Part shown: positions 1 to 64,000 of the stretch, in pieces | Layout: each line of letters starts with the position of its first letter | Position numbering within the stretch: the stretch's first letter is position 1 | Source of the DNA: Rubripirellula sp. | GTDB lineage: Bacteria > Planctomycetota > Planctomycetia > Pirellulales > Pirellulaceae | Assembly (NCBI GenBank): GCA_965216875.1 | Contig: OZ244207.1 | Location: 3,104,001-3,168,000 of the forward strand | Length of the DNA: 64,000 nt | Direction of reading: 5' to 3' | Notes under the pieces: generated by a model | What the model saw: the letters and a program-made list of their open reading frames with translations, nothing else | What the model was told of the DNA's origin: nothing | Databases searched by the model: none | Position numbers and translations under genes: made by a program

Positions 1-464
1 GCAATTGACTCGAAACTGAATCCAATCGCCCAAGTCATCATCCCTAGGATTGCCACTGGACCGATTGGCTTCGATTCCAGTTGGCCTATTTGCACAGGCA
101 ACGACACGACCAGCATCACGATCCCCTGCAGCGCGAAGACGGTGATCAAACTGACCCACCAAAACCTTGCCCCATGCTTGTCCCGCATCGCCGTGTACCG
201 ACGATCCTCGCCCTTGCCAAGATTGCGTATCACCAAATGGGTTGAGAGCCGAAGTCCCCAAAATGTCGTCAAGACTGCAAGAATCGAAGCACGAGTTGAC
301 TGCGGCGAAACGAAGTAAGTCGTCCAAGCGATCAACACGAAACCGGCGCCCCAGAACATATCGACAATGCTCGCATCGTTGACCTTGAGACTGATCAACC
401 ACAGGAGGAGCATCGTGCCCAGCACGACTGCGGTATTTAAACCTAGAACTTCCAACACACTCAT
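1..464 (-). CDS. DUF1295 / steroid 5-alpha-reductase-like membrane protein (partial, runs off window start)
   Basis: Not in the ORF track. My translation from ATG at 464: MSVLEVLGLNTAVVLGTMLLLWLISLKVNDASIVDMFWGAGF...FWGLRLSTHLVIRNLGKGEDRRY. The SIVD.FWG, WGLRL and GED.RY motifs are typical of DUF1295. ATGA overlap with the upstream stop. Confidence 0.85.
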   Translation of the reverse strand, partial: MSVLEVLGLNTAVVLGTMLLLWLISLKVNDASIVDMFWGAGFVLIAWTTYFVSPQSTRASILAVLTTFWGLRLSTHLVIRNLGKGEDRRYTAMRDKHGARFWWVSLITVFALQGIVMLVVSLPVQIGQLESKPIGPVAILGMMTWAIGFSFESI

Positions 465-1543
465 GGTCGCATCACCGGTCGAAACAAGTAGTGGCCCACG
501 CCCCACTGAGCTCCGCCTTCAAAACGAAACAGCTCCTCACACGCCATCACGAACATACGCCAGCGTTGCAGCATGACGGAGGAATCTCCGTCAGGACCGT
601 GTTCTGCTGTCGCTCCACCCAGTATTCCCTTGACAAGCCGAGGGTTTGCATCGAGTCGGTCGAGCCATTGTCTGCAGGTCTTGGCATAGTGCATGCCGCT
701 AATCCACCATTGGTCTTCCACGTTCATCGATTTGTCATATCGAGCGAAGAGATCCTTAGCTGGCATCATGCCTCCCGAAAAGAAGTGCCGTCCCATCCAG
801 TTCTTCTGGCCCTCTGTTTCAAAGGTGTATGCGAGGTTGCGGTGGCAAAAGATATGAACGAACAGACGACCATCCGCCTTCAGCCAAGTGGCGATCCGAT
901 CAAGCAGCGCTTCGTGATTCCGAACATGCTCGAACATCTCCACTGACATCACGCGGTCAAAGGTGCCAGCCTGCAAAACATCGTGCGCCGCGTTGTGGTC
1001 GTTCACGGCCACATCACCAACATCCGCTGTGACCACTTTCAGATTCTCCAGCCCGCGCTTGCCACTTTGGCGTTCGATCCATTCACGCTGACTGTGTGAA
1101 TTCGACAAAGCGACCACCTCGCAGTTTCGATAGTTCTCTGCAACCCAGAGCGAAAGCGATCCCCAGCCGCATCCCAGATCGAGCAAACGCATTCCGTCTT
1201 CGAGACCGGCACGCTCACAACACAATCGCAGCATCGCGTCTTCGGACTGGTCGAGCGATGTCGTCGATTCCTGCCAAAGCCCGCAACTGTATTTCAATCG
1301 GTGACCCAACATGAGTTCAAAAAACTCAGCGGGCACTTCGTAATGCTGCTCATTGGCAAGGTGCGTTTCAATCGTGGTCACACTTTGACGCATTCGATCG
1401 GCAAACTCATCGAGCGCTTGGTTGTAATCGCCGGCGGCACGCGTCTCTTCATCCGCCAAACGTTCACGCAACAAACGTCGCATTCCAAAACGAATCACCG
1501 AATCGGGTAACCAGCGTCGTTCGGCGAGTTGTATCACAGACAT
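461..1543 (-). CDS. SAM-dependent methyltransferase, cyclopropane-fatty-acid synthase family (second type)
   Basis: ANEQHYEVP, LKYSC, LDLGCGWGS, SVEMFEH, HIFCH and FFSGG motifs. Start moved from 1786 to MSVIQLAER (1543) because the extension overlaps DUF1475. Confidence 0.85.
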   Translation of the reverse strand: MSVIQLAERRWLPDSVIRFGMRRLLRERLADEETRAAGDYNQALDEFADRMRQSVTTIETHLANEQHYEVPAEFFELMLGHRLKYSCGLWQESTTSLDQSEDAMLRLCCERAGLEDGMRLLDLGCGWGSLSLWVAENYRNCEVVALSNSHSQREWIERQSGKRGLENLKVVTADVGDVAVNDHNAAHDVLQAGTFDRVMSVEMFEHVRNHEALLDRIATWLKADGRLFVHIFCHRNLAYTFETEGQKNWMGRHFFSGGMMPAKDLFARYDKSMNVEDQWWISGMHYAKTCRQWLDRLDANPRLVKGILGGATAEHGPDGDSSVMLQRWRMFVMACEELFRFEGGAQWGVGHYLFRPVMRP

Positions 1544-1548
1544 AGTTT

Positions 1549-1893
1549 CTATTCCGTAGCGATGCGTTCTGGACGAAGCAACAATGCTTCCCAAGAAAAA
1601 GTTCGGTTGGTCACGAGTATTCGAAGGACGTAGGCGGACATTGCGAAATTCCCGAGCGTCATGATCAGTACAAACCAGATCATGCGGGCACGCATCGACG
1701 TTTCGCGGTACGCCACCCAGACGTAGAAAGTCAAAAAGCCGCAATACGCGTCTGCGAGGGTGGCAGCGAACCACGGATCCGGCCACAGGCCCTCCCCAGC
1801 CCGCAAGACGTTGCGGTCAAGTGAAGCCCACGTCGTCACAACAAGCATGATGGCAAGCACTGTGAAACAAAGTGCAATCAACAAAACCTTCAC
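1549..1893 (-). CDS. DUF1475-like small membrane protein
   Basis: GTG at 1893 overlaps the upstream stop (GTGA). Hydrophobic, with WF.ATL.DAY.GF and LGN motifs. Confidence 0.7.
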   Translation of the reverse strand: MKVLLIALCFTVLAIMLVVTTWASLDRNVLRAGEGLWPDPWFAATLADAYCGFLTFYVWVAYRETSMRARMIWFVLIMTLGNFAMSAYVLRILVTNRTFSWEALLLRPERIATE

Positions 1894-3227
1894 CGCGCGT
1901 CTCCCAATGAAGGAAACGAGGCGGCTTGCCGGCTGCCCGCCTTTTGAAGCAGCAGTTGGCTGACGCCGATTTGCTTTTCTCGAAACGCTCCCTCGCAGTA
2001 ACACAGGTAGTAATCCCAAAGCCGCATGAACGATTCGGACATTCCCAGCTCCAAGATTTGCCGACGGTTTTCGTGGAATCGCTGACGCCAGCAGGCAAGC
2101 GTTCTCCCGTAGTGCTCGGCAAAGTCTTCGAGGTGAGCGACCTGAAAATCGGTTTTGCGTTTCATTGAACTGACCATCGCCCCCAGCGACGGCAAACAAC
2201 CGCCTGGGAAGATGTACTTCTGAATGAAATCGACACTCCGCTTGTATTGTTCAAATCGCTGGTCCGGAATGGTGATCGCCTGGATCGCGGCACATCCATC
2301 GTTCTTCAACAATGACGAGCATTTACTAAAAAAGGTGTCATAGAACTCGTGCCCGACAGCCTCAATCATCTCGATCGAAACAAGTTTGTCGAATTGACCT
2401 GTCAGATCACGGTAGTCTTCGAGCTTCAAGTCAATTCGATCTGCCAAGCCCAAAGATTCGATACGCTGTTTTGCGAATCCGAATTGTTCCTGCGAGATGG
2501 TGGTGGTGGTGATGTGGCAACCAAAATTTTTGGCTGCATGGATCGCAAAGCCACCCCAACCCGTCCCGATTTCGACCACTCGATCCGTTGGCTTGAGCTG
2601 AAGCTTGCGGCAAATTCGATCGTACTTTTCCACCGAGGCCTCTTCCATCGAACTTGATTCAGAAGGGAAGACGCCACTGGAATAGGTCATCGTAGGATCG
2701 AGAAACAAGCTGTAGAAATCATTGCTGAGGTCATAGTGAGCAGCGATGTTACGACGGCTTCCCGATCGCGTATTGCGGTTCAGGCGATGGAGCGTGCGAC
2801 GCGCGGCGTCGGCGAAGAAGTTGGCGATTCCTCCCATCTCCGATGCCGCTTCCATGTTCCGCGAGAAAACCCGAATGAGACCAACCAAGTCATCGCAGTC
2901 CCATTCACCGCGTACGTAGGACTCACCCGCTCCAATGCTTCCTCCAAACGCAACGGAAGAATAGAAGCTCTGATCGTGGACGCGTACAATCACCTCGAGG
3001 TCCGAATGAGCGTCGCCCAATCGCTGCTCCGAATTGCCGTCGACCAAAGTGATTTTGCCCTGGCGCATCCCCCTGAGCTTGGCGATCACCGCGTTTCGCG
3101 CCGTCCGTTGCAGAAAGGTCGGATGACTTTCCCGCCGATCGTCGCCATCGACAACTAGATCGAGCGGTGTCCGTCGTTGACTTTCGCTGGCATAGGCACT
3201 TGATCGGGATGAGGAAAGAACGGACAT
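1890..3227 (-). CDS. cfa: Cyclopropane-fatty-acyl-phospholipid synthase family methyltransferase (UfaM-like)
   Basis: NIAAHYDLSNDFY, MTYSS, EIGTGWGG, SIEMIEAVG, FIQKYIFPGG and WDYYLCYCEGAF motifs. Confidence 0.9.
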   Translation of the reverse strand: MSVLSSSRSSAYASESQRRTPLDLVVDGDDRRESHPTFLQRTARNAVIAKLRGMRQGKITLVDGNSEQRLGDAHSDLEVIVRVHDQSFYSSVAFGGSIGAGESYVRGEWDCDDLVGLIRVFSRNMEAASEMGGIANFFADAARRTLHRLNRNTRSGSRRNIAAHYDLSNDFYSLFLDPTMTYSSGVFPSESSSMEEASVEKYDRICRKLQLKPTDRVVEIGTGWGGFAIHAAKNFGCHITTTTISQEQFGFAKQRIESLGLADRIDLKLEDYRDLTGQFDKLVSIEMIEAVGHEFYDTFFSKCSSLLKNDGCAAIQAITIPDQRFEQYKRSVDFIQKYIFPGGCLPSLGAMVSSMKRKTDFQVAHLEDFAEHYGRTLACWRQRFHENRRQILELGMSESFMRLWDYYLCYCEGAFREKQIGVSQLLLQKAGSRQAASFPSLGDAR

Positions 3228-3943
3228 CTCTTAATCCAAAGTCGAAGGGCTTGAAAGTAAATCGCAGCGAGGATGTTCATTCCCGCTATGGGGCGTCGGG
3301 CAATGGATCGAACAAGCTGCCAATCCGAAAGCGGACGCCGTGTTAGAAAAAGATCTGCTTGAAAGACGCGTTCGCCTTCCTTTTCGCTGCAAAGCGACAG
3401 ATTCAATTCGTCCGATGGCTGGTTGATCAGCCAGCGATAGTTTGCATTCATGTCCATGAAGGGTGAGACATGAAACTCTTTGGCATGCAGGTATTGCCCC
3501 GGCTTGCCGTCAAGTTGGTTGCCCGACCACAACACGTAGTGATAACGTTGATTCCACGGCGTGTTACTTACCTCGGCAACGATCGCAACAACCGTTCCCG
3601 CGAGATCAAAGCAGAAGTAAAGATTGATCGGACTGAAGTAGACTCCAAAGTGCCGCAACTGCGTCAGCAAACGCACGGGGCCGGTTGCGTCGATGCCGGT
3701 CTTGCTAAGCACCAACTCGCGGACCGCCTGCTTCAAGCCAACGCTCGACTCACCAAGGTGATCGTTGCGATTGAAGGATGCAGGAGCGAATCGACGACGG
3801 CTCAACATCCAGCGGTGGTCGATCAAATCGTCGATTTCGTCGAGGTCAAGGTAGGCCCATGCCGTCGCGTATTCGAACCGGTGCCCCGGCTTTTTTCGCT
3901 CGTGTGCGACCGTTCCTCGATACAGGCAGCTTTCCATCTTCAT
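3155..3943 (-). CDS. DUF1365 domain protein (UfaO-like)
   Basis: YLDLDE, FSPINLYFC, AEVSNTPW, KEFHVSPFM and IYFQALRLW motifs. Confidence 0.9.
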   Translation of the reverse strand: MKMESCLYRGTVAHERKKPGHRFEYATAWAYLDLDEIDDLIDHRWMLSRRRFAPASFNRNDHLGESSVGLKQAVRELVLSKTGIDATGPVRLLTQLRHFGVYFSPINLYFCFDLAGTVVAIVAEVSNTPWNQRYHYVLWSGNQLDGKPGQYLHAKEFHVSPFMDMNANYRWLINQPSDELNLSLCSEKEGERVFQADLFLTRRPLSDWQLVRSIARRPIAGMNILAAIYFQALRLWIKRCPFFPHPDQVPMPAKVNDGHRSI

Positions 3944-5253
3944 CGAGCCTCCACCGCATCGTTGCTCGGATGGCGGTGACAGAAAGGCTTCGGCGGGCTC
4001 GCAACCGATTCCAGGCCAAGGCCAAACTGCCGCGTGACGGCCAACGCGCTGTTGACGCCATCCTCATGAAATCCGTAGCCCCAATAGGCCCCGCAGAAGC
4101 TCGCTGAAAGCTTCCCGCTCACATCGGCGAACTGTTCTTGAGCGGCGATCGAATCCGTCGAGAAAACGGGATGCTCAAACTGAAACGTCCTGATCACTTT
4201 GCTTGGGTCGATTTCGGAAGAGGGGTTGAGGGTCAAACAGAGCGGACCAGGCAACCCAAGACTTTGAAGGCGGTTCAAGTCGTAAGTGACACTGGCCCGC
4301 CCACTTTCGGTATCAGGCACGTGATAGTTCCAACTCGCCCAAGCTCGGCTTCGCTTTGGCAAGACCGATTGATCCGTGTGCAACACCGCGTCGTTCGCTT
4401 GATACGGAAAACAAGACAGGAGCTTTCGCTCTGCGTGCGATGCATCAACAAGCAAATCGAGCGTTCGATCGGCGTGAGTCGCAAAGACGACGTGATCAAA
4501 TTCCGTTTCGGATCCATCCTCAGTCAACACCAACGCTCCGTGCGGCGTCCTACGAACCGCTTCCACGCCACAGTTCAAATGGACCTGGTCGCGAATCGGC
4601 CCGATCAACTTCTCAACATACGCTTGCGACCTACCAGCGATGGTCAACCACTGAGGTCGATCGCGAAGCTGCAACAAGCCGTGGTTGCGAAAGAAACCAA
4701 GAATGAACTTTGCTGGGAAGGCGGCGATGCATTGCGGATCAGCTGACCAAATCGCCGCGGACATTGGCCGCAAATAGTATTTGAGAAACCAATCCCCGAA
4801 ACCATGCCGTTCAAGGAACTCACCCAGCAACATCGAGTGCTCGCCGTCAGTTCCGTAGGCCGACGCGACCCGATTGAACTTGAGGATGTCAGCGAGCATA
4901 CGGTGAAAGGCGGGACGGAACACATTGCTCCGCTGAGCGTACAGGCCGTTCAAAGAACTGCCTTGGAACTCAAGTCCGCTCGCAAGACATCGAACGCTTA
5001 AACTCATGTCCGACTCTTGCGTCGGCACGCCGAGCATTTCGAGCAAACGACAGAAGTTTGGATAGGTTCGCCGATTCAGCACCATGAACGCGACATCGGC
5101 AGTGACGGCATGGCCGTAGGCTTCCACCTCGACACTGAATGCATGACCGCCTGCGTGAGAAGCCGATTCAAAGATCTCAACGTCATGCTGCGATGAGAGA
5201 ATGCGGGCTGCAACGTTGCCGGAAATCCCAGATCCGATGATGGCGATTCGCAT
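3940..5253 (-). CDS. FAD-dependent oxidoreductase / desaturase (UfaD-like)
   Basis: N-terminal MRIAIIGSGISG Rossmann motif, plus TYPNF, AIWS, WASWNY and GAYWGYGFHEDG. Start trimmed to 5253. Confidence 0.9.
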   Translation of the reverse strand: MRIAIIGSGISGNVAARILSSQHDVEIFESASHAGGHAFSVEVEAYGHAVTADVAFMVLNRRTYPNFCRLLEMLGVPTQESDMSLSVRCLASGLEFQGSSLNGLYAQRSNVFRPAFHRMLADILKFNRVASAYGTDGEHSMLLGEFLERHGFGDWFLKYYLRPMSAAIWSADPQCIAAFPAKFILGFFRNHGLLQLRDRPQWLTIAGRSQAYVEKLIGPIRDQVHLNCGVEAVRRTPHGALVLTEDGSETEFDHVVFATHADRTLDLLVDASHAERKLLSCFPYQANDAVLHTDQSVLPKRSRAWASWNYHVPDTESGRASVTYDLNRLQSLGLPGPLCLTLNPSSEIDPSKVIRTFQFEHPVFSTDSIAAQEQFADVSGKLSASFCGAYWGYGFHEDGVNSALAVTRQFGLGLESVASPPKPFCHRHPSNDAVEAR

Positions 5254-5457
5254 TGATTGTAGGGTCTGTCTTTTCTTTGCCGAATGCGTGGAGCCGTGTC
5301 GCAGTCGTTGCGAATCGCCCAACATTTCCAAAATGTGTGTTACGTAAGGAAGGTTATTGCGGAGGCAACCCCCGGCCTCGACACGACGAAAATGCAGAGG
5401 GCGCGGCCGTTGTGTAGAATCGTGAGTTCGCCATTATCTCCTATCGCGGTGGGCAAC

Positions 5458-6222
5458 ATGCGTACAGAACCAACGGTCCTTGGGCCCAACTGGGCCAAAA
5501 CCACACTTGGGGCCGTCCTTGCGCTGGTCATCCTTTCAACGGGCTGTAAAAAGCCGGACGAAGAAGAGAAAGACCCGGTCAAACGACGCGAGGCCCAACT
5601 CTTCGCGCAACGTGAAGCTGCCAAGACCTACTTGAAAAACGACGGTTCAGTCGATTGGCAAAAACGCGTGAAAGCTGCAAACGAAGAGCTGGAAAAGGCT
5701 GAGTCGGATCGCCGCTGGGGTCGCCACGAACAAGCACTCGAGCACGCCCTCGAAGCCGCCCGCCTGATGCCTCCCAACAGCAAAGATTTTGACGACGCAA
5801 AAAGCGAAGCCGCAACAAGCGAGGGTGGTTCAGACGGGTCGGGATCTGGATCAGAACAGCCGACCAAAGGCAATGCTCAACCGGGTGGAAAGGACCAACC
5901 GGGTGGCAAAGGCAACCAAAGTTCCAACGAACAGGGCGCCTCGGGCGGTCTTCAAGGTGGCGGAAACTCGAACGAGAAAGGCGGCGGTCGTGCCGGCCAG
6001 CCTGCGGGCGGAGGACGGTCGCCGTCAGGCGGCACAGCTTCGGCTGGTGACTCAACTGGCGGATCAACGACCAATGGCGGCGGCAGCGAAGGTGGAGTCA
6101 CCAACGAAGAGGTCGCCCAGCTTCGTGCCCAACTCGATGCCATGCTTCAATCGCTCGACGGCAAAGCAGGATCGGCGGGTGCAAATTTGAACATGGTCGA
6201 AGACGCGATCGAGATTCGCTAG
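5458..6222 (+). CDS. Putative lipoprotein with helical N-domain and Gly/Ser-rich disordered linker
   Basis: Hydrophobic stretch ending ILSTG-C (lipobox-like). Abuts the next ORF (stop 6222, start 6223). Confidence 0.65.
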   Translation: MRTEPTVLGPNWAKTTLGAVLALVILSTGCKKPDEEEKDPVKRREAQLFAQREAAKTYLKNDGSVDWQKRVKAANEELEKAESDRRWGRHEQALEHALEAARLMPPNSKDFDDAKSEAATSEGGSDGSGSGSEQPTKGNAQPGGKDQPGGKGNQSSNEQGASGGLQGGGNSNEKGGGRAGQPAGGGRSPSGGTASAGDSTGGSTTNGGGSEGGVTNEEVAQLRAQLDAMLQSLDGKAGSAGANLNMVEDAIEIR

Positions 6223-8310
6223 ATGATGGAACGAACCTCGAACCCAATCCTTCATCGTTTGCAGCAGACGCTCGAGACGGGTGCGCCACGAGAAGAAATC
6301 GCCAAAGCCCTCGAGGCGGCCGAGCAACTTGGCGACGAGCTACCGCCACTGCTTGCCTATCGTGCCGAAGAACGCATCGCCGCGGATCGAATGCTGGATC
6401 GACGTCGGATCGGATTCGGTGTCGGCGTTGCCGTGTCCATCTTCTTTGCGGCCGTACTGGCTGTCGGACTCTCAACACTTGATCGCTATCGCACTGCCAA
6501 TCGCGATCTTGACTTGCTTACCGAATTGATCAATCAAGAGAGTTGGCAAGAGGCACTCGACTATTTCGAAACCCTTTCCCCTGAAACACGTGGTCGCAAG
6601 GAATTCGTGACCGCTCACCAGCAGGTAAAAGAGGAACTCGATCGCGATCGAATGCGGGTGTCCGAATTCAAGCAATTGGTCGATGAAATCGAATCGGACC
6701 CCACCACTGAAATCGACGAGGTCTCTCTATCGCGACTTAAGGAGATCGCCAAGAGCGAGGAAGAACTTGAAATCGTTGCAAACCTCACGGCCGAAGCGGA
6801 TGAACAACGCTTGATGCGAGAGGCGGGCCGTGTACAAAACCAAACTCAGGCGTTTGACCAACTACAACAAGAAGTCGACGCCTTTTTCCAAGAGCAGCAA
6901 GAGAGCAAGGTCTTTGATCGGGCGAGGCAGACCGAGCTACAAACGAAGCTGCAAGAATTCTCGGCCAAGAACAGGTTGTCCAACCCCGATCTTGCTGAAG
7001 CGGCCAAGCAGACCTCTGCGCTTCTCACACGTGAACGTGAACGTGCGGACTTCATGGCCCAGCGGGAGCAAGGACTTTCCAACATCACCAACTCCGTCGG
7101 AAACCCTGACCAATTCCTGAAAGCCGTCCAAGCCTATGTCGTTCAATTCCCTGTGGACCCTAATTCGGAACAACTGAATGCGTTGGGCGGATTGAGCGGC
7201 ACCGTTCATTCGACTGTCGCCTGGATCAACGTCCTGCAAGACCCCACCTTTCAATCACCCGCGAACGTCCAGAGTCATGACGCGTCCGATTGGCTCGCGC
7301 TGGTCGATCAAGCGACCAAGAGTGCACCGGGGCATGCGCTTGCTACGCCCACACTGCCGTTGATCGCTCACTACCGCGCGATCGTCAAGCGTGATGAAGC
7401 GATCGAGGAAGTTCGGAATCGCCTCAAGCAACCCTTGTTAGAATCGGTCTACCGCTATCCAAGCGACGGCGGCTTCCTCTATTCCGACCAAAAGCCAGAG
7501 CTCGACTCACCACGAGCCCACGTGGTCGAATACTTTGCCGATTTGGCTCTCAATCGAGAAACGAAGAACTTTGGAGGCACGTTCAAGCAACGAGTCCTGC
7601 CTCAGGTGGCATTGTCGGGACATTGCGTCTACGCAACGAACGCAAACAAACTCGTCGCATCGATGAAACAATCAGATTTCACTGAGGTGATGTACCGATT
7701 GCTTGTCGAGCTGAAGACGCTCGAAGAGTCGGAGATTGATCCAATCCTGCAGTTGTCACTTCTGAAAGAGCTTCTTCAACAGGGCATCATTGGCAGTGAA
7801 CCAATCAACCACGGTTTTGGCGACCTCATCGATTCACTTGCCCAGAGCGGTTTCGACGAAACGGCCAACTGGCTACAACCCGACGTCCTAAATGAAAATG
7901 CAAAAGAGGCTCGATCGACCGCTCGCAAACTCCTTGCAGGAATGAACAACTGGAGCGAGAGAACCCAGCGTATGGGCGAGAGCTATCGCGAGTTCAAATC
8001 CGCGCGGCAGCCTGCACCTCGCTGGGTGGGCTGGGTCTCAAGTGGCCCCGACTCATCCCTGCTGGCCAGACTCAAGGACCAACTGGAGTCGGGCGAAATG
8101 CACGTTGTGGCGGTTGGCCAAGATACGGAACCATCGCTGGTCTCACTCGGCGATTATCCTGAGGCACTGATGGATAGTTCGTTACCAACAGATCGCAACA
8201 TTGTCCCCGGTTCGTTGATCTTATGGTCGCCCCATAATCCGGGCAGCACGTCAGAGGATCGCACCGCCGCGCAAGTGAATCAGCCAACTGCATCAAGCTC
8301 CGTGAACTAG
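6223..8310 (+). CDS. Large single-pass membrane protein with helical/coiled-coil extracytoplasmic region
   Basis: 695-aa ORF. RRR followed by one TM (IGFGVGVAVSIFFAAVLAVGL), then a long Q/E/L-rich helical region. No family recognised. Confidence 0.75.
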   Translation: MMERTSNPILHRLQQTLETGAPREEIAKALEAAEQLGDELPPLLAYRAEERIAADRMLDRRRIGFGVGVAVSIFFAAVLAVGLSTLDRYRTANRDLDLLTELINQESWQEALDYFETLSPETRGRKEFVTAHQQVKEELDRDRMRVSEFKQLVDEIESDPTTEIDEVSLSRLKEIAKSEEELEIVANLTAEADEQRLMREAGRVQNQTQAFDQLQQEVDAFFQEQQESKVFDRARQTELQTKLQEFSAKNRLSNPDLAEAAKQTSALLTRERERADFMAQREQGLSNITNSVGNPDQFLKAVQAYVVQFPVDPNSEQLNALGGLSGTVHSTVAWINVLQDPTFQSPANVQSHDASDWLALVDQATKSAPGHALATPTLPLIAHYRAIVKRDEAIEEVRNRLKQPLLESVYRYPSDGGFLYSDQKPELDSPRAHVVEYFADLALNRETKNFGGTFKQRVLPQVALSGHCVYATNANKLVASMKQSDFTEVMYRLLVELKTLEESEIDPILQLSLLKELLQQGIIGSEPINHGFGDLIDSLAQSGFDETANWLQPDVLNENAKEARSTARKLLAGMNNWSERTQRMGESYREFKSARQPAPRWVGWVSSGPDSSLLARLKDQLESGEMHVVAVGQDTEPSLVSLGDYPEALMDSSLPTDRNIVPGSLILWSPHNPGSTSEDRTAAQVNQPTASSSVN

Positions 8311-8326
8311 ACTCCGACCAACGTCC

Positions 8327-9247
8327 ATGTCATCAACGTCCTCCGCCCCCACTGCTCCCCCCATCGCTGCCGACCGGCTGGTTTGGATGCGTCGCGATAT
8401 CGAGCGTCGGTTTGGATTCCGTGGATCACGATTCACACGTGTGGGAGGCGTGCTGCCAGCGATCCTGGCAGCATTAATGACGCTTGCCTTCTTCTTTGCC
8501 ATGTTTGCGATCGGAAGCAATTCATGGACGGACATGTTCATCCAGCGCGGTTGGACGCCCTACGTCATCGTTTTCTTTGCATTGTGGTCGTTGACCATCT
8601 TGATGATGAAGCGAAGCAAGCTGCGTTTCCAGCGACGCTCGTTGACGCTAACGGTGATTCCCGACGAGATCGACTTTGTTCTGTCATTGTCAACCGTCGG
8701 CCGAGTCATGCAGCGTCTGTACGAGGTCAGCGATGATCCAAAATCGTTCGTACTACTGAATCGTATTTACGTCGGCCTTTCGAACGTCCGAAACCTTGGT
8801 CGCGTCGCCGACCTTGGCGAAGTCTTGCGCACACAAGCCGACCACGACGAATCGGTGATGGAGACAAGTTTCAATCTGATTCGCGGTCTCGTTTGGGCAA
8901 TTCCGATTCTCGGATTCATTGGAACGGTTTCGGGGCTTTCGCTGGCCATTGGCGGATTCGGACGCGTGCTGAGCCAAACCGATGATCCGTCACAATTGAT
9001 TGAAGCGCTCAAAGGGGTCACTGGCGGATTGGCGACCGCATTTGAAACCACCTTGCTGGCGCTGATTGCAGCCTTGCTCGTGCAAATGGCGATGACCCTG
9101 CAGAAGAAACGCGAAGAAGAGTTTCTTGATGAGTGCGCAGACTATTGCCAACGCGAAGTTCTCAGTCGCCTTCGCCTCTCGGAAGCCCCAAAAGTGGTCG
9201 ACGAAGTGATCGTCGTCTCGGATGAAGACTTGATGGTGGAGCCGTAG
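8327..9247 (+). CDS. MotA/TolQ/ExbB proton channel family protein
   Basis: WAIPILGFIGTVSGL...GGLATAFETTLLALIAA helical-hairpin signature. Confidence 0.9.
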   Translation: MSSTSSAPTAPPIAADRLVWMRRDIERRFGFRGSRFTRVGGVLPAILAALMTLAFFFAMFAIGSNSWTDMFIQRGWTPYVIVFFALWSLTILMMKRSKLRFQRRSLTLTVIPDEIDFVLSLSTVGRVMQRLYEVSDDPKSFVLLNRIYVGLSNVRNLGRVADLGEVLRTQADHDESVMETSFNLIRGLVWAIPILGFIGTVSGLSLAIGGFGRVLSQTDDPSQLIEALKGVTGGLATAFETTLLALIAALLVQMAMTLQKKREEEFLDECADYCQREVLSRLRLSEAPKVVDEVIVVSDEDLMVEP

Positions 9248-9251
9248 GCCA

Positions 9252-10085
9252 ATGCGGAGGCGCCGCCACGACCATACGCTCAGCCTTTTCTCTTTCCAGG
9301 ACATCATCACTGGCGTCGCTGGAGTGATGCTGTTCATCCTGTTGTTGTTGGTCGTTCAAATGTCGCTGCGTACCGCTGCAGCCCAGAACGACGAGTTCGG
9401 CGGAGTCGTGCAACAGACAGAACCTGAGCCAGAACCGCAGCCGCCGACCGTTGATACGACGGACCTACGCAAGATGCAGCAGCGTCTGGAAGAACTGCGG
9501 CGTCGGAATGCCGAGCTTATGCAAACGAGCATCGAAGAACTTGACACGAAGCTTCAGGAAAAATCGAACGAACTCGACGAGCTGCTCGATTCTGTCGACC
9601 AAATGAAACGGCAGACGACCGAGATGGATCAACAGATCGCCGCGGCCGATACCGACCAAGAAAAGACGGACGCGATTGGGCAGCGCGACGCACTCCAATC
9701 ACAACTCGAACGACTTGAATCAGAAAAAGCCAAACATGCCCAAGGGCGTCTGATTGCCTTTCGAGCGATGCACTCGGGTGTGAAAGAGCTTTGGATCATT
9801 GACGTTCGCGGCACAAGCACGACCATCTTTGACGCGAATTCGCCCGATGAAGCGATGTCTGTCGACTATCAGCGGTACGCGCCAAGCTTCGACATGGTCA
9901 ACGACATCTGCAATCGGTTGGATGAAAAAACGAAAACGAAGAACATTGTGCTGTTGCTGCGACCGTCTATCGCGGGTGTTGCCCCCGACGTGATGTCGGC
10001 CTTCCAGAACCGCGGCTACAACGTCGCGTTAGAACTGCTCGATGAAGACACCCAAGTGGCTCGCAATGAGGCCACAGCAAAATGA
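9252..10085 (+). CDS. ExbD/TolR-like single-TM protein with coiled-coil stalk
   Basis: Basic N-terminus, TM with Asp (SLFSFQDIITGVAGVMLFILLLLV), long coiled coil, C-terminal alpha/beta domain. Directly downstream of the ExbB-like gene. Confidence 0.6.
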   Translation: MRRRRHDHTLSLFSFQDIITGVAGVMLFILLLLVVQMSLRTAAAQNDEFGGVVQQTEPEPEPQPPTVDTTDLRKMQQRLEELRRRNAELMQTSIEELDTKLQEKSNELDELLDSVDQMKRQTTEMDQQIAAADTDQEKTDAIGQRDALQSQLERLESEKAKHAQGRLIAFRAMHSGVKELWIIDVRGTSTTIFDANSPDEAMSVDYQRYAPSFDMVNDICNRLDEKTKTKNIVLLLRPSIAGVAPDVMSAFQNRGYNVALELLDEDTQVARNEATAK

Positions 10086-10981
10086 GCCGTCGACGCCAAT
10101 CATCCGATCAAGAAGATTCGCTTGACCTTCTGCTCGACACCGTGTCGAACGTTTTTGGCGGCGTCATGTTCCTCACGCTCTTGGCAGCGTTGTTGATCCT
10201 GTCGCGTGGGAGTTCACCCAAACCCGAACCCGAGGAAACCGTCAAGCATCAACCTGACCCCAAGGTCAATGCCGAGCTTGTCCAGACGCAACAACAGCAG
10301 TTTGCCAGCGAACTTGCAGCACTTGAAAAGTCCATTCAGCGTCTCGACCCCAACGGAACAACCTCTCAAAAAGTCGAGCGTCTCGCCAATCTCGAGGCAA
10401 CGGTCAAGCTAGCGCAGAAGCAACACAAGCGTGTCGAGGCAACGGTCACCGATCGTCAAAGCCAACTTGATGACCAGGACGCCGCACAGTCTGACTTAGA
10501 ACAGCAGATCGAAACGCTCACTTCAAAAATTGCCGATGCCTCCGAGGAAATGAAACAAGTGCGTCAGGAGTCGGCGCGCACCGTTCAATTCCGACCGCTG
10601 ACCTCATCACGATCGATGGAGACCGTGATCATTCTTCGCTATGGGCGTTGGTACCTTCTATTCAATGGACCACACGGTGGACTCAATCGACGCGACTTCT
10701 TTGTTCTGCCAGGTGAGGACGGCGTCAAGTCGGTCACGCCCAAACCGCATCGTGGCAACGTCGTCAATGCCGAGACACTGCCGCTGCTAATCCAAAAGAT
10801 TCGCCCCCTCTTTCCACCTCGGCGTTTTCACGTGACCATCGCGGTCTGGGACGATTCCTTCGCCGAATTCAACCCACTCAAAGATGCCTTGAGCGCAGCG
10901 GGCTACAAATACCGAACGCTCCCGTGCGATAGCACATCACGATTGACCAACCAAGCAGCAGTCGACCCATTCGTGCAGTAG
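10082..10981 (+). CDS. Second ExbD/TolR-like single-TM protein with coiled-coil stalk
   Basis: MSRRR...DSLDLLLDTVSNVFGGVMFLTLLAALLI, coiled coil, C-terminal alpha/beta domain. ATGA overlap with the preceding gene. Confidence 0.6.
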   Translation: MSRRRQSSDQEDSLDLLLDTVSNVFGGVMFLTLLAALLILSRGSSPKPEPEETVKHQPDPKVNAELVQTQQQQFASELAALEKSIQRLDPNGTTSQKVERLANLEATVKLAQKQHKRVEATVTDRQSQLDDQDAAQSDLEQQIETLTSKIADASEEMKQVRQESARTVQFRPLTSSRSMETVIILRYGRWYLLFNGPHGGLNRRDFFVLPGEDGVKSVTPKPHRGNVVNAETLPLLIQKIRPLFPPRRFHVTIAVWDDSFAEFNPLKDALSAAGYKYRTLPCDSTSRLTNQAAVDPFVQ

Positions 10982-11036
10982 ATCGCGGTTTCCATCTGTC
11001 GCTTTCGATAACAGAGGAAAGCCACAGAGAACTCCG

Positions 11037-11077
11037 AGGTCACAGAGAAGGCATGAAACCAAATCACTCTGTGACCT
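11037..11077. repeat. 11-bp perfect inverted repeat
   Basis: AGGTCACAGAG (11037-11047) and CTCTGTGACCT (11067-11077). Confidence 0.8.
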
Positions 11078-11094
11078 AGCTTTAGCCCATCATC

Positions 11095-11123
11095 GTCTTC
11101 GTAGTGGACGAGGCAACGAGTCC
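11095..11123 (+). repeat. Solo REP-like element (GTAG family)
   Basis: GTCTTCGTAGTGGACGAGGCAACGAGTCC, identical to the unit of the array at 29321-29473. Confidence 0.85.
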
Positions 11124-11178
11124 CTTTCGATCACCCCATCTTGACTCTTTGCCCTGTTGCTGGCTCTCGATAGTCTTA

Positions 11179-11260
11179 GACAAAAAGATGGGGGACAGAA
11201 AAATGAAAGCCGATACCCCAACGACTAGGCTCCATCTTTTTGTCCTTCATTTTTCTGTCC
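11179..11260. repeat. Double inverted-repeat element (MITE/REP-like)
   Basis: GACAAAAAGATG (11179) pairs with CATCTTTTTGTC (11233); GGACAGAAAAATG (11193) pairs with CATTTTTCTGTCC (11248). Confidence 0.8.
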
Positions 11261-11316
11261 CTCTTTCCTGATCGCGCGGAACAGTAACTGTCCAGAGCGC
11301 AGGACGATCGGGCAGG

Positions 11317-12846
11317 TCATGACGGGTGCAGCTCGGTCAAGAATTGATTTGCCGTCGCGAGATGCTGCTCACGTTTCACGGCATCCATCTTCTCGGCCAT
11401 CCGGCACATCATTGCCCAACGCGGGTTCTTGCCGAGTTCTTTTCGGTGGTTCCAGATCCAGCGCCAATAGAGTCCGTCCCAGGCGTCGCACCACGGCCCC
11501 TTGGCATAGTGACTCATCTTTCGCACGTACGATGAACCGCTGAAATAGGGTTTCGTCGTGATCAGCCCGCCATCCGCGTTTTGGCTCATCGCATACACAT
11601 TGGGAACCATCACCCAATCGTAGCTGTCGACGTACATCTCCATAAACCATTTGTAGATTGCGTCCGGCTTGATCTCGCAAAGAAACATGAACCCGCCCAA
11701 TACCATCAGCCGTTCGATGTGATGGCTGTACCCTGTCTCGAGCAAACGCCTGATTGTGTCGTCGACCGGGTCGATGCCCGTGGTCGCATCGTAGAAACAA
11801 TCAGGCATGGCATGTTCGTGTTTCCAATGGTTGCCAGTCCTCATTCGCACGCCGATGTCTTCATAGGTCGCTCGCATGAATTCGCGCCAACCGATGATTT
11901 GCCGAATGAAACCCTCCACTGAGTTGAGGGGAATCGAATGCTGGTCGGCATAGTCCAACGTTTGCCGAACAATACGTTCGGGCGTAAGCAAGCCGATGTT
12001 CAACATCGGTGTCAACACGCTGTGCCAGAGCCAAGACTCACCCTCAACGATCGCATCTTCGTAATCGCCGAATCGTTCAAAGCGATGCTCGAGAAAATGC
12101 TTCAACCATGTTTCCGCATTCTCGTGCGATGTCGGGTAGACCAGTTGCGAAAGCTCACCTGGATGATCGGCGAATCTCTCTTCGACATACTCGCGAGCAT
12201 CAAGCTCGAACGCGTCATGGGGTACGATCCAATTGGGCGGAATTTCATTCAACAATCGCTTCGGGACTTTTTTTCGATTCTCGTCGTCGAAACTCCAGCG
12301 ACCTCCAACAGGGCCGCCTACTTCATCCAGCAGAATGCCCAAACGTGTGCGTTGCCATTTGTAGAAGTCGGCCATCGCCCAACGTTTCTTGCCCGCACGG
12401 TAAGTTTCGTTCTGCTCTCGCTGGTTGAGGAAACTCGGGTTGGGCAATAGCCGCAGCTTCAACCCGAGGTGTTCACATTGTTGTCGAAGTCGCTTTTCGG
12501 CAACGAAATCGGTTGGATCCACCACAGCGATCTCTCCGCCTGCATTTTCCAGCTCATCCTTCAGGATGGATCCGAGCGTATCGCCCGGATTGTAGTCGGC
12601 GTAGAAAACTGAATACCCGTCATCACTGAGCCCCTTTGCGAAGCGTTTCATCGTCGCGCGGTGCAGCCAAAGCTTTTGCTGATGGAATTTCGCTGGGTAA
12701 CGCTGATCCCCGAAAAAGAGCGGATGCTCCCAAAGCAGTACGCGATCGGGTTTGAATGCCAGCCCTGGATGGTCTCGGAAGAGCTGGTGGGGCAATACGA
12801 GTAGGAGCACAGTGGCCTCGTCAGGGTGAATTGCTTGCGACGCCAT
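11317..12846 (-). CDS. Cryptochrome/photolyase family protein, prokaryotic (6-4) photolyase (CryPro/FeS-BCP-related) type
   Basis: LVLPHQLF, H.QKL..HRA.M, GGRWSFD..NR, EGFIRQIIGWRE, YSHHIERLM, YVDSYDWVM.PN and TKPY motifs. Confidence 0.9.
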   Translation of the reverse strand: MASQAIHPDEATVLLLVLPHQLFRDHPGLAFKPDRVLLWEHPLFFGDQRYPAKFHQQKLWLHRATMKRFAKGLSDDGYSVFYADYNPGDTLGSILKDELENAGGEIAVVDPTDFVAEKRLRQQCEHLGLKLRLLPNPSFLNQREQNETYRAGKKRWAMADFYKWQRTRLGILLDEVGGPVGGRWSFDDENRKKVPKRLLNEIPPNWIVPHDAFELDAREYVEERFADHPGELSQLVYPTSHENAETWLKHFLEHRFERFGDYEDAIVEGESWLWHSVLTPMLNIGLLTPERIVRQTLDYADQHSIPLNSVEGFIRQIIGWREFMRATYEDIGVRMRTGNHWKHEHAMPDCFYDATTGIDPVDDTIRRLLETGYSHHIERLMVLGGFMFLCEIKPDAIYKWFMEMYVDSYDWVMVPNVYAMSQNADGGLITTKPYFSGSSYVRKMSHYAKGPWCDAWDGLYWRWIWNHRKELGKNPRWAMMCRMAEKMDAVKREQHLATANQFLTELHPS

Positions 12847-12936
12847 AGTTTAGGTGGGCGAATAGCCCGCGATTTGCGACGATTTGCCAAATTCCTAGAG
12901 TGCTTTACATCATCAATGCTCTACGCGGGACCACCT

Positions 12937-13386
12937 ATGTCACAATTCGCCACCTGGGCTCTGCTCATTCAACTTGCAACCACATTAGCGATGGTGGGCT
13001 TGATTTGGTTTGTCCAGGTTGTTCACTACCCGCTATTCTCGCGAGTCGGCGAGTCCGAATTCAAGCAATACGAAGTGGACCACCAACGCCTGACCACTTT
13101 GGTCGTCGGACCGCTCATGTTGCTCGAACTCGCATCGGCCGCGTTCCTCGTGTGGGAAAACCCGACCGCGATCAGCTCAGGCATCGTTTGGTCTGGCCTG
13201 CTGTTGCTGCTGTCAATTTGGGCCGTTACCTACGCGGTCCAAGTACCTCAACACATGATCCTGACTGAAGCGTATGACGCCGCCGTCCAAAAGAAACTTG
13301 TGCTCGGGAACTGGTATCGCACGATCGCCTGGTCGGCGCGAGGTGGTCTTCTGCTGTTCGCCGTTTCACAGGTGATCAAACCGTAA
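12937..13386 (+). CDS. Four-TM hypothetical membrane protein
   Basis: GLIWFVQVVHYPLF, VQVPQH and NWYRT motifs with hydrophobic helices. Start set at MSQFATW. Confidence 0.75.
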   Translation: MSQFATWALLIQLATTLAMVGLIWFVQVVHYPLFSRVGESEFKQYEVDHQRLTTLVVGPLMLLELASAAFLVWENPTAISSGIVWSGLLLLLSIWAVTYAVQVPQHMILTEAYDAAVQKKLVLGNWYRTIAWSARGGLLLFAVSQVIKP

Positions 13387-13394
13387 GCGCAATA

Positions 13395-13426
13395 AGAAAA
13401 CGCGGCCACAGGGACGTGACCGCGTT
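13395..13426 (-). terminator. Rho-independent terminator between convergent genes
   Basis: On the minus strand AACGCGGTCAC-GTCCCT-GTGGCCGCGTT followed by TTCTTATT. Confidence 0.65.
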
Positions 13427-13442
13427 AAAGTAACGACGCTAG

Positions 13443-13465
13443 TTTCGCGGAGCGAAAGGCGACAA
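13443..13465. repeat. Dispersed repeat TTTCGCGGAGCGAAWGGCGACA, copy 1
   Basis: Near-identical copy at 63548-63569. Both copies are intergenic. Confidence 0.75.
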
Positions 13466-13476
13466 TAAGAAGGGGA

Positions 13477-14184
13477 CTACAGTTCTCGGATTTGGATGTT
13501 GCGCCACGCGACGTCGAAAGGACCGGTGCCAGCCTTGATGCCGTGAACCTGCAATCCGATGTGTCCCTTCGGATGCGATTTGTAGATCACGTCGTGCGTC
13601 AAATCAGCAACAGGATTACCATTGATCCAAGTTTGGATACGTGGGCCTTTCGCGAGAATTCGAATCTCGTTCCACTCACCGTTTTTCATGTGTTCGTGTG
13701 CATGGCCCTTCTCTTGTGGCTCCGGCGAAAGCCATCCGAGTCCGGTTGCCTCGCCGTAGATGTATGCCGACTGTCCAGGGCTCGCTTCGATTTCGACCTG
13801 AGGACCAAAGAAACGGCCAAGCTGACCGTGCCGGTTCTTTTTACCAGACTTGGTCGCTTCCGCTTCGAGATCTTCTTTGGTCTTTCCGCGCGATCGAATC
13901 TGACAGCCTGAGTTCAGCTTGTCATGCACTTTGACTTCGAACTTCAATTCAAAGTCGCCGTATTGATTGTCCGAAGCCAAGAACGAATTCGGGCTTCCTT
14001 CGACCGTCTTGCCGTAGATCGTGCCGTCAACCACTTTGTATTCGGCATTACCATGCTCGGCTTGATGCCAACCATCCAACGTCTTGCCATCGAAAATGGA
14101 AACGAAACCTTCTTCGGCGGACAAAAACGATGGCATTGCAATGCATGCCGAAACGAACAGCATGCGTGTAAACGATTGATTCAC
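13477..14184 (-). CDS. DUF1080 (3-keto-disaccharide hydrolase family) secreted protein
   Basis: IFDGKTLDGW, YGDFEL, NSGCQIRS, GEWN and GHIGLQVH...WRNI motifs. GTG start at 14184 with GGAG RBS. Confidence 0.9.
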   Translation of the reverse strand: MNQSFTRMLFVSACIAMPSFLSAEEGFVSIFDGKTLDGWHQAEHGNAEYKVVDGTIYGKTVEGSPNSFLASDNQYGDFELKFEVKVHDKLNSGCQIRSRGKTKEDLEAEATKSGKKNRHGQLGRFFGPQVEIEASPGQSAYIYGEATGLGWLSPEPQEKGHAHEHMKNGEWNEIRILAKGPRIQTWINGNPVADLTHDVIYKSHPKGHIGLQVHGIKAGTGPFDVAWRNIQIREL

Positions 14185-14251
14185 AAATAGTCTCCGTGGT
14201 GGGATTCGGGTGGGGTGGGATTCAGGTGGGGTGGATTCTGGCGGGGGAGGA

Positions 14252-15553
14252 TTAGGCCCAATCACGTTGCGGTCGACGAATCAGGCGGTTGGCCTCGTCA
14301 TCGTCAAAGGTCTCGGTTTTCGGGTCGATCGTTAATTTGCGTCCCAAGATCCATGACAATGCGGCTGCATGAGAAGCAATGTGCGACCGACGCATCACGG
14401 TTTGGTTACAAACCGGCATTTCTCGGGTCTTCACGCAATCGAAAAAGTTCCGGGCATGAGCCGAGACGTCCAATCCGCGCACGCGTTTGGTTTGCTGGAT
14501 GTCCAGGTTAACCGAATCGGGCTTGAACACAATCTCGCCACTGTCACCCGTTTCTACCGAGGCTTCCTCGCCTTCGAAGCGTACCGGACACGTTCCCAGT
14601 CGCGTGATCCACCGAGGGCCGCGATTACCAAACGGGTCTTTCAGGAAATCGATCACCAGCTCGACCCCATTTTCGTAGCTGCAGACGATGTTCTTGTCGT
14701 TCGCGTCGTAGGTCAGCGGCATGGTGTCGTCGGCGCCATTTGCCCACTGACAAAGGTCGACGGTGTGGGCCCCCCAGTCGAGCAATCGTGCGCCGGAATC
14801 AAAATCGTGATAGCCGCGCCAGCGCCCATGAACATACTTCTCGTTGTAGGGTCGCCAGGGGGCTGGCCCAAGCCAAAGGTTCCAGTCGCAAATCTCTTTC
14901 GGAGGCGTTTTTTCGCCGGGCAACCACGCATTGTCGAGTGTTGGCATGTAGACGGTCGCATAAAGCGTCTTGAGCGGACCAAGTTTGCCGGTTTGCGCAA
15001 GCGCTGCGGCCGCTTGAAAGTTCGGGACGCTTCGCCGCTGTGTCCCAGCCTGGAACACGCGGCCGGTGCGAGTGAACGTCTCTGCCAAGTCCTGGCAATC
15101 ACCGATCGTGATCCCACAGGGCTTCTCGCTGTAGACGTCTTTTCCCGCTTCCGCAGCAAGCATCGACGCCTTGGCATGCCAACGATCTCCCGTCGCAACG
15201 ATCACGGTATCGATATCGTCTCGGGCAAGCATCTCTCGAAAGTCACGATACAACGCACAGTCGTTATTGCCATAATGGCCATCGACAAGAGCCTTGCCGG
15301 CATCTCGGCGTGTTTTCTGGACATCTGAAATCGCAACACACTGAACATCCTTCAGCTGCAGCATCGATTTGAGATCATAGGTGCAACGCGGGCCGATGCC
15401 GACAACACCGAGCGTCAGCTTTTCGGACGGAGCGACGCTGTCGCCAGCCCCGAAAGCCTTCGATGAAACAAAGTAGGGAGCAACACCGGTGGCGGCCGCT
15501 GCCGAAAGAAAACGGCGCCGATTTGGCTTTGATGGGAAGGAGCCCTTTTGCAC
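14252..15553 (-). CDS. Gfo/Idh/MocA family oxidoreductase with Tat signal
   Basis: NRRRFL twin-arginine motif, plus ATGDRWH, YSEKP, QAGTQRRS, WNLWLGPAP and DWGAH. GTG start at 15553 with GAGG RBS. Confidence 0.9.
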   Translation of the reverse strand: MQKGSFPSKPNRRRFLSAAAATGVAPYFVSSKAFGAGDSVAPSEKLTLGVVGIGPRCTYDLKSMLQLKDVQCVAISDVQKTRRDAGKALVDGHYGNNDCALYRDFREMLARDDIDTVIVATGDRWHAKASMLAAEAGKDVYSEKPCGITIGDCQDLAETFTRTGRVFQAGTQRRSVPNFQAAAALAQTGKLGPLKTLYATVYMPTLDNAWLPGEKTPPKEICDWNLWLGPAPWRPYNEKYVHGRWRGYHDFDSGARLLDWGAHTVDLCQWANGADDTMPLTYDANDKNIVCSYENGVELVIDFLKDPFGNRGPRWITRLGTCPVRFEGEEASVETGDSGEIVFKPDSVNLDIQQTKRVRGLDVSAHARNFFDCVKTREMPVCNQTVMRRSHIASHAAALSWILGRKLTIDPKTETFDDDEANRLIRRPQRDWA

Positions 15554-15667
15554 GGCGAAAGTCCTCGCTAAAAGGAGAGATCGAGCCTGTCGAATGAGCA
15601 GGTTTGAGGCGGGGTGATTTCCCACCATCCTAACAGAACCGATGCGCCCGTTCACGCTTGAGGCAAA

Positions 15668-16312
15668 ATGACACTCCGTGATCAATTTCACAGTCTGCTC
15701 GACCAGCAAGACGCAATTCAATCGATCGATTCCGTCCTTTGGATTCAGCTAGCCGAAGCTGCCAAAGATCCATCGCACCCGTGGAATGAAGGATGCTTTG
15801 CATCGGTCGACGCGGCAAACCCATCATCGCCCATTCCTCAAGTTCGCACAGTGATCCTTCGCAATGCGAACGCCACATCACGAACGATCGATTTTTTCAC
15901 CGACTGTCGCAGCAAAAAGATCGAAGAACTTGCCTCCGTTGGTGTCCACGCCGCGGCGAGCTGGCTCTTCTACGATTCGACCTCAAAGATCCAACTTCGA
16001 ATCGTCGGTCGAACGGAAGTGATCGACGGCCCCGAAGCGGATGAAGCATGGAACGCGACACCCCTGTTTCGACGAGCCGCCTATTTGTCGCTCGCGACGC
16101 CGGGAACGATCAGCGATGCAGGCGATCCCCCCGACACCAGCGATCGCCAGGTCTCTCAAGCCGAATCCGAACGCGGGCGGGAGAATTTTCGCATCGTTCG
16201 CACCGCGGTCGAAGAAATCGACTGGCTTTATCTACGCGATGAAGGCCACGTGCGAGCGCGATTCGAGTACGCGCCAGACGGTACATTCTTATGTCGTTGG
16301 ATCGTTCCCTAA
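15668..16312 (+). CDS. Pyridoxamine 5'-phosphate oxidase-related FMN-binding protein
   Basis: PQVRTVILR, FFTDCRSKK, WLFYD...QLR and DWLYL...GH.RA motifs. Confidence 0.85.
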   Translation: MTLRDQFHSLLDQQDAIQSIDSVLWIQLAEAAKDPSHPWNEGCFASVDAANPSSPIPQVRTVILRNANATSRTIDFFTDCRSKKIEELASVGVHAAASWLFYDSTSKIQLRIVGRTEVIDGPEADEAWNATPLFRRAAYLSLATPGTISDAGDPPDTSDRQVSQAESERGRENFRIVRTAVEEIDWLYLRDEGHVRARFEYAPDGTFLCRWIVP

Positions 16313-16357
16313 CGCACCAGCAAGAGACCACCTACATTCCCCCGACGAGGAATCGAC

Positions 16358-17311
16358 ATGTCGCGCGAGACCAACGCCGAAAAGGTCGCACGTTTCCAGG
16401 AAGCTCTCGATCAATTTGTCGAGCGTCTCGCTGACGACCGCTATGTCTTGGCCGTCGTCCTGGTCGGTAGTTTAAGTGAAGAAACCGTTTGGGAACGTGA
16501 AGGGCTTGGACTTTGGATCATCGAAGCTGACGGCGTTAGTAAGCGTCTTCGCAGTGACGGTAAAGACGAACGCATCTTCCGGATTCTGGTCGAGGAAGGC
16601 ATCAACGTCTACGCCGAAGTGATTCCACGATCACGTTTCAAGCAGATGGTCGAGGGTTCGTCGCGAACTGCTTTCTCGTGCAACTTTTTTGCGCACCGAC
16701 AACTCATTCATTCGACCGACCCGTCGATCGATCAATGGTTCGAAACAGCCAAAACGGTCGCAACCAAAGACAAAGAAAAAGAACTGCTCACCTTTACGAC
16801 TTGGACGATTCACGCCCATCGCCACGCCAAACGTCGTCTGGAGATCAAAGAGGACCTTGACCTCGCGCGAGAAGAGGTTCTCGAGGCGGCTCACAGTGTT
16901 GCCCACACCGAGATCATCCGCGCCGGAGAGGTCTGGGAACGAGAAGTCATCTACCGCGCAATCGATTTGAAACCTGAGCTGTTTCAAACGATCTACCTTG
17001 ACGTTCTTTCCAAACGCAAAAGCAAGAAGGTCCTCGCTTTGGCGCTCGACGCGGTTGGCGATTACGTTGACCAACACTACCAAGAACACCTCAAGCCACT
17101 GCTCATGTTTCTCAAGTCCCAAAACCGAGTTGTCGGCCTCTCCGAGATCAGTGACCACTTTGCATTTTCGCAGCTCTATCCTTGGCACTTGGTTTCAGCC
17201 TGCGACTGGCTCGACGAGAAAGGGCATCTCGAAAAGCTTTCGTCGCCCTTCACGTTAACCAAACGCAGCAACGACGATGTCGAAGAACCTGCCTATTTCA
17301 TGGACGTCTGA
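16358..17311 (+). CDS. Nucleotidyltransferase-fold protein with C-terminal winged-helix-like region, catalytic acids apparently lost
   Basis: [12 protein letters not shown] motif, with the expected DxD reading EGLGL. C-terminal SEISDHF...[12 protein letters not shown]. Confidence 0.55.
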
Positions 17312-17368
17312 TCGCACGCCACGCGACTCGCACCCGCCTGTTTCGCAACCAAGATATCGAGCCAATTG

Positions 17369-20230
17369 ATGAGAACGACCATCGAAGTCCGGGGCGCCCG
17401 CGAGAACAACCTCCGCGACGTGGACGTCGAAATCCCCCGCGACAAACTGATTGTCGTCACCGGCGTGAGCGGCTCGGGCAAGTCTTCGCTTGCGTTTGAT
17501 ACGGTGTATGCAGAAGGACAACGCCGCCTGCTTGCATCCATGTCAACCTACGCAAAGCGTTTCATCGGGCAATTGAAAAAGCCCGATGTCGATTTCGTCA
17601 ATGGACTCTCTCCCGTCGTTTCCATCGACCAAAAAACGGTCGGTGCCAATCCGCGATCGACCGTCGGCACGATGACCGACATTTCAGACTACCTGCGAAT
17701 GCTGTTTGCGACCATGGGCACACCCCATTGCCCACGCTGTGAACAACCGATCGCAATCCGAACCGCCTACCAGATGGCCGAACGTTTGTTGTCACTGCCC
17801 AAGGGGACCGAGGTCGAAGTGCGGGCACCGGTCTACAAAATCTACGGTGAAGACTACGAATACCTGTTCGAGCAAATCCGAGTGAACGGCTACCGCCGAG
17901 CACGCATCAACGGCGAACCGGTCGACTTGGGCGACAACATTGAAATCGACGAGGACGAACAGCATGAGATCGAAGCAATTGTTGATTCGTTTGTGATTCA
18001 GCCAGGCATCGATCACCAACTTGTCACCTCTCTCGAGCATGGTTTGAAGCTGGGCGATGGGTTGATCAGTTTTCACGTCACCAAGCCCAAACGTGCCAGC
18101 GCGGCGATCAAGAAGTTCTACGATGGTTTTGGCTGCAGCAAACATCGGCTCGTCGCGGGGGAAATGAATCAAGCTCAATTCACTTTTAATGATCCCTCGG
18201 GCGCGTGTCCCACTTGCGCCGGAATCGGCACGGCGATGCGTGTGCACCCTAAATTGCTGGTTCCCGATCCCACGCGATCGCTCAGTGAAGGTGCGTTCGT
18301 GAAAGCGGCGATGAACAACAACCGCGATAGCTGGGGCGGCCGTTTGCTTCACAGCCTCTCGGCGCACTACGGCTTCAGCCTTGATGCCCCGTTCGAATCG
18401 CTCGCCCAAGAACATGTCGACATCCTGCTTTATGGCACCAAAGGTGAAAAGTTCAAGGTCGTCCTGCCGCCGAAGGCAAAGCAGGGCAAACAGCACGCCG
18501 GGAAAGAAATCAAGTTCAACGGCATCGTGAACCAGCTGGAGCATCACTATCACTGGTACCGCAAACAGGGCACGTCGAGCGCCGGCATGGAAGACTACCT
18601 CAAGAAGGTCATGGTCGAATACGATTGCCCAGAATGTGGCGGCGCCCGACTCAAACGCTCTCGGCGGCTCGTCAACGTGAACGACCAAAGCCTGTACCAA
18701 ATCGGTGAAATGCATTTGGTCGAACTGCTGCGATACCTCAAGACGATCAAGCCAAAAGCGAAGCACAAAGCCGTCGCACAAACCATTCTGAAAGAAGTGA
18801 CGACGCGTCTCGAACTACTGATCGCGATCGGGTTGGACTACCTCAATCTCAATCGCGGATCGTCGACGCTCTCGGGTGGCGAATCGCAACGGATTCGCTT
18901 GTCATCTCAGATCGGATCGGGATTGATGGGGATGCTTTACGTCTTGGACGAACCGAGTATCGGCTTGCATCCGAAAGACAACGTCAAGATGATCGACACC
19001 CTCAAACGGCTGCGCGACCTTGGCAACACGGTGATTGTGGTCGAACACGATTCGGACACCATCCAGGCGGCGGACCACATCGTCGAAATCGGCCCCGGCC
19101 CGGGCGTTCACGGAGGACAAGTCGTCGTCGACGGACCGCTCAAAACCATACTGAAGGACAAAACCTCAACGACTGGCGATTATCTGAGCGGGCGGAGGTC
19201 GATCGGTGTGCCGGCGCAGCGTCGGCCATCGTGCGGAGAATTCATTAGCGTCCTTGGCGCCCGGCACAACAATCTCAAGAACGTCGATGTCGACATTCCC
19301 TTGCGACAATTCGTCTGCGTGACCGGCGCATCGGGCTCCGGCAAGAGCTCGCTCGTCCACGAGGTGATTCAAAAGAAACTGGTCAGTCTGCTGCACGATA
19401 GCCGTGTCCTTTCGGGCGCGCATGACGAGTTGACCGGTGACCAATACGTTTCGGACGTCATCAACATCGATCAGGCACCGATCGGTCGCTCATCCCGATC
19501 CAACCCAGCCACCTACATCGGAATCTACGATGCGATCCGCAAGCTGTTCGCAGAAACCGAAGAATCAAAACGGCGTGGGTTCACAGCGTCCACATTCAGC
19601 TTCAACGTCAAAGGTGGTCGCTGCGAAGAGTGTTCGGGCGAAGGCACCATCACCACGCAACTGTCGTTCATGCCCGACGTCGAGGTGACATGCCCGACCT
19701 GCAAAGGTGCTCGCTACGACTCCGACACACTCGAAGTCGAATACCGCGGCAAGAATATCGCAGACATTCTCGAGATGTCGATCGAAGAAGGTGTCGAGTT
19801 CTTTGCCGAGCAAAAAACGATTGCTCGGAAGATTGGGACAATGAATGAGCTTGGCCTCGGATACCTGACACTTGGACATGCATCCACCATCCTTTCGGGC
19901 GGTGAAGCACAACGCGTCAAACTCGCTGCCGAATTGGGCAAACTCAAACGAGGGAAACACAACCTCTACATCTTGGATGAACCAACGACGGGCCTGCATT
20001 TCGCTGACATCGACCGTTTGCTGGACAGCCTCAATCGGTTGGTCGACAATGGGCACAGCGTGGTCGTGATCGAGCACAACTTGGATGTCATCAAGACAGC
20101 CGACTTCGTGATCGACCTCGGTCCCGAAGGTGGGCACAAAGGGGGCGAGCTGATCGTTGCCGGCACACCAGAAGAAGTCGCGGCGTGCAAGAAATCGCAT
20201 ACCGGGCGTTTCCTGGCCGAATACGTTTGA
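17369..20230 (+). CDS. uvrA: Excinuclease ABC subunit A homolog
   Basis: GARENNL, two Walker A motifs ([18 protein letters not shown]), LSGGESQR and [13 protein letters not shown] and LDEPT, Zn-finger CxxC pairs, RSNPATY. Confidence 0.95.
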
Positions 20231-20277
20231 TGGTGCACGCTGATGCTGGTTCTTAAACACCCAAAACAAGGGAAACG

Positions 20278-21447
20278 ATGAAGTCTTCATCGAGCATTGC
20301 TGTCCTCATCATTGGCATGATCACGTGCACCAACGTGATCGCTCAAACAGAAGATGCCGAGAATGGATCGCCGCTACTGAGAGAGATAGCCGCTTCCATT
20401 CGCGAAGCCAAAACGGTTTCGAGCACGGTCACGCCGTACTTCAAAGGCACTGACGAAGAAACGGGCGAAGCGTGGCTGCGAGCAGGCGCCGCCAGCACGC
20501 TCGACGCCAGAGTACCCGATCTCTATCGCGACACGCGGTACGCACCCGATGGTACTGAATTGCTCATTCAAATCATTGATACCAAGAAGGGCAAGACGCT
20601 TCATCTAGACATGAAGAACTCCACTGCGACCTGGAGAGACCAATCGATCAATGTCTATGGTGGTGATGTGCTTGAGTTTTATGCAAAGCTCGTGGAGAGC
20701 ATGCCGCCCAAACGCGTTGGACAAACTACGGTCGACGGAGTCGAACTCGATGTCTACCGAAAGCCGTCGAAGAACGGACGAAGCTTGGACGTGTGGATTG
20801 ACACGGCCAACAAGAAGCTTGTCGGAATCAGCATCCCCGGGGGCGACGTCCTTGATCTGTCAAAGATCCAAGACAACTCGAACGCGAAAGGGGGCGCCAT
20901 TCGTGGCCGCCCGGTCGGTCAGGTGCGTGGAAACCTCAAGTTTGACGAGAAGTTTGATGACGGCTGGTTCTCGCAAGTGATTCCTGACGGGTTCGAGGTC
21001 GCGAAAGCCGAGCCAAGTCTCAATCCGCGAACGCCGCGAACTCCGATCGAAAAGATCGAATTGAACGAAAAGGCGATTGTCGATTTCTTTCGCGAGTCAG
21101 CCAAAGTCAACGACAACACTTACTACCAAAACGCTCGCGGGATCCCAAACGAGAAGCTTCGAGTGATGATACAGAGCCCACCTTCGGACCAGTCCGAAGC
21201 GGAGGCACGGTTCGCCAAACTCTATTTGTCGCACATGCGTGCTCGCAACTTGCCGATCGCGAGAAGATTCGCCATCAAGTTCGCCGAAGCGGGCACCTTC
21301 AAGTACGTCGGCTCAGGAGTCAAACTTGGCGACGTCGAATCGTTGGTCTTTTGGTACAAGTCCAAAGAGAGCGGGATGTGGCGTGCCATGTATGGCGATG
21401 CGACGATTCGGGACGTCTCCGAAGACGATCTCCCCAAAACGCAGTAG
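20278..21447 (+). CDS. Exported hypothetical protein, possibly LolA-like beta fold
   Basis: Signal peptide, beta-rich N-half (DVWID...LV), C-terminal YVGSGVKLGD...FWYK...MYGD. Confidence 0.65.
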   Translation: MKSSSSIAVLIIGMITCTNVIAQTEDAENGSPLLREIAASIREAKTVSSTVTPYFKGTDEETGEAWLRAGAASTLDARVPDLYRDTRYAPDGTELLIQIIDTKKGKTLHLDMKNSTATWRDQSINVYGGDVLEFYAKLVESMPPKRVGQTTVDGVELDVYRKPSKNGRSLDVWIDTANKKLVGISIPGGDVLDLSKIQDNSNAKGGAIRGRPVGQVRGNLKFDEKFDDGWFSQVIPDGFEVAKAEPSLNPRTPRTPIEKIELNEKAIVDFFRESAKVNDNTYYQNARGIPNEKLRVMIQSPPSDQSEAEARFAKLYLSHMRARNLPIARRFAIKFAEAGTFKYVGSGVKLGDVESLVFWYKSKESGMWRAMYGDATIRDVSEDDLPKTQ

Positions 21448-21458
21448 CGGCGACATCA

Positions 21459-22196
21459 CTAACGAGGCGCGCTGAACAGGACTTCGCCAGTGGCGTAATC
21501 GTCACTGATCACACCGGTTCGTTGACGCAGCAATTCGCGGGTCTGCGAAAAGCCTTGGATGCGAGTAATGTGTCGCAATTCAGCGTTCGCAGTGACGCCT
21601 TCGAAGTGCGTGAGCAATTCGGCAAGTTGCTCCACGTCGCCCGATTCCATCAGACCCTCAAGTCGCTCGGTGCCAAGGTATTCCTGCCAGACTTCACCAT
21701 CTTCGATCTCGCCCAATCCGCGATGCAACGTCGCGACGGGTGTGGCCAAGCCAGCGAAGTCTTCTGTTGCTCGATGTGTCTGTTCGGCTCGCACGTATGG
21801 CGGAGGTGCCATGGCATGCGGTTTAAGCTGCAGGCGTGGCTTCTGGCCTCGTGGCAATGAGTTGAGGTACCGCTCGCGCTGGGCAGCATCATGGCGACGA
21901 CCAGGAAACGCGCTGTCGTAGCGATGGCGTTCACGAAAGTACGGGTCGTTCAACAAATCAGGCGCTTCGAAGGATCCAAAGCGATAGGGATCGTGAACGT
22001 AGCTGTCAAATCGGTTGGGATTGAATGTCCCCGGTGGATCATTGCGGTACACAGGATCGCTTTGAATACCGAATCCGAAACCGAATAACCCACGTCCACC
22101 GCGAAACCGCTGAGCCTCGGCGGGGCTGCAACATTGGATCGAGACAATCAACGCGACGATTGCAAACGAGAAACGCAACACGGCAGGCACCTTCAA
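21459..22196 (-). CDS. Exported hypothetical protein
   Basis: Signal peptide ending AEA-Q, low-complexity N-half, helical C-half. Confidence 0.6.
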   Translation of the reverse strand: MKVPAVLRFSFAIVALIVSIQCCSPAEAQRFRGGRGLFGFGFGIQSDPVYRNDPPGTFNPNRFDSYVHDPYRFGSFEAPDLLNDPYFRERHRYDSAFPGRRHDAAQRERYLNSLPRGQKPRLQLKPHAMAPPPYVRAEQTHRATEDFAGLATPVATLHRGLGEIEDGEVWQEYLGTERLEGLMESGDVEQLAELLTHFEGVTANAELRHITRIQGFSQTRELLRQRTGVISDDYATGEVLFSAPR

Positions 22197-22338
22197 GGAT
22201 CGATTTGAAATTTCGACCAGGACATTGGTCGACTCGAAACTCTAGGTTTCTGCTTTGCATCGCGCGAGGTGAATGTGGAGCGAATCACACCGGATGATCG
22301 TCAATGTCGTCACAACCGTTCCTTGCAAGGTCGGCTAC

Positions 22339-23148
22339 CTAACGCGACGTGTGCTTGATGATGAAATCAACGATCGGCGTCGGATCCTCGAGGCCATGTG
22401 GATGATGACCGACACCAGGCTTGGCGATCAATTCAATGCTGCCGCCAAGTTGCTTGTAACGCCGAGCAACGACGCCCGTGTTCTCGTCCCATGGCACCAC
22501 CTTGTCGGCATCGCCGTAAACATGAAGAAGTGGCACACCTGCATCCGCCAAAGGCTTCAGGTTGTCGACTGGATTCTTGTCATAGGCATTGGCAGCCGCA
22601 TCGTTCACGAATCCATAAACTTCGAGGACGAGATCCCAGTCGCGTTTGCTGCCTTTTCCGTTGCCCTGACCACCGGGCCAACTCTTGAAATCACAGACGG
22701 GCGCGTCGCCATAAAGGCAGGCCACCTTTTGGGGATTCGCCGCAGCCCAGTTGTAACAGTACAAGCCGCCACGGCTCAGCCCAACAAGCGCGACCTTGCT
22801 GGACAAGCCATACCTTTCTCTCAAGTCCTCGTAAAACCTGTTCCAATGCCGAACGGCGACGGGTGCACCTAGTAGATTGGGCACTTTCAAGTAGGCGATG
22901 TGATAACCCCGTTTGAGCAGCTCGATGTCTGGCGCAGGTTTGTGCCCAAAAAACTCACCGTGCCAGACCCATGGTTTGCCATCGACGGGTTCCTTCGGCA
23001 TGACAACCGTCCCCACGTTACCGTCGACATCGAAGTCAACGCGTCGGAATCCATGCCACATGCTCACCTTGTCGCCGGGCGTTTCCGCAGTGGCAATCGC
23101 AGAAAGCCCTAAAAACAAACATCCAAGGATCGACACGCGCAACATCAA
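22339..23148 (-). CDS. Secreted alpha/beta hydrolase
   Basis: GLSRGG nucleophile elbow, GDADKVVP and GHHPHG motifs, signal peptide. Confidence 0.88.
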   Translation of the reverse strand: MMLRVSILGCLFLGLSAIATAETPGDKVSMWHGFRRVDFDVDGNVGTVVMPKEPVDGKPWVWHGEFFGHKPAPDIELLKRGYHIAYLKVPNLLGAPVAVRHWNRFYEDLRERYGLSSKVALVGLSRGGLYCYNWAAANPQKVACLYGDAPVCDFKSWPGGQGNGKGSKRDWDLVLEVYGFVNDAAANAYDKNPVDNLKPLADAGVPLLHVYGDADKVVPWDENTGVVARRYKQLGGSIELIAKPGVGHHPHGLEDPTPIVDFIIKHTSR

Positions 23149-23335
23149 CTCTTCCTATTCGGTAACAACTTGGCCGCTCGAAGCAGCTACATGCTAACTG
23201 AACCGGATACACCGTTCGCTGCTGGAAGAGAATCTCATCATCGACGCGCACGAAGTGCGCCGTCTCGCGCGGGGTCTCGCGTAAGATTTCGCGGGATCCT
23301 AAGCACGCGTTCGATCGATTCTTGGAATGCTCAAG

Positions 23336-23695
23336 TTACTGCGGCGGTGGCGAGAGGTCGGCGACCTCCCGGATTTCGACCGTTCCTCCCATTTCGTAGA
23401 TGGGGCAGCCCATGGCGAGCTCACAGGCCTGGTCATAACCCGACGCCTCGATGATTGAGTAGCCGCCCACCAGTTCTTTCGATTCAACGTGTGGGCCGTC
23501 GACGATCGATTTGTCGGCCTGGACCACGCGGCCTTCCTTGGTCAGTGCATCTCCCATTGCGGTGACCCAGCCAGCCTCTTGCCCAGCACCGAGCCAGTCC
23601 CACCATTTCTGAATGTGAGCTTGCATTTGGTCTGGCGAGACTTCGGTATCACTTTTTGAAGCCGGATCACGGTAGATGAACAAGAATTTCGGCAT
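23336..23695 (-). CDS. YciI/DGPF family protein
   Basis: MPKFLFIYR...VDGPHVESKELVGGYSII...CP...G.VEIRE. GGAG RBS upstream of 23695. Confidence 0.9.
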   Translation of the reverse strand: MPKFLFIYRDPASKSDTEVSPDQMQAHIQKWWDWLGAGQEAGWVTAMGDALTKEGRVVQADKSIVDGPHVESKELVGGYSIIEASGYDQACELAMGCPIYEMGGTVEIREVADLSPPPQ

Positions 23696-23752
23696 GGATA
23701 GGTACTCCCAATAGGTTGTGTGCAAGACGACACTCGTCTCGTCTGGTTAGCT

Positions 23753-23779
23753 GACGAACGAGTCTCACACGGGGAGACA
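23753..23779 (-). promoter_or_regulatory. Putative ECF42-type promoter
   Basis: Minus strand TGTC-N19-CGTC about 60 bp upstream of the DGPF gene. Resembles the TGTCGA/CGTC promoters known for ECF42 targets. Confidence 0.5.
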
Positions 23780-23913
23780 TTTTTTTGCCGATTTCTTGTT
23801 TCGACGCCATCACCCCAAGAAAGTGGGCTGGGATGAGAACAGGGGCGGTCGCTTCCGGCGCCAGGCGGTGGGTGTTGTGGACCGCTTTTTACGGGTGCGT
23901 GCGAGCACACGTC

Positions 23914-24333
23914 CTACTTTTTGAGACCGCGGACGATTGTTTCGAGCACTCTCGCGGTGTCGCCCTCGTTTCTGGAGTCGATTTTGAGGGTTCGGCGATC
24001 GGGAAGCCGAAGTGAGAGGCGGACCACGGGCGAGCCGCGACGGACGAACTCCTTAATCTTGCCGAGCTTCAGGACACGCCAGGGCAACGAAACGGCGCGG
24101 CAACCGCTGTGGCGTTCTGTATAGGGCATCGAGATGAGGTACTTGACGCGTTCGACGAAGTGAATGCCACCCTCAAGCGCCCAGACCGGTGCCTTGAAAC
24201 AACAACCGCGGTACTCGGTTTGGATCAGCGACGCACTCACCACATCGCACAAGCACTTCCCTTGTTCGGCACCAAATTGCGGCAGGTTCGGCGCATATTC
24301 AACCTGAGCGGACGCTTGCCAAGTGATGTTCAT
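23914..24333 (-). CDS. Hypothetical protein
   Basis: 139-aa ORF with ATGA overlap to the upstream gene. Confidence 0.5.
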   Translation of the reverse strand: MNITWQASAQVEYAPNLPQFGAEQGKCLCDVVSASLIQTEYRGCCFKAPVWALEGGIHFVERVKYLISMPYTERHSGCRAVSLPWRVLKLGKIKEFVRRGSPVVRLSLRLPDRRTLKIDSRNEGDTARVLETIVRGLKK

Positions 24334-24947
24334 TTGAGGTTCTTTCGGTATTCACTTGGGTTTTGAACGATGTAGTCGACGCGCAGCGACAGGTTGGCCA
24401 ACACGATGTCGGGATCACCTGTGTAACTCGTATCGAACTGAATCTTCTTGCCGCGCTTCGGGAACACGGTCACATACTTGGTGACGTACTTCTCATCAGG
24501 CAACTGCCGCGACTCGATCACTATTCGCTCGATCTCATCCCAGAAAACCATTTGCGAACCGCGTTTGGTGACCTTCTCAATTCCTTTTTGAGTCACCTCG
24601 ATCCCTCGCCCTTCACCGCCGAATCGCCGAGCCAACAGAGCGCTCGTCACCGAAAGGAGAACGCCACCAAGCATGGACCCGACCACGTTGGGAATCTTGA
24701 CATTCGGGTTTTCCCCCGCTTGCGCAAGGGCGAGTGCGCCAGTACCGATGAACCAAAACCCGAGAAAGCAAAGCCCAATCAAAGGCAACGCAAACCACGT
24801 CAGCGCGCCGTCGCAGTAACAAGAACTCTTGAAGGAGTCTTCGTTCCGTTGCGATAGAACGGATTCGCAGTCGGTGTCCTCACTGGCAGCGAGTCCGAAG
24901 AGCGAGAAATCTTCGTTCTGTGACGATTGACTTCCGAGGCGGGGCAT
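24330..24947 (-). CDS. Two-TM membrane protein with PH-like C-terminal domain
   Basis: Two hydrophobic helices, then GIEVTQKGI...VFWDEIERI, a pattern typical of bacterial PH-like domains. Confidence 0.6.
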   Translation of the reverse strand: MPRLGSQSSQNEDFSLFGLAASEDTDCESVLSQRNEDSFKSSCYCDGALTWFALPLIGLCFLGFWFIGTGALALAQAGENPNVKIPNVVGSMLGGVLLSVTSALLARRFGGEGRGIEVTQKGIEKVTKRGSQMVFWDEIERIVIESRQLPDEKYVTKYVTVFPKRGKKIQFDTSYTGDPDIVLANLSLRVDYIVQNPSEYRKNLK

Positions 24948-25040
24948 TGATCGAATCCACTAAGTGGGAACAGAAGGATCACCCAACTTTAGGACACGAT
25001 CTCGCCCCCCACCAGATTTTTCGCGGATTTCGCCCGCGAC

Positions 25041-27809
25041 CTAAGACTCTTCGACAGGACGCCGATTCCAATAGGAGCGTGCGTGTCGGCGAACCTCACT
25101 TGCTCGATCATGATCTCCGACCTCATCGAGCGTGGTCGCCAAATCACTCAGGTAGCCGGCCATCTGCTTCCTCGCGAACATTGCTCCCGGCAGCTCCTCG
25201 AGGTAGTCGGCCTGCAGTGCGATCGACTCTTCAAAAACACAGATCGCTTCTTCGAGTTGCTCCATCGCACGCAGTGTGACCGCTTGGTCTTTTAATGCCT
25301 TTGCGGTGAACGCTCGGTAAGAAGGCACAGCCGGGAATCGCTCACACAGTTCGCGTAGCATTTCGGTGGCCCGCTCGTGGTCCCCTCGGGCGCGCTGCGG
25401 GCTCGAACGCCGCTGCAAATTGGCCTGTTGATTCAGCGCCTGAGCGAGTGCCATTTGGTACCGCGGGATCGAACGAAAATCACGGGTAAGCGAGCCGGCA
25501 AGCTGCACGGCTCGTCGGACCTGAATGCGACGACGATCAAGACCTGCCGAACTATCTTGCGCGGCGATCGTCAACATCTCGCTCAGCTCGCAGCGATAGT
25601 CGGGGACGTCGGGAAAATCGGCGACCAGTTCATCCAACAATCGTTCGCTCGACTGACGAATCTCATCGGCGTGCGAACGTTCTTTGCAGGCCGCCGCGAT
25701 TGGGTAGTAGTTGCGATAGGCACTCGCTAGCGACAAGCGATATTTTGCAACGTCCGGATTGCGTTCAACAAGCGCATCGAGCAACCAAATCGCGCGTTGA
25801 TGGCGTTGCGTGCTTTCTTCGCCCCGATGCAACCGCCACAGCACGAGACCAAGGTTGCTGTTGGTGAGCGCCAGCTCGTAAGTGCACTCCCCCGACTCGG
25901 TCCGTTTGAGGTGATCGCTCAACATTTGCCGCGCGAACTCAAGTTGCTCTTTCGCCTTTTCGCTTTGATAGTCGTTGTGAAGGACAAGTGCGAGACGATT
26001 GATGACTGCCGCCGTTTCGGCAATCAGCGCGGGTTCATTTTCACGTTCGTTCACTTGCCCCAACAGAGCGTCGGCCGATCGACGATAGGCTTGCTCTGCA
26101 TCTGCAAACCGTCCCAGGCGATTGAGAATATCGCCAGCGCGGCGGTACGCCTTGGCTGTGTCGCGTTGCAACTTTGGACTATTCGCATTTTGCTGAGCGA
26201 ATTCGTCGTAGAACCCGAGCGCCTCTTCCAAGATCGCTGCACTGTGATCCGACACGACAAATCGCAACTGCGGCGCCGACTCTCCCGATTCGGCCGCAAC
26301 GGGGTGCGACATCCAATCGGATTCGAACCGTTCGAGCAATCGATCCATCGATCCGAGTGCGAGGGTGAGATTGTTTTCGGCGCGTTGCTCGGCAGTCTGG
26401 GCATTCTGCTTCTCAATCACCGCTTGCCGCCAATTCCAACTCACCGCAGCCAAGGAAGTGAGTGCCCCCAAGATCAACGCGGCAGTCATGCCTGCCATCG
26501 CGGGATTCCGTCGACTCCAGCGTCCCAATCGCTCGATGTAACCGATGCGACGAGCACGAATCGGCTGGTCATCACAAAACCGACGCAGGTCATCCGCAAA
26601 TTCACCAGCCGTTCGGTAGCGACTCTCGGGGCTACGTGCGATCGCCTTGAGCAGGACCGTTTCGAGGTCGCGAGGAATCGCCGGACAGATTGAACGTGGC
26701 GCTGGTGGTGAGGAACGGGCGACCTTGCGAATCAACGATCCGCGGTTTTCTCCCTCAAACGCCGGTTGCATCGTCAGTAATTCGTAAAGCGTCAAGCCAA
26801 GCGAATAAACATCGCTGCGGTGATCGGCGTGCCCGTTGAGATGTTCGGGCGACATGTAACGCAGCGTTCCGACAACGTCGCCCGACCGACTCAACCGTTC
26901 TTGGTCAGGAGTGACGGCGAGACCGAAGTCAGTGACCCAAACCAAGGAATCCAAGCCGAGAATCAGATTGCTCGGCTTGATGTCTCGGTGCATCACCCCT
27001 TTGGAATGAGCGTACTGCAGCGCATCGGCAACCTGGATTCCGATTTCGGCAATTCGACGCCAATGCTGGCGACCAAACGAACGAGCGCGACGGCGACGCG
27101 TCTCTTTTTCGACCACGTCCGATTCGCGGAGGTCAAATACCTGAGGATGTCCAGCGTCCGTCTCGCTATCGCCAGGCGCCCGTCCCGTCGTCGATGCATC
27201 ACGAGCAGCCCGACGTTGCTCGAGAACCTTGTCGAAGACATGCTGCAAATAGTTTTCGCAAACGAAGTCGTCGGGCAAATCGATCAGCCCGTGGATCAAT
27301 TGATCAAGCGAAACACCTTCGAGATATTGCATCACGAAATAGTGCAGCCCGTCTTGCTGTCCTACGCCGAACACCGGGACGATATTCGTATGGTGCAGCC
27401 CGCCGGCCGTCTCGGCTTCGCGTTGAAAACGCTTGAGCTGTTTCGAATCTCCGATCGCCTGTTTCGGAAACACTTTGACCGCGACGCGGCGATGCAACGA
27501 TTGTTGTTCGGCCTCGTAGACGATCCCCATCCCGCCATGGCCAATCTCACGAATGATCCGATAGTCGCCGAGCCGTTCGAGTCGGTCGACACGCAGCTGG
27601 ATCGGACGCTCGTCGGCAGTGTCGTTCTTGGTCGCCTTGAGTCGCTCCATCGCGATCATCGCAGGAAACAACTCGCTGATCTGATCGGCAAACTCAGGGT
27701 GCTGCGCGATGTAGTCGTTGATATCAGGGTCTTCGCCCCGGCGTCTTCGTGCAAGGAACTCTTCGCCAAGCACTTCGACCGGGTCGCGTTGGCTTAAGTC
27801 ACTCGTCAT
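25041..27809 (-). CDS. Hanks-type Ser/Thr protein kinase with TM and TPR-like C-terminus
   Basis: IGHGGMGIVY, VAVK, HRDIKPSN, DFGLA and GTLRYMSPE motifs, followed by helical repeats. Confidence 0.95.
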   Translation of the reverse strand: MTSDLSQRDPVEVLGEEFLARRRRGEDPDINDYIAQHPEFADQISELFPAMIAMERLKATKNDTADERPIQLRVDRLERLGDYRIIREIGHGGMGIVYEAEQQSLHRRVAVKVFPKQAIGDSKQLKRFQREAETAGGLHHTNIVPVFGVGQQDGLHYFVMQYLEGVSLDQLIHGLIDLPDDFVCENYLQHVFDKVLEQRRAARDASTTGRAPGDSETDAGHPQVFDLRESDVVEKETRRRRARSFGRQHWRRIAEIGIQVADALQYAHSKGVMHRDIKPSNLILGLDSLVWVTDFGLAVTPDQERLSRSGDVVGTLRYMSPEHLNGHADHRSDVYSLGLTLYELLTMQPAFEGENRGSLIRKVARSSPPAPRSICPAIPRDLETVLLKAIARSPESRYRTAGEFADDLRRFCDDQPIRARRIGYIERLGRWSRRNPAMAGMTAALILGALTSLAAVSWNWRQAVIEKQNAQTAEQRAENNLTLALGSMDRLLERFESDWMSHPVAAESGESAPQLRFVVSDHSAAILEEALGFYDEFAQQNANSPKLQRDTAKAYRRAGDILNRLGRFADAEQAYRRSADALLGQVNERENEPALIAETAAVINRLALVLHNDYQSEKAKEQLEFARQMLSDHLKRTESGECTYELALTNSNLGLVLWRLHRGEESTQRHQRAIWLLDALVERNPDVAKYRLSLASAYRNYYPIAAACKERSHADEIRQSSERLLDELVADFPDVPDYRCELSEMLTIAAQDSSAGLDRRRIQVRRAVQLAGSLTRDFRSIPRYQMALAQALNQQANLQRRSSPQRARGDHERATEMLRELCERFPAVPSYRAFTAKALKDQAVTLRAMEQLEEAICVFEESIALQADYLEELPGAMFARKQMAGYLSDLATTLDEVGDHDRASEVRRHARSYWNRRPVEES

Positions 27810-28425
27810 CGAAAAAGTCCGGTATCTTTTCCAAGTCTTTCCTTAGTCGTGTCAGGGCGCGTACGTATCGGTTGCTTGCCGCCGCTTCCGAAATCCCCAA
27901 CACTTCGGCGACCTCACCGTTGCGAAGTTCCTCGAAATGCCGCAGAGCAAGGATCTCGCGATCAATTTCATCCATCTGTTCGAGCGTCACTTCAAGTTGC
28001 TCGACCATCTCATGACGAATGGCGTCCTGGCTTGGAGACACCATTCGATCCACAAATTCTTTGGCAATGGCCGCGGAGGTCGCTGCGCTGAAGTTGTTTT
28101 GTGTCAGCCGCACCTCATTGCGTGCGTTCCGTTTGTCAGCCAACAGATGCTGTCGGTGCAAGTCAATCAGACGCTGCATCGTCACCTGACGTAACCAAAC
28201 GTAGAAAGACATCTCGGGCTTCGACTTGAAATGGTCAAGCCGGCGATAGGCCTCGATGTAGGACTCTTGCAAAATGTCCGACAAATCGGTGCGGGTGCGG
28301 AGACGTGGATCGATCCGAAACTGAAGCATCTGCTTCAGCCTTTGGCGGTGCTCGGTAAATTGCTCGGCGAACTCCCGCTCACTTGGGCTGACAACGGCGG
28401 CATCGCTCGGGTCGGGCAGGTTCAT
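27799..28425 (-). CDS. ECF sigma factor, planctomycete kinase-associated type
   Basis: RIDPRLRTRTDLSDILQE, WLRQ, SPSQ and DREILALRHFEELRNGEVAEVLG motifs. Overlaps the kinase start. Confidence 0.92.
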   Translation of the reverse strand: MNLPDPSDAAVVSPSEREFAEQFTEHRQRLKQMLQFRIDPRLRTRTDLSDILQESYIEAYRRLDHFKSKPEMSFYVWLRQVTMQRLIDLHRQHLLADKRNARNEVRLTQNNFSAATSAAIAKEFVDRMVSPSQDAIRHEMVEQLEVTLEQMDEIDREILALRHFEELRNGEVAEVLGISEAAASNRYVRALTRLRKDLEKIPDFFDDE

Positions 28426-28694
28426 GAGGCGGGTTTAAATACGGTTTTGTCCATCCATGCACTAAAACGGCTTGCCCTGAGGGCTTCAACCGGAAAAACG
28501 GGACGATTCGAAGTAATTGGGATTTTTGCCCTAATTATCAGTTTACTCCGCCCAGGCACTGCGTTTTTCACCCTAAGCAGCCCCTCCAATCGGGCCGCCC
28601 AAACGAGAAAACAGCACTGAAGTGTCGCGGTTTTTCGGTTAAACCCCGAGCCCCGACAAAACGATCTGCCCCACTGCCACCCCCTCCCCCAAGC

Positions 28695-29306
28695 ATGATC
28701 GCATTCGACCCCACCTACGACGAAGCCACTCTCGATCCTGACACCGAGCGGATGACCCGCGTCGCAAGTGGCGACCTGCGAGCCTACGACGAATTGGTGC
28801 AGCGCAATTTCCAATCAACCGTTCGCATCATTTCATCGATGATGGGGTCAACGTCCCAATCGGAAGACTTGGCTCAAGACGTGTTCCTGAGGATCTTCCG
28901 CAGCCGCAGCCGCTACGTTCCAACGGCAAAGTTCTCGACGTTCCTGGGGACTGTCATTCGCAACGTGGTACTCAATGCCAAACGCAGCCTGTCACGAAGC
29001 CGCGTCAGCTGCACTCAATTTGTCGATGATCGGTCACGCGGCGAATATGAAGCATCGACCACGGTTGCGCCGGTGGTTGAAGTTGACTTTGCCGACGCGA
29101 TCGACCGGCAAGTTACGGTCGACAAAGTGCGTGTTGCAGTCGACGCGTTGCCACCGCGTCAAAAGCGTGCGATCGAATTGGTCTATTTTCGCGGCATGAC
29201 CTACGCCGGTGCAGCCGAAGAAATGGAGACAAGCTGGAAAGCCGTCAAATCACTACTCGGTCGCGGCCGCGGTTCACTAGCCGTCTCACTCGGCGAAAGC
29301 GCCTGA
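28695..29306 (+). CDS. ECF sigma factor (sigma-70 family)
   Basis: EDLAQDVFLRI, KFSTFL and LPPRQKRAIELVYFRGMTY...AVKSLLGRGR motifs. Confidence 0.92.
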   Translation: MIAFDPTYDEATLDPDTERMTRVASGDLRAYDELVQRNFQSTVRIISSMMGSTSQSEDLAQDVFLRIFRSRSRYVPTAKFSTFLGTVIRNVVLNAKRSLSRSRVSCTQFVDDRSRGEYEASTTVAPVVEVDFADAIDRQVTVDKVRVAVDALPPRQKRAIELVYFRGMTYAGAAEEMETSWKAVKSLLGRGRGSLAVSLGESA

Positions 29307-29320
29307 TTCCCCGGTCCTCG

Positions 29321-29473
29321 TCGTAGTGGACGAGGCAACGAGTCCTGAGTCTTCGTAGTGGACGAGGCAACGAGTCCTGAGTCTTCGTAGTGGACGAGGC
29401 AACGAGTCCTGAGTCTTCGTAGTGGACGAGGCAACGAGTCCTGAGTCTTCGTAGTGGACGAGGCAACGAGTCC
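29321..29473 (+). repeat. Tandem array of a 32-bp REP-like unit (4 full copies plus a 25-bp fifth)
   Basis: TCGTAGTGGACGAGGCAACGAGTCCTGAGTCT at 29321, 29353, 29385 and 29417; partial copy at 29449. Confidence 0.95.
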
Positions 29474-29549
29474 CCCTCAACTCCAATCGATCAGAGCCTC
29501 TACACCTGGGACAAGGGCCCGAGGCCTCACGACCAGCGGCTCACAACGC

Positions 29550-31244
29550 CTAGCCCACCTTTTCGCTCATGCGCGCAGCAAGCTGTTTGAGCGTATTGCT
29601 CGCGTCGCCTTCACTCAGTTTCGCATGAATCAAATGCGGACAACTGCGATCATCCCAAACGTCTTGAAGCGCTTGGTCGAACTCGACCTCCGTGCTCACC
29701 AAGTGCTTGGTTCCCGTGCCATAGACATCAATCAGCGCGCCGTAATTCCAAGGGAGAATCTCGTTGTATTCCCAATCGCCCGCATGCAGGTAACGCTCTG
29801 TTCCATAGCCATGGTTATCCAAGACGATCACGATCGGCGAGAGCTTTTGTCGTACGAGCGAACTCAGCTCTTGTCCCGTCATCTGGAAAGCACCGTCACC
29901 GACGATCACGACAATCCGATGGTCCGGCCGCGCGGTCGCGGCGCCGAGAGCGGCGGGAACACTGAAGCCCATCGACGTGTAGTAGGCCGGACTTAAGAAT
30001 TCGCCTCGTTCGTGGATCGTCAACTCCGTCGCGGCGAAAAGCGAATCCCCGACGTCGGCAATCACGATCGTGTCGGCATCAAGCCGTTCGTTGAGCGACT
30101 GAACTATCCGGCTCGTGCTCAATTCCTCGTCGGTGGGCGGAACGATTTCGACGTTCACAGGTTTTCGAATCGACAGCGGCACCTCACGGGGGTTGCTCTT
30201 CAATTCGGCCTTGTTGAGCCCTTCGAGGAACGCGCGCAGGTCGACCCCATGATAATGATGATGCGAAATCTGCAGTGATTCACTGGTCGCATAAACGCAC
30301 CGGTCGGGATCGAGACGCGCGGTAAAGATCCCCAAGTTGATGTCACTCAAGAAAGCGCCCATCAACAAGATCAAGTCACTCTCCTCGACGAACTCGGTCA
30401 CCGCTTTGTCACCGAGTCCGCCTTCGTAGAGCCCAACGAAATTCGGATGCCGCTCTGAAATCACGCTCTTGCCAAGGATGGTGGCGGCGATCGGAATACC
30501 TGCGGCTTCGGACAACTGCAACAACTCGTCTTGCAATCGAAAACGGTGCATTTCGACGCCAGCGATGATCACCGGTTTCTTTGCCGACGCCAACCGCTGA
30601 GCCGTTTCACCGATCGCTTCGCTCGTTGCTTTAGGATCGTTCTCGCGAACGTACCCTGTATAACCATGCGCGACCGGCGGGACGGTATGCACCATGTCGC
30701 GCGGCAACTCGATATAGACCGGACGCTTGAAACGATCCGCTGCGTCGAGCACACGATCAATTTCAGAGAACGCAGTCAACGGATTGGAAAGGTCCGTTCC
30801 AGCGATCGTGAACTTTTCGAATACATCCATCTGAGTCCGAAAGTCCCGGACCATGTGATGAAGTAGTGCGCCACTGGTGCGTTCTTTCAAACCGGGCGAC
30901 CCGGAGATCACAACGACCGGACTTTTTTCGGCAAACGCTCCGGCGACAGAATTACAGACACTTAGTCCACCGACGCAGTAGGTCACGCACAGGGCCCCCA
31001 TGCCACGAATGCGTGCGTACGCATCTGCCGCAAACCCGGCGCAATCTTCGCGAGTGCATCCGACCACGTTGACCGGGCTTTTTTCCAGCTCACTGTAGAA
31101 CGAAAGCACATAGTCACCAGGGATCCCAAAAACGTCCTCGATCCCATAGTCCCGTAGCCTTTGAATCAAATAGTGACCGATCGAAAGGTTTGCGGTTGGA
31201 CGGCGTGGTGAATCTCCCGATGCATTGCTTGTTGGCCCACTCAT
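29550..31244 (-). CDS. ThDP-dependent alpha-keto acid decarboxylase (pyruvate/indolepyruvate decarboxylase family)
   Basis: FGIPGDY, E..AGFAADAYAR, LLHH, SMGFSVPAALGA and GDGAFQMTG...LDNHGYG motifs. Confidence 0.92.
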   Translation of the reverse strand: MSGPTSNASGDSPRRPTANLSIGHYLIQRLRDYGIEDVFGIPGDYVLSFYSELEKSPVNVVGCTREDCAGFAADAYARIRGMGALCVTYCVGGLSVCNSVAGAFAEKSPVVVISGSPGLKERTSGALLHHMVRDFRTQMDVFEKFTIAGTDLSNPLTAFSEIDRVLDAADRFKRPVYIELPRDMVHTVPPVAHGYTGYVRENDPKATSEAIGETAQRLASAKKPVIIAGVEMHRFRLQDELLQLSEAAGIPIAATILGKSVISERHPNFVGLYEGGLGDKAVTEFVEESDLILLMGAFLSDINLGIFTARLDPDRCVYATSESLQISHHHYHGVDLRAFLEGLNKAELKSNPREVPLSIRKPVNVEIVPPTDEELSTSRIVQSLNERLDADTIVIADVGDSLFAATELTIHERGEFLSPAYYTSMGFSVPAALGAATARPDHRIVVIVGDGAFQMTGQELSSLVRQKLSPIVIVLDNHGYGTERYLHAGDWEYNEILPWNYGALIDVYGTGTKHLVSTEVEFDQALQDVWDDRSCPHLIHAKLSEGDASNTLKQLAARMSEKVG

Positions 31245-31493
31245 TTGGCGACTCCCCGATTCGCGGCAATGGAAAAGCGTCACGTAGCCGCGACGAAACG
31301 TAATCCAATCCGCGACTCACTCTCTTATTTGACTCTATGCATTGTCGCGTGTGTGGCCAAATGGAAGGCCGGCGAAATCGCTGCTCGAGCGAGGCGTTTG
31401 AACTCGGTTGCATGACGCTTGCCCCCAATTCGAGTTCGTGATTCTCGACGCATGGGTCGGCAACAGGACCGCAGAATTGGGGGATTCGCGCAA

Positions 31494-31504
31494 TGTGCTA
31501 TAAT
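31494..31504 (+). promoter_or_regulatory. Extended -10 promoter element
   Basis: TGTGCTATAAT matches TRTGnTATAAT, about 45 bp upstream of the ATG at 31550. Confidence 0.55.
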
Positions 31505-31549
31505 GAGTTGGCCGAGTTCCCTCCATCGTTTTCAAACGAGACTCTTCAG

Positions 31550-32494
31550 ATGATTCGATTCCGTCATGTCGCCAGCGTCGGTTTACTGATCATGTTTGGC
31601 GCATCGTGGCTATTGGCTGACGAAAAGCGTGCGCCCGCCCCGAAATTCAACGACGCGCAACTCGACGGCATCTTTTTTGAAGATCTCGATGCTGCATTTC
31701 GCGGCAACGCCAAACCTTCGTTGTCAGCGATTCGGTCCAGTGCGGCCGCCACGACGGTTGCGGCAACGACCTCGAAAGCAGCGACCAATGAATCAGCAAC
31801 AAACGGTGTTTGGACGAAGCTGATCACACCCGCTTCGATCGAAGACGAAATCAAACGGCTCAAGCTCGAGTTCGACGGGCTGATCACCACGCCTGGTGCA
31901 TTCAACAGCGGCGGCTACATCGAAGCTCGCGTCGACCTCACCGCGCTGGCCATGATGTTCGCCGTGGTCCAAGAACATGACGGGGAAGTCCGCTGGAAGA
32001 AACAGGCCCCCGCCGCGCGAGACCTGTTGGCGAGAACAGCCTTCAATTGCAAAGCGGGATCGACCCAGGTTTACAACGAAGCCAAACAACGCAAAGGCGA
32101 CCTGCAAGATCTGATCTCAGGTGGCGGCATCTCGGCTCGCGATGTCGAAGAGGAAAACGATTGGGGCATGATCGTCGACCGCTCGCCGTTGATGGAGTAT
32201 GCCGAACGCCTGATCGAATCGCTTGAAGATCACAGCCGTGACACCAACACGGTCAAGGCGAACCTCGATGAAGTTCGTCGCGAGGCCGAATCACTTTCGG
32301 TGTTTGGGGAAGTGCTCACGCGTGAAGGGCTCGACGAAGCTGACAACGAAGACTATGTCAAACTTAGCCTTCACATGGTCGAAGCGTCCAAAGGTGTCTC
32401 AGCAGCATTGACGCGAAACGACATCGACGCGGTTCGCAAAGAAGTTGCCAACATTCGCCAACGCTGCGACACCTGTCACAACGAGTTCCGCTAG
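31550..32494 (+). CDS. Exported helical cytochrome c (class II / c'-like, C-terminal heme)
   Basis: Signal peptide, helical body, terminal CDTCHNEFR. Confidence 0.8.
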   Translation: MIRFRHVASVGLLIMFGASWLLADEKRAPAPKFNDAQLDGIFFEDLDAAFRGNAKPSLSAIRSSAAATTVAATTSKAATNESATNGVWTKLITPASIEDEIKRLKLEFDGLITTPGAFNSGGYIEARVDLTALAMMFAVVQEHDGEVRWKKQAPAARDLLARTAFNCKAGSTQVYNEAKQRKGDLQDLISGGGISARDVEEENDWGMIVDRSPLMEYAERLIESLEDHSRDTNTVKANLDEVRREAESLSVFGEVLTREGLDEADNEDYVKLSLHMVEASKGVSAALTRNDIDAVRKEVANIRQRCDTCHNEFR

Positions 32495-32572
32495 GCCTCG
32501 CGCCAACGCGCGTAGGCCAGATCAAGGCGCGTCAGCGGCGCAGATCCGGCATGGTTCGAAAACGCCCCCTGC

Positions 32573-35026
32573 TCAACGGCTGACCAATTGCTTGAGCTGG
32601 TCACCGGTCATTCGGTGCGCAGCATCATGCGGGCAAGCGTGCACGCAGCTTGGCCCACCGGCGTCGCGGCACAAATCGCAGGTTGTCGCCCGCTGTTGAA
32701 CCACAGCGCGACCACCCGAGTCTTTGCTCTTGAAACCGTGCATGTTGATGTTGCCGTAGGGGCATTGGTTGGCGCACAACCCGCAACCAATGCAATAGTC
32801 TTCGATTTCGATCTCTTTTGAATCACCATCGCGGTGAATGGCGTCCACAGGACATCCGACCAGACAAAGTGGGTCAAGACACGACCGGCAACTACTTGCG
32901 ACCAGAAACTTGTCGAACCGGAGTCCTTCGCGAATCAATCGCGTCACTCCATCCTGATGGGCGTCCGCGCACGCCTTGGTGCATTCGTCGCAACGGGTAC
33001 AGCGTTCCAAGTCGAGCACAAGCAGGCTTTGCGCCATGTACAACCCTTGCTCGAGGAAGCTGTCGGCATCGATGGCCTGCAATCGCGACTCGGCCTCGCG
33101 ATCACTCTTCAACAACTTCTTCGCATTATCGAGCAACGGCTTGCGTATCTGCGGGTACCGTTCAAGCAACTCCCGAAAATCATTGCCGTCGATTCGGTAG
33201 AGCTCGACGTGGTCGAGTGCCGAACAGGTCGCCGTCCGCCGACCGCGATTCGCCTCGCCCAAGACATCTTCGTTCAACTCATCGGTCAAACCACTGAGCA
33301 ATCCGATTTCCCCAAACCCGCTGCCTGGGCCCAGGTAGTTCAAAACACGTTCATCGCGCCCGTATTTCTGCGTCACCTTTACCGACCCCAGTTTGTTGAC
33401 GTAATAGGCGTCGGCAAGGTCGCCCTGTTCAAAGATCGGTTGCAGGGGATCGACCAAGACATAGGAAGCTCGATCAGCCAGAAAGGCTGCGGCGTCCTCC
33501 TTCATCTGCTGGTCAAGTGATTCGAACAGTGGCAGATTGCCAAGCTGGCCCTTCAGCGCGCGTTCGCGGTAAAGCTTGTCAAGGATCTCGCGGCTGACTT
33601 GATTGCGTTGCAACATGTACAGCACGTTGCGGCGAATCTCGAGCACGTGTGACTCTTTGGTGGCCCTCACCGTGGCCGAGCGAACACCACGATTCATACA
33701 GGTCATTTCGCCAAGGATCACGTCGTCCTTGTTTCTCAAAATCCGGTTACCTGGTTCGTAGGCGATTTCTCCCACGTCGCCAAGCGTTGGCTTTCGACTA
33801 CTCCGCGACGTTTCTCTGACGGTATCAATGCGTCCAAAGAGTCGTCCCAGCAGACCGCCTGAACGCCGGTTTTTCAGACTGCCGGTCTCGACGTTGAAAT
33901 CGATCTCAAATTCACCATCGAGGATGATGAAAGCGGTGGCACCGTATTCGCCTTGCCGGCAAAGTTCCTGGCCCGGTTTGAGCATCCTCCGGACAACCGC
34001 AGCACCGTTGAATTGCAAAAACTTGTAGGGAATGTCCTTGAACAAATCGTATTTGATCAATTCATCAGCAGTAACAATGTCGCCATCTTTGCGTTCGTCC
34101 TTTAACTCCTTACGAACGCGATCCACCTGAGTCTCGATGAAGTCCTTTTGGAACTCCAAGGCGCCCGTTGGGCAACTAACGGCACATTCACCACACGAAA
34201 CACAAGTGCTTTCCTCCATCGAGTTGTTCAGGTCAAACACGATGCGAGAATCGTAGCCCTTGCCACCACGCCCAATGACGTTGTTGCCCTTGATCCAGTT
34301 GCAACCACGTTGGCAACGACCGCACAGAATGCATTGGTCATGATCAACGTGGATCATATGACTCGATTCATCTTGCCCACGAGTCACCGGCAAAGGACTG
34401 AACCGCTTGGGATCTGCGTCCAACCGCTCGGCAACTTTCACCAGTTCATTGCCCGGCGTCACCGTTGCCTGATCGGGACCATGGTCGGCAATCAGCAGTT
34501 CGACCACGGTACGACTTGCATTCTTGACCCGACCCGCGGCAGCTTCGTCGCTACTGTTGATCGTGTGCACGACCATGCCGTCTTTGACGGCTTGTTTGCA
34601 CGAGGGGACCAGCTTCTTGCGAATCGCGCCACGACTCTCTTCGACCAACTCCACCACACAGACTCGGCAGACGCCGACAGGTGGCAAATGTTCGCGATGA
34701 CAAAGCGCTGGAATCGGGTGCTGCTCGCCCGGTTTCGTGACGAACGCCTTGTACGCTGCGTCATAGATCGTGGTTGGCCGCGGAATCGGTTTCCCGTCGG
34801 CATCTTGCTTGATATTGCCCTGGGAATCGCACTCGGGCACCGCTTGGTTGACGACGACTTGAACACCATCAATCACCAGCGTGACCGTTTTCTCCAACTC
34901 ATCCGCGGTCGCTTTTTCGACGCGAATCAGTTGTCCATCGACGTCACGAGCGAACAGACCTTCGTCTTCTGGAAGGACGGAATAGTCGATATCGAAATTG
35001 ATCGCATCATCAGGGACGTTACTCAT
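32573..35026 (-). CDS. Fe-S protein: NuoG/HoxU-like N-terminus, two cNMP-binding domains, four-cluster ferredoxin C-terminus
   Basis: IPALC...CRVC...PSC (2Fe-2S); CILCGRCQRGC and CVSCGECAVSCP; GEMTC...RSAT and FGEIGLL...RTAT; CTRCDECTKAC, CRSCLDPLCLVGCP, CIGCGLCANQCP and CDLC...CVHACP. Start set at MSNVPD. Confidence 0.9.
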   Translation of the reverse strand: MSNVPDDAINFDIDYSVLPEDEGLFARDVDGQLIRVEKATADELEKTVTLVIDGVQVVVNQAVPECDSQGNIKQDADGKPIPRPTTIYDAAYKAFVTKPGEQHPIPALCHREHLPPVGVCRVCVVELVEESRGAIRKKLVPSCKQAVKDGMVVHTINSSDEAAAGRVKNASRTVVELLIADHGPDQATVTPGNELVKVAERLDADPKRFSPLPVTRGQDESSHMIHVDHDQCILCGRCQRGCNWIKGNNVIGRGGKGYDSRIVFDLNNSMEESTCVSCGECAVSCPTGALEFQKDFIETQVDRVRKELKDERKDGDIVTADELIKYDLFKDIPYKFLQFNGAAVVRRMLKPGQELCRQGEYGATAFIILDGEFEIDFNVETGSLKNRRSGGLLGRLFGRIDTVRETSRSSRKPTLGDVGEIAYEPGNRILRNKDDVILGEMTCMNRGVRSATVRATKESHVLEIRRNVLYMLQRNQVSREILDKLYRERALKGQLGNLPLFESLDQQMKEDAAAFLADRASYVLVDPLQPIFEQGDLADAYYVNKLGSVKVTQKYGRDERVLNYLGPGSGFGEIGLLSGLTDELNEDVLGEANRGRRTATCSALDHVELYRIDGNDFRELLERYPQIRKPLLDNAKKLLKSDREAESRLQAIDADSFLEQGLYMAQSLLVLDLERCTRCDECTKACADAHQDGVTRLIREGLRFDKFLVASSCRSCLDPLCLVGCPVDAIHRDGDSKEIEIEDYCIGCGLCANQCPYGNINMHGFKSKDSGGRAVVQQRATTCDLCRDAGGPSCVHACPHDAAHRMTGDQLKQLVSR

Positions 35027-35031
35027 TGATT

Positions 35032-36840
35032 TCACGCTCCTGTCGCTTTTGTGGTGCAAGCTTGGCGGGCAAGTTCCGGAAAGAACTTTAGGAAGCTGCT
35101 AAAGGGATTGCTCGCCACCGCGCCGAGGCCGCAGATGCTCGTACCGACCATCACTTGGCTCAACTGATCCGCGGTGCCGCCAAAGCCATCGAGTTCCTCG
35201 ACCGTGACATCGCCAGCCAACAAACGCTCGGCCATTTCCGTGATCTTTTGCGATCCGATTCGGCAGGGCACACACTTGCCGCACGATTCGTTGCGATAAA
35301 AGCGACTGTTTGCAACCGCTTCGGCAAGCACGTCGCAGCCCTCGCCGTAAACCACTATCCCGGCACCGACCATGTAACCGACGGCTCGCGAAACATTGAT
35401 GTCCAAGGGTAGATCACGAACTGAGATTTCCGTCACGCCCTCGGGGACGTTCTTTTCGACAAAGCGCCGACTCAAGTATTTGACCGGGATCTTATTTGGA
35501 AGCAGCCCACCGGAAGGCCCACTCAATGCGACCGCCACGATCTCCTTTCCCCCTGCCATGCCGCCACAATGATCGTCGATCAGTTGACCAAGCGTGATCC
35601 CTGTCTCCACTTCGTAAACACCTGGTTTTTCCAGGTCGCCGCTGATGGAAAAAAGGCGTTTGCCCTTCATCTTTGGCTCGCTGCCTTTGGCAAGCATCGC
35701 GTCATGCTTCCCCTGTTCGGCGAACCATTTGCCTCCATCGCGAAGAATCGAAGGAGCCCAGGCAAAGGTCTCGACGTTCGACAGAAGGGTTGGCAAATTG
35801 TTCAATCCGTTGGTCATCAGCTCGGGTGGGCGGATGCGTGGCTCGGCCCGCTTGTCTTCCATCGCTTCAATCAAAGCCGTTTGTTCGCCACAGATGTAGC
35901 CGCCGGGACTCTCGTAGACTTCGAGTTTGAATGATCGCCCGCTTCCAAAAATATTGGGTCCGCAGGCACCCAACTCCTCGGCGCGTTTGATCTCCTCGCG
36001 ACACTTCTCGATTTGTTCGGGGTATTCGTGTCGGACGTAGATCCATCCTTCGTCAGCGCCGGTGACGAGCGCGGCTAGAATCATGCCCTCGATGGTTGTA
36101 TGTGGCGCTGCGAGAAGAATATCGCGGTCCTTGAACGTCCCTGGCTCGCTCTCGTCGGCATTGCAAACGACGTACTTCTTGCCCGACTTCGATTGGGCTC
36201 GCAGGACATCGCCCCACTTTCGATAAGCGCGTCCACCAGCGCCACCCATTCCGAGCAGATTCGCGTACTCGAGCGCCGACAGGACGGTATCGGAGTCCAT
36301 GCCATCTTCGACAAACTTCTTGACCACTTCATAGGTAGCAGTGCCCTGGTAGGTGTCGAGTGCCCACTGCCCCACCTGTGTTTTCGCGTGTTCGGCGTCC
36401 GTATCATGAGCGGGCTCTTGTCCATCAAGCATCGCGGCGACCGCCTTCTGACAACGACCAACATCAGTCTCAGCCAGAAGACGTTCATGCTCGGTGACCC
36501 CTTCGGCATAAACCATGGCAGCAGGTGCCCGATCGCATCTGCCCAAACAAGAAACACCACAGACTTGAACTTGATCGCCGTAGTTCTCGGTGGCCCATTG
36601 CGTCAACTCTTCCGTCGCCTTCACACTTCCTTTCAAGTGACAACTCATGTCACGGCAAACGTGTACGGTCGCCTTGGGTGGTGGATCCGTGCGGAAATGA
36701 GGAAAAAACGAAACGAGCGCCTCCACACGATGCATTGGCACATCAAGCTGATCCGCGACCAGCTTCATGTCAGCTGAAGTGAGAAAACCGCCACGTTCTT
36801 TCTGGCGTTTCTTCAATGCAGGAATGATGACGAGACTCAT
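35032..36840 (-). CDS. NuoE-NuoF fusion flavoprotein (NAD(H)/FMN-binding diaphorase module)
   Basis: VCRDMSC...SCLGRCDRAP (thioredoxin-like 2Fe-2S); GMGGAG, CNADESEPGTFKDR, YICGEQTAL and ESCGKCVPCRIG...ICGLG (4Fe-4S). Confidence 0.92.
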   Translation of the reverse strand: MSLVIIPALKKRQKERGGFLTSADMKLVADQLDVPMHRVEALVSFFPHFRTDPPPKATVHVCRDMSCHLKGSVKATEELTQWATENYGDQVQVCGVSCLGRCDRAPAAMVYAEGVTEHERLLAETDVGRCQKAVAAMLDGQEPAHDTDAEHAKTQVGQWALDTYQGTATYEVVKKFVEDGMDSDTVLSALEYANLLGMGGAGGRAYRKWGDVLRAQSKSGKKYVVCNADESEPGTFKDRDILLAAPHTTIEGMILAALVTGADEGWIYVRHEYPEQIEKCREEIKRAEELGACGPNIFGSGRSFKLEVYESPGGYICGEQTALIEAMEDKRAEPRIRPPELMTNGLNNLPTLLSNVETFAWAPSILRDGGKWFAEQGKHDAMLAKGSEPKMKGKRLFSISGDLEKPGVYEVETGITLGQLIDDHCGGMAGGKEIVAVALSGPSGGLLPNKIPVKYLSRRFVEKNVPEGVTEISVRDLPLDINVSRAVGYMVGAGIVVYGEGCDVLAEAVANSRFYRNESCGKCVPCRIGSQKITEMAERLLAGDVTVEELDGFGGTADQLSQVMVGTSICGLGAVASNPFSSFLKFFPELARQACTTKATGA

Positions 36841-36865
36841 GGTGCGGTTTCGCGTCTTCTCTCAG

Positions 36866-38275
36866 CTAGGGTTTTAGGGCGTCGTTAAGGAAGGTCTTCA
36901 ACTGCGCGCCAATCGCGGGATCAAAACGACCTGGCGAGTTCACCCCCGAGTCAAATTGCAGCAGCGGTCGCGATTGATTCAAGAATCGCCTATACGGTTC
37001 ATCCTTTCCCGCGGAAAACTCACGCAGCGCGGCTTCGGCATCAAGGTAAAACACAGCAGCTTCATACCAATCACTCGGGGGAGGCGTTTGCTGTAAGCGG
37101 TCGAGCTCCACCTTTGCATCAGTGCCGCCGTTTTGAGCAATCGCAATCCCTTCGGCACGAACCGTATTGGCAAGCTTGATACCGCTGGCAGCCATCCGAT
37201 CGGCATCGACCGCATTGGGAGCAAGCGCTTTCAAGGTCGTCTCATTGAACTCTCGCTGACCAACGGTATGCCACGAATTCCAAATCGGCAGGCCGCTACT
37301 GACCTGCAAGGCTGACGGTTTGGCATCGGGCGGCAAACGGTACTGTTCCATCGACAACGACTGATGGCATGCAAAGCAATCGTAGTCGGCAAGTTCGGGC
37401 CACGGCACGTTGCCCCCCTTTGCGTAGTCTGCCGCGCGCTGAGCTGCAAGCTTGGCAGCAGCGGCAAGCGTGATCGCGCGACCAGCCTGTCGTACTTGGA
37501 CAGGCGACTTCGAAAACGCGAACGGGCCCTTATTCGGGCTCCAGTGCTTCGGCAACGCCTCGTTGTAGGTCCCCAGTTCGAACCGCAGCACGGGATGCCC
37601 CGCCGCAATCATGTCGTGATTCATATCGCGAATCAAACCGTCAGCATCCCGAGATCCGACGTGACACCGCACGCAACGCGAACTACGCCCGACGATCGTT
37701 TCCGTATCAAGCATTCCTACAGAAATCTTGAAATTGCTGTCTTTGCTGTGGGCGGCGATCGGGTCCGCATCATTCGAGGTTGCGAATCCTGGAAGGTAGT
37801 GCTGGTGCAGCCATTGGTCGGCGCGGCCGTGACACGATTGGCACGAAACACCGCCAGCAAGCTGCAACGAATCGATTCGTTCGCCGCTTGGTTGACAATC
37901 CAAGACCTGGGCCGTCGCGTGACAGCTCAAGCAACGACGCCGGAGCAGATTGTCGCGATCGAGCAGCCAGGCACCGTCACCCGCCGCTTGCTTCGCAGCG
38001 ATTTTCGGATCGAGCGCAAACACGATCTGTGTAGACAAGTCGCTGTAAAGGGTGATGCCGGCATTTGCATGAGGATCGCGGTCCGCCCAAACCGTCCAAG
38101 ACGATGCCCAACTTTCACCACGGCCGATCGCCCCACCATGGCAAGTCGATGCGGCACAACTCGCACGTTCGATAACGGAGGGCGAAACAATGTCGGTCGT
38201 CTGACTGCGAACGCGTGCCGGAAACACGATCGCAATGGCAACAGCGATCAACCAAACTCGACAAGATGTGTTCAT
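36866..38275 (-). CDS. Pentaheme cytochrome c, paralog A
   Basis: Signal peptide from MNTSCRVWL. Heme motifs CAASTCH, CLSCH, CQSCH, CVRCH, CFACH. ATGA overlap with the upstream gene. Confidence 0.88.
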   Translation of the reverse strand: MNTSCRVWLIAVAIAIVFPARVRSQTTDIVSPSVIERASCAASTCHGGAIGRGESWASSWTVWADRDPHANAGITLYSDLSTQIVFALDPKIAAKQAAGDGAWLLDRDNLLRRRCLSCHATAQVLDCQPSGERIDSLQLAGGVSCQSCHGRADQWLHQHYLPGFATSNDADPIAAHSKDSNFKISVGMLDTETIVGRSSRCVRCHVGSRDADGLIRDMNHDMIAAGHPVLRFELGTYNEALPKHWSPNKGPFAFSKSPVQVRQAGRAITLAAAAKLAAQRAADYAKGGNVPWPELADYDCFACHQSLSMEQYRLPPDAKPSALQVSSGLPIWNSWHTVGQREFNETTLKALAPNAVDADRMAASGIKLANTVRAEGIAIAQNGGTDAKVELDRLQQTPPPSDWYEAAVFYLDAEAALREFSAGKDEPYRRFLNQSRPLLQFDSGVNSPGRFDPAIGAQLKTFLNDALKP

Positions 38276-39753
38276 TGGTCCGCCCCCAAAGTCGTCGAGG
38301 GCGTGTTGTGATAGCGATGGCAAAGAACGCAGCGATCCGAAGCCCACTGGGTGTGTCCGCCAAAGGTCGCCGACTCGCTCGACGAAGCGGTTGTTCCAGC
38401 AGGGCGATGGCAACCAGTGCACGTCTCGATGCCGCCAATGGCAACCACAGTGTGATCCTTGGCGGTCAACTTCGGATCCGATTCCACCACCGCACCGTGG
38501 CAGTGCAGACAATCAACCTTCTGGTGCGAAGCATGATCGAATTGACCATTGGTTAACCAGCGCGAGGGGATCATCTTTCCGCGCAGTTTCGTCGCCGCGA
38601 TGGCTTTGTCGGTGGTGACATCATCAACGTGGCACTTGAAACACTGCTGCTGGAGGGTCGCAATCGCGGTTGATTTTTCAAAGGCGTCCAACTGCTCAAT
38701 CGTCAACGATCCCGATCGCTCGGCGCTCGTTCCGATCCCCGTTGGCCCCGAGCTCGGTTGTTCACGCTTCTTGATTGCGAGTCGCGCGTCCAGCCATTTA
38801 CCAACCTCATCCCAGGCAGCGGCGTGAGGAATTGAAGCGTTCTCGGCCGTTTGCCCAGCCGGGTTGAAATGGTGGCATGCCGAGCAATGCTGTTCGAAAT
38901 TGATCGGCGTCATGTAGCGGCCAGCCTTGTCGACGGCACCAATTTCCTCATCAGCCACTCCGCTCGACTGGTGGCAATCCTTGCATGCAAGTTGAACGAA
39001 TCCGTTTTCATTTGTCGCGTACCGTCCTTGAAACTCATCCGGCAATCGATCCGCTGTCATCGCAACCTTGCCAGCGGCACCATACGCGGATTGTCCCGGC
39101 AAGAGGTGTTGGGCATGATCGAACTTGATTCGCCCAGGATCACCGGCAAACAGCGAGGCAAATTCGCTGTGTCCCTGCTTGGAAAATGCGACGATGCTTT
39201 GACGTTTTTGGTCCTTGAGCACGGTCTGGCTCGGATCAAGACAAACCGAATCGATGCGACGATGGCAATCGACGCACCGCTCGTTTTGCACATCCGACAG
39301 GTCGAAGAGTCTTCCCTGGTGATCGGCATGGCAAAGGGCACAGTTTTCATCAGCCAATTTCCAATCACCCGCTAGCTGATGATTGTGGTGACCTGCGATC
39401 GGATGCTCACCGTTGTGACAATGCGTGCACTTCGAAAACGTCGCTGCGACCGACTTCTCGGCGGAAACATCAACATAGGGCGGCAACTTGAGTTCGCGGA
39501 TCGAATCGTTGGCAATCGGTACGAATGGCGTGTGACATGCTTCGCAGTTCGATTCGATCTCGGCGTGGCCCGCCGCCACCGGTCCGGGCATCGCAACGAT
39601 GCTGTTGGAATTTGAGTAGGCAAAGACGGCAATGCCAAACAGACAAGCCGTGATGGCCAACGCAACCTTCAGACGCGCCAGTGAGTCGCGCTGTCGAAAG
39701 TAGTCCAGCTCGATTCGCTGGGCTCGTTGCTTTCCGGTTTCACCCTGAGACAT
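38272..39753 (-). CDS. Membrane-anchored decaheme cytochrome c
   Basis: N-terminal TM and ten CxxCH motifs: CEACH, CTHCH, CALCH, CVDCH, CKDCH, CSACH, CFKCH, CLHCH, CTGCH, CVLCH. Confidence 0.92.
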   Translation of the reverse strand: MSQGETGKQRAQRIELDYFRQRDSLARLKVALAITACLFGIAVFAYSNSNSIVAMPGPVAAGHAEIESNCEACHTPFVPIANDSIRELKLPPYVDVSAEKSVAATFSKCTHCHNGEHPIAGHHNHQLAGDWKLADENCALCHADHQGRLFDLSDVQNERCVDCHRRIDSVCLDPSQTVLKDQKRQSIVAFSKQGHSEFASLFAGDPGRIKFDHAQHLLPGQSAYGAAGKVAMTADRLPDEFQGRYATNENGFVQLACKDCHQSSGVADEEIGAVDKAGRYMTPINFEQHCSACHHFNPAGQTAENASIPHAAAWDEVGKWLDARLAIKKREQPSSGPTGIGTSAERSGSLTIEQLDAFEKSTAIATLQQQCFKCHVDDVTTDKAIAATKLRGKMIPSRWLTNGQFDHASHQKVDCLHCHGAVVESDPKLTAKDHTVVAIGGIETCTGCHRPAGTTASSSESATFGGHTQWASDRCVLCHRYHNTPSTTLGADQ

Positions 39754-39760
39754 CGTGCTA

Positions 39761-40744
39761 TCACCAATACTTGAGGGCAGTGATGATATGTGCGATCAAC
39801 AATCCGGTGACGGCAACGGAAAGGCCGATGTGGATTGGCAACCATCCATGCAAAACTCGATGAACCGATTTTTGCGTGTCGAACTGGCGACGCTGGTGAC
39901 AAAGCTGTTCAAGCATGTCGATTGCCTCGGCGCTGGAGTCGGTGCAAGCCTCGCGCAAATTACGAAACCAATCGACCGCTTGCTGCGGTTGTGAAACGGG
40001 CGACTCGGCCTTCGCACCTTCCAATAAGTAAGGCTCGATTTCGTCAAAAGCGTCCCACAACGGCTTGGCATCTTCGGGGGACTTTTGCACGCGTCGTGAT
40101 TGAGCGCTACGACCAATCGTTCGACCAACGTTGCGTTGGGCGCCAATGATGACGGGCCCCGTCCCGACCAACTCTAGCTCAGGATTGATTTCTCCGGCAT
40201 CACTTGGGCGAGGCCCACAAACCGCAATCAACATCTGCCGAGCATCGCCCGCGGTCACCTGCGATACATGATCGATCTGGCCATGAATCGTCTCGGAGGG
40301 CAAATGCCGCAGCATCCAACGGGGAACAATATTCTGAACGATCCATCCATAGAGCCCACTGAGGATCGTTAACACAAAAAGAAACATGAGCGTATTGGGA
40401 AGCCAACCGCTCCAGACCAATCCCCAATGAGCAACCGCCAAGAAAAACGATGCAATCCCAAACCAGATATGTGCCGCCATCCAGTATTTCGCTGGACCAA
40501 ACATCTTGATCCTGCGGAACCACTTCTTGGGGCTCAGCAGCATCTCGAAAAAGATGATCAAACCGGCGGCAATCCCGCAGGACAGGCCTGCTGCGCTGCT
40601 TCCGCTAAGCGGATGCCCGGCCGAAATCGACGCTTTGACGTACCACCCCACCAGCACCAACGTGAGCACGCCCGCAGGGAGCGCCGTCCGAAAATGAAGC
40701 CGTGAAGATTGCGTCAACAGCACCGTAGCACCAACCAGTTGCAT
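39761..40744 (-). CDS. Polytopic membrane protein with four TM histidines, putative diheme cytochrome b
   Basis: WMAAHIWFG...VAHWG and WLPIHIGLS...IAHII, each His pair 13 residues apart, flanking a soluble insert. Confidence 0.7.
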   Translation of the reverse strand: MQLVGATVLLTQSSRLHFRTALPAGVLTLVLVGWYVKASISAGHPLSGSSAAGLSCGIAAGLIIFFEMLLSPKKWFRRIKMFGPAKYWMAAHIWFGIASFFLAVAHWGLVWSGWLPNTLMFLFVLTILSGLYGWIVQNIVPRWMLRHLPSETIHGQIDHVSQVTAGDARQMLIAVCGPRPSDAGEINPELELVGTGPVIIGAQRNVGRTIGRSAQSRRVQKSPEDAKPLWDAFDEIEPYLLEGAKAESPVSQPQQAVDWFRNLREACTDSSAEAIDMLEQLCHQRRQFDTQKSVHRVLHGWLPIHIGLSVAVTGLLIAHIITALKYW

Positions 40745-41151
40745 TCAGGTCCATTCCGGTGTCGCACAAGCCCGTGCCAGCCGGACACGTCGGAAGACCC
40801 CATGTTGCGATGCATTGATGGTACCACTTGAAGGAGCGCCCATGTTTAGTGAGTGAGGTCGTTCGAGTCAATTCGCCTCGACCGCCGACCATTGAATCCT
40901 TCACGAAACTCACAATCGCGATGGCGACAAGGCAGGTTCACGGCCTACAATCCTCATCGCAGCCTACAATCCTTATGGCAATCGCCGATTGCAGGTTCAC
41001 TATCGAGGGTTGCATTCACTCGGGCAGTGCCGAGACGCTTGTCAAAACACGCCTCAAAGTTGACCGCGCAAATGATGACGATACCGACTATTGTGGGGCA
41101 ATCTCGTCCACCTCAATTCAGTCGACTTACCAAAACACGCCGAGTGGTGTG

Positions 41152-42987
41152 ATGCTTGCCTTGCCAGCCAATCTGTATCGCTGTACAGGCGTCTTAGGCG
41201 TTGTCGCCTTGGTTTGTTTCGTTGCTCCCGCTATTGGTGGGATTTCGACTGCATCGGGCCAACAACTTCTACCTGTCCCCTCGCCAGAACCAGACGCAGC
41301 GCAGTCTGATCCGTTCACTGACGATCGACCAACCGATACCTCTACCAGCGGCCATCAAGGTCTCGATCATCTCCACGGCACATTGCTGCGAAACGATTTT
41401 TCGCTCAAGGGCGCTCAGTCCTGCGCCGTCTCGTCTTGCCATGGTGGTCCGCGACCGGGAATTGCCCAACCGACCGCGCGTCGCGGCTCAGAATTCCAGC
41501 TCTGGCTCGAAAACGACCCACACGCACGATCGTGGCGAACCTTTTGCGGCGACGAAAGCGTTCAAATGATGCGTCGGTTGAGAATCATCGACCAAGACAA
41601 CGTCGTGCTCGATCGGGCAGGTTTCGACAATTGCTTGGCTTGCCACAACACGGCCAAACGCTATGACGAGCCGAGAACCACCGGCAACCTTCGCGAAGGG
41701 GTCGGATGCGAAGCCTGTCATGGTCCCGCTGAACAATGGGAATCCTCGCACGTCCAATACAACTGGTCGCGAGAATCGGCACACGAGCAAGGGTTCGTCA
41801 ATAACGACGACCTCTTCACGCGAGCCCGCATGTGCGCCTCCTGTCACGTCGGTGACCGAGACCGCGACATGAACCACGACATCATCGCCGCTGGCCACCC
41901 GACGTTGCGCTATGAATTGGCGACCTACCACAGTTGGCAACCGAAACACTGGCGAGACGCCGAAGCCGATAACAAAGAACGCTACGAGGCTCAACTTTGG
42001 CTTGCCGGACAAGTGGCATCGGCCGACGCGTCGCTGTCGCTTCTTGAAACACGTGCTCGGCGCGGACACTCCGCGAGCCAGTGGCCAGAGTTTGCCGCGT
42101 ATGACTGCGCATCCTGCCACCACAATCTTGGCCTTGGCAACGCACGCGGCAGCGAGCTTCCTGGGCAACGACAACGACCCGCAACCGCAATCTATTCACA
42201 ATGGAATGATTCCGGATTGAGATGGCTGTTGAAACACCGCGTCACAAGCGGCAAAGCAACCGAAAACGACCATCGACTTCTCGACGCGCTGGTATCGGTA
42301 CAAACGGCTATGGAACAGCCGCCGCGGCCCAACGCAGACTCGGTTGCCGACGCCTCAAAGCACGCTCGAAAAGAACTTGCCGCTTGGTTTGCGGCCGAGG
42401 GCGGTGGGGAGCGCCAGCGATTTGACAGCGACCGACTTGGAATGCTCGTGGCATCAGCAGCAAGCGACCCCGATACATTCTTAACGTGGGAGTCAGCGGC
42501 GCAGTTCTACCTGGCGTCAATCGCGGCGCGAGAAAGCTGGCCCGGCGGTATCGACGGACCGCTTCGAGAAACGGCGGACCAATTGCAATACGGTCTCCAG
42601 TACCCACAGATGATCGACATTAGCCGTTATGCGAAGCGAGCGTCCGCCAAAGGTCCGCAGCTTAGCCGACACGAGATCGCGCGGCTGTCTATCCAACTTG
42701 CAAGGTTCCTCGGTCCCGTCGCTGAAAACGCAGCCGATCACCCGCCGTCCGATAGCCGAGATCCGGCCAATGTTCGCGACAAACTCGATGCGTTGCTCGA
42801 GCGGATTCGCAAACAACAGCAGACAGAGCGCAAGAACCGCGGCGAACAAACACCACCCGCGGTGAAACCGAGCGACAACGCCCCCAAAGAGCCGCCTGAA
42901 AAACCACGGCAATCGGTCGAGGACCTTCGCAAAGCGCTCGAATCGTTACAATCTGACTCTACCGACGACGGCAACAATCAACCTTGA
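41152..42987 (+). CDS. Pentaheme cytochrome c, paralog B
   Basis: Signal-like N-terminus. Heme motifs CAVSSCH, CLACH, CEACH, CASCH, CASCH. Start trimmed from 40828. Confidence 0.88.
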   Translation: MLALPANLYRCTGVLGVVALVCFVAPAIGGISTASGQQLLPVPSPEPDAAQSDPFTDDRPTDTSTSGHQGLDHLHGTLLRNDFSLKGAQSCAVSSCHGGPRPGIAQPTARRGSEFQLWLENDPHARSWRTFCGDESVQMMRRLRIIDQDNVVLDRAGFDNCLACHNTAKRYDEPRTTGNLREGVGCEACHGPAEQWESSHVQYNWSRESAHEQGFVNNDDLFTRARMCASCHVGDRDRDMNHDIIAAGHPTLRYELATYHSWQPKHWRDAEADNKERYEAQLWLAGQVASADASLSLLETRARRGHSASQWPEFAAYDCASCHHNLGLGNARGSELPGQRQRPATAIYSQWNDSGLRWLLKHRVTSGKATENDHRLLDALVSVQTAMEQPPRPNADSVADASKHARKELAAWFAAEGGGERQRFDSDRLGMLVASAASDPDTFLTWESAAQFYLASIAARESWPGGIDGPLRETADQLQYGLQYPQMIDISRYAKRASAKGPQLSRHEIARLSIQLARFLGPVAENAADHPPSDSRDPANVRDKLDALLERIRKQQQTERKNRGEQTPPAVKPSDNAPKEPPEKPRQSVEDLRKALESLQSDSTDDGNNQP

Positions 42988-44684
42988 ACGTAAGATTCGC
43001 CGAGATGTCACTCTGCCTCTCCAAACGCACCGTCATCTACCGCAACTTGATTCTTTGGATTGCAAGTACTGCGGCTTTCGTCTGTGCGCCTAACGTCGTC
43101 GCGCAGGACGCGTCGAACGACCGAGCCTATGACGCTGTCTTCCAAACCTGGCGAGACCACGCAGGGGTCCAGGCCTGCGACCGCTGCCACAATGGGCAGA
43201 GCGACTTTGCCAAAATCGATACCAGCTACAGCCGCCAGGACGAGCTGAAGTTCTGGATCACGAAAGACAAACATGCGATTGCTCGTCGCCGCGTCGAACC
43301 ACTCTCTAAAGACGAAGTACTCGAGCAGGCAACAAAACTTGCCAATCAATATGGTGATGCTCAAGTCGTTTCGGGCTGGCTCGGCGCGAGCAACGTTTTG
43401 AGCAAACGCATCAAAGAAAAGTTGCGCTACAACGACGATCAATTCCGTGACAATTGCTTGACCTGCCATGGCGGGTATCGACACGACGTCGAATCGGACA
43501 AGGCAGAGTTTGCTGCGGATCAACCAGGCATTTCATGCAACTATTGCCACCAGGTCGGAACGACCAACCAGTGGGTCCTTGATCACAACGCCACCACGCC
43601 CGAGGCCAAAGCCAAATGGCGAGGAAGCACTGCCAATCAAAAAGAGTCTTTGGGGATGCGAGATTTGGTGACGACCTCCCGTCAGGCCAGTCTCTGTTTC
43701 GATTGCCACGTTGGAAATCGAAAACAAAACCAATTCGTCACTCACGAAATGTATGCTGCCGGGCATCCGCCATTGCCTTCGATTGAAGTGCAAACCTTCT
43801 GTGAGCAGATGCCTCAACATTGGCGATCCTTGTCGACCGTCCATGACGAATTGCCCGATGGCGAAAAGGATTCGTACTTTCGGTTGAACCTTCCGGGCGT
43901 TGATGCGCCCGACGACACCTATTGGAACACACGAAAACTCTTGGTCGGTGCGTTGGCGGCTCGTGCAAAAACGCTGCAACTTGTCATCGATTCGGCACAA
44001 TCGAATCAATGGGCTGACTATTCGCTGTACGACTGCGCCGCTTGCCACCACGAACTGAAAACCGAAAGCCACCGGCAACAACGTGGCTATCCGGCTGCTC
44101 CCGGTCGGCCTCGTCAACATGAGTGGCCAGACGCGTTGTTCCACATTGCGCTTTTCCTGGCCCAAGACGAACCAAACATCATGGAACTCGAGCGTACACT
44201 CGCAGCCCGATTCGGCGCTCAACCCTTTGGCCGAGCCGAAGACGTGTCGGCAGCGGCAGCGAATTTGAAAGCTGCAATCGATCGCGCCATCGAAAAGGCC
44301 GAATCAACTACGGTCGATTCCGATGTCGCTCTTCGAGTTCTTTCCGGCCTGGCACAGACTCCAACGGAAAAACTTTTCGCCTACGATTCGGCTCGCCAAG
44401 TCGTCTGGGCAATGCGAGTCGTTATCGCTGAACTTGAATCCAAAGAGGATGAGCTTTCACCCGAACTCAAACAGGTGCAAACCCTCGTGAAAGCACTGGA
44501 CCAGCCCACCACGACCGCTGGCAACACGGGAATCGCCGCAGTTCTGCCGGCCGGGCGCACGGCATTCATCTATCCCGATAGTTTGCGGAATGATCTGAAG
44601 CGTCGTGCGAACTTTGATTCGGACGAACTCGAAAAACGCCTCCGCGAAATCAACGAGCTCTTGGTTGACGTGATCAACCAATAA
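42984..44684 (+). CDS. Pentaheme cytochrome c, paralog C
   Basis: Signal peptide. Heme motifs CDRCH, CLTCH, CNYCH, CFDCH, CAACH. Shared HEMYAAGHP and PQHW motifs. Confidence 0.88.
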   Translation: MNVRFAEMSLCLSKRTVIYRNLILWIASTAAFVCAPNVVAQDASNDRAYDAVFQTWRDHAGVQACDRCHNGQSDFAKIDTSYSRQDELKFWITKDKHAIARRRVEPLSKDEVLEQATKLANQYGDAQVVSGWLGASNVLSKRIKEKLRYNDDQFRDNCLTCHGGYRHDVESDKAEFAADQPGISCNYCHQVGTTNQWVLDHNATTPEAKAKWRGSTANQKESLGMRDLVTTSRQASLCFDCHVGNRKQNQFVTHEMYAAGHPPLPSIEVQTFCEQMPQHWRSLSTVHDELPDGEKDSYFRLNLPGVDAPDDTYWNTRKLLVGALAARAKTLQLVIDSAQSNQWADYSLYDCAACHHELKTESHRQQRGYPAAPGRPRQHEWPDALFHIALFLAQDEPNIMELERTLAARFGAQPFGRAEDVSAAAANLKAAIDRAIEKAESTTVDSDVALRVLSGLAQTPTEKLFAYDSARQVVWAMRVVIAELESKEDELSPELKQVQTLVKALDQPTTTAGNTGIAAVLPAGRTAFIYPDSLRNDLKRRANFDSDELEKRLREINELLVDVINQ

Positions 44685-44814
44685 CCGCCACCTTCACCCT
44701 TGGCGAAAATCTCGCATCGCTGAATGCCTCCATACGGATTCGGTTCTAATGGTTTGTGACGGCTTGCCAGCACAGTAAAGTGAGCCGTTTGAAGACCAAA
44801 GCCTTTTCTGCGAG

Positions 44815-45534
44815 GTGGATTCATTGTTCACCGCTTTCCGAATCACAATCGCCGGCTGCCTGTCCCTTGCATTGTGTTGCGATGTGCTTGGCGAGCCCCC
44901 CAATTCCGGACGCGATTTGCCCTGGAGTCGCCTCGCACCTGAAGGTGGCAAGCCGTTCGTTGATCCCTTCGCAAGACTAAGCAACGACCAAATCAGCGAC
45001 CTAGGTTATGTCATCCGTGTGCGTCGCCTGGTCCGCGATCAGAAACTCGATGCCAATGGCAGCGATGCCGAGGAGGCTCAGAGAGTCGCAGCGAGCTTGC
45101 AGAAGCAGGGGATCGACATCGAGTGGCTGATGATTCAACGTGAACGCATTGCTCAGCTTCGCGCCGCGCAGGTTGATCGCGTCTCGAAAGCGATTGCATC
45201 GGACCTCGGTGGCAAACAAGTCAACCTGTCCGGATTCGTCATCCCCACCAAAACAGAGCAGGGGCGGCTGAGCGAATTCTTTCTTGTTCCGACGCTCGCC
45301 GCTTGTAGTCACGAGGATCCTCCGCCGCGACTCCAATGCGTCTTCGTTTCGCTCGCTCGCGCCATCGACCTCCCCAGCCGCAACGATCCCATTCGTTTGA
45401 CTGGCCGCATCACCGCATCGCCCGTTTCGAAGCGGCGCGTCACGGCCAGCGGTCCGGTGACGATTCACTCCGCCTACACCATGACACTTGCTCAGATCGA
45501 AAGACTCAGCGTGAAAGGTACCGAATCACCATGA
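44815..45534 (+). CDS. DUF3299 family protein
   Basis: LSGFVIP...EFFLVP...ACSH..PP motif and a signal peptide. Confidence 0.75.
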   Translation: MDSLFTAFRITIAGCLSLALCCDVLGEPPNSGRDLPWSRLAPEGGKPFVDPFARLSNDQISDLGYVIRVRRLVRDQKLDANGSDAEEAQRVAASLQKQGIDIEWLMIQRERIAQLRAAQVDRVSKAIASDLGGKQVNLSGFVIPTKTEQGRLSEFFLVPTLAACSHEDPPPRLQCVFVSLARAIDLPSRNDPIRLTGRITASPVSKRRVTASGPVTIHSAYTMTLAQIERLSVKGTESP

Positions 45535-46970
45535 GACATCTATCAACACTGCTGGCGTTTACGGTGGCCACTTCGTTGTTCGCTCAAGAGCAAGCGGAAG
45601 AACCACCACAAGTCGTGATCACTAACGTTCAAGTCTTTGATGGAACCAACGCCAAGCTACTGGCGGGTCCGGTTGTCATTGAGAATAACCTGATCAAGTC
45701 CGTTGGCCCCAGCGCAGAGGTTCGTGATGATGCCATCAAGATCGATGGCAACGGCGGCACCATCATGCCGGGCCTGATTGACATGCACGCGCACCATGCC
45801 ATTCACGAAGGCATGCTCGAGGGGCGCGACCGCTATGACCAAATGGCGATCGGTGCGATGTCCGCAGAACGGCTGCGTGACTACCTCGATCAAGGATTCA
45901 CCTCGACTCGAGACGCAGGCGGGAACGTCTGTAGCTTGGCAAAAGCCGTGCGGTTGGACCGAATTCCTGGTCCACGTATCTATCCGAGCGGTGGATTCAT
46001 TTCGCAATTGGGCGGGCACGCCGATACGGGTCTTGTGACCGATCAATTGGGCGACGAAGACATCTTAGAGAGGGCTGGATTCGGCCACATCGCGAGTGGG
46101 CGAGCTCAGGTGATGGAAGCGGCCCGTCACAACCTTCGCGCCGGTGCTACACAGATCAAAGTGATGGCCGGCGGTGGTGTGGCAAGTGAGTTTGACCCCA
46201 TTCACATGACCCAGTTCACCTTTGACGAGATGAAAGCCGCCGTCGACGTGGCCGAAGACTACGGCACCTACGTTCTTGTTCACGCCTATCATGATCGCGC
46301 GGTCAACCGCGCCATCGACGCGGGCGTTCGCTGCATCGAACACAATTTCCTCGTGTCCGAAGACACGATCATTCGAATGAAGAAGGAAGGCGTTGCCCTT
46401 TCGATCCAATCAGTCATGTCTTTGGAGGCGTTTCATCCCGACAACGTCGAAAAGATCTCGTTCTTCTCAGCCGATCAAAAGGCAAAAGCCGTGATGGTCA
46501 ATTCAGGCGCCTCGCAGATGCTCAAGTGGGCGTTGAAACATGACTTGATCATGGTCACCGGCGGTGACATGTTTGATGAAGCCAACGTCAACCGACAAGT
46601 CGAAAACTTGATTTGGCTGAAGACCGTCGGGTTTTCGAACGTCCAAGTTTTGCGGACCGCAACTTCGACTGCGGGACACGTACTTGGTTGGTGCGGCGAC
46701 ATGAACCCGTACAAAGACGCCTACCCAACGCTTTCGCCCGACGAAAAAAAGCAAAAAGGAATTGGCCTGGGCGTCATCGAACCGGGCGCCTATGCGGACT
46801 TGCTTGTCATCAATGGTAACCCGGTTGCTGAACTCGAGCTGCTGCGCGATCGCGACAACCTTCGGCTCATTATGCAGGACGGCAAGATCTGGAAAAACAC
46901 ACTCGTCCCGGCGTCTCACCCGCAACATGTCCCCGTCGAAGGCAGTCACTCGCCAACGCCTTCTCTGTGA
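45531..46970 (+). CDS. Secreted metal-dependent amidohydrolase (Xaa-Pro dipeptidase-like)
   Basis: MPGLIDMHAH, GFTSTRDAGG, QIKVMAGGGV, HAY, IEH and GAYADLLVI motifs. Start at MRHLSTLL. Confidence 0.9.
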   Translation: MRHLSTLLAFTVATSLFAQEQAEEPPQVVITNVQVFDGTNAKLLAGPVVIENNLIKSVGPSAEVRDDAIKIDGNGGTIMPGLIDMHAHHAIHEGMLEGRDRYDQMAIGAMSAERLRDYLDQGFTSTRDAGGNVCSLAKAVRLDRIPGPRIYPSGGFISQLGGHADTGLVTDQLGDEDILERAGFGHIASGRAQVMEAARHNLRAGATQIKVMAGGGVASEFDPIHMTQFTFDEMKAAVDVAEDYGTYVLVHAYHDRAVNRAIDAGVRCIEHNFLVSEDTIIRMKKEGVALSIQSVMSLEAFHPDNVEKISFFSADQKAKAVMVNSGASQMLKWALKHDLIMVTGGDMFDEANVNRQVENLIWLKTVGFSNVQVLRTATSTAGHVLGWCGDMNPYKDAYPTLSPDEKKQKGIGLGVIEPGAYADLLVINGNPVAELELLRDRDNLRLIMQDGKIWKNTLVPASHPQHVPVEGSHSPTPSL

Positions 46971-46997
46971 AGCGATGAAGACCTTGCCTAGTAGCGT

Positions 46998-47714
46998 CTA
47001 GCTGCGTTCACGAGTTCTCGACCTGTACGCAGCAGGGGTTACCCCGGTGTGCTTGCGAAATTGTTTGGTGAAGGCGCTCTGATCGCAAAAACCGAACTCG
47101 TCGCCGATCTCGGCAATTGAACGGTCGGTTTCTCGAAGCGCAACGGTAGATGCTCGAATGCGCGTGCGAATCAGAAACTGCTGAACATCAATGCCGAGGG
47201 CGTCATGAAACAGTCGGTTCAAATGCCGTGCCGACACACCAACCCGCGCGGCCAAATCGGCGACACGGTACCTGGCGGGATCGTCACGAATACAATCAAC
47301 GACTTCGCCAACCACACTGTACGACGCTGCGAGGCGTCGGCCCCCTTCGTGATTACGGACGATCCCGACGACGCCCAGGATCTTCCCCTGACGACTTCGA
47401 AGGGGCAACTTCGTCGTTGAAAACCAATCGAGCTTTCCTGTGCCATCGAGCAACACTTCGACATGATTGACCAGCGGTTCGCCCGTTTCCATTACCCGCT
47501 GGTCACCTTCAAGCAACTGCTCCGCAATCTCCGGCGGATAGCGATCGCGGTCCGTTGTTCCAACGATCTCAGATTCGTCTTGAAGCCCTAGTCGATCCAA
47601 CAGTGCTCGATTGACACGAACAAAACGCCCCTGACGGTCCTTCACAAAGAAGCAAACCTCAGGGATGTGATCGAACAGGTTGACGACGTCTTCAACAGAT
47701 ACCGATGGAAGCAT
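46998..47714 (-). CDS. PAS-domain AraC family transcriptional regulator
   Basis: FFVKDRQGRFVRVN PAS domain and C-terminal GFCDQSAFTKQFRKHTGVTPAAYR. Confidence 0.92.
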   Translation of the reverse strand: MLPSVSVEDVVNLFDHIPEVCFFVKDRQGRFVRVNRALLDRLGLQDESEIVGTTDRDRYPPEIAEQLLEGDQRVMETGEPLVNHVEVLLDGTGKLDWFSTTKLPLRSRQGKILGVVGIVRNHEGGRRLAASYSVVGEVVDCIRDDPARYRVADLAARVGVSARHLNRLFHDALGIDVQQFLIRTRIRASTVALRETDRSIAEIGDEFGFCDQSAFTKQFRKHTGVTPAAYRSRTRERS

Positions 47715-47841
47715 GTCCGGTTTTTACCAAGAAAGGTCCGCCAATTACAAGACACTATGGCTTGCTTGATTTCAAATGGACTTGCGCGATGAACGCCGCT
47801 CCTGCGGTGCAACCTTCCTCTCTGAAAAAACAACCGCGACG

Positions 47842-49410
47842 ATGAAGACCTACGCACTTCTACTCACCTCACTTTTCGCCTGCGCTCTCTCAGCACCTGC
47901 TGCTTTGGCCGAAACGCGTGGCTCTCGACCGAACATTGTTTTCATCCTTTCCGACGACATGGGCTGGAACCAACCTGGGTTCAATGGCGGGACCGCGGCG
48001 AAAACACCCAACCTGGACCGATTGGCCGCTGAGGGCCTGCGTCTCAATGAGTTTTACACCCACAGCGTGTGCGCCCCGACGCGCGCCGCATTCTTGACCG
48101 GACGCTACGCCTTCCGAACTTGGAGCGACTGGCGATCGGAAGACTTTGGCAAGCCAAGCTATCTGGCAAAACTGGGACTCGAACTCGCGCACAACGACCG
48201 GGGCGAGCCAACACGCCGCATTCATGCTCTGGACTCGCAAGAGCGAACGATCGCCGAGGCGTTGAAGGAAGCGGGTTATTTCACTGCTCTTCTTGGAAAA
48301 TGGCATCTCGGCGAATGGCTGCCCGAGCATTTGCCGATGGGGCAGGGCTTTGAACACCAATACGGGCATTACGCATGGGGAATCGACTATTACACCAAGA
48401 CGATCGTGCACAACGCGCCGGCTCGTTTTGCTGTCTACGACTGGCACCGCAACCAACGCCCTGTCCAGGAAGAGGGCTATGTCACCGACCTGATCGCCGC
48501 CGAAGCCGAACGGGTGATCTCCGATCGTAAACAGGACGATCGCCCCTTCTTTATGTACGTCGCGTTCAACGCCGTGCACGGCCCGCTCAACACACCACCT
48601 AACTATGACGGTGACGCCGACGACCCATTGGCCATTCGTCACGCGATGCTCGAGAGTCTCGATAGCGCCGTTGGACGAATTGACCGCGCGATCCATGAAA
48701 ACGGTTTTCGCGACAACACGCTGTTCATTTTTACCAACGACAATGGCCCGGTCCTTGAAGAGATGAGCAAGCCATTTCGCGGTACCAAAAACACGACCTT
48801 TGAAGGTGGCGTTCGCCAACCAGCGATCCTGAGGTGGCCGGGGCACACCAAGCCCGGCGCTACCAAAGATGGATTGATGTTTGTGTCTGATTTTTACCCG
48901 ACCTTCATCACGCTCGCGGGTGGCCAACACGCCCAACAGCGCCCTATCGACGGAATCGACATGACGGACATGCTGTTCGAGGACGCGGCGAGCCGCCGAA
49001 ACGAAATCGTCTTCGATGTTTCAGGGAGCGTTCGATTGCCAACCATTCGCAGCGGCGACTTCAAACTGATGGGAGATGCACTCTACAACATCAAAACCGA
49101 TCCAACCGAATCGACGGATGTGGCACCTTCCAACCCCACGGTCGTTGCGGAACTGAAATCACGCCTCGATGAACTGGGACACGAGCGTCCGCCACTGGGT
49201 GACAAACCGCTCTTGATGGATCCTCCGCTGCCCTATGTCTACGGACTCACCGAGCAACAAGACGTCCCCCAATGGCTCATCAAAGCGGTCGACCAAATCC
49301 GGGCGAAACAACCGACCGAATGGGCGCCCGGCGAAACCCCTTGGCCGAAAGCCCCCAAAGGCGCGGTGGCAAGCAAAATGGATGGCCTCAAAGACGAAGC
49401 GGGGAAGTAA
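47842..49410 (+). CDS. Arylsulfatase (S1 family)
   Basis: PNIVFILSDD, CAPTRAAFLTGR, GKWHLG and FEGGVR motifs. Confidence 0.93.
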   Translation: MKTYALLLTSLFACALSAPAALAETRGSRPNIVFILSDDMGWNQPGFNGGTAAKTPNLDRLAAEGLRLNEFYTHSVCAPTRAAFLTGRYAFRTWSDWRSEDFGKPSYLAKLGLELAHNDRGEPTRRIHALDSQERTIAEALKEAGYFTALLGKWHLGEWLPEHLPMGQGFEHQYGHYAWGIDYYTKTIVHNAPARFAVYDWHRNQRPVQEEGYVTDLIAAEAERVISDRKQDDRPFFMYVAFNAVHGPLNTPPNYDGDADDPLAIRHAMLESLDSAVGRIDRAIHENGFRDNTLFIFTNDNGPVLEEMSKPFRGTKNTTFEGGVRQPAILRWPGHTKPGATKDGLMFVSDFYPTFITLAGGQHAQQRPIDGIDMTDMLFEDAASRRNEIVFDVSGSVRLPTIRSGDFKLMGDALYNIKTDPTESTDVAPSNPTVVAELKSRLDELGHERPPLGDKPLLMDPPLPYVYGLTEQQDVPQWLIKAVDQIRAKQPTEWAPGETPWPKAPKGAVASKMDGLKDEAGK

Positions 49411-49454
49411 CCGACCGCAACCCGACATATCGGCACAACACAAACCGCTTGCCG

Positions 49455-50957
49455 CTAATGCGGATTCACCCTCTTTCCGCGCGTATGAGGAACAAGCCGG
49501 TGAAGTTGCTGACTCAATCCGTCAACAACGTCTGACATAGCTGCAACGCCGGAAACGTTTTTGGTTTCGAGTTGGCCTGGACTTCGGTCGCTACGATGGT
49601 CGTACAGTTCACGAGCCACCAAATTCCCATGTTCGTTTCGCCATTCCGTGTATCGATATTCGGCGGTGCGGATGCTGCGGCCGATTCTTCCGCGCCGTTT
49701 CATTTCACTACAACCGGCATCGCGGACGGTTGCGTCACGCTGCTTGAGCAACGGCACAAGGCTAACACCTTCAAGATGGGACGGCTTTGCCAACCCCGCA
49801 AGCTCACACAAAGTCGGATAGAGATCAAGGAATTCAACAACTGCCATCGTCGATTCACCTGGATGGAGCATTCCGGGAGTCGCGATGAGCAACGGCGTTC
49901 GAGTAGAAATCTCGAAGTTTGAATGTTTGTGCCCCCAAGAATCGTACTCTCCCATCTGGTAACCATGATCACCCATAAACACGATGATGGTGTTGTCCTG
50001 GTGGCCAGACTGCTTGAGTGCTGTCAGCACACGACCGAAGCAAGCGTCGACATAAGTGATGCAAGCTAAGTAGCCCTGCAAATACTGCTTCAGAAAATCG
50101 TCGTCGGCATCTTCGAGCGAGGGCATTTCATAGTAGTTCTTGACCAAGCCACGGTTGACCATCCACGGCTCGGCCCCTTCCGGCAAACCTCGAAACGTCG
50201 GCAAATCGATGTCGTCAGGATCGTAGAGGTCCCAATACTCTTGCGGAGCATTGAACGGAAGATGCGGCCGAAGAAAACCAACGGCAAGAAAGAACGGCTC
50301 ATCATCTCCCTTTTTTGACGCCAAGTATCTTTCAACGGCCGCTGCCGTGTTGCCGTCCTGCATTTGATCATCAGGAATGTCACTATCATCCCATGTCCGC
50401 GCCCTTGGCCAATCATGTGGGTGACGCAAGACTTTTCCATCAAGCCTTGCTCGAGCAATCAATCGATTGCGCAGTGCATTCTGTTGCGGCCCCCACACGG
50501 GAACGTCTGGCCACCGCGTCGGCTCACTCCAAGATTCGGCGTCGTCCTCATCACCGAGCATCGATTCATCGTAGATATGAAAAATCTTGCCGAACGCGCG
50601 CGATTCGTAGCCGTTGTTTTTGAAATGCTGTGGCAACGTAATGATATCGGGCACGGCCTCGCGGATACTGACTCCAAAGCCCCGCAAACCGGTCGTATTG
50701 GGACGCAATCCGCTAAGCATCGAGTTTCGCGATGGACTGCATACGGCGGCTTGAACATACGCATGCTCGAACCGAAGAGCCTGAGTCGCAAATCGGTCGA
50801 TGTTCGGCGACTTCACGATGCGATCGCCATAGCAACCGAGCTGTGGGCGAAGATCGTCCGCCATGATCCAAAGTACGTTCGGGCGATCATCGGCTTTCAA
50901 AACATGCGCTGCGCAAACTGCGAACAGAACACACCCTATCAGTCGTTCCAGCAACAC
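49455..50957 (-). CDS. Sulfatase, iduronate-2-sulfatase-like
   Basis: ADDLRP, CSPSRNSMLSG, GKIFH, RPHLPF and GDHGY motifs. Confidence 0.93.
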   Translation of the reverse strand: MLLERLIGCVLFAVCAAHVLKADDRPNVLWIMADDLRPQLGCYGDRIVKSPNIDRFATQALRFEHAYVQAAVCSPSRNSMLSGLRPNTTGLRGFGVSIREAVPDIITLPQHFKNNGYESRAFGKIFHIYDESMLGDEDDAESWSEPTRWPDVPVWGPQQNALRNRLIARARLDGKVLRHPHDWPRARTWDDSDIPDDQMQDGNTAAAVERYLASKKGDDEPFFLAVGFLRPHLPFNAPQEYWDLYDPDDIDLPTFRGLPEGAEPWMVNRGLVKNYYEMPSLEDADDDFLKQYLQGYLACITYVDACFGRVLTALKQSGHQDNTIIVFMGDHGYQMGEYDSWGHKHSNFEISTRTPLLIATPGMLHPGESTMAVVEFLDLYPTLCELAGLAKPSHLEGVSLVPLLKQRDATVRDAGCSEMKRRGRIGRSIRTAEYRYTEWRNEHGNLVARELYDHRSDRSPGQLETKNVSGVAAMSDVVDGLSQQLHRLVPHTRGKRVNPH

Positions 50958-51377
50958 AATCGTCGGCTCCTTTACTAGGCCTCAGCACGAAAGCCAACAT
51001 TCTATGCGACTTGCAATCCACACTAAATGTCCAGCGATTGCAAAGAGTTTCGTCGATTCGAGCGTACCGACCTGTTCACGCCTTTGTCTTCAGCTGACTT
51101 AGGACTACAAGCGATCGTTCTGTCGATCCAAACATTCAAACTCTGGTCAAACGCAGGATTTCGGCATGCGTAACCGCGCGTTGTCACAGATGAACGGAAA
51201 CGCCTAACTGAACTTGTGCGCGTCTGAACAGATTGTCATCGGTGACATCCTCTCACGAAGCTGCCCCAAAAACTCTCATTGAATTCAATCGCGATCGCGC
51301 AAAGCTTTCGGCATTCACTTCGCGGCGCATCCCTTGGCAGGCGCCGCTTCTCTTTCCCACTCAAGAGGGCACGTCTC

Positions 51378-52898
51378 ATGGGTACCAATCCAGGTCCACA
51401 AGCTCGAACTGGCGCACAGTTTTTGTCTTTCGCATTGGCCGCATCCGCAGCGATGGCGATGTCGTTTTTGTCAAGCACGAAAGCGCTCGGCCAAATGTCC
51501 CTTCCGACAGATGTTGACCTGACGTGCCAAGTCTCGTCAAAAGACTTCGGCAACTGGTTCGTCGGCGGTACTCCTGCCCTCAACGGTCCGGTCAACCCGG
51601 CCGACAGCGTGAATCTGAGCACGTCAAGTTCGGTGTGTGACTTCTACAAATGGGGCGCGCAGATGTTTTTGTGGGTCACCTCGCCCAGCGGAAACGGCCT
51701 CGTGCTAGATAGTCCTGCTCTGTTTAACGTCCTCCCCGCCAATGCAAATAAGGTCCGCTACTTACAAGCGAACAGCGCGACCACAACGCCAGCGTTTTCG
51801 GTTCGCAGCACAAAACAAGACGACATCGGAGAGGTCGGCCAAGCCGGCAGCAGCGGCGTGCTCCTTTCGCAACAAGGTTCATTGGTTTATTACGGCGTTC
51901 ACGTCAACGAATTGTATGGTTATTTCTTAACAGGCCAAAAGAACAATGCCTTTCCTCAGCTAACGACCTTTCCTCGAAATCAATCCGACCTCACTTCGGT
52001 CACGAACTACGTTGCCAGCACTTTCCCGTCGGTCACGCTCGAAGCCCCCGAAACGCTTGTGATGGAATTCAAAACGTCATGGGTCAGCGCGGCGAGCGTA
52101 CCTGATGCGTCCCAATTCATCACGATGACCGCAACCGTTCCGGAGTACACGCCCAATTCGACCAACACCGAATGGAAGGCGACAGGAACAGCGACGCTTG
52201 ATTTGGCGCTAACAGGTATTCACATCGTTGGCACAGTCCAAAACCACCCTGAGTTTATTTGGATCACCTACGAACACATCATGAATGCTCCCGACCAAGA
52301 CTACTACTATCAATCGACCTCTTCGCCTAACCCGGTGCTGCATTCATTTGACTCAAGCGGGACCTTCTTGTTCATGGCGACGGGCGGACCGTCGGCCAGT
52401 GCAAATGTCGAATGTGCCTATGAAAAACACGGGAATATCCACGCGGCAACGCAACCCAATACGAACCCGCCTGTGTTGGTTTGTCCGAATGGAATCAGTC
52501 CATCGAATACGGTCCGCAATTACCCGTGGGGAAGTAAAGCCAATGACAACAGTGCTGCCGTTGTCAAAAACAACACCGACCTGCTCTCGATCAATCAATC
52601 GGTCCGCAGCCAGCTTGCCGCAGGCGACGTGCGCGCCAACTACATCCAAACTGCCGGAATCTGGACCACTGTTCCATCGCCCAAACAAGACGCACCGATC
52701 CCAAAAGCTTCGGGCTATTCCAAGTCAGACCTACGGGGTTCGCTGAAAGCGTTCAATTCGACGATGGAAACTTACACACAGGGCACGCACTGCTTTAGTT
52801 GTCACCAACAGTCGAGTACTGCAACAAACAGCTTCGGAAAGTCTCAACTTTCACATATCTATTCAGAAATCGCTCCGCTTCCAACGGTTGGAAAGTAA
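51378..52898 (+). CDS. Secreted Ser/Thr-rich hypothetical protein with a single C-terminal CxxCH
   Basis: Signal peptide, GIHIVG...HPEFIWITYEH and NSTMETY...CFSCH. Confidence 0.75.
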   Translation: MGTNPGPQARTGAQFLSFALAASAAMAMSFLSSTKALGQMSLPTDVDLTCQVSSKDFGNWFVGGTPALNGPVNPADSVNLSTSSSVCDFYKWGAQMFLWVTSPSGNGLVLDSPALFNVLPANANKVRYLQANSATTTPAFSVRSTKQDDIGEVGQAGSSGVLLSQQGSLVYYGVHVNELYGYFLTGQKNNAFPQLTTFPRNQSDLTSVTNYVASTFPSVTLEAPETLVMEFKTSWVSAASVPDASQFITMTATVPEYTPNSTNTEWKATGTATLDLALTGIHIVGTVQNHPEFIWITYEHIMNAPDQDYYYQSTSSPNPVLHSFDSSGTFLFMATGGPSASANVECAYEKHGNIHAATQPNTNPPVLVCPNGISPSNTVRNYPWGSKANDNSAAVVKNNTDLLSINQSVRSQLAAGDVRANYIQTAGIWTTVPSPKQDAPIPKASGYSKSDLRGSLKAFNSTMETYTQGTHCFSCHQQSSTATNSFGKSQLSHIYSEIAPLPTVGK

Positions 52899-52931
52899 TA
52901 GCCGACAAACCGCTCGAGCCTGCCACAGAGT

Positions 52932-53861
52932 TCAATGGGTTCGCCCCGTTGCGTTGCTGTTGAACTCTGTGGCTTTCTGCATGGAGAGATGCCGGCGCAA
53001 AAACTGGTCGATTCGCGCAATCTGCGGCGATGTGTAAAAGCGTTCGCCACCGTGCGCCGCTCCATGCAAGACATCAAACTCGACCTCCAGTTCGAGCGAT
53101 TTGAACTTTCCGTGCAGTTCATGGGCCTGGTTGATCGGCATCTGTGGATCCTGGTCCCCATGAATCAACAAAAGGGGTGGGTCACTTTTGTCGACGTGAA
53201 AGACGGGGCTTGCCAGCTTCGCGACGTCCGGAACGCGATCGGGGTGTCCGCCAATGAAAAGGTCGAGAGCGGGCTCGCGTACACTCAACCCATGCGGTGT
53301 CGATTGGTTCAAGATTGTCGTCAGGTTGCTCGCTCCATAAAGGCTCACCGTTGCCTGAACCGACGAACTCTGATCAAGATGCTCCCCAATCGTTCCTTCG
53401 AGTTCCTGATGTTCGTTCGTCACCCCAACAAGCGCCGCGAGGTGTCCACCGGCAGAGGCACCGGCGATCGCGATCCGATTGCTCTCGTACCCGTACTTGT
53501 GTGCGTTGGCGCGAAGAAAACGAATGGCCGCTTTGATGTCGTGAATCTGGGCCGGGAACTTTGCGACGGGCGATAACCGATAACCAATCGACGCGACGGC
53601 CCAACCTCTTTCTTCGACGAGCTTCTTTACTGGCACCGACTCCTTGGCTCCGCGTCGCCACGCCCCCCCATGAATCCAAACCAATAGAGGCGTTTCCTCT
53701 GCATCGGGCGGAAGGTGCAAATCAAGTTTCAACGACACGCCATCGACCACACCAAACTCGATGTCGCGAATGGAGCTCTGCGCAAAAACCGATGATTCAC
53801 TCTTAGGAAATGCCACAAGAATCCCAAGCAAAAGCAAGATGCCAGACAATCGCTGGTACAT
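52932..53861 (-). CDS. Secreted alpha/beta hydrolase (HSL-type esterase/lipase)
   Basis: IHGGAW, GASAGGHL, HGDQD and HGAAHG motifs. Confidence 0.92.
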   Translation of the reverse strand: MYQRLSGILLLLGILVAFPKSESSVFAQSSIRDIEFGVVDGVSLKLDLHLPPDAEETPLLVWIHGGAWRRGAKESVPVKKLVEERGWAVASIGYRLSPVAKFPAQIHDIKAAIRFLRANAHKYGYESNRIAIAGASAGGHLAALVGVTNEHQELEGTIGEHLDQSSSVQATVSLYGASNLTTILNQSTPHGLSVREPALDLFIGGHPDRVPDVAKLASPVFHVDKSDPPLLLIHGDQDPQMPINQAHELHGKFKSLELEVEFDVLHGAAHGGERFYTSPQIARIDQFLRRHLSMQKATEFNSNATGRTH

Positions 53862-53938
53862 AGACAAACCCAACCGATCCAATCAATGGTGAGACAACCG
53901 CAGGAACACTTGATGCGGCAGACATAGATTAGACGAAA

Positions 53939-53971
53939 CGATCGGGCCCGTGCGATCGGGCCCGTGCGATC
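53939..53971. repeat. Short 14-bp tandem duplication
   Basis: CGATCGGGCCCGTG twice, followed by CGATC. Confidence 0.8.
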
Positions 53972-53991
53972 AGTGGCGATTTGCAGCACCA

Positions 53992-55497
53992 CTATTGCTC
54001 AGGAACTTGATACTTGGCCTTCAATGCCGCCAATTGTTGTTTCAGCTCTTTCGCCAGCGATTCCACCGCGTCAGTTCCGTAGAGGTTGTGCATTTCCTGA
54101 GGATCGTTTGCCAAGTCATACAGTTCCCAGTAGCCGAGCGTGTAGAAGTGGATCAGCTTGTAGCGCTGCGTGCGAATCCCCTCATGTTTGGCAACCTTGT
54201 GCCAAGAGTCTGCCCCTTCGTAGTAGTGGTAGTAGAGTGACTCTCGCCAGGTTGTCGGCTTACCGCGCAGAATCGGCACGAGACTGCGTCCCTGCATGTC
54301 GGTCGGGCTTTCGACTCCGGCAATGTCCAGAATCGTTTGGGCGTAGTCGAGATTCTGGACCAGCTCGTCGACCGATTGGCCTGGCTTGACCTTGCCCGGC
54401 CATTTGATCAGCAGGGGCGTCCGCATCGATTCCTCGTACATGAATCGCTTATCGAACCACCCATGCTCGCCAAGGTAGAAGCCTTGATCAGAGCTGTAGA
54501 TGACCACGGTATTCTTGTCTAACCCCGAATCCTTCAAGTAGTCGAGCATGCGTCCGACATTGTCGTCGACCGACGCGATACAGCGGAGGTAGTCCTTCAT
54601 GTAGCGTTGGTATTTCCAGCGAACAAGCGCTTCGCCACTTAGGTTCGACGCAATGAACTGCGCATTCTTGCCTGCATACGCTTTGTTCCAGCCGGCACGC
54701 TGCTTGTCCGTCATCCTGCCGATGTTGTAGTGCCAGATTTGTTTCTTCCTCCGATCAACGTCGAGTTCCCAAACTTTGTTGTCTGAGGTGAGATTCATCG
54801 TCTTGGCAATCGACATGTCCTGGTCGCGCGCCGCTGCACCACGTGACTCGTAGCTATCGAACAAGTTGTCAGGTTCAGGGATCGTGACGTCATCATAGAG
54901 AGCGAGGTGCTTGGGGCTCGGCATCCATTCACGATGCGGCGCCTTGTGCTGCAGCATCAACATGAACGGCTGATCTCGATTGTGATCGATCCATTCAATC
55001 GACTTATCCGTTATGAGATCCGTCACGTAGCCTGGCTCTCGGTGCCTACCTCGATTAGTAACGAAGTCAGGATTGTAGTAGTGGCCTTGTCCGGGCAAGA
55101 TCTCCCAATGGTTGAATCCCTGAGGCTGCGACTTCAGATGCCATTTACCGATCAGCGCCGTCTTGTAGCCGGCGTTTTGCAGGAGCTTGGGGAACGTTGT
55201 TTGCCCACCATCAAACAGATCGTCATTTTTCCGAAAGCCGTTGAGGTGACTGTGCTTTCCGGTAAGGATCACAGCTCGACTCGGGCCGCAAATCGAGTTT
55301 GTCACAAAGCTATTTCGGAAGATTGCGCCTTCGCTGGCAATTCGATCGATATTCGGCGTTTGATTCACCTTTGACCCATAGGCACTAATCGCCTGATAAG
55401 CGTGGTCATCGGTAAAGATAAACAGAATGTTCGGTCGTTCGCTTGCTGACGCCGTGCAAGCCAACGTCAACAGTGAGAGGGCAAGAGCAACTCGCAT
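53992..55497 (-). CDS. Sulfatase, N-acetylglucosamine-6-sulfatase / mucin-desulfating type
   Basis: [27 protein letters not shown] and GEHGWFDKR motifs. Confidence 0.93.
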
Positions 55498-55524
55498 GGT
55501 TTGTATTCGCTTTCTAACTGATGG

Positions 55525-57132
55525 CTACTTGTCTCTGCGAGCTTCGCGACTCGCCTTGCGTTTTAACCGGCGTTCTTCGTCAGTGATGGTTTGTTGTCGC
55601 TTGTCCGGCTGCGACTCTCGTTTTGACCTTGCGCTCGTCCAACGATTCAAGTCGACGGGGTTCTTTGCGATCCGGCCCGGTAGGTCATGCTTGTCCCACA
55701 TCGCCGCATACGTCTTGCTCATTTGGTCAACCGATTGTGTCTTTTGATAGACAGTGAACACCTCCGACATCGGATCGCTGCTTTGAGTGAGGTGACTGGC
55801 CATGCGGCGACGAAACGCATCGATCTTCTTGGCATGGCGGGGATCGTTGATCAGATTGTTCAGACAATGGGGATCATCCCGCAGATCGAAGAACTCCTCT
55901 GGAACACGGGTCAACAGGTATTCGGCACGCCTGGCCCATGCCGAATCGGATTGGCCGAGCATCAGCATCGTTCGGAAGGAGACACCGCCCATGGCAGAAC
56001 TGTTGTAAACAGGTTTGCCGTTGTGCCACGGGTTGAAAACGTACATTGACTCAGTGTCTTGAAGGCCGCGCATTTGATAGTTGGGTTGACCAATCTTCAT
56101 GTAGTACTGGGTGAAGATGTGGTCTCGATCGGGCTGCGAGCCGCCAGCCAAAAGCGGCATGAGGGATCGTCCGTCCATTCCACCCGGATTCTCGAGTCCT
56201 GCAGCCTCAAGAATGGTCGGCAGGATGTCCATCGATGAAATCATGTGGTCCTTGTCAATCTGGCCAGCCTCGATGTGTCCGTCCCACCTCACAATGAATG
56301 GCGTCCGCGTACTTTGCACGTAGCAATTGGATTTTGCTGACGGGACTGCCATACCATGATCTGATAGAAAGACGATCATGGTATCCGTTGCAAGCTGACG
56401 CTCTTCGATCACATCGACGATGCGTCCGACGACATCGTCACATCGTCTTACGGATGAGAAATAGCAGGCCTGTTCGTGCCTCACATCTGGATGATCAGGA
56501 ATCGTGGGATGAACAGGGATTTCCTCAGGCCGGTAGATGCGGCTTGGCACTTCCCCATCGCCATCAGAGCTTTCTCGATCAATCTTGAAATAGGGTCGGT
56601 GCGGATCATGTGAATTCACAACCAAGTAAAACGGCTTTGTCGCACTTAGTGAGCCATCAATGAAGTCGGCGACCTCGCGTTCGAACTCGTCGGTGTTTCT
56701 TCCCATCTCCGTCGCGACGTCCCATGGTGTGTCCTCGTAAGGTGTGCTGTGCTTGACCTTCCCCAGGATGCCAACGCGATACCCCGCGTCGTGCAGGATC
56801 TGCTGGACGGTCGGAACGTTCGGGAACCGAAGGTAAAAGAATCCTTCGCCACCACTTCGATGCCCACGCCGACCAGTACTGATGGCACTTCTTGATGGAT
56901 AGCAGGCCGTCGAAGCAACGTGAGCGTGCTCGAATCGGATGCCTTGTTCGGCAAGACGATCAATCGATGGGGTGACTTCCGGAAGCGGGCAACCATAGCA
57001 GCCGACCGAATCCCAATTCATGTCATCGGCGGTAATGATGATGACATTGGGACGGTCACCAGCGGCTTGGTCGGCACGCAGCGATGGCGCGAGCAACGCG
57101 ACCAGAATCAGCGCACAAGGAAAGGGTCGCAT
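55525..57132 (-). CDS. Sulfatase, N-sulfoglucosamine sulfohydrolase-like
   Basis: TADDM, CYPSRSAISTG, DPHRP and SDHG motifs. Confidence 0.9.
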   Translation of the reverse strand: MRPFPCALILVALLAPSLRADQAAGDRPNVIIITADDMNWDSVGCYGCPLPEVTPSIDRLAEQGIRFEHAHVASTACYPSRSAISTGRRGHRSGGEGFFYLRFPNVPTVQQILHDAGYRVGILGKVKHSTPYEDTPWDVATEMGRNTDEFEREVADFIDGSLSATKPFYLVVNSHDPHRPYFKIDRESSDGDGEVPSRIYRPEEIPVHPTIPDHPDVRHEQACYFSSVRRCDDVVGRIVDVIEERQLATDTMIVFLSDHGMAVPSAKSNCYVQSTRTPFIVRWDGHIEAGQIDKDHMISSMDILPTILEAAGLENPGGMDGRSLMPLLAGGSQPDRDHIFTQYYMKIGQPNYQMRGLQDTESMYVFNPWHNGKPVYNSSAMGGVSFRTMLMLGQSDSAWARRAEYLLTRVPEEFFDLRDDPHCLNNLINDPRHAKKIDAFRRRMASHLTQSSDPMSEVFTVYQKTQSVDQMSKTYAAMWDKHDLPGRIAKNPVDLNRWTSARSKRESQPDKRQQTITDEERRLKRKASREARRDK

Positions 57133-57260
57133 GGCAACGAACTCTCAGAACTCAACGATTAACGGTGTTCGAACAATGGCATTCAATGGTCATATGCACG
57201 TGCAAGAGGATCCTGCCACCGTTTTGTGTGATTCCCGCCAGTTCGCCGCACTTGCACAGG

Positions 57261-58847
57261 CTACTGCGATTTCGATGTGACCGGATGGTTTTGAATTCGA
57301 ATCGCATCCAACGAGAAACGCAGCTCCGAATGAGGCTCCATCGTCAACTGCAGACCAATCGTGTTGACACTCGGATTGCTAAAGTGGGCTTCCGCCAACG
57401 GAATTCCATCGCCAAGCGTATTCCAGACGGTAACCGAGCCATCCGATACAGAAGCTCGCCACTGGCGTCTGTGGGGATGAACCTCGATCAGGAACCGGTA
57501 CGTTCGGTCCCGAAGCAAAGCGAGTTCCCCGGTCTGTTTCATCGACGCCTGCGGAATGAGCCAATGAAGTTGCTCTCGATCATCTGGCAGCGACGCTGCG
57601 ATTTCCCAGCCACGATGATCACCACTTGCTTCGGCCGTTCCCTGCGAGCCAAAGACTTTCATCGCACGCAGTTGCTGCGGATCGCTCTCGAGCCTCATCA
57701 AGAATTCAATCGTGTACGGTTGCTCGACGTCGAAAAGATCATAAGACCCAAAGTCGCGGACGAGTTTCAAATCGGCCGCGTCCGCACCGCTGGTGCCGGC
57801 GTAGGTGTAGTAGTTTCTTGTCCCGGGCGCAAGCGGATTTTCCACCTGAATTCCCGTCGCCAGTTCGTTGGTTGTGACGTTGACTGAATCGAATACCCAA
57901 GGGCTCAACCATCCCAATTTGGGTTCACCTGGATAAAGGTCGTCGTTGCGGAACGTTTCGCGAATCACTTTACGTCGCCGAATCATCGAGCGTGCATTTT
58001 CGAAACGGGACTGCGAGAACGCTTTCTGGCTTGTCGTTCCGTCCGGTCCTATGCGATAGGCCAATCCGGCTGCAACAAGCTGCTGGCCGGACTGTGGTGC
58101 GTGCTTTGCCGCCAGCTCAATCTGACCGTCAAACACGATCACTTCGGAAACACCGTCGGGACCTGCTGTCACACCGAACTCTGTGCCCAGGTCAACCACG
58201 TTCGCGCTCGACGTTGACACTTGAAACCCCTCCGCGCCATCGGGCACGTACGCGACGAGCTCGCCTGCGTGCAGAACGGCGTGGTCTCGGTTAACGAGCT
58301 CATAGACTGCTGGACCTTGAACCGTCACCACCACTCCGTGCTGGTAGGTCAATAGCAACGTGCCTGCCGCAAAGCTCAACCTTCCTTCGGAAAGGAGGTC
58401 GCCGGCCTGAACCGCCGCTTGCGAGGGTGTCCACTGGACGCCGACGAGTTCCGTCACCGTCGCGAGGGGTACTGACGTTGGCGTCAACTCGTCTTGCCAA
58501 TACCACCGAAATGCGAATCCAACTGCAATCAAAATGCTGGCAGCGATCGCCAGACGCAACGACACCGCCAGTCCGCCCCCTCGCGAGTCATGCCCGACGC
58601 CCTGCGAGTCATGCCCGACGCCCTGCGAGTCTGGGCCTCCAGCTTCAGCAGCCCCCAACAGGTCGGGTTTGATCTCGCATGACTCAAGGTCGCGATGGAG
58701 CGACACGACCAAATGATAATGCTGACGGGCTTCGCTTGAGCCCTGCAATAGAAACTCCAGTTCCCCCAGTTCCTCACCGGTGATCTCACCGTCGCAAAGC
58801 TTGCCAATGAGATGGGTCAAGCGATTTCGGTCGAGTGTCGATGACAT
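57261..58847 (-). CDS. FecR-like anti-sigma factor
   Basis: N-terminal helical domain (LCDGEIT...ARQHY), a TM, and VVDLGTEFGV. Coupled to the ECF gene. Confidence 0.85.
   Translation of the reverse strand: MSSTLDRNRLTHLIGKLCDGEITGEELGELEFLLQGSSEARQHYHLVVSLHRDLESCEIKPDLLGAAEAGGPDSQGVGHDSQGVGHDSRGGGLAVSLRLAIAASILIAVGFAFRWYWQDELTPTSVPLATVTELVGVQWTPSQAAVQAGDLLSEGRLSFAAGTLLLTYQHGVVVTVQGPAVYELVNRDHAVLHAGELVAYVPDGAEGFQVSTSSANVVDLGTEFGVTAGPDGVSEVIVFDGQIELAAKHAPQSGQQLVAAGLAYRIGPDGTTSQKAFSQSRFENARSMIRRRKVIRETFRNDDLYPGEPKLGWLSPWVFDSVNVTTNELATGIQVENPLAPGTRNYYTYAGTSGADAADLKLVRDFGSYDLFDVEQPYTIEFLMRLESDPQQLRAMKVFGSQGTAEASGDHRGWEIAASLPDDREQLHWLIPQASMKQTGELALLRDRTYRFLIEVHPHRRQWRASVSDGSVTVWNTLGDGIPLAEAHFSNPSVNTIGLQLTMEPHSELRFSLDAIRIQNHPVTSKSQ
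58583..58631. repeat. In-frame 21-bp tandem repeat within the FecR-like gene
   Basis: GCGAGTCATGCCCGACGCCCT twice plus GCGAGTC, encoding DSQGVGH twice. Confidence 0.85.
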
Positions 58848-59365
58848 CAGCTAGGCTCCACCAGACGCCGATGAACACATTCGACCAAACCCTGACGAAT
58901 CCGCTGAAGCGATTTGTACAGCGAGTTGACCGAGCGGCCCATTTCCTCCGCCAATTCGATCAGGGTTTGTTCGTCTTCATATCGCGACTTGAGCAACGCT
59001 GCCTGCTTGTCGGTCAATCCAGCGAGACAAGCCTTCAATGCGCGTCGGCGTGATTCTTCCCAATCCTGGCTTTCAGGATAATCTTGAGCGAGCGACTCGA
59101 GAGTTTCCTCACTCAAATAGATCCGCCTGGATGCCTCCCGTCGTCGGTGCATGAGCACTTTGCGGTAGGCAAATCGGCTGGCCCAAGGCAGGAAGGGCAG
59201 GGAACGGTCGTACGAGGCAAAATGCTCCCAAAGCTGAACCATCGTTTCTTGAATCACATCGTCGGCGTCAGCGCGACTGTGCAGCAACGAATAGACGAAG
59301 CCGTACAACCGATGCTCATTGGCTGCGTAGAGCTCTGTGAATTCTTGGTGTCGATCATCGTCCAT
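58847..59365 (-). CDS. ECF sigma factor (Rhodopirellula/Verrucomicrobia type)
   Basis: ADDVIQET, FLPWA and YKSLQRIRQGLVECV motifs. Confidence 0.92.
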   Translation of the reverse strand: MDDDRHQEFTELYAANEHRLYGFVYSLLHSRADADDVIQETMVQLWEHFASYDRSLPFLPWASRFAYRKVLMHRRREASRRIYLSEETLESLAQDYPESQDWEESRRRALKACLAGLTDKQAALLKSRYEDEQTLIELAEEMGRSVNSLYKSLQRIRQGLVECVHRRLVEPS

Positions 59366-59810
59366 CGCGCAAGCCAATTCCGAAGCAGCAAAACGCTATT
59401 CTCGATCGCCACAAATGCCTGCCGCAACAGTCATATGAACGAAGTCCTGTCAAAATCGCATTGGAGTCGAACGATGCGACGTGAGTTATTCGCCACAACA
59501 AACCTCTCCGCTACTGCCCCAGCCGAACGAACGCCCGAAAAACGGCCAATACCCGAGCAGAAGTGTTGGAGTATCGTTGTCTCGAGCTGCGTTCGACTAG
59601 CAGGGAGAAGCTGTGGTGGCACTCGGGCATATGCGTAACGATGCGCGACCTGCCGCAAGATATCGAAAAAAAGATGATGTTTCCTGGCTCCGCATCCATC
59701 CCACGATTGACGGCGATTTCGCGGCAAAAGCGACAACACCGAAAGGCCTTCGCCCAATCAGGCAGGCCCGATCTTCTCGGAATTCGGGACCGGCACCCCA
59801 TGTTTGCCGG

Positions 59811-60995
59811 CTAGGTCGGCAGCGTGTCAGCTGACATCTCACAAGGCAGGTAGAGAGACAACGTGGTGCCAACGCCAACTGCCGATTCAACATCGATGCC
59901 ACCGCGATGCTGTTTCAACACGTTATAGACCGATGCCAGTCCAAGCCCGGTACCAGCGTCGGCCCGCTTGGTGCTGAAAAAAGGGTCAAACATTTGTTCG
60001 ATCACTTCGTCGGGCATTCCGGTCCCATTATCAGCCACTGAAACGACGACATGATTCCCAGGCTCACAGGGGATCGCCAGCCTCTTCCCTCGCTCTTCGT
60101 CGACGTACTTCGCTGTGAGCGTGATCTCGATCGTACCTTTACCGCCAATTGCGTCGCGGGCATTGAGAAGGAGATTGAGGAGCGCGCTTTGAATCTGATC
60201 GCTCTCACAATCGATTGAAAACTGCTGCTCGTCAGCAGACCAAACGATCTCTACCTCATCGCCAATACTGGTTTCCGCCAACAACAATGTGTTGTCGACG
60301 ATCTTCTCCAATTCACATTTCTTGGGATTCGACGGTCGCATGTGAGCAAAGGAGAGTAACCGCGACGTCACCGACGCTCCATGTTCGGCAGCCAAGTGAA
60401 TGTTCGCCGCCAGGTCTCGCAGCTCTTCCATTCCGGGCTCGCTGAGTCGAAACTGCAAGACTTGCGAGAAATTCAAAATGGCGGACAACACGTTGTTGAA
60501 ATCGTGGGCCATTCCGCCAGCAAGTTTGCCGAGCACATCGATCTTTTGGGCTTGCCGCAGCTGCGACTCAAGTGCCTTCTGCTCGGTAATGTCGAACATG
60601 GTTCCGACGCTGCGAATCAAGTTCCCAGAATCATCGCGAAACAGCACGCAATTCAAGACAACCGACCGAACGCTTCCATCGCTTCGCACCACGCGAACTT
60701 CCAACACCTCGCCACGGCCGGTCTGCAAGAGTTTTTCGCGCGTGGCGGTATAGAGATCCCAATCATCCTTGTGAATCGCTGCGTCGAATCGCTCGACCGA
60801 CGGCTCTTCTGAATTGGGCGCGAGGCCCAAGATCCGATAAACCCCATCGGACCACGAGACCTTTTGCGTGGCAAAATCCCACGACCAACAACCCATCTGC
60901 GAAATCTGTTCGGCAGTCGCCAAGAGTGCTTCGCGCTCTGACGGGTTGTCATCGAACCAACGATCCGACGGATCGGTTCCTTCGTTCAAGCTCAT
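59811..60995 (-). CDS. PAS-domain cytoplasmic sensor histidine kinase
   Basis: GCWSWD...WSD PAS domain, AGGMAHDFNN H-box, NLLLNARDA, DNGTGM, FDPFFSTK and GTGLGL motifs. Confidence 0.93.
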   Translation of the reverse strand: MSLNEGTDPSDRWFDDNPSEREALLATAEQISQMGCWSWDFATQKVSWSDGVYRILGLAPNSEEPSVERFDAAIHKDDWDLYTATREKLLQTGRGEVLEVRVVRSDGSVRSVVLNCVLFRDDSGNLIRSVGTMFDITEQKALESQLRQAQKIDVLGKLAGGMAHDFNNVLSAILNFSQVLQFRLSEPGMEELRDLAANIHLAAEHGASVTSRLLSFAHMRPSNPKKCELEKIVDNTLLLAETSIGDEVEIVWSADEQQFSIDCESDQIQSALLNLLLNARDAIGGKGTIEITLTAKYVDEERGKRLAIPCEPGNHVVVSVADNGTGMPDEVIEQMFDPFFSTKRADAGTGLGLASVYNVLKQHRGGIDVESAVGVGTTLSLYLPCEMSADTLPT

Positions 60996-61096
60996 TTTCC
61001 GTTACCGTTGAACAAAAGGGCTAAACAGCCAAAAGCACAACTTTCGCTACCAGTGTCCGCAACATTGGAGTCGCGCTGCTGGAAGCCCACACTCAT

Positions 61097-61180
<84 letters not shown>

Positions 61181-61451
61181 GCACGCTTCCAACGCAAACC
61201 TGATCGTCACCAGTAGATCTAACAGGTCAGCCTGAAGGGAACGCTTCTGTACTGTAGGCCCGGATCAAGAAGCGACAGCGAGGCAGATCCGGCATATTCC
61301 ACTACCTTTGCCGCTCCGGCGAGCGTAGCAACGGCTTACCGTTCGTCGTCCCACTTTTAGGCTGAAGAGCCTGAAGATTTCGGAGAATGCGTCGAGAGCA
61401 TTCGCGGGTTGGATGACGGGGGCGGATCGAAACGCTCACCGAAAAGAAGAG

Positions 61452-61536
<85 letters not shown>

Positions 61537-61674
61537 TTGCGTGTGCGATGCAGGGCATGAGTTTCGCAAATCCTTGATTCACGTCAACGCCCCTTCCACG
61601 CTCAATTTTTCTTTCGCTCTGCTTGCTAGACGATCATTCCGATTTTGAGGTTCGCACCGACAAAGATCGCCGCT

Positions 61675-62853
61675 TCACTGCACCGCCGCTCTGGCCGACT
61701 CCGCTCGCTTGACCGCCTCGTCCACAGTATCGGCTGTCGCCGTCAAATGCCCCATTTTGCGGCCCTTCTTTGCATCCTGCTTTCCATACAAATGCAAACA
61801 AGCACCTGGAACAGCGAGAGCTTTTGACCAATCGGGATCGCCATCGTCCCAAAGATCGCCGAGCAAGTTGACCATTGCGGCGGCGCCACAACGCAACGAA
61901 GTTTCTCCGAGCGGCATCCCGCAAATCGCTCGCACATGCTGGCCGAACTGACTCGTGTGGCACGCTTCGATCGTCAGGTGTCCCGAGTTGTGTGGCCGTG
62001 GCGCGACCTCGTTGATCAGGACTTCATCGCCTTGGACAAACATCTCAACGCAAAGCAAGCCAACGACGCCGAGCGTTTCGGCAGCGGCCTTTGCGATTTC
62101 CTCGGCTCGCTCCTGCACCGCTTGGCTGACCGAGGCTGGCGCAACCGAGAGGTCAAGAATGTGGTTGCGGTGCCCATTTTCGAAAACGGGGAACGTCTTT
62201 ACTTCACCGACGCTGCTACGCGCGACGACGACCGAAACTTCGCAATCAAATGCGATACACTTTTCGGCTGCCCAGGCTTGGTTGGTGTCCCACGTTGTTT
62301 GCCGTGCCTGCTCGGCCGATTCGACTCGGTGCTGTCCCTTGCCGTCGTAGCCACTGGTTGCCGTTTTGACGATCAAAGGCCAACCCAACTGATCCGCCAA
62401 TTGGATGATCGAATCGGCACCCGTCACCTCAGCAAACGGGGTGACCGGCAAACCAGCACCGGCAAGCGTCCCTTTTTCGCGGAGTCGATCTTGGGCTGTC
62501 GCCAATACGGACGCGTCGGGATAGGTCGGCGCGTGCTCGCCGCAAAGTGCGATGGTGTCGGCGGGAATGTTCTCGAATTCAAGCGTGATCACATCACATT
62601 GCGAAGCGAATTCGGCGGCAACCTCGTGGTCGGTAAGCTCACCGACAAAGACGCGATGTGCGACCTGAGCGGCAGGGTCGTCGGCACTGGTCGTAAAGAC
62701 AAACACCTTGTAGCCCATCGACGCTGCGGCAACCGCAAACATTCGTCCGAGTTGGCCCCCGCCGACCATGCCGATCGTTGCGCCGGGCAGAAGGGGTTTG
62801 GTGCTTTCGGCTGGAGATGTTGAAGGTTGGGCCACGGAGGTGTTCGATTCCAT
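61675..62853 (-). CDS. purK: 5-(carboxyamino)imidazole ribonucleotide synthase
   Basis: GGGQLGRM, TLEFEN, GYDGKGQ, NEVAPRPHNSGH and LYGK...GRKMGH motifs. Confidence 0.97.
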   Translation of the reverse strand: MESNTSVAQPSTSPAESTKPLLPGATIGMVGGGQLGRMFAVAAASMGYKVFVFTTSADDPAAQVAHRVFVGELTDHEVAAEFASQCDVITLEFENIPADTIALCGEHAPTYPDASVLATAQDRLREKGTLAGAGLPVTPFAEVTGADSIIQLADQLGWPLIVKTATSGYDGKGQHRVESAEQARQTTWDTNQAWAAEKCIAFDCEVSVVVARSSVGEVKTFPVFENGHRNHILDLSVAPASVSQAVQERAEEIAKAAAETLGVVGLLCVEMFVQGDEVLINEVAPRPHNSGHLTIEACHTSQFGQHVRAICGMPLGETSLRCGAAAMVNLLGDLWDDGDPDWSKALAVPGACLHLYGKQDAKKGRKMGHLTATADTVDEAVKRAESARAAVQ

Positions 62854-62892
62854 TGATTGAACGCGAGGGTGGATTGGCAGGAGAAATGAATT

Positions 62893-63399
62893 TTAAAGCT
62901 CAGCCGATTCCAACACAGCGTCCGTCTGACGCTGGATGAAGGTGGCGAGCCGCTCGGCCAGCGCCGAGTCACTCAATGACAAAATGCGCGCCGCCATCAG
63001 GCCCGCATTCTTGGCACCCGAGTTTCCGATCGACATGGTCGCAACGGGAATCCCACCGGGCATCTGTGCAATCGAGAGGAGCGAATCGAGGCCCTGGAGT
63101 GCACGGCTTTGCACGGGCACGCCAATCACAGGCAAGATCGTTTCTGATGCCACCATTCCGGGCAAGTGTGCAGCACCCCCGGCGCCGGCAATGATGACCT
63201 TGAGCCCTCGACCGGCTGCCGATTCGGCGTAGGACGCCATGCGTTGGGGTGTACGGTGAGCCGAAACGACGAGACTTTCATGCGGGATCGACAATTCTTT
63301 GAGAACGTCAGCAGCGTTCTTCATTGTGTCCCAGTCGTTGCGGCTGCCCATGATCACGCCAACAAGTGCGTCGGTTGCGCCAAAGTCGGTTCCGCTCAT
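62893..63399 (-). CDS. purE: N5-carboxyaminoimidazole ribonucleotide mutase
   Basis: [30 protein letters not shown] and [10 protein letters not shown] motifs. Confidence 0.97.
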
Positions 63400-63547
63400 C
63401 AGTCGCCTACAGCATTGGATTGGGGGCTCTTTTGCCCCAAGTTTTACGCATTGGGCGGAGGTTTGAGAAGTCGCTCTCTAGCCGCGGCGTCGGCGAGAGG
63501 CTGTGATTTTCTGTGAGCCGTGCAAATGTTGCGTTTGGGGACGCGAC

Positions 63548-63569
63548 TTTCGCGGAGCGAATGGCGACA
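63548..63569. repeat. Dispersed repeat TTTCGCGGAGCGAAWGGCGACA, copy 2
   Basis: Matches 13443-13465 with one mismatch. Confidence 0.75.
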
Positions 63570-63651
63570 TTCAAAAAACCACAGCCTAGAAGAGTGCATC
63601 GTCAGAGAGCCCTGGTCGGGCGAGGATCCCCCTGCTCCAACGCCACCGCTC

Positions 63652-64000
63652 CTAAATCAGTTCGAGTTGGGCGAAGGCGACTCGAAAACTGTGTTCGCCA
63701 TCAGGAAACTGGACTTTTGCCATTCGCTTCGGGCCGCGCCCGGTCACCGAGATGATGGTCCCGTCCCCATATTCTTGATGGCGGACTTGGATCCCCTCGC
63801 GAAACGCCGTTAGCGGCACTTTGCCCTTTTGCATCAAGTCCGCAGCCGTCTTGAGTGCGGCTGGAGCAGGGCTCTCTTTCTTAGGCGATTTCAATTTTGG
63901 ATTTGGTGGACCGCCGTCCTCAGGACCGTCGGGTTCAAAGTTGACCTGCTCATCAACGGCATCAACGTTCTCGTCCGATTCGCGGACTTGGCTTGGTCCT
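63652..64000 (-). CDS. C-terminus of PcrA/UvrD-type helicase (Tudor-like domain), partial
   Basis: GIQVRHQEYGDGTIISVTG...AKVQF...FRVAFAQLE resembles the PcrA/UvrD C-terminal domain. The frame stays open to the window edge. Confidence 0.7.
   Translation of the reverse strand, partial: GPSQVRESDENVDAVDEQVNFEPDGPEDGGPPNPKLKSPKKESPAPAALKTAADLMQKGKVPLTAFREGIQVRHQEYGDGTIISVTGRGPKRMAKVQFPDGEHSFRVAFAQLELI

Follow-up and report, generated by a model that had tools for sequence, protein, structure and literature searches.

We analysed a 64,000-nt stretch of the Rubripirellula sp. assembly GCA_965216875.1 (contig OZ244207.1, positions 3,104,001-3,168,000, forward strand), hereafter the window, in which a seven-gene cluster spans 32573..44684. 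All seven ORFs reported in a preliminary description are intact, and five of them form the tight minus-strand operon that it reported, with gaps of 7, -4, 25 and 5 bp (ATG starts at 39753, 38275, 36840 and 35026). In window coordinates the features are:

32573..35026, minus strand: PtdE-like protein, 817 aa (Pfam/NCBIfam, Cys inventory, AlphaFold, Foldseek)
35032..36840, minus strand: NuoE-NuoF fusion, 602 aa, with [2Fe-2S], FMN and [4Fe-4S] sites predicted from domain matches
36866..38275, minus strand: pentaheme 1, 469 aa, signal peptide, four CxxCH and one CX4CH
38272..39753, minus strand: decaheme, PtdG relative, 493 aa, ten CxxCH
39761..40723, minus strand: five-helix membrane protein, PtdF relative of clade II, start at GTG 40723 by homologs
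40842..40871, minus strand: promoter-like element TTGAC-N17-TAAACAT, facing the five-gene operon
41152..42987, plus strand: pentaheme 2, 611 aa from ATG 41152, four CxxCH and one CX4CH
43005..44684, plus strand: pentaheme 3, 559 aa, five CxxCH, a paralog

The membrane protein frame is open from ATG 40744 and that of pentaheme 2 from 40828; a signal-peptide-like beginning indicates that the latter probably starts at ATG 41152 rather than 40828. Both further pentahemes are encoded on the plus strand, divergent from and paralogous to the first, as described (pentaheme 2 is 31% identical to pentaheme 1). The reported 25 c-type hemes agree with our count (10 + 5 + 5 + 5 motifs), a total that hinges on two CX4CH motifs, a motif that hardly varies across 110 aligned homologs. 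The promoter-like pattern, defined post hoc from four upstream regions and taken as a lead only, has a single occurrence in this genome and recurs at the corresponding position in 3/24 related loci examined. CRP/FNR boxes sought in 10 upstream regions gave best matches with 2-4 mismatches, and scans for sigma-70 promoters and terminators yielded no excess over shuffled sequences. Two other genes, a convergent monoheme cytochrome c'-like gene (31493-32494) and a TPP decarboxylase gene, were rejected as parts of the cluster: among the loci labelled, each adjoins it only in congener G001.

The cluster had been presented as undescribed, but its core already carries the name ptdEFG (bioRxiv 10.1101/2023.11.21.568154). 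The accessible part of this 2024 preprint names a ptdABCDEFG operon, found in Planctomycetes, without assigning it a function. Our Ptd references (loci L027 and L040) were recognised by gene order, Pfam and a PtdA match to 5ZE8 and are not the preprint's own sequences. In a membrane-protein tree (a fast, midpoint-rooted IQ-TREE inference with SH-aLRT as its sole branch support; it omits two loci lacking the membrane gene, L024 and L033), clade II is set apart from canonical PtdF (SH-aLRT 99). The E, F and G genes occur together in 27/27 clade I loci, and in the 30 clade II loci E is found in 26 and G in 29. The decaheme gene directly follows the membrane gene in 56/57 loci. PtdC, which combines an FAD/NAD-binding part with a 2Fe-2S part, is present in 16/27 clade I loci and 0/30 clade II loci; NuoEF is present in 10/30 clade II loci and 0/27 clade I loci. 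This genome also has a distant homolog of the membrane domain joined to a pyridine-nucleotide oxidoreductase in one protein. Thus, where a cytoplasmic partner is seen, it is always an NAD(P)-flavoprotein of varying fold (PtdC, NuoEF or the fused oxidoreductase). The other 20/30 clade II loci have neither NuoEF nor PtdC within the stretch examined, which weighs against the conduit reading given below. Among metagenome loci of at least 10 kb, 32 of 41 carry NuoEF, as do 11/18 family genomes examined. The membrane gene is found at full length in 46/301 genomes of the phylum and in 1,049 representatives at E 1e-30, with close homologs in the cultured genera Rubripirellula, Novipirellula, Rhodopirellula and Roseiconus. 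The cluster genes therefore co-occur widely in relatives, the conservation that the preliminary description had proposed checking. Taken together, the cluster is a genuine and conserved ptd variant, and the locus belongs to a second ptd clade with a non-bifurcating NuoEF and a NuoG-like extension in place of the flavoprotein PtdC.

The accessible part of PMC7311640 gives as criteria for a non-bifurcating NuoF a T/S-x-K/S/A motif near the NADH site, a Tyr near FMN, no GGPSG and no extra Fe-S domains. The NuoF part of the fusion carries this signature (TFK and GYICG) and the protein stops after the N3 cluster, with an SLBB loop, SGPSG, that is a single residue off the bifurcating motif. In this subclade the NAD-binding loop departs from that of other NuoEF loci (GGAGGRAY vs GGAGFPTG, and GEQ vs GEE), and nucleotide use could therefore differ or be weak. 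A GEQ-type change is tied to NADPH preference by complex I mutagenesis, a preference that would be a guess here; a literature search for the source of this link found none. The same chain could also be imagined to run inward, an outside or periplasmic donor reducing NAD(P)+. All parts are reversible carriers, and ptd is described in Nitrospirales and other lithotrophs in the accessible part of the preprint (bioRxiv 10.1101/2023.11.21.568154). The non-bifurcating signature and the lack of an extra ferredoxin domain argue against such import. Inward electrons would moreover oppose the membrane potential, end at about -320 mV and need a very reducing donor, which makes import highly improbable.

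Which partner does NuoEF serve? The fusion is the sole NuoF-family gene found in a genome search. We rejected a role as complex I N-module because PF00346 (the complex I 49-kDa subunit) was not found in this 99%-complete genome (the control was positive in 11/14), and a role as Hox hydrogenase module because the only NiFe hydrogenase of the genome lies next to small, FAD-type and Fe-S genes of its own (judged by order, size and motifs). NuoEF is thus left without another obvious client. Within the window, Pfam scans of 46 proteins (13 + 33, nine of the latter matching nothing) found no hydrogenase, formate dehydrogenase, Mo enzyme, complex I arm or porin family, in line with the absences reported; the absence of a porin holds for the window only.

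Both the NuoE-F fusion and the neighbouring Fe-S/cNMP protein are as described. The N-terminus of the PtdE-like protein is of NuoG/FdhA type (NuoG/HoxU-like), with predicted [2Fe-2S] and 2x[4Fe-4S] clusters, and has lost the His/3Cys cluster, as read from the alignment column profile and the Cys list. Two cNMP-binding domains and a C-terminal 4x[4Fe-4S] ferredoxin domain (16 Cys) follow. An AlphaFold model (pTM 0.78) matched HydA/FDH alpha and the tandem CNB of PKG/PKA in Foldseek, and the protein is 30% identical to PtdE from L027 over 563 aa (E 4e-61). The phosphate-binding cassette (Gly-Glu...Arg) is intact in the cNMP domains: the pocket is invariant in 102/102 sequences for domain 1, and the Arg is kept in 92/102 for domain 2. 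The genome encodes two class III cyclase domains. The cNMP domains had been placed in the middle of an electron wire; their pockets are indeed conserved, but "middle" holds in sequence only. Since they are N-terminal in the E proteins of most relatives and a NuoG-like domain has here been added ahead of them, position alone is no evidence of gating. On balance, we slightly favour the view that cNMP binding changes the activity of this protein. Alternatively, the chain could report the outside redox state with little net flux, the cNMP/FHA domains being the signalling output. In relatives, as many as three cNMP domains and also FHA domains occur in E proteins (5 of those scanned), which is compatible with such a sensor. 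We consider it very unlikely, because no kinase, cyclase or DNA-binding output domain was found in any E protein scanned and a dedicated diaphorase with 25 to 35 hemes would be costly for sensing.

The membrane protein matches the PtdF reference at a pairwise E of 2e-6 and belongs to its sister clade. Helices 3 and 5 hold its two His pairs, spaced by 14 residues. This is the ferric-reductase layout and predicts a di-heme b protein that resembles those enzymes. The four His reported earlier (H92, H106, H305 and H319) are invariant in 83/83 clade II rows and, like Trp/Gly positions, in 14/14 rows across both clades. The adjoining decaheme has a basic cytoplasmic motif at its N-terminus, then one membrane anchor, and ten invariant distal His for its ten hemes. 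Although shorter than canonical PtdG and only weakly matched to it (E 1e-4), it is a PtdG relative by this match and its fixed position after the membrane gene. No solved relative of either protein was found by sequence.

Could the membrane protein instead reduce quinone? NuoEF and E would then form a non-pumping NAD(P)H:quinone oxidoreductase, the c-type cytochromes being fed by quinol. Di-heme b proteins are often quinone-reactive, as are the 4x[4Fe-4S] and cytochrome b pairs of FdnHI-type enzymes, and complex I is missing from the genome. Among 83 membrane-protein members, Pfam gave matches to Ferric_reduct in 19 (best E 3e-4) and to Ni_hydr_CYTB/cytochrome b561 in 15, all below cut-off; the latter are weak hints in favour of quinone. 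Such reductases need no multiheme, however, yet the decaheme is the near-constant next gene and membrane protein and multiheme are fused in L081; the His layout, with its weak Pfam matches, also points to ferric reductases. We regard the quinone-linked branch as unlikely, though not negligible.

The pentahemes are homologous to the PtdD reference (E 1e-5 to 3e-10), here in three copies of five hemes each vs a tetraheme. Pentaheme 1 combines a cytochrome c554 fold (Z 8.6, rmsd 4.0, 152 aligned; profile E 2.4e-7) with a helical C-terminal domain bearing heme 5. His220 tracks this heme in 110/111 scorable D-family proteins (98 with both, 12 with neither, 1 discordant; 142 collected). Five distal His are conserved, a candidate for each heme; with those of the decaheme, all 25 hemes look bis-His, which suggests carriers rather than catalysts. 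A further possibility is that the electrons go to an enzyme in the periplasm or at the surface, for example the LVIVD decaheme introduced below or a pentaheme of c554 type acting on NO, peroxide or a metal complex; the distal His candidates of the pentahemes speak against it. The c554 fold itself speaks for such an enzyme, as does the nitrogen-cycle role raised by the ptd authors in the accessible part of their preprint (bioRxiv 10.1101/2023.11.21.568154). For the helical domain, 5 of the top 7 structural matches are to imelysin/EfeO-type iron-binding proteins, which would also fit, but the best of these matches (Z 9.5, rmsd 3.8, 178 aligned) falls below the Z of ~13 under which helical bundles may reflect a common arrangement only. 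Foldseek returned no match for the pentaheme at E 0.001, and HAO, NrfA and OcwA are missing from the structural match lists, an absence that does not exclude them. Overall, an enzyme-feeding role appears quite unlikely.

The preliminary description had the system end in the periplasm without a porin. This is not supported at the level of the genome, in which a putative beta-barrel (677 aa) and a 1,460-aa LVIVD decaheme (a heme region and a repeat domain) are encoded 0.9 Mb from the cluster. In congener G001 both adjoin the cluster, with barrel, LVIVD decaheme and pentaheme 3 contiguous, and full sets occur at a single locus in L108, L126, L165 and L179. The barrel gene and the clade II membrane gene are found in the identical 22 of 121 family genomes (17 genera), a 22/22 match that does not represent 22 independent events, as kin share genes, and that uses a clade II cut-off placed at a score gap after the list was seen. 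In 7/22 of these genomes both genes lie within ~27 kb on one contig. Among ten further clade II genomes, the barrel was not found in G116 (87% complete) and G126 (93%). The barrel assignment is indirect, drawing on Pfam Alginate_exp matches in 3/10 members (best E 0.017), an Atlas alginate-export cluster match (0.95, ranked 29th), an aromatic last residue in 10/10 and an alternating pattern (18 vs 10.0 +/- 2.5 in shuffles, with 2/300 shuffles reaching 18). The same pattern test gave no signal on PtdB (7 vs 5.7), and a cruder single-sequence test on the barrel gave nothing. The barrel has no profile similarity to PtdB (probability 0.1), and neither it nor the LVIVD decaheme has a solved relative by sequence. 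The missing outer end probably exists as the barrel/LVIVD pair, and a link between this pair and the conduit seems reasonably probable.

How would electrons cross the envelope? NAD(P)H would reduce FMN and the [4Fe-4S] cluster of NuoEF, from which electrons would pass to the [2Fe-2S] and 2x[4Fe-4S] clusters of the NuoG-like domain, the 4x[4Fe-4S] domain of the PtdE-like protein, the two b hemes and the membrane-anchored decaheme. Soluble pentahemes would then carry them to the LVIVD decaheme, held by the putative outer-membrane beta-barrel, and to an outside acceptor. The cofactor inventory is compatible with the continuous wire proposed earlier, and adjacent parts are linked by gene fusions in relatives (the fusion in L081, and decaheme with pentaheme in L105, L116, L150, L183 and L194); its porin-free periplasmic end is not supported. 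As in NADPH oxidase/ferric reductase, the membrane potential would pull electrons outward and be spent, which would make this a reductant-export or redox-overflow route rather than an energy-conserving chain. Left unchecked, such a route would deplete NAD(P)H, which probably explains the cNMP domains (and FHA domains in some relatives); these may serve as a valve at the Fe-S subunit. A conduit in the inner membrane is likely, and, given such a conduit, outward flow is to be expected with similar assurance. To our best reading as a whole, a modular trans-envelope conduit of ptd clade II that exports NAD(P)H electrons through a cNMP valve, we give even chances. In its fullest form, nine proteins with FMN, 9 Fe-S clusters, 2 b hemes and 35 c hemes would make up a wire that needs no quinone, leads from cytoplasmic NAD(P)H across both membranes to the surface and is opened or closed directly by cAMP or cGMP, in Planctomycetota and Acidobacteriota; we consider this version doubtful.

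The ptd family is common yet without an assigned function, and the NuoEF variant gives it a defined input that can be assayed as oxidation of NAD(P)H at the FMN. Across the clades the core stays constant while the modules on its inner and outer sides are swapped. If the proposed route exists, many non-model Planctomycetota and Acidobacteriota would pass reducing power to the surface, bypassing the quinone pool and under direct cyclic-nucleotide control. We know of no electron-transfer chain controlled in this way, and the literature searched yielded none.

How does the locus compare with known systems? Homologs of PtdE, PtdF, PtdG and the PtdD family are all present, with four differences from ptd: (i) the accessible part of the preprint counts two PtdE clusters, whereas the 16 Cys of the window protein would suffice for four; (ii) PtdC is replaced by NuoEF and the NuoG-like extension on E; (iii) the PtdD tetraheme is replaced by three pentahemes; and (iv) PtdA/PtdB are apparently replaced by the LVIVD decaheme and an unrelated barrel, the PtdA pentaheme (with a beta-sandwich, where the window pentahemes are all-helical C-terminally) and the PtdB porin not being at the locus. 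Canonical ptdA, B, D and EFG also lie scattered in the same genome, with ptdAB at C1:3378086-3382043. No description of the NuoEF variant or of the LVIVD/barrel link was found in the literature searched, and ptd tables S7 and S8 may include clade II loci.

Members of the NADPH oxidase/ferric reductase superfamily pass electrons from an NAD(P)H flavoprotein through two b hemes (helices 3 and 5) to an outside acceptor, some under regulatory ligand-binding domains. A comparable arrangement is predicted here, with five helices, separate NuoEF and Fe-S subunits and a c-type extension as the differences. With NuoEFG/HoxEFU/FdsGBA the locus shares the NuoE-F fusion and an alpha-subunit N-terminus, its fold closest to HydA and FDH alpha; in L033 a similar fusion (39% identity) stands ahead of a genuine FDH alpha. 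In contrast to these enzymes, two cNMP domains and the 4x[4Fe-4S] domain replace the catalytic H-cluster/Mo domain, the His-ligated cluster is lost and no catalytic partner gene is present. Porin-cytochrome conduits of the MtrCAB type likewise have a barrel gene beside a large multiheme, plus periplasmic multihemes. They are usually modelled as drawing on the quinone pool, whereas the input here is a pyridine-nucleotide module. The accessible text on porin-cytochrome candidates in PMC5615132 and bioRxiv 10.64898/2026.05.27.727921 mentions no cNMP or Nuo part; the barrel/LVIVD pair may overlap a cluster of either. Finally, the first four pentaheme hemes share fold and motif spacing with Nitrosomonas cytochrome c554 (PDB 1bvb). 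The pentahemes differ by a fifth heme, the helical C-terminal domain and an extra conserved His after heme 4, at the place where c554 has an open heme.

All seven open reading frames of the cluster are intact where the preliminary description had placed them:

32573..35026, minus strand: 817-aa Fe-S/cNMP protein (E)
35032..36840, minus strand: 602-aa NuoE-NuoF fusion (NuoEF)
36866..38275, minus strand: pentaheme 1
38272..39753, minus strand: decaheme
39761..40723, minus strand: membrane protein
41152..42987, plus strand: pentaheme 2
43005..44684, plus strand: pentaheme 3

The reported gaps of 7, -4, 25 and 5 bp were recovered with ATG starts at 39753, 38275, 36840 and 35026, as were the 25 c-type heme motifs, two of them CX4CH, a form almost invariant in 110 homologs. 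The 602-aa protein is indeed a NuoE-NuoF fusion; its 817-aa neighbour carries, in order, a NuoG/HoxU-like N-terminus, two cNMP domains and a ferredoxin domain. Five hydrophobic segments can be seen in the membrane protein, whose four His are invariant in 83/83 rows, in pairs 14 residues apart. An apparently secreted protein, whose C-terminus bears a monoheme motif like that of cytochrome c', is encoded convergently with the operon (31493-32494, plus strand) and is adjacent in the congener G001 too. In G001 (84% complete), three genes, those for pentaheme 2, the cytochrome c'-like protein and a TPP decarboxylase, are each broken across two frames (L022:3836-5699, 14429-17495), which may be an assembly error. 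The 8-mer ACGATTGT is common to the upstream regions of L021, L022, L191 and L192, with a one-mismatch copy in the window within 40724-41151; it forms a 9-bp direct repeat in places and is a possible regulator site.

The cluster had been thought undescribed, a claim that falls since its core is already named in print: by sequence comparison, it is a relative of the ptdABCDEFG operon, whose function is given as unknown in the accessible text of the source (bioRxiv 10.1101/2023.11.21.568154). There, PtdA is a pentaheme with a beta-sandwich, PtdB a porin, PtdC an FAD/NAD(P) oxidoreductase, PtdD a tetraheme, PtdE a cNMP/4Fe-4S protein, PtdF a ferric-reductase-like membrane protein and PtdG a decaheme. 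Reference operons (L026, L027/L040) were picked out in relatives by gene order and domains; the L040 pentaheme matches the cytochrome c552 structure 5ZE8, to which the same text relates PtdA. Window proteins match the reference PtdE (E 4e-61), PtdF (2e-6), PtdG (1e-4) and PtdD (1e-5 to 3e-10); PtdB and PtdC have no counterpart among them. Because the core is named, our finding is a variant of a named, uncharacterised gene set. The window genome, G000, also has canonical ptdEFG, ptdAB and ptdD scattered over three places (G000:C1:1739042-1744018, 3378086-3382043, 6376895-6377905); ptdC has no close match there (best 25% identity).

How is this variant distributed? The membrane-protein profile matches 83/301 phylum genomes, at full length in 46. 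We examined 40 of these places and 18 from nearer relatives, as stretches of ~19 kb, some extended, so that a gene missing at a locus may be present elsewhere in the genome. Two groups emerged from a quick tree of the membrane proteins (57 rows; SH-aLRT 99 for each group). Clade I (27 rows) is canonical ptd, with PtdC in 16 and NuoEF in 0, and clade II (30 rows, window included) has PtdC in 0 and NuoEF in 10, namely an 8-row group (support 96) and the separate pair L055/L058. PtdE and PtdG homologs occur together with that of PtdF in 27/27 and 27/27 rows of clade I and in 26/30 and 29/30 of clade II, where D proteins (PtdD-related cytochromes) are five-heme, an LVIVD decaheme occurs in 14/30 and a 600-700-aa unknown protein in 12/30. 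The gene neighbourhood proved to be conserved, the seven-gene layout recurring in L021, L022, L103, L191, L192 and L193. Among the 41 metagenome loci of at least 10 kb, taken from the best 80 of 582 and biased by the query towards the window subclade, 32 have NuoEF, 28 an extended E, 40 a decaheme and 27 a D protein. Because proteins of L165 and L179 are labelled Acidobacteriota, the NuoEF variant occurs in at least two phyla. In a third, distant group (L201, L202, L203, L205, L206), the membrane protein and a cNMP/Fe-S protein have 15-heme and 17/18-heme cytochromes on either side; a putative barrel lies nearby in L201 and L206, and an LVIVD protein in L202. L204, L211, L212 and L213 contain distant membrane-protein homologs next to cytochromes of 16 to 26 hemes; no Fe-S partner was seen within the stretch.

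The scan of 46 window proteins found no member of the hydrogenase, FDH, Mo-enzyme, complex I or porin families, in agreement with the preliminary description. For the genome, however, the porin part of that statement probably fails, as a likely barrel is encoded 0.9 Mb from the window locus:

C1:2248495-2254934 (L085:5496-11935): 1,460-aa protein (10 heme motifs, LVIVD repeats), beside a 677-aa putative beta-barrel

In G001, this pair directly adjoins pentaheme 3 (72% and 84% identity). The 677-aa neighbour occurs in 22/121 family genomes and the clade II membrane gene, counted at E 1e-58 or better (next best match 8e-26), in the same 22, which represent 17 of 96 genera; both genes lie within ~27 kb on one contig in 7. 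The neighbour was also found in 8/10 further clade II genomes, a set that is not independent because three are shared with, or closely related to, the 121. Thus, the LVIVD decaheme and putative barrel are a probable outer module of the ptd-like system. The neighbour is likely, judging from its sequence, an outer-membrane barrel. It has a signal peptide, an aromatic last residue in 10/10, a weak alginate-export resemblance and an alternating pattern above shuffles, in a test that is flat for PtdB; a simpler single-sequence pattern test is flat for both, and a search for solved relatives of the LVIVD decaheme or barrel found none. Profile comparison finds the neighbour unrelated to PtdB, so in clade II a different pair of cytochrome and barrel seems to stand in for PtdAB. 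We found neither the LVIVD/barrel link nor the NuoEF-fed clade described in the literature searched, including the accessible text of the Tenderiales, peat and Verrucomicrobia papers.

What feeds the clade II core? The NuoF part has TFK and Tyr at the places of the non-bifurcating signature, as positioned in the accessible part of PMC7311640, and the extra ferredoxin domain is absent. In L033, a fusion of this kind lies directly before a true FDH alpha, and from L033 and L055, where it is still FDH-like, the cluster-binding stretch degrades to a Cys-free form in the window; together these suggest that the inner module derived from an NAD-linked FDH with its Mo domain replaced. A genome search found NuoEF to be the only NuoF-family gene of G000 and did not find the complex I 49-kDa subunit; the single NiFe hydrogenase has its own neighbour genes. 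The nucleotide loop reads GGAGGRAY and GEQ in the window subclade, in contrast to GGAGFPTG and GEE in other NuoEF loci, perhaps a shift towards NADPH. A pyridine-nucleotide disulphide oxidoreductase family gene, with an N-terminus we take to be soluble-transhydrogenase-like, directly follows the Fe-S/cNMP gene in L111:16717-18150 and L154:16937-18526, and genes judged pentose-phosphate-like from their N-termini flank L140 and L154, which hints at NAD(P)H balancing. In two loci, the gene after a three-cNMP E variant encodes an FMN-binding member of the glutamate-synthase family (L030:640-2169, L031:4965-6620), a possible alternative input module. In L086 (G000:C1:6493784-6510765), the first gene of a nitrate-assimilation-like cluster (NMT1-type transporter, Mo enzyme, nitrite/sulfite reductase, globin) encodes a fusion between a pyridine-nucleotide oxidoreductase and a distant relative of the membrane domain; a decaheme comes next, and a class III cyclase lies ~5 kb away.

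Of the 32 Cys in E, 4 are assigned to a [2Fe-2S], 8 to two [4Fe-4S] and 16 to four further clusters. The His-ligated cluster of NuoG/HydA is lost, because no Cys follows His182. The AlphaFold model (pTM 0.78, C-terminal Fe-S domain at lower confidence) resembles HydA/FDH alpha and PKG/PKA tandem domains in a structure search. Pocket residues G439, E440 and R449 are kept in 102/102 proteins and R597 in 92/102, with a Ser or Thr next in line; such a residue accompanies cGMP use in PKG and CNG channels. The preliminary description had set the cNMP domains in mid-wire. Two are present in E, but not as carriers in the path: because they stand plainly at the N-terminus of ptd proteins without the NuoG-like extension, they are best read as a regulatory appendage of the Fe-S subunit. 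E proteins of L052, L059, L070, L075 and L076 bear FHA domains besides cNMP domains, suggesting phospho-threonine control as well. The NiFe hydrogenase cluster (G000:C1:3019917-3024601) is preceded by a 155-aa gene whose product looks like a stand-alone cNMP-binding domain.

Do the hemes carry electrons or catalyse? The decaheme has a single N-terminal anchor and ten non-motif His invariant in 19/19 homologs; in the homolog alignment, the pentahemes conserve five extra His for five hemes; and in 110/111 scorable D-family proteins (142 collected), His220 and heme 5 are either both present or both missing. All 25 hemes can thus be read as bis-His carriers. In the predicted structure of pentaheme 1 (pLDDT 87), one domain has the cytochrome c554 fold (Z 8.6, rmsd 4.0, 152 aligned). 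The other, which is helical, finds its best matches among imelysin/EfeO-type proteins, but at Z 9.5 (rmsd 3.8, 178 aligned) these stay under the level considered safe for helical bundles. A terminal periplasmic enzyme is unlikely, and a sensor more doubtful still. Neighbouring parts are fused in L081, in L105, L116, L150, L183 and L194, and in L086. A core that stays the same while its NAD(P)-flavoprotein inputs are exchanged, these fusions, and hemes that all read as carriers suggest a conduit leading from NAD(P)H to the exterior. Its full form, a nucleotide-gated, quinone-independent wire, we consider rather unlikely, and the rival reading of a quinone-linked branch slightly more so.

In which direction would such a conduit run? 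Outward electron transfer is aided by the membrane potential and spends it, whereas inward transfer to NAD(P)+ demands, on general bioenergetic grounds, a very reducing donor. Export is favoured for these reasons, and import of electrons is the least probable of the readings considered. Such a leak needs a valve, which makes the conserved cNMP pockets a candidate for one. Electrons would be exported, as in NADPH oxidases and ferric reductases, either as redox overflow or to reduce something at the surface.

Follow-up and report, generated by a model that had tools for sequence, protein, structure and literature searches.

A predicted iron-sulfur connector with cyclic-nucleotide-binding domains in a diaphorase-linked variant of the ptd/PCC4 gene clusters

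Described clusters that resemble the locus

Two kinds of gene cluster that have already been described resemble the locus that we discuss here. In ptdABCDEFG, according to the part of the preprint that we draw on (Elbon et al., bioRxiv 10.1101/2023.11.21.568154), PtdE is encoded beside the ferric-reductase-like membrane protein PtdF, the decahaem PtdG, and the tetrahaem PtdD, and it is assigned two 4Fe-4S clusters. The second is PCC4. In the sections of He et al. 2017 (PMC5566968) used here, its subgroup II has an inner-membrane protein (IMP) with two WX3HX13H motifs and SGXXG, along with multihaem periplasmic cytochromes and an Fe-S gene. PCC4 is found in Fe(II) oxidisers, was reported in Planctomycetes as well, and is hypothesized to carry electrons inward to quinone. 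The main text of that paper does not contain "cyclic nucleotide," "cAMP," or "Nuo," and a text search of eight supplementary files gave no term for cyclic nucleotides (cNMPs).

The window that we analysed is a stretch of 64,000 nucleotides from a Rubripirellula. It encodes a protein, P0001, that has both cNMP-binding and 4Fe-4S domains, as PtdE does, and that shares homology with PtdE over its last 500 residues. In the ptd comparison, two loci that were chosen by the published gene order (L089 and L091) stood in for the published sequences. Their E proteins are 28-32% identical to P0001 over ~470 residues (E ~1e-56). A profile built on the membrane protein from P0001's operon picks up their F proteins (E 4e-20 to 5e-22), while the homology for PtdG and PtdD is weak (E 1e-3 to 1e-8). 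The C-terminal ferredoxin of P0001 shares 44-49% identity with that of canonical PtdE-like proteins, and its Cys pattern predicts four 4Fe-4S clusters instead of the two given for PtdE in the part of the preprint cited above.

There are several other differences from ptdABCDEFG. P0001 has an extra block of 300 residues of the NuoG/HoxU type (the N-block), and in its operon a NuoE-NuoF fusion replaces the FAD/NAD(P) reductase PtdC. No PtdC-type oxidoreductase is present in P0001's cluster or in any of the 37 loci that have the N-block. The gene order differs, and the operon has neither the porin PtdB nor an orthologue of PtdA. The pentahaem cytochrome in the window has no match to the A proteins of L089 and L091 at E ≤ 0.01; a true PtdA-like gene lies elsewhere in this genome (C1:3378086-3380200). 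Similarly, none of the ORFs in P0001's cluster is a porin gene, which is also a difference from PCC4 subgroup II, and the PtdB-like and other porin-like genes are 0.24 and 0.89 Mb away. The cytochromes of PCC4 subgroup II have 4, 5, and 10 haem motifs; those of P0001's cluster have 4, 4, 5, and 10 CXXCH motifs, a similarity by count only. Finally, as far as the cited sections of PMC5566968 go, the Fe-S gene (pfam13247) lies upstream of that for the IMP in PCC4 subgroup II, whereas here it is the last gene of the operon.

The protein, its relatives, and its operon

P0001 (32573-35026, minus strand, 817 amino acids) begins with the ATG at 35026, and its stop codon ends at 32573. We rejected an upstream TTG (35059) as the start because the ATG has a ribosome site (AGGAG, 10 nt upstream) and fits the N-termini of homologues. 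P0001 is not a chance open reading frame, as at least 119 further proteins (at least 120 with the query itself) match it with no less than 52% identity, almost always over the full length, and 29 of 200 genomes from the same family have matches at E ≤ 1e-60. The named sources of the close homologues include the cultured genera Rubripirellula, Novipirellula, Rhodopirellula, and Roseiconus.

The N-block (residues ~85-295; 34142..34774, minus strand, as for the domains that follow) has one 2Fe-2S motif set (C109/120/123/143) and two 4Fe-4S motif sets (C232/235/238/242 and C275/278/281/285). It is followed by cNMP domains A (~326-496; 33539..34051) and B (~497-651; 33074..33538) and then by a DmsB/HycB-type ferredoxin (~660-817; 32576..33049), whose 16 Cys between residues 676 and 798 would bind four 4Fe-4S clusters. 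An earlier note on this DNA had described Fe-S motifs like those at the N-terminus of NuoG, FdhA, or HydA, a cNMP stretch at about 33130-34050, and a four-cluster C-terminus, for a total of seven clusters in two blocks. All of this holds up. Each cluster ligand, that is 12 Cys in the N-block and 16 in the ferredoxin, is kept by 119 or more of 120 close homologues; the cNMP domains cover residues ~326-650; and the ligand pattern predicts 1 + 2 + 4 = 7 clusters, which supports the idea that P0001 is an electron wire.

In P0001, Pfam identifies Fer2_4 (85-157), cNMP_binding in two stretches (E 3e-24), and Fer4 domains at the C-terminus, with matches below the cut-offs to Fer4_Nqo3-like (224-290) and PF13247 (E 7.6e-4). 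The best NCBIfam matches are HydA group A6, HoxU, and NuoG for the N-terminus and DmsB/HydN for the C-terminus, all of them far below the family cut-offs. The fold of the N-block matches 7t2r_A, 8a6t_A, and 7vw6_A. For the ferredoxin part, the AlphaFold pLDDT is only ~57-80.

Nevertheless, P0001 is not what remains of a NuoG, FdhA, or HydA after loss of the catalytic domain. The earlier note had taken the cNMP domains to replace such a domain, and we do not agree. As judged from the sequences of its relatives, the conserved unit is the cNMP pair plus the four-cluster ferredoxin, as in PtdE, and the N-block is a predicted diaphorase adaptor that accompanies the adjacent NuoEF. Of the 61 loci that could be classified, 24 have the cNMP-ferredoxin unit without an N-block. 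NuoEF adjoins 36 of the 37 loci with the N-block and none of the 24 without it. (L032 is the exception; its genome holds another copy, L033, which does have NuoEF.) In one relative (P0265, 1483 amino acids), NuoE, NuoF, the N-block, cNMP, and the ferredoxin are fused into one chain. Sometimes an FHA domain or a third cNMP domain stands in place of the N-block. Also, 6 of the 24 loci that lack the N-block, and none of the 37 that have it, encode an FNR-type FAD/NAD(P) reductase with a 2Fe-2S cluster; the two NAD(P)H modules, which are unrelated, take turns at one position. The remaining 18 of 24 loci have neither NuoEF nor the reductase. In a quick, unrooted tree of the family (which leaves out L070, L077, and L081, as these sequences are split or truncated), forms that have the N-block are interspersed with forms that do not, and the canonical PtdE-type proteins group in a clade of their own (SH-aLRT 100).

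The N-block also does not have the His-ligated HxxxCxxCx5C cluster of NuoG and HydA, which is missing from P0001, including in its alignment to 7t2r_A, and from 177 of 177 homologues tested. (Some FdhA lack this cluster, and in the alignment with P0001 it is missing from the FdhA of M. extorquens, 7vw6, as well.) Past residue 314, there is no Pfam or NCBIfam stretch of the Mo-bisPGD or H-cluster type.

P0001 is the last of five tightly packed genes on the minus strand; the spacings between them are 5, 25, about -4, and 7 nt. Next to it is the NuoE-NuoF fusion (35032..36840, 602 amino acids), which has a 2Fe-2S cluster, an FMN and NAD(P)H site, and one 4Fe-4S cluster. Then come a c554-like cytochrome (36866..38512, with its true start probably near 38275), which has four CXXCH and one CX4CH and weak homology to PtdD-like tetrahaems; a PtdG-like decahaem cytochrome c (38272..39753, 493 amino acids) with ten CXXCH and an N-terminal membrane anchor; and an inner-membrane protein (39761..40744, 327 amino acids) that resembles the PCC4 IMP and PtdF. 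On the plus strand, two divergent c554-like cytochromes follow: one (40828..42987) has four CXXCH and one CX4CH and probably starts ~100 codons in, and the other (42984..44684) is a pentahaem with five CXXCH. This pair stays beside the operon in close relatives (for example L001, L061, L063, and L064). The operon does not encode coupling pump subunits.

NuoEF has Gln320 where NADH-selective enzymes carry Glu. We considered whether it might be electron bifurcating and rejected this: TFK and Tyr315 stand where bifurcating Bfu has AFM and Phe (as mapped by spacing, with the motifs as defined in the part of PMC12018979 used here), and the extra C-terminal clusters are missing. We also rejected a catalytic partner encoded at some other place in this genome, which is a single contig and 99% complete. 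It has no match to the 49-kDa subunit of complex I (PF00346) or to FeFe-hydrogenase (PF02906), NuoEF is its only NuoF-like gene, and its one NiFe hydrogenase (C1 ~3.02 Mb) and its four Mo enzymes lie in distant loci of their own. Nor does the operon make up for a lack of complex I across the family, since 30 of the 37 carrier genomes searched have PF00346.

The membrane protein is predicted to be a dihaem-b anchor, and it fits the definition of the PCC4 IMP: it has five helices, two WX3HX13H motifs (W88/H92/H106 and W301/H305/H319), and SGXXG at 129-133. Its four His are invariant in 70 of 70 aligned rows, and it is present in 49 of 62 loci. Its model matches STEAP4 with Z 10.4 in VIA-align (rmsd 4.8 over 158 aligned residues), which is under the value of ~13 that is meaningful for helical bundles; the other natural structures that matched (superoxide oxidase, cytochrome b561, and FdnI) are under ~13 too. 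With Foldseek, the model had no match at E ≤ 0.001.

Complex prediction weakly suggests that the cNMP-ferredoxin half of P0001 docks on this protein. For residues 312-817 together with the membrane protein, the runs share at least 71% of contacts, and the partner's pLDDT is at least 72. The score was 0.46, against 0.00 for the best control. Of 157 solved pairs, 116 came up to the mark for such predictions, as did 2 of the 215 mismatched ones; with scores of up to 0.60, however, just 18 of the solved pairs reached it, along with both mismatches.

The cyclic-nucleotide sites

The phosphate-binding cassette of cyclic-nucleotide-binding (CNB) domains, as known from PKA and CRP, has the consensus Gly-Glu-x8-Arg. 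Site A matches it exactly (G439-E440, eight residues, and R449-S450, with a conserved C443). Site B keeps the residues (G572-E573 and R597-T598), with a spacer of 23 between E573 and R597 that includes a poorly conserved insertion of 15 residues. The earlier note was right that both domains retain the Gly-Glu and the Arg. It also gave each domain an insertion, and each does have one, but they are placed differently: in domain B it is inside the cassette, and in domain A it is ahead of the cassette and comprises ~50 residues in the beta4-beta5 hairpin (AlphaFold secondary structure). In the AlphaFold model, the insertion in domain A holds a short basic amphipathic helix. The CNB beta-roll with its hinge and C-helix is present, given the two PF00027 stretches, the model, and the fold search. 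The Ser or Thr after the cassette Arg cannot decide between cAMP and cGMP.

Among diverse relatives, the phosphate-binding Gly, Glu, and Arg are intact in 126 of 134 for site A and in 114 of 137 for site B, and the eight-residue spacing of site A is kept in 132 of 134. If we rank the 255 columns of the cNMP region by their conservation in 150 representatives of 50%-identity clusters (the median is 46%), then G439, E440, R449, G572, E573, and R597 are all in the top 14. All 45 representatives that lack the N-block have an intact site A. Site B is more variable: its spacer is ≤10 in 48 and longer in 89 of the 137 relatives, and the insertions vary up to ~40 residues, with over 100 in two relatives. 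It is intact in 62 of 77 representatives with the N-block, and its Arg is replaced in 11 of 120 close homologues. Site B is decaying in P0001's clade. Overall, the sites look competent for ligand binding, and we consider it likely that P0001 binds a cyclic nucleotide. On the other hand, 6 of 125 representatives (P0244, P0258, P0262, P0264, P0277, and P0323) have lost both cassettes and kept all of the Fe-S ligands, so the Fe-S wire can persist without canonical binding.

A possible gated route for electrons

Our best explanation, to which we give about an even chance, is that P0001 is the cytoplasmic connector in a diaphorase-fed variant of ptd/PCC4 that sends electrons to the periplasm and is gated by a cyclic nucleotide. 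The parts of this proposal are not equally probable. We are fairly confident that there is a conduit from NAD(P)H to the periplasm. Cyclic-nucleotide control of P0001's electron route is plausible given the conserved sites, and we would put control of the flux by cNMP binding at even chances or slightly below.

In this scheme, NuoEF would oxidise NAD(P)H (possibly NADPH) at FMN without bifurcation, and its 4Fe-4S cluster would pass electrons to the N-block, much as in HoxFU or FdhB/FdhA. From there, electrons would reach the four-cluster ferredoxin. The cNMP-ferredoxin half may dock on the putative dihaem-b membrane protein. This protein would hand electrons across the membrane, first to the anchored decahaem, next to the c554-like periplasmic cytochromes, and perhaps on to a porin-cytochrome pair that is encoded elsewhere. 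If cAMP or cGMP binds, mainly at site A, then the C-helices would swing and change where the ferredoxin sits relative to its donor or to the membrane protein, which would set the flux. Ligand-driven movement of the C-helix is the general output of CNB domains (according to the part of PMC11630820 used here), and in the model of P0001 the C-helix of domain B (625-651) runs into the ferredoxin. We argue that the flow is outward. For electrons from NAD(P)H, the way out is downhill in chemical as well as electrical terms, and there is no pump, so outward flow would drain reductant and membrane potential unless it is gated. This would be a rationale for a built-in switch.

Alternatively, the conduit could be the same while the cNMP domains serve assembly, membrane docking, stability, or as a scaffold, without fast switching of the flux. 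We think that this is unlikely but worth keeping in mind. The six representatives with intact Fe-S ligands and neither cassette would fit, as would the variable length of the insertions in site B, and the amphipathic helix modelled in domain A could bind the membrane. However, the ligand-contacting Glu and Arg and the spacing of site A equal structural glycines in their conservation among clusters below 50% identity. Cyclase genes are also enriched nearby, as class III cyclase domains are found in 9 of 62 loci versus 0.75 expected. (The 9 shrink to five families if kin are grouped, and 2 of the 9 belonged to the training set.) In L032, the cyclase is directly upstream of the homologue of P0001; there is no cyclase gene near P0001's own locus in the window.

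The earlier note proposed that the cNMP pair is a hinge, with ligand binding moving the N-block and the ferredoxin into or out of tunnelling distance. The two blocks are separated by ~330 residues of cNMP domains, and both are complete in most full-length representatives, so this may occur in the fused form, as a special case of our best explanation. As the function of the pair, it seems improbable. The pair and the ferredoxin also travel without the N-block (in the 24 loci, and with site A intact in all 45 representatives of this kind), which means that a block-to-block hinge cannot be the general mechanism. And because the forms without the N-block have intact pairs and interleave with the others, the job of the pair does not need an N-block. 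A simpler output would be to shift the ferredoxin that hangs on the C-helix of domain B.

It is less probable again that electrons flow inward, from Fe(II), Mn(II), S, or N donors via the cytochromes to quinone or NAD(P)+, with P0001 on a regulated side branch. Inward flow through the same membrane protein was the hypothesis for PCC4 in the cited part of PMC5566968. But the reduction of NAD(P)+ by c-type haems is uphill and the operon encodes no pump subunits, the cluster has no porin, and NuoF lacks the bifurcating signatures. Lastly, it is very improbable that NuoEF and P0001 are the diaphorase of a hydrogenase, formate dehydrogenase, or complex I elsewhere and that the cytochromes are separate: such modules are the closest solved structures to the N-block and NuoEF, four full 20-kb stretches with the N-block have no membrane protein (L032, L038, L039, and L040), and PF00346 is found in most carrier genomes, but P0001's genome has neither PF00346 nor PF02906, its hydrogenase and Mo enzymes are at distant loci, and 28 of 37 N-block loci do have the membrane protein (it was not found in the fetched stretch of the other 9).

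Bacterial cAMP controls respiration mainly via transcription factors. In the literature that we searched, we did not find an electron-transfer protein that is switched allosterically by a cyclic nucleotide, nor a description of a NuoEF-fed form of ptd/PCC4. Our most far-reaching suggestion, at somewhat less than even chances, is that a cyclic nucleotide bound within the Fe-S wire directly switches a transmembrane electron chain, which would lead from cytoplasmic NAD(P)H (perhaps NADPH) by way of a dihaem membrane protein to multihaem cytochromes of the periplasm. The cNMP-ferredoxin unit would be a portable gate that has been fitted to two or more NAD(P)H modules of unrelated kinds (NuoEF/NuoG-type and FNR-type) and is also used with FHA. 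If the gate is real, redox flux would be controlled at a new level, and bioelectronics would gain a ready-made switchable part. Even if there is no gate, these results sharpen the published PCC4 and ptd clusters, whose functions are hypothetical. The exchange of NAD(P)H modules argues that the cluster links to the cytoplasmic pool of pyridine nucleotides and not only to quinone, as was first proposed, and so the direction of flow and the donor can be tested directly.

Comparison with other known systems

Diaphorase modules such as HoxFU, the N-module of NuoEFG, FdhB/FdhA (7vw6/7e5z), and HydABC (7t2r, 8a6t) have the same order of a NuoE-NuoF flavoprotein and a block with one 2Fe-2S and two 4Fe-4S clusters. 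Unlike these, P0001 has no His-ligated cluster, Mo-bisPGD, H-cluster, NiFe partner, or bifurcation signatures, and its wire continues into the cNMP domains and then into the DmsB-type ferredoxin. That ferredoxin shares the 16-Cys pattern and sequence similarity with DmsB, HycB, HydN, and NrfC. Ferredoxins of the DmsB/HycB type bridge to a membrane anchor, which in the DmsB group that we compared is of the NrfD type. In contrast, the ferredoxin of P0001 sits behind cNMP domains in the cytoplasm, and its anchor is predicted to be a five-helix, ferric-reductase-like protein.

The cNMP domains have the same fold and cassette as the tandem CNB regulators, i.e., PKG and the regulatory subunits of PKA (Foldseek E ~1e-15), but the mutual placement of the two domains cannot be superposed (rmsd 10-20 A). 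The CNB fold and cassette are also shared with cNMP-gated effectors such as the SthK channel and the mycobacterial acetyltransferase Pat, which is switched by cAMP, and residues 511-637 have a weak NCBIfam match to Pat. The difference from these effectors is that the output of P0001 would be electron transfer.

P0001 and the conserved unit

The gene for P0001, the Fe-S/cNMP protein, runs from 35026 to 32573 on the minus strand (817 codons; an AGGAG ribosome site precedes the ATG). According to Pfam and NCBIfam, residues 85-295 hold a 2Fe-2S domain and a two-cluster domain (the N-block), the middle holds two cNMP-binding stretches, and the end is a DmsB/HydN-like ferredoxin; no full-length family in either resource scored above its cut-off. 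All 28 cluster cysteines are kept in at least 119 of the best 120 homologues (counting the query), which bears out the seven clusters that the earlier note predicted. In the AlphaFold model, which used an 82-row alignment, all four parts are folded (mean pLDDT 79, pTM 0.68), with the ferredoxin part at a pLDDT of about 57-80. Foldseek matches the N-block of this model to HydA/FdhA and the middle to the tandem CNB domains of PKA/PKG, although the relative placement of the two domains is not superposable. The same note described a NuoG/HydA-like protein whose catalytic domain had been replaced, but P0001 is not NuoG, FdhA or HydA, and what is conserved is the cNMP2-ferredoxin part. None of the 177 homologues tested has the His-ligated cluster motif of NuoG/HydA, and it is likewise absent in an alignment to FdhA (7vw6).

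P0001 has matches at E<=1e-60 in 29 of 200 genomes from the same family, and the closest named record is from Rubripirellula (82% identity). We compared 62 loci, namely L001, the 20 top matches from a phylum search, 28 of those 29 family genomes, 12 weaker matches, and the paralogue in the same genome as P0001; they were picked by score and many are kin. The N-block is present in 37 loci (two are split by a frame break) and absent in 24, while a contig end truncates L081. NuoEF, a NuoE-NuoF fusion, accompanies 36 of the 37 N-block loci and 0 of the 24 N-less loci. Conversely, an FNR-type FAD/NAD(P) reductase with a 2Fe-2S domain is found in 0/37 and 6/24, and in the other 18 N-less loci neither module was seen nearby. 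A profile for the membrane protein finds it in 28/37 and 21/24 loci; the nine N-block loci that lack it comprise four full 20-kb stretches and five that run into a contig end. In P0265, NuoE, NuoF, the N-block, the cNMP domains and the ferredoxin are fused into 1483 residues, and an FHA domain or an additional, third cNMP domain is common in N-less forms. A quick tree of the core places the canonical forms (L089 and L091, which have the published ptd gene order) in a clade of their own, with N-block and N-less forms interleaved in its sister group. Given this survey and the interleaving, the conserved unit is the cNMP2-ferredoxin, the membrane protein and the decahaem, and the NAD(P)H module ahead of it is exchangeable.

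We also note that P0250, a full-length homologue, has a C-terminal NUDIX domain; that the homologue at L032:7864-8778 lies directly behind a cyclase-FHA gene; that FHA domains turn up repeatedly, on the Fe-S protein as well as the decahaem (L051); and that in two metagenome-type genomes (L070, L077) a frame break splits the homologous gene.

Electron entry, membrane protein and cytochromes

The genes upstream of P0001 are closely packed on the same strand: NuoEF (35032-36840), a c554-like cytochrome (36866-38512, with four CXXCH and one CX4CH), a membrane-anchored decahaem cytochrome, and a membrane protein of 327 aa that matches no Pfam family. Divergent from the operon are two further c554-like cytochromes (one at 40828-42987), with 4 and 5 CXXCH. 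Both tetrahaems (36866-38512 and 40828-42987) have an extra CX4CH near the N-terminus, which is possibly a fifth, atypical haem site and could mark a catalytic centre. Converging on the operon, the plus-strand gene at 31493-32494 encodes an exported protein of 333 aa that has one CXXCH, at its C-terminal end, and weakly resembles cytochrome c' (PF01322, below cut-off); we did not see it beside homologues among the loci listed.

NuoEF retains its 2Fe-2S, FMN and 4Fe-4S motifs and has no additional clusters. It has TFK and Tyr at the positions where, according to passages in PMC12018979, bifurcating enzymes carry AFM and Phe. The same passages describe a Glu that selects NADH over NADPH. By spacing, this position is Gln320 in NuoEF, and it is Gln in 25 of the 26 loci caught by a motif search (Ala in one). 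HydB of T. kivui has Ser there, and T. kivui cell extract is described as reducing NADP+ better than NAD+ (PMC8578170), so it is possible that NuoEF uses NADPH. NuoEF is the sole NuoF-like gene of the genome, which has no match to the complex I 49-kDa subunit or to FeFe-hydrogenase; its NiFe hydrogenase and Mo enzymes sit in separate loci of their own. The NiFe hydrogenase operon (G000:C1:3019918-3024601; L052:7918-12602), which we take from its gene order to be group 3b, opens with a stand-alone gene for a cNMP domain (155 aa), immediately ahead of the one for the 4Fe-4S subunit. This is the genome's second case of a cNMP domain beside an Fe-S wire.

The membrane protein contains W88-x3-H92-x13-H106, S129-G-x-x-G133 and W301-x3-H305-x13-H319, and its four His are invariant in 70/70 aligned rows. 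He et al. give the same motifs for the dihaem-b inner-membrane protein of PCC4 (passages of PMC5566968). With its model (pLDDT 90), Foldseek found nothing significant. In VIA-align, STEAP4 came third (Z 10.4, rmsd 4.8, 158 aligned), after two designed bundles and ahead of superoxide oxidase, cytochrome b561 and FdnI; these fold matches are only suggestive. The second Atlas cluster is named ferric-reductase-like (score 0.94). A predicted complex of the membrane protein with residues 312-817 of P0001 scored 0.46, versus 0.00 for the best control, with contact agreement of at least 71% and partner pLDDT of at least 72. The docking mark was reached by 116/157 solved and 2/215 mismatched pairs, at 0.60 or under by 18/157 solved pairs and both mismatched ones, and the P0001 job differs from this calibration. 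So the prediction weakly supports docking of the cNMP-ferredoxin half on the membrane protein, and, as gene context had already made the pairing likely, it shifts the odds only a little.

Cyclic-nucleotide sites and a putative gate

Site A, the phosphate-binding site of the first cNMP domain, is a canonical cassette (G439-E440, eight residues, R449-S450), and in the model the domain's insertion lies within the beta4-beta5 hairpin, away from it. Its G, E and R are invariant in 120/120 close homologues. The same residues occur at site B, separated by a variable insertion of 15 residues, and 11/120 have another residue in place of its Arg. In a more diverse alignment (the best 150 of the returned representatives of 50%-identity clusters), Gly/Glu/Arg are complete in 126 of the 134 rows covering site A, 132 of which have the spacer of eight, and in 114 of the 137 covering site B. 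All six residues are among the 14 best conserved of 255 scored columns (median conservation 46%). Yet in 6 of the 125 rows covering both sites neither is intact and all Fe-S ligands are retained. So cyclic-nucleotide binding is likely, mostly at site A, but would not be required in every lineage; the residues favor neither cAMP nor cGMP. Three conserved Cys (C356, C443 and C601) lie inside the cNMP domains. C443, encoded at 33698-33700, is inside the phosphate-binding helix of site A (119/140 representatives). A redox-sensitive site is possible.

The sequences show an entry point at a flavin, an unbroken series of Fe-S ligands, two CNB domains with ligand-type residues, four haem-type His in the membrane protein, and haem motifs in the exported proteins. 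Electrons would then pass from NAD(P)H through FMN, the N-block, the ferredoxin, the b haems and the decahaem to the c554-like cytochromes. We favor outward flow, since electrons would move downhill in potential that way and the genes encode no pump; for the same reasons an ungated route would be wasteful. The cNMP domains would probably act by moving the ferredoxin relative to its donor or to the membrane protein. The ligand-driven hinge between two Fe-S blocks that had been proposed could be one form of this movement but not the general one, as site A is intact in 45/45 N-less relatives. Overall, cNMP gating of electron flow through P0001 seems to us a serious possibility that falls a little short of an even bet.

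Class III cyclase domains are found in 9 of the 62 loci versus 0.75 expected from each genome's own cyclase count, although the nine represent five families, so a Poisson treatment overstates the enrichment. Two of the nine were in the profile's training set (confirmed by Pfam), five more are in the Pfam listing, and two were found by the profile alone. There is none at the window's own locus, and the genome's two cyclases are far away. At least one cyclase is present in 56 of 57 carrier genomes.

Scattered relatives and known systems

The genome has a second trio, of the canonical type (G000:C1:1739042-1744018; L053:3046-8019): a 632-aa cNMP-ferredoxin, a membrane protein with both WX3HX13H motifs, and a decahaem. 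A ptd set is thus scattered over the chromosome, with PtdA/PtdB-like genes at C1:3378086-3382040 and one PtdD-like gene at C1:6376895-6377905; we found no clear PtdC orthologue in the genome. Elsewhere (G000:C1:2248495-2254499; L100:6496-12935), a 1460-aa decahaem with LVIVD repeats is paired with a porin-like protein of 677 aa that has no Pfam family (its Atlas neighbour is alginate export, 0.95). In many relatives (L035, L041-L044, L048), homologues of this pair adjoin the cNMP-ferredoxin cluster, so the pair may be its outer part.

In the literature we found only descriptions of the PCC4 and ptd clusters, both uncharacterised in function. The main-text passages on them mention neither a NuoEF-fed form nor a gate, and their supplements may list such forms. 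L089 and L091 have a pentahaem, a porin-like gene, an FNR-type reductase, a tetrahaem, a cNMP-ferredoxin, a membrane protein and a decahaem, which is the order given for ptdABCDEFG (bioRxiv 10.1101/2023.11.21.568154), and their E proteins align with P0001 over about 470 residues (E about 1e-56). The P0001 cluster lacks the porin, PtdC and PtdA, so we do not file it under PCC4 subgroup II or ptd. The architecture of P0001 is real, conserved and uncharacterised, and in its working the cluster would resemble both of these systems.
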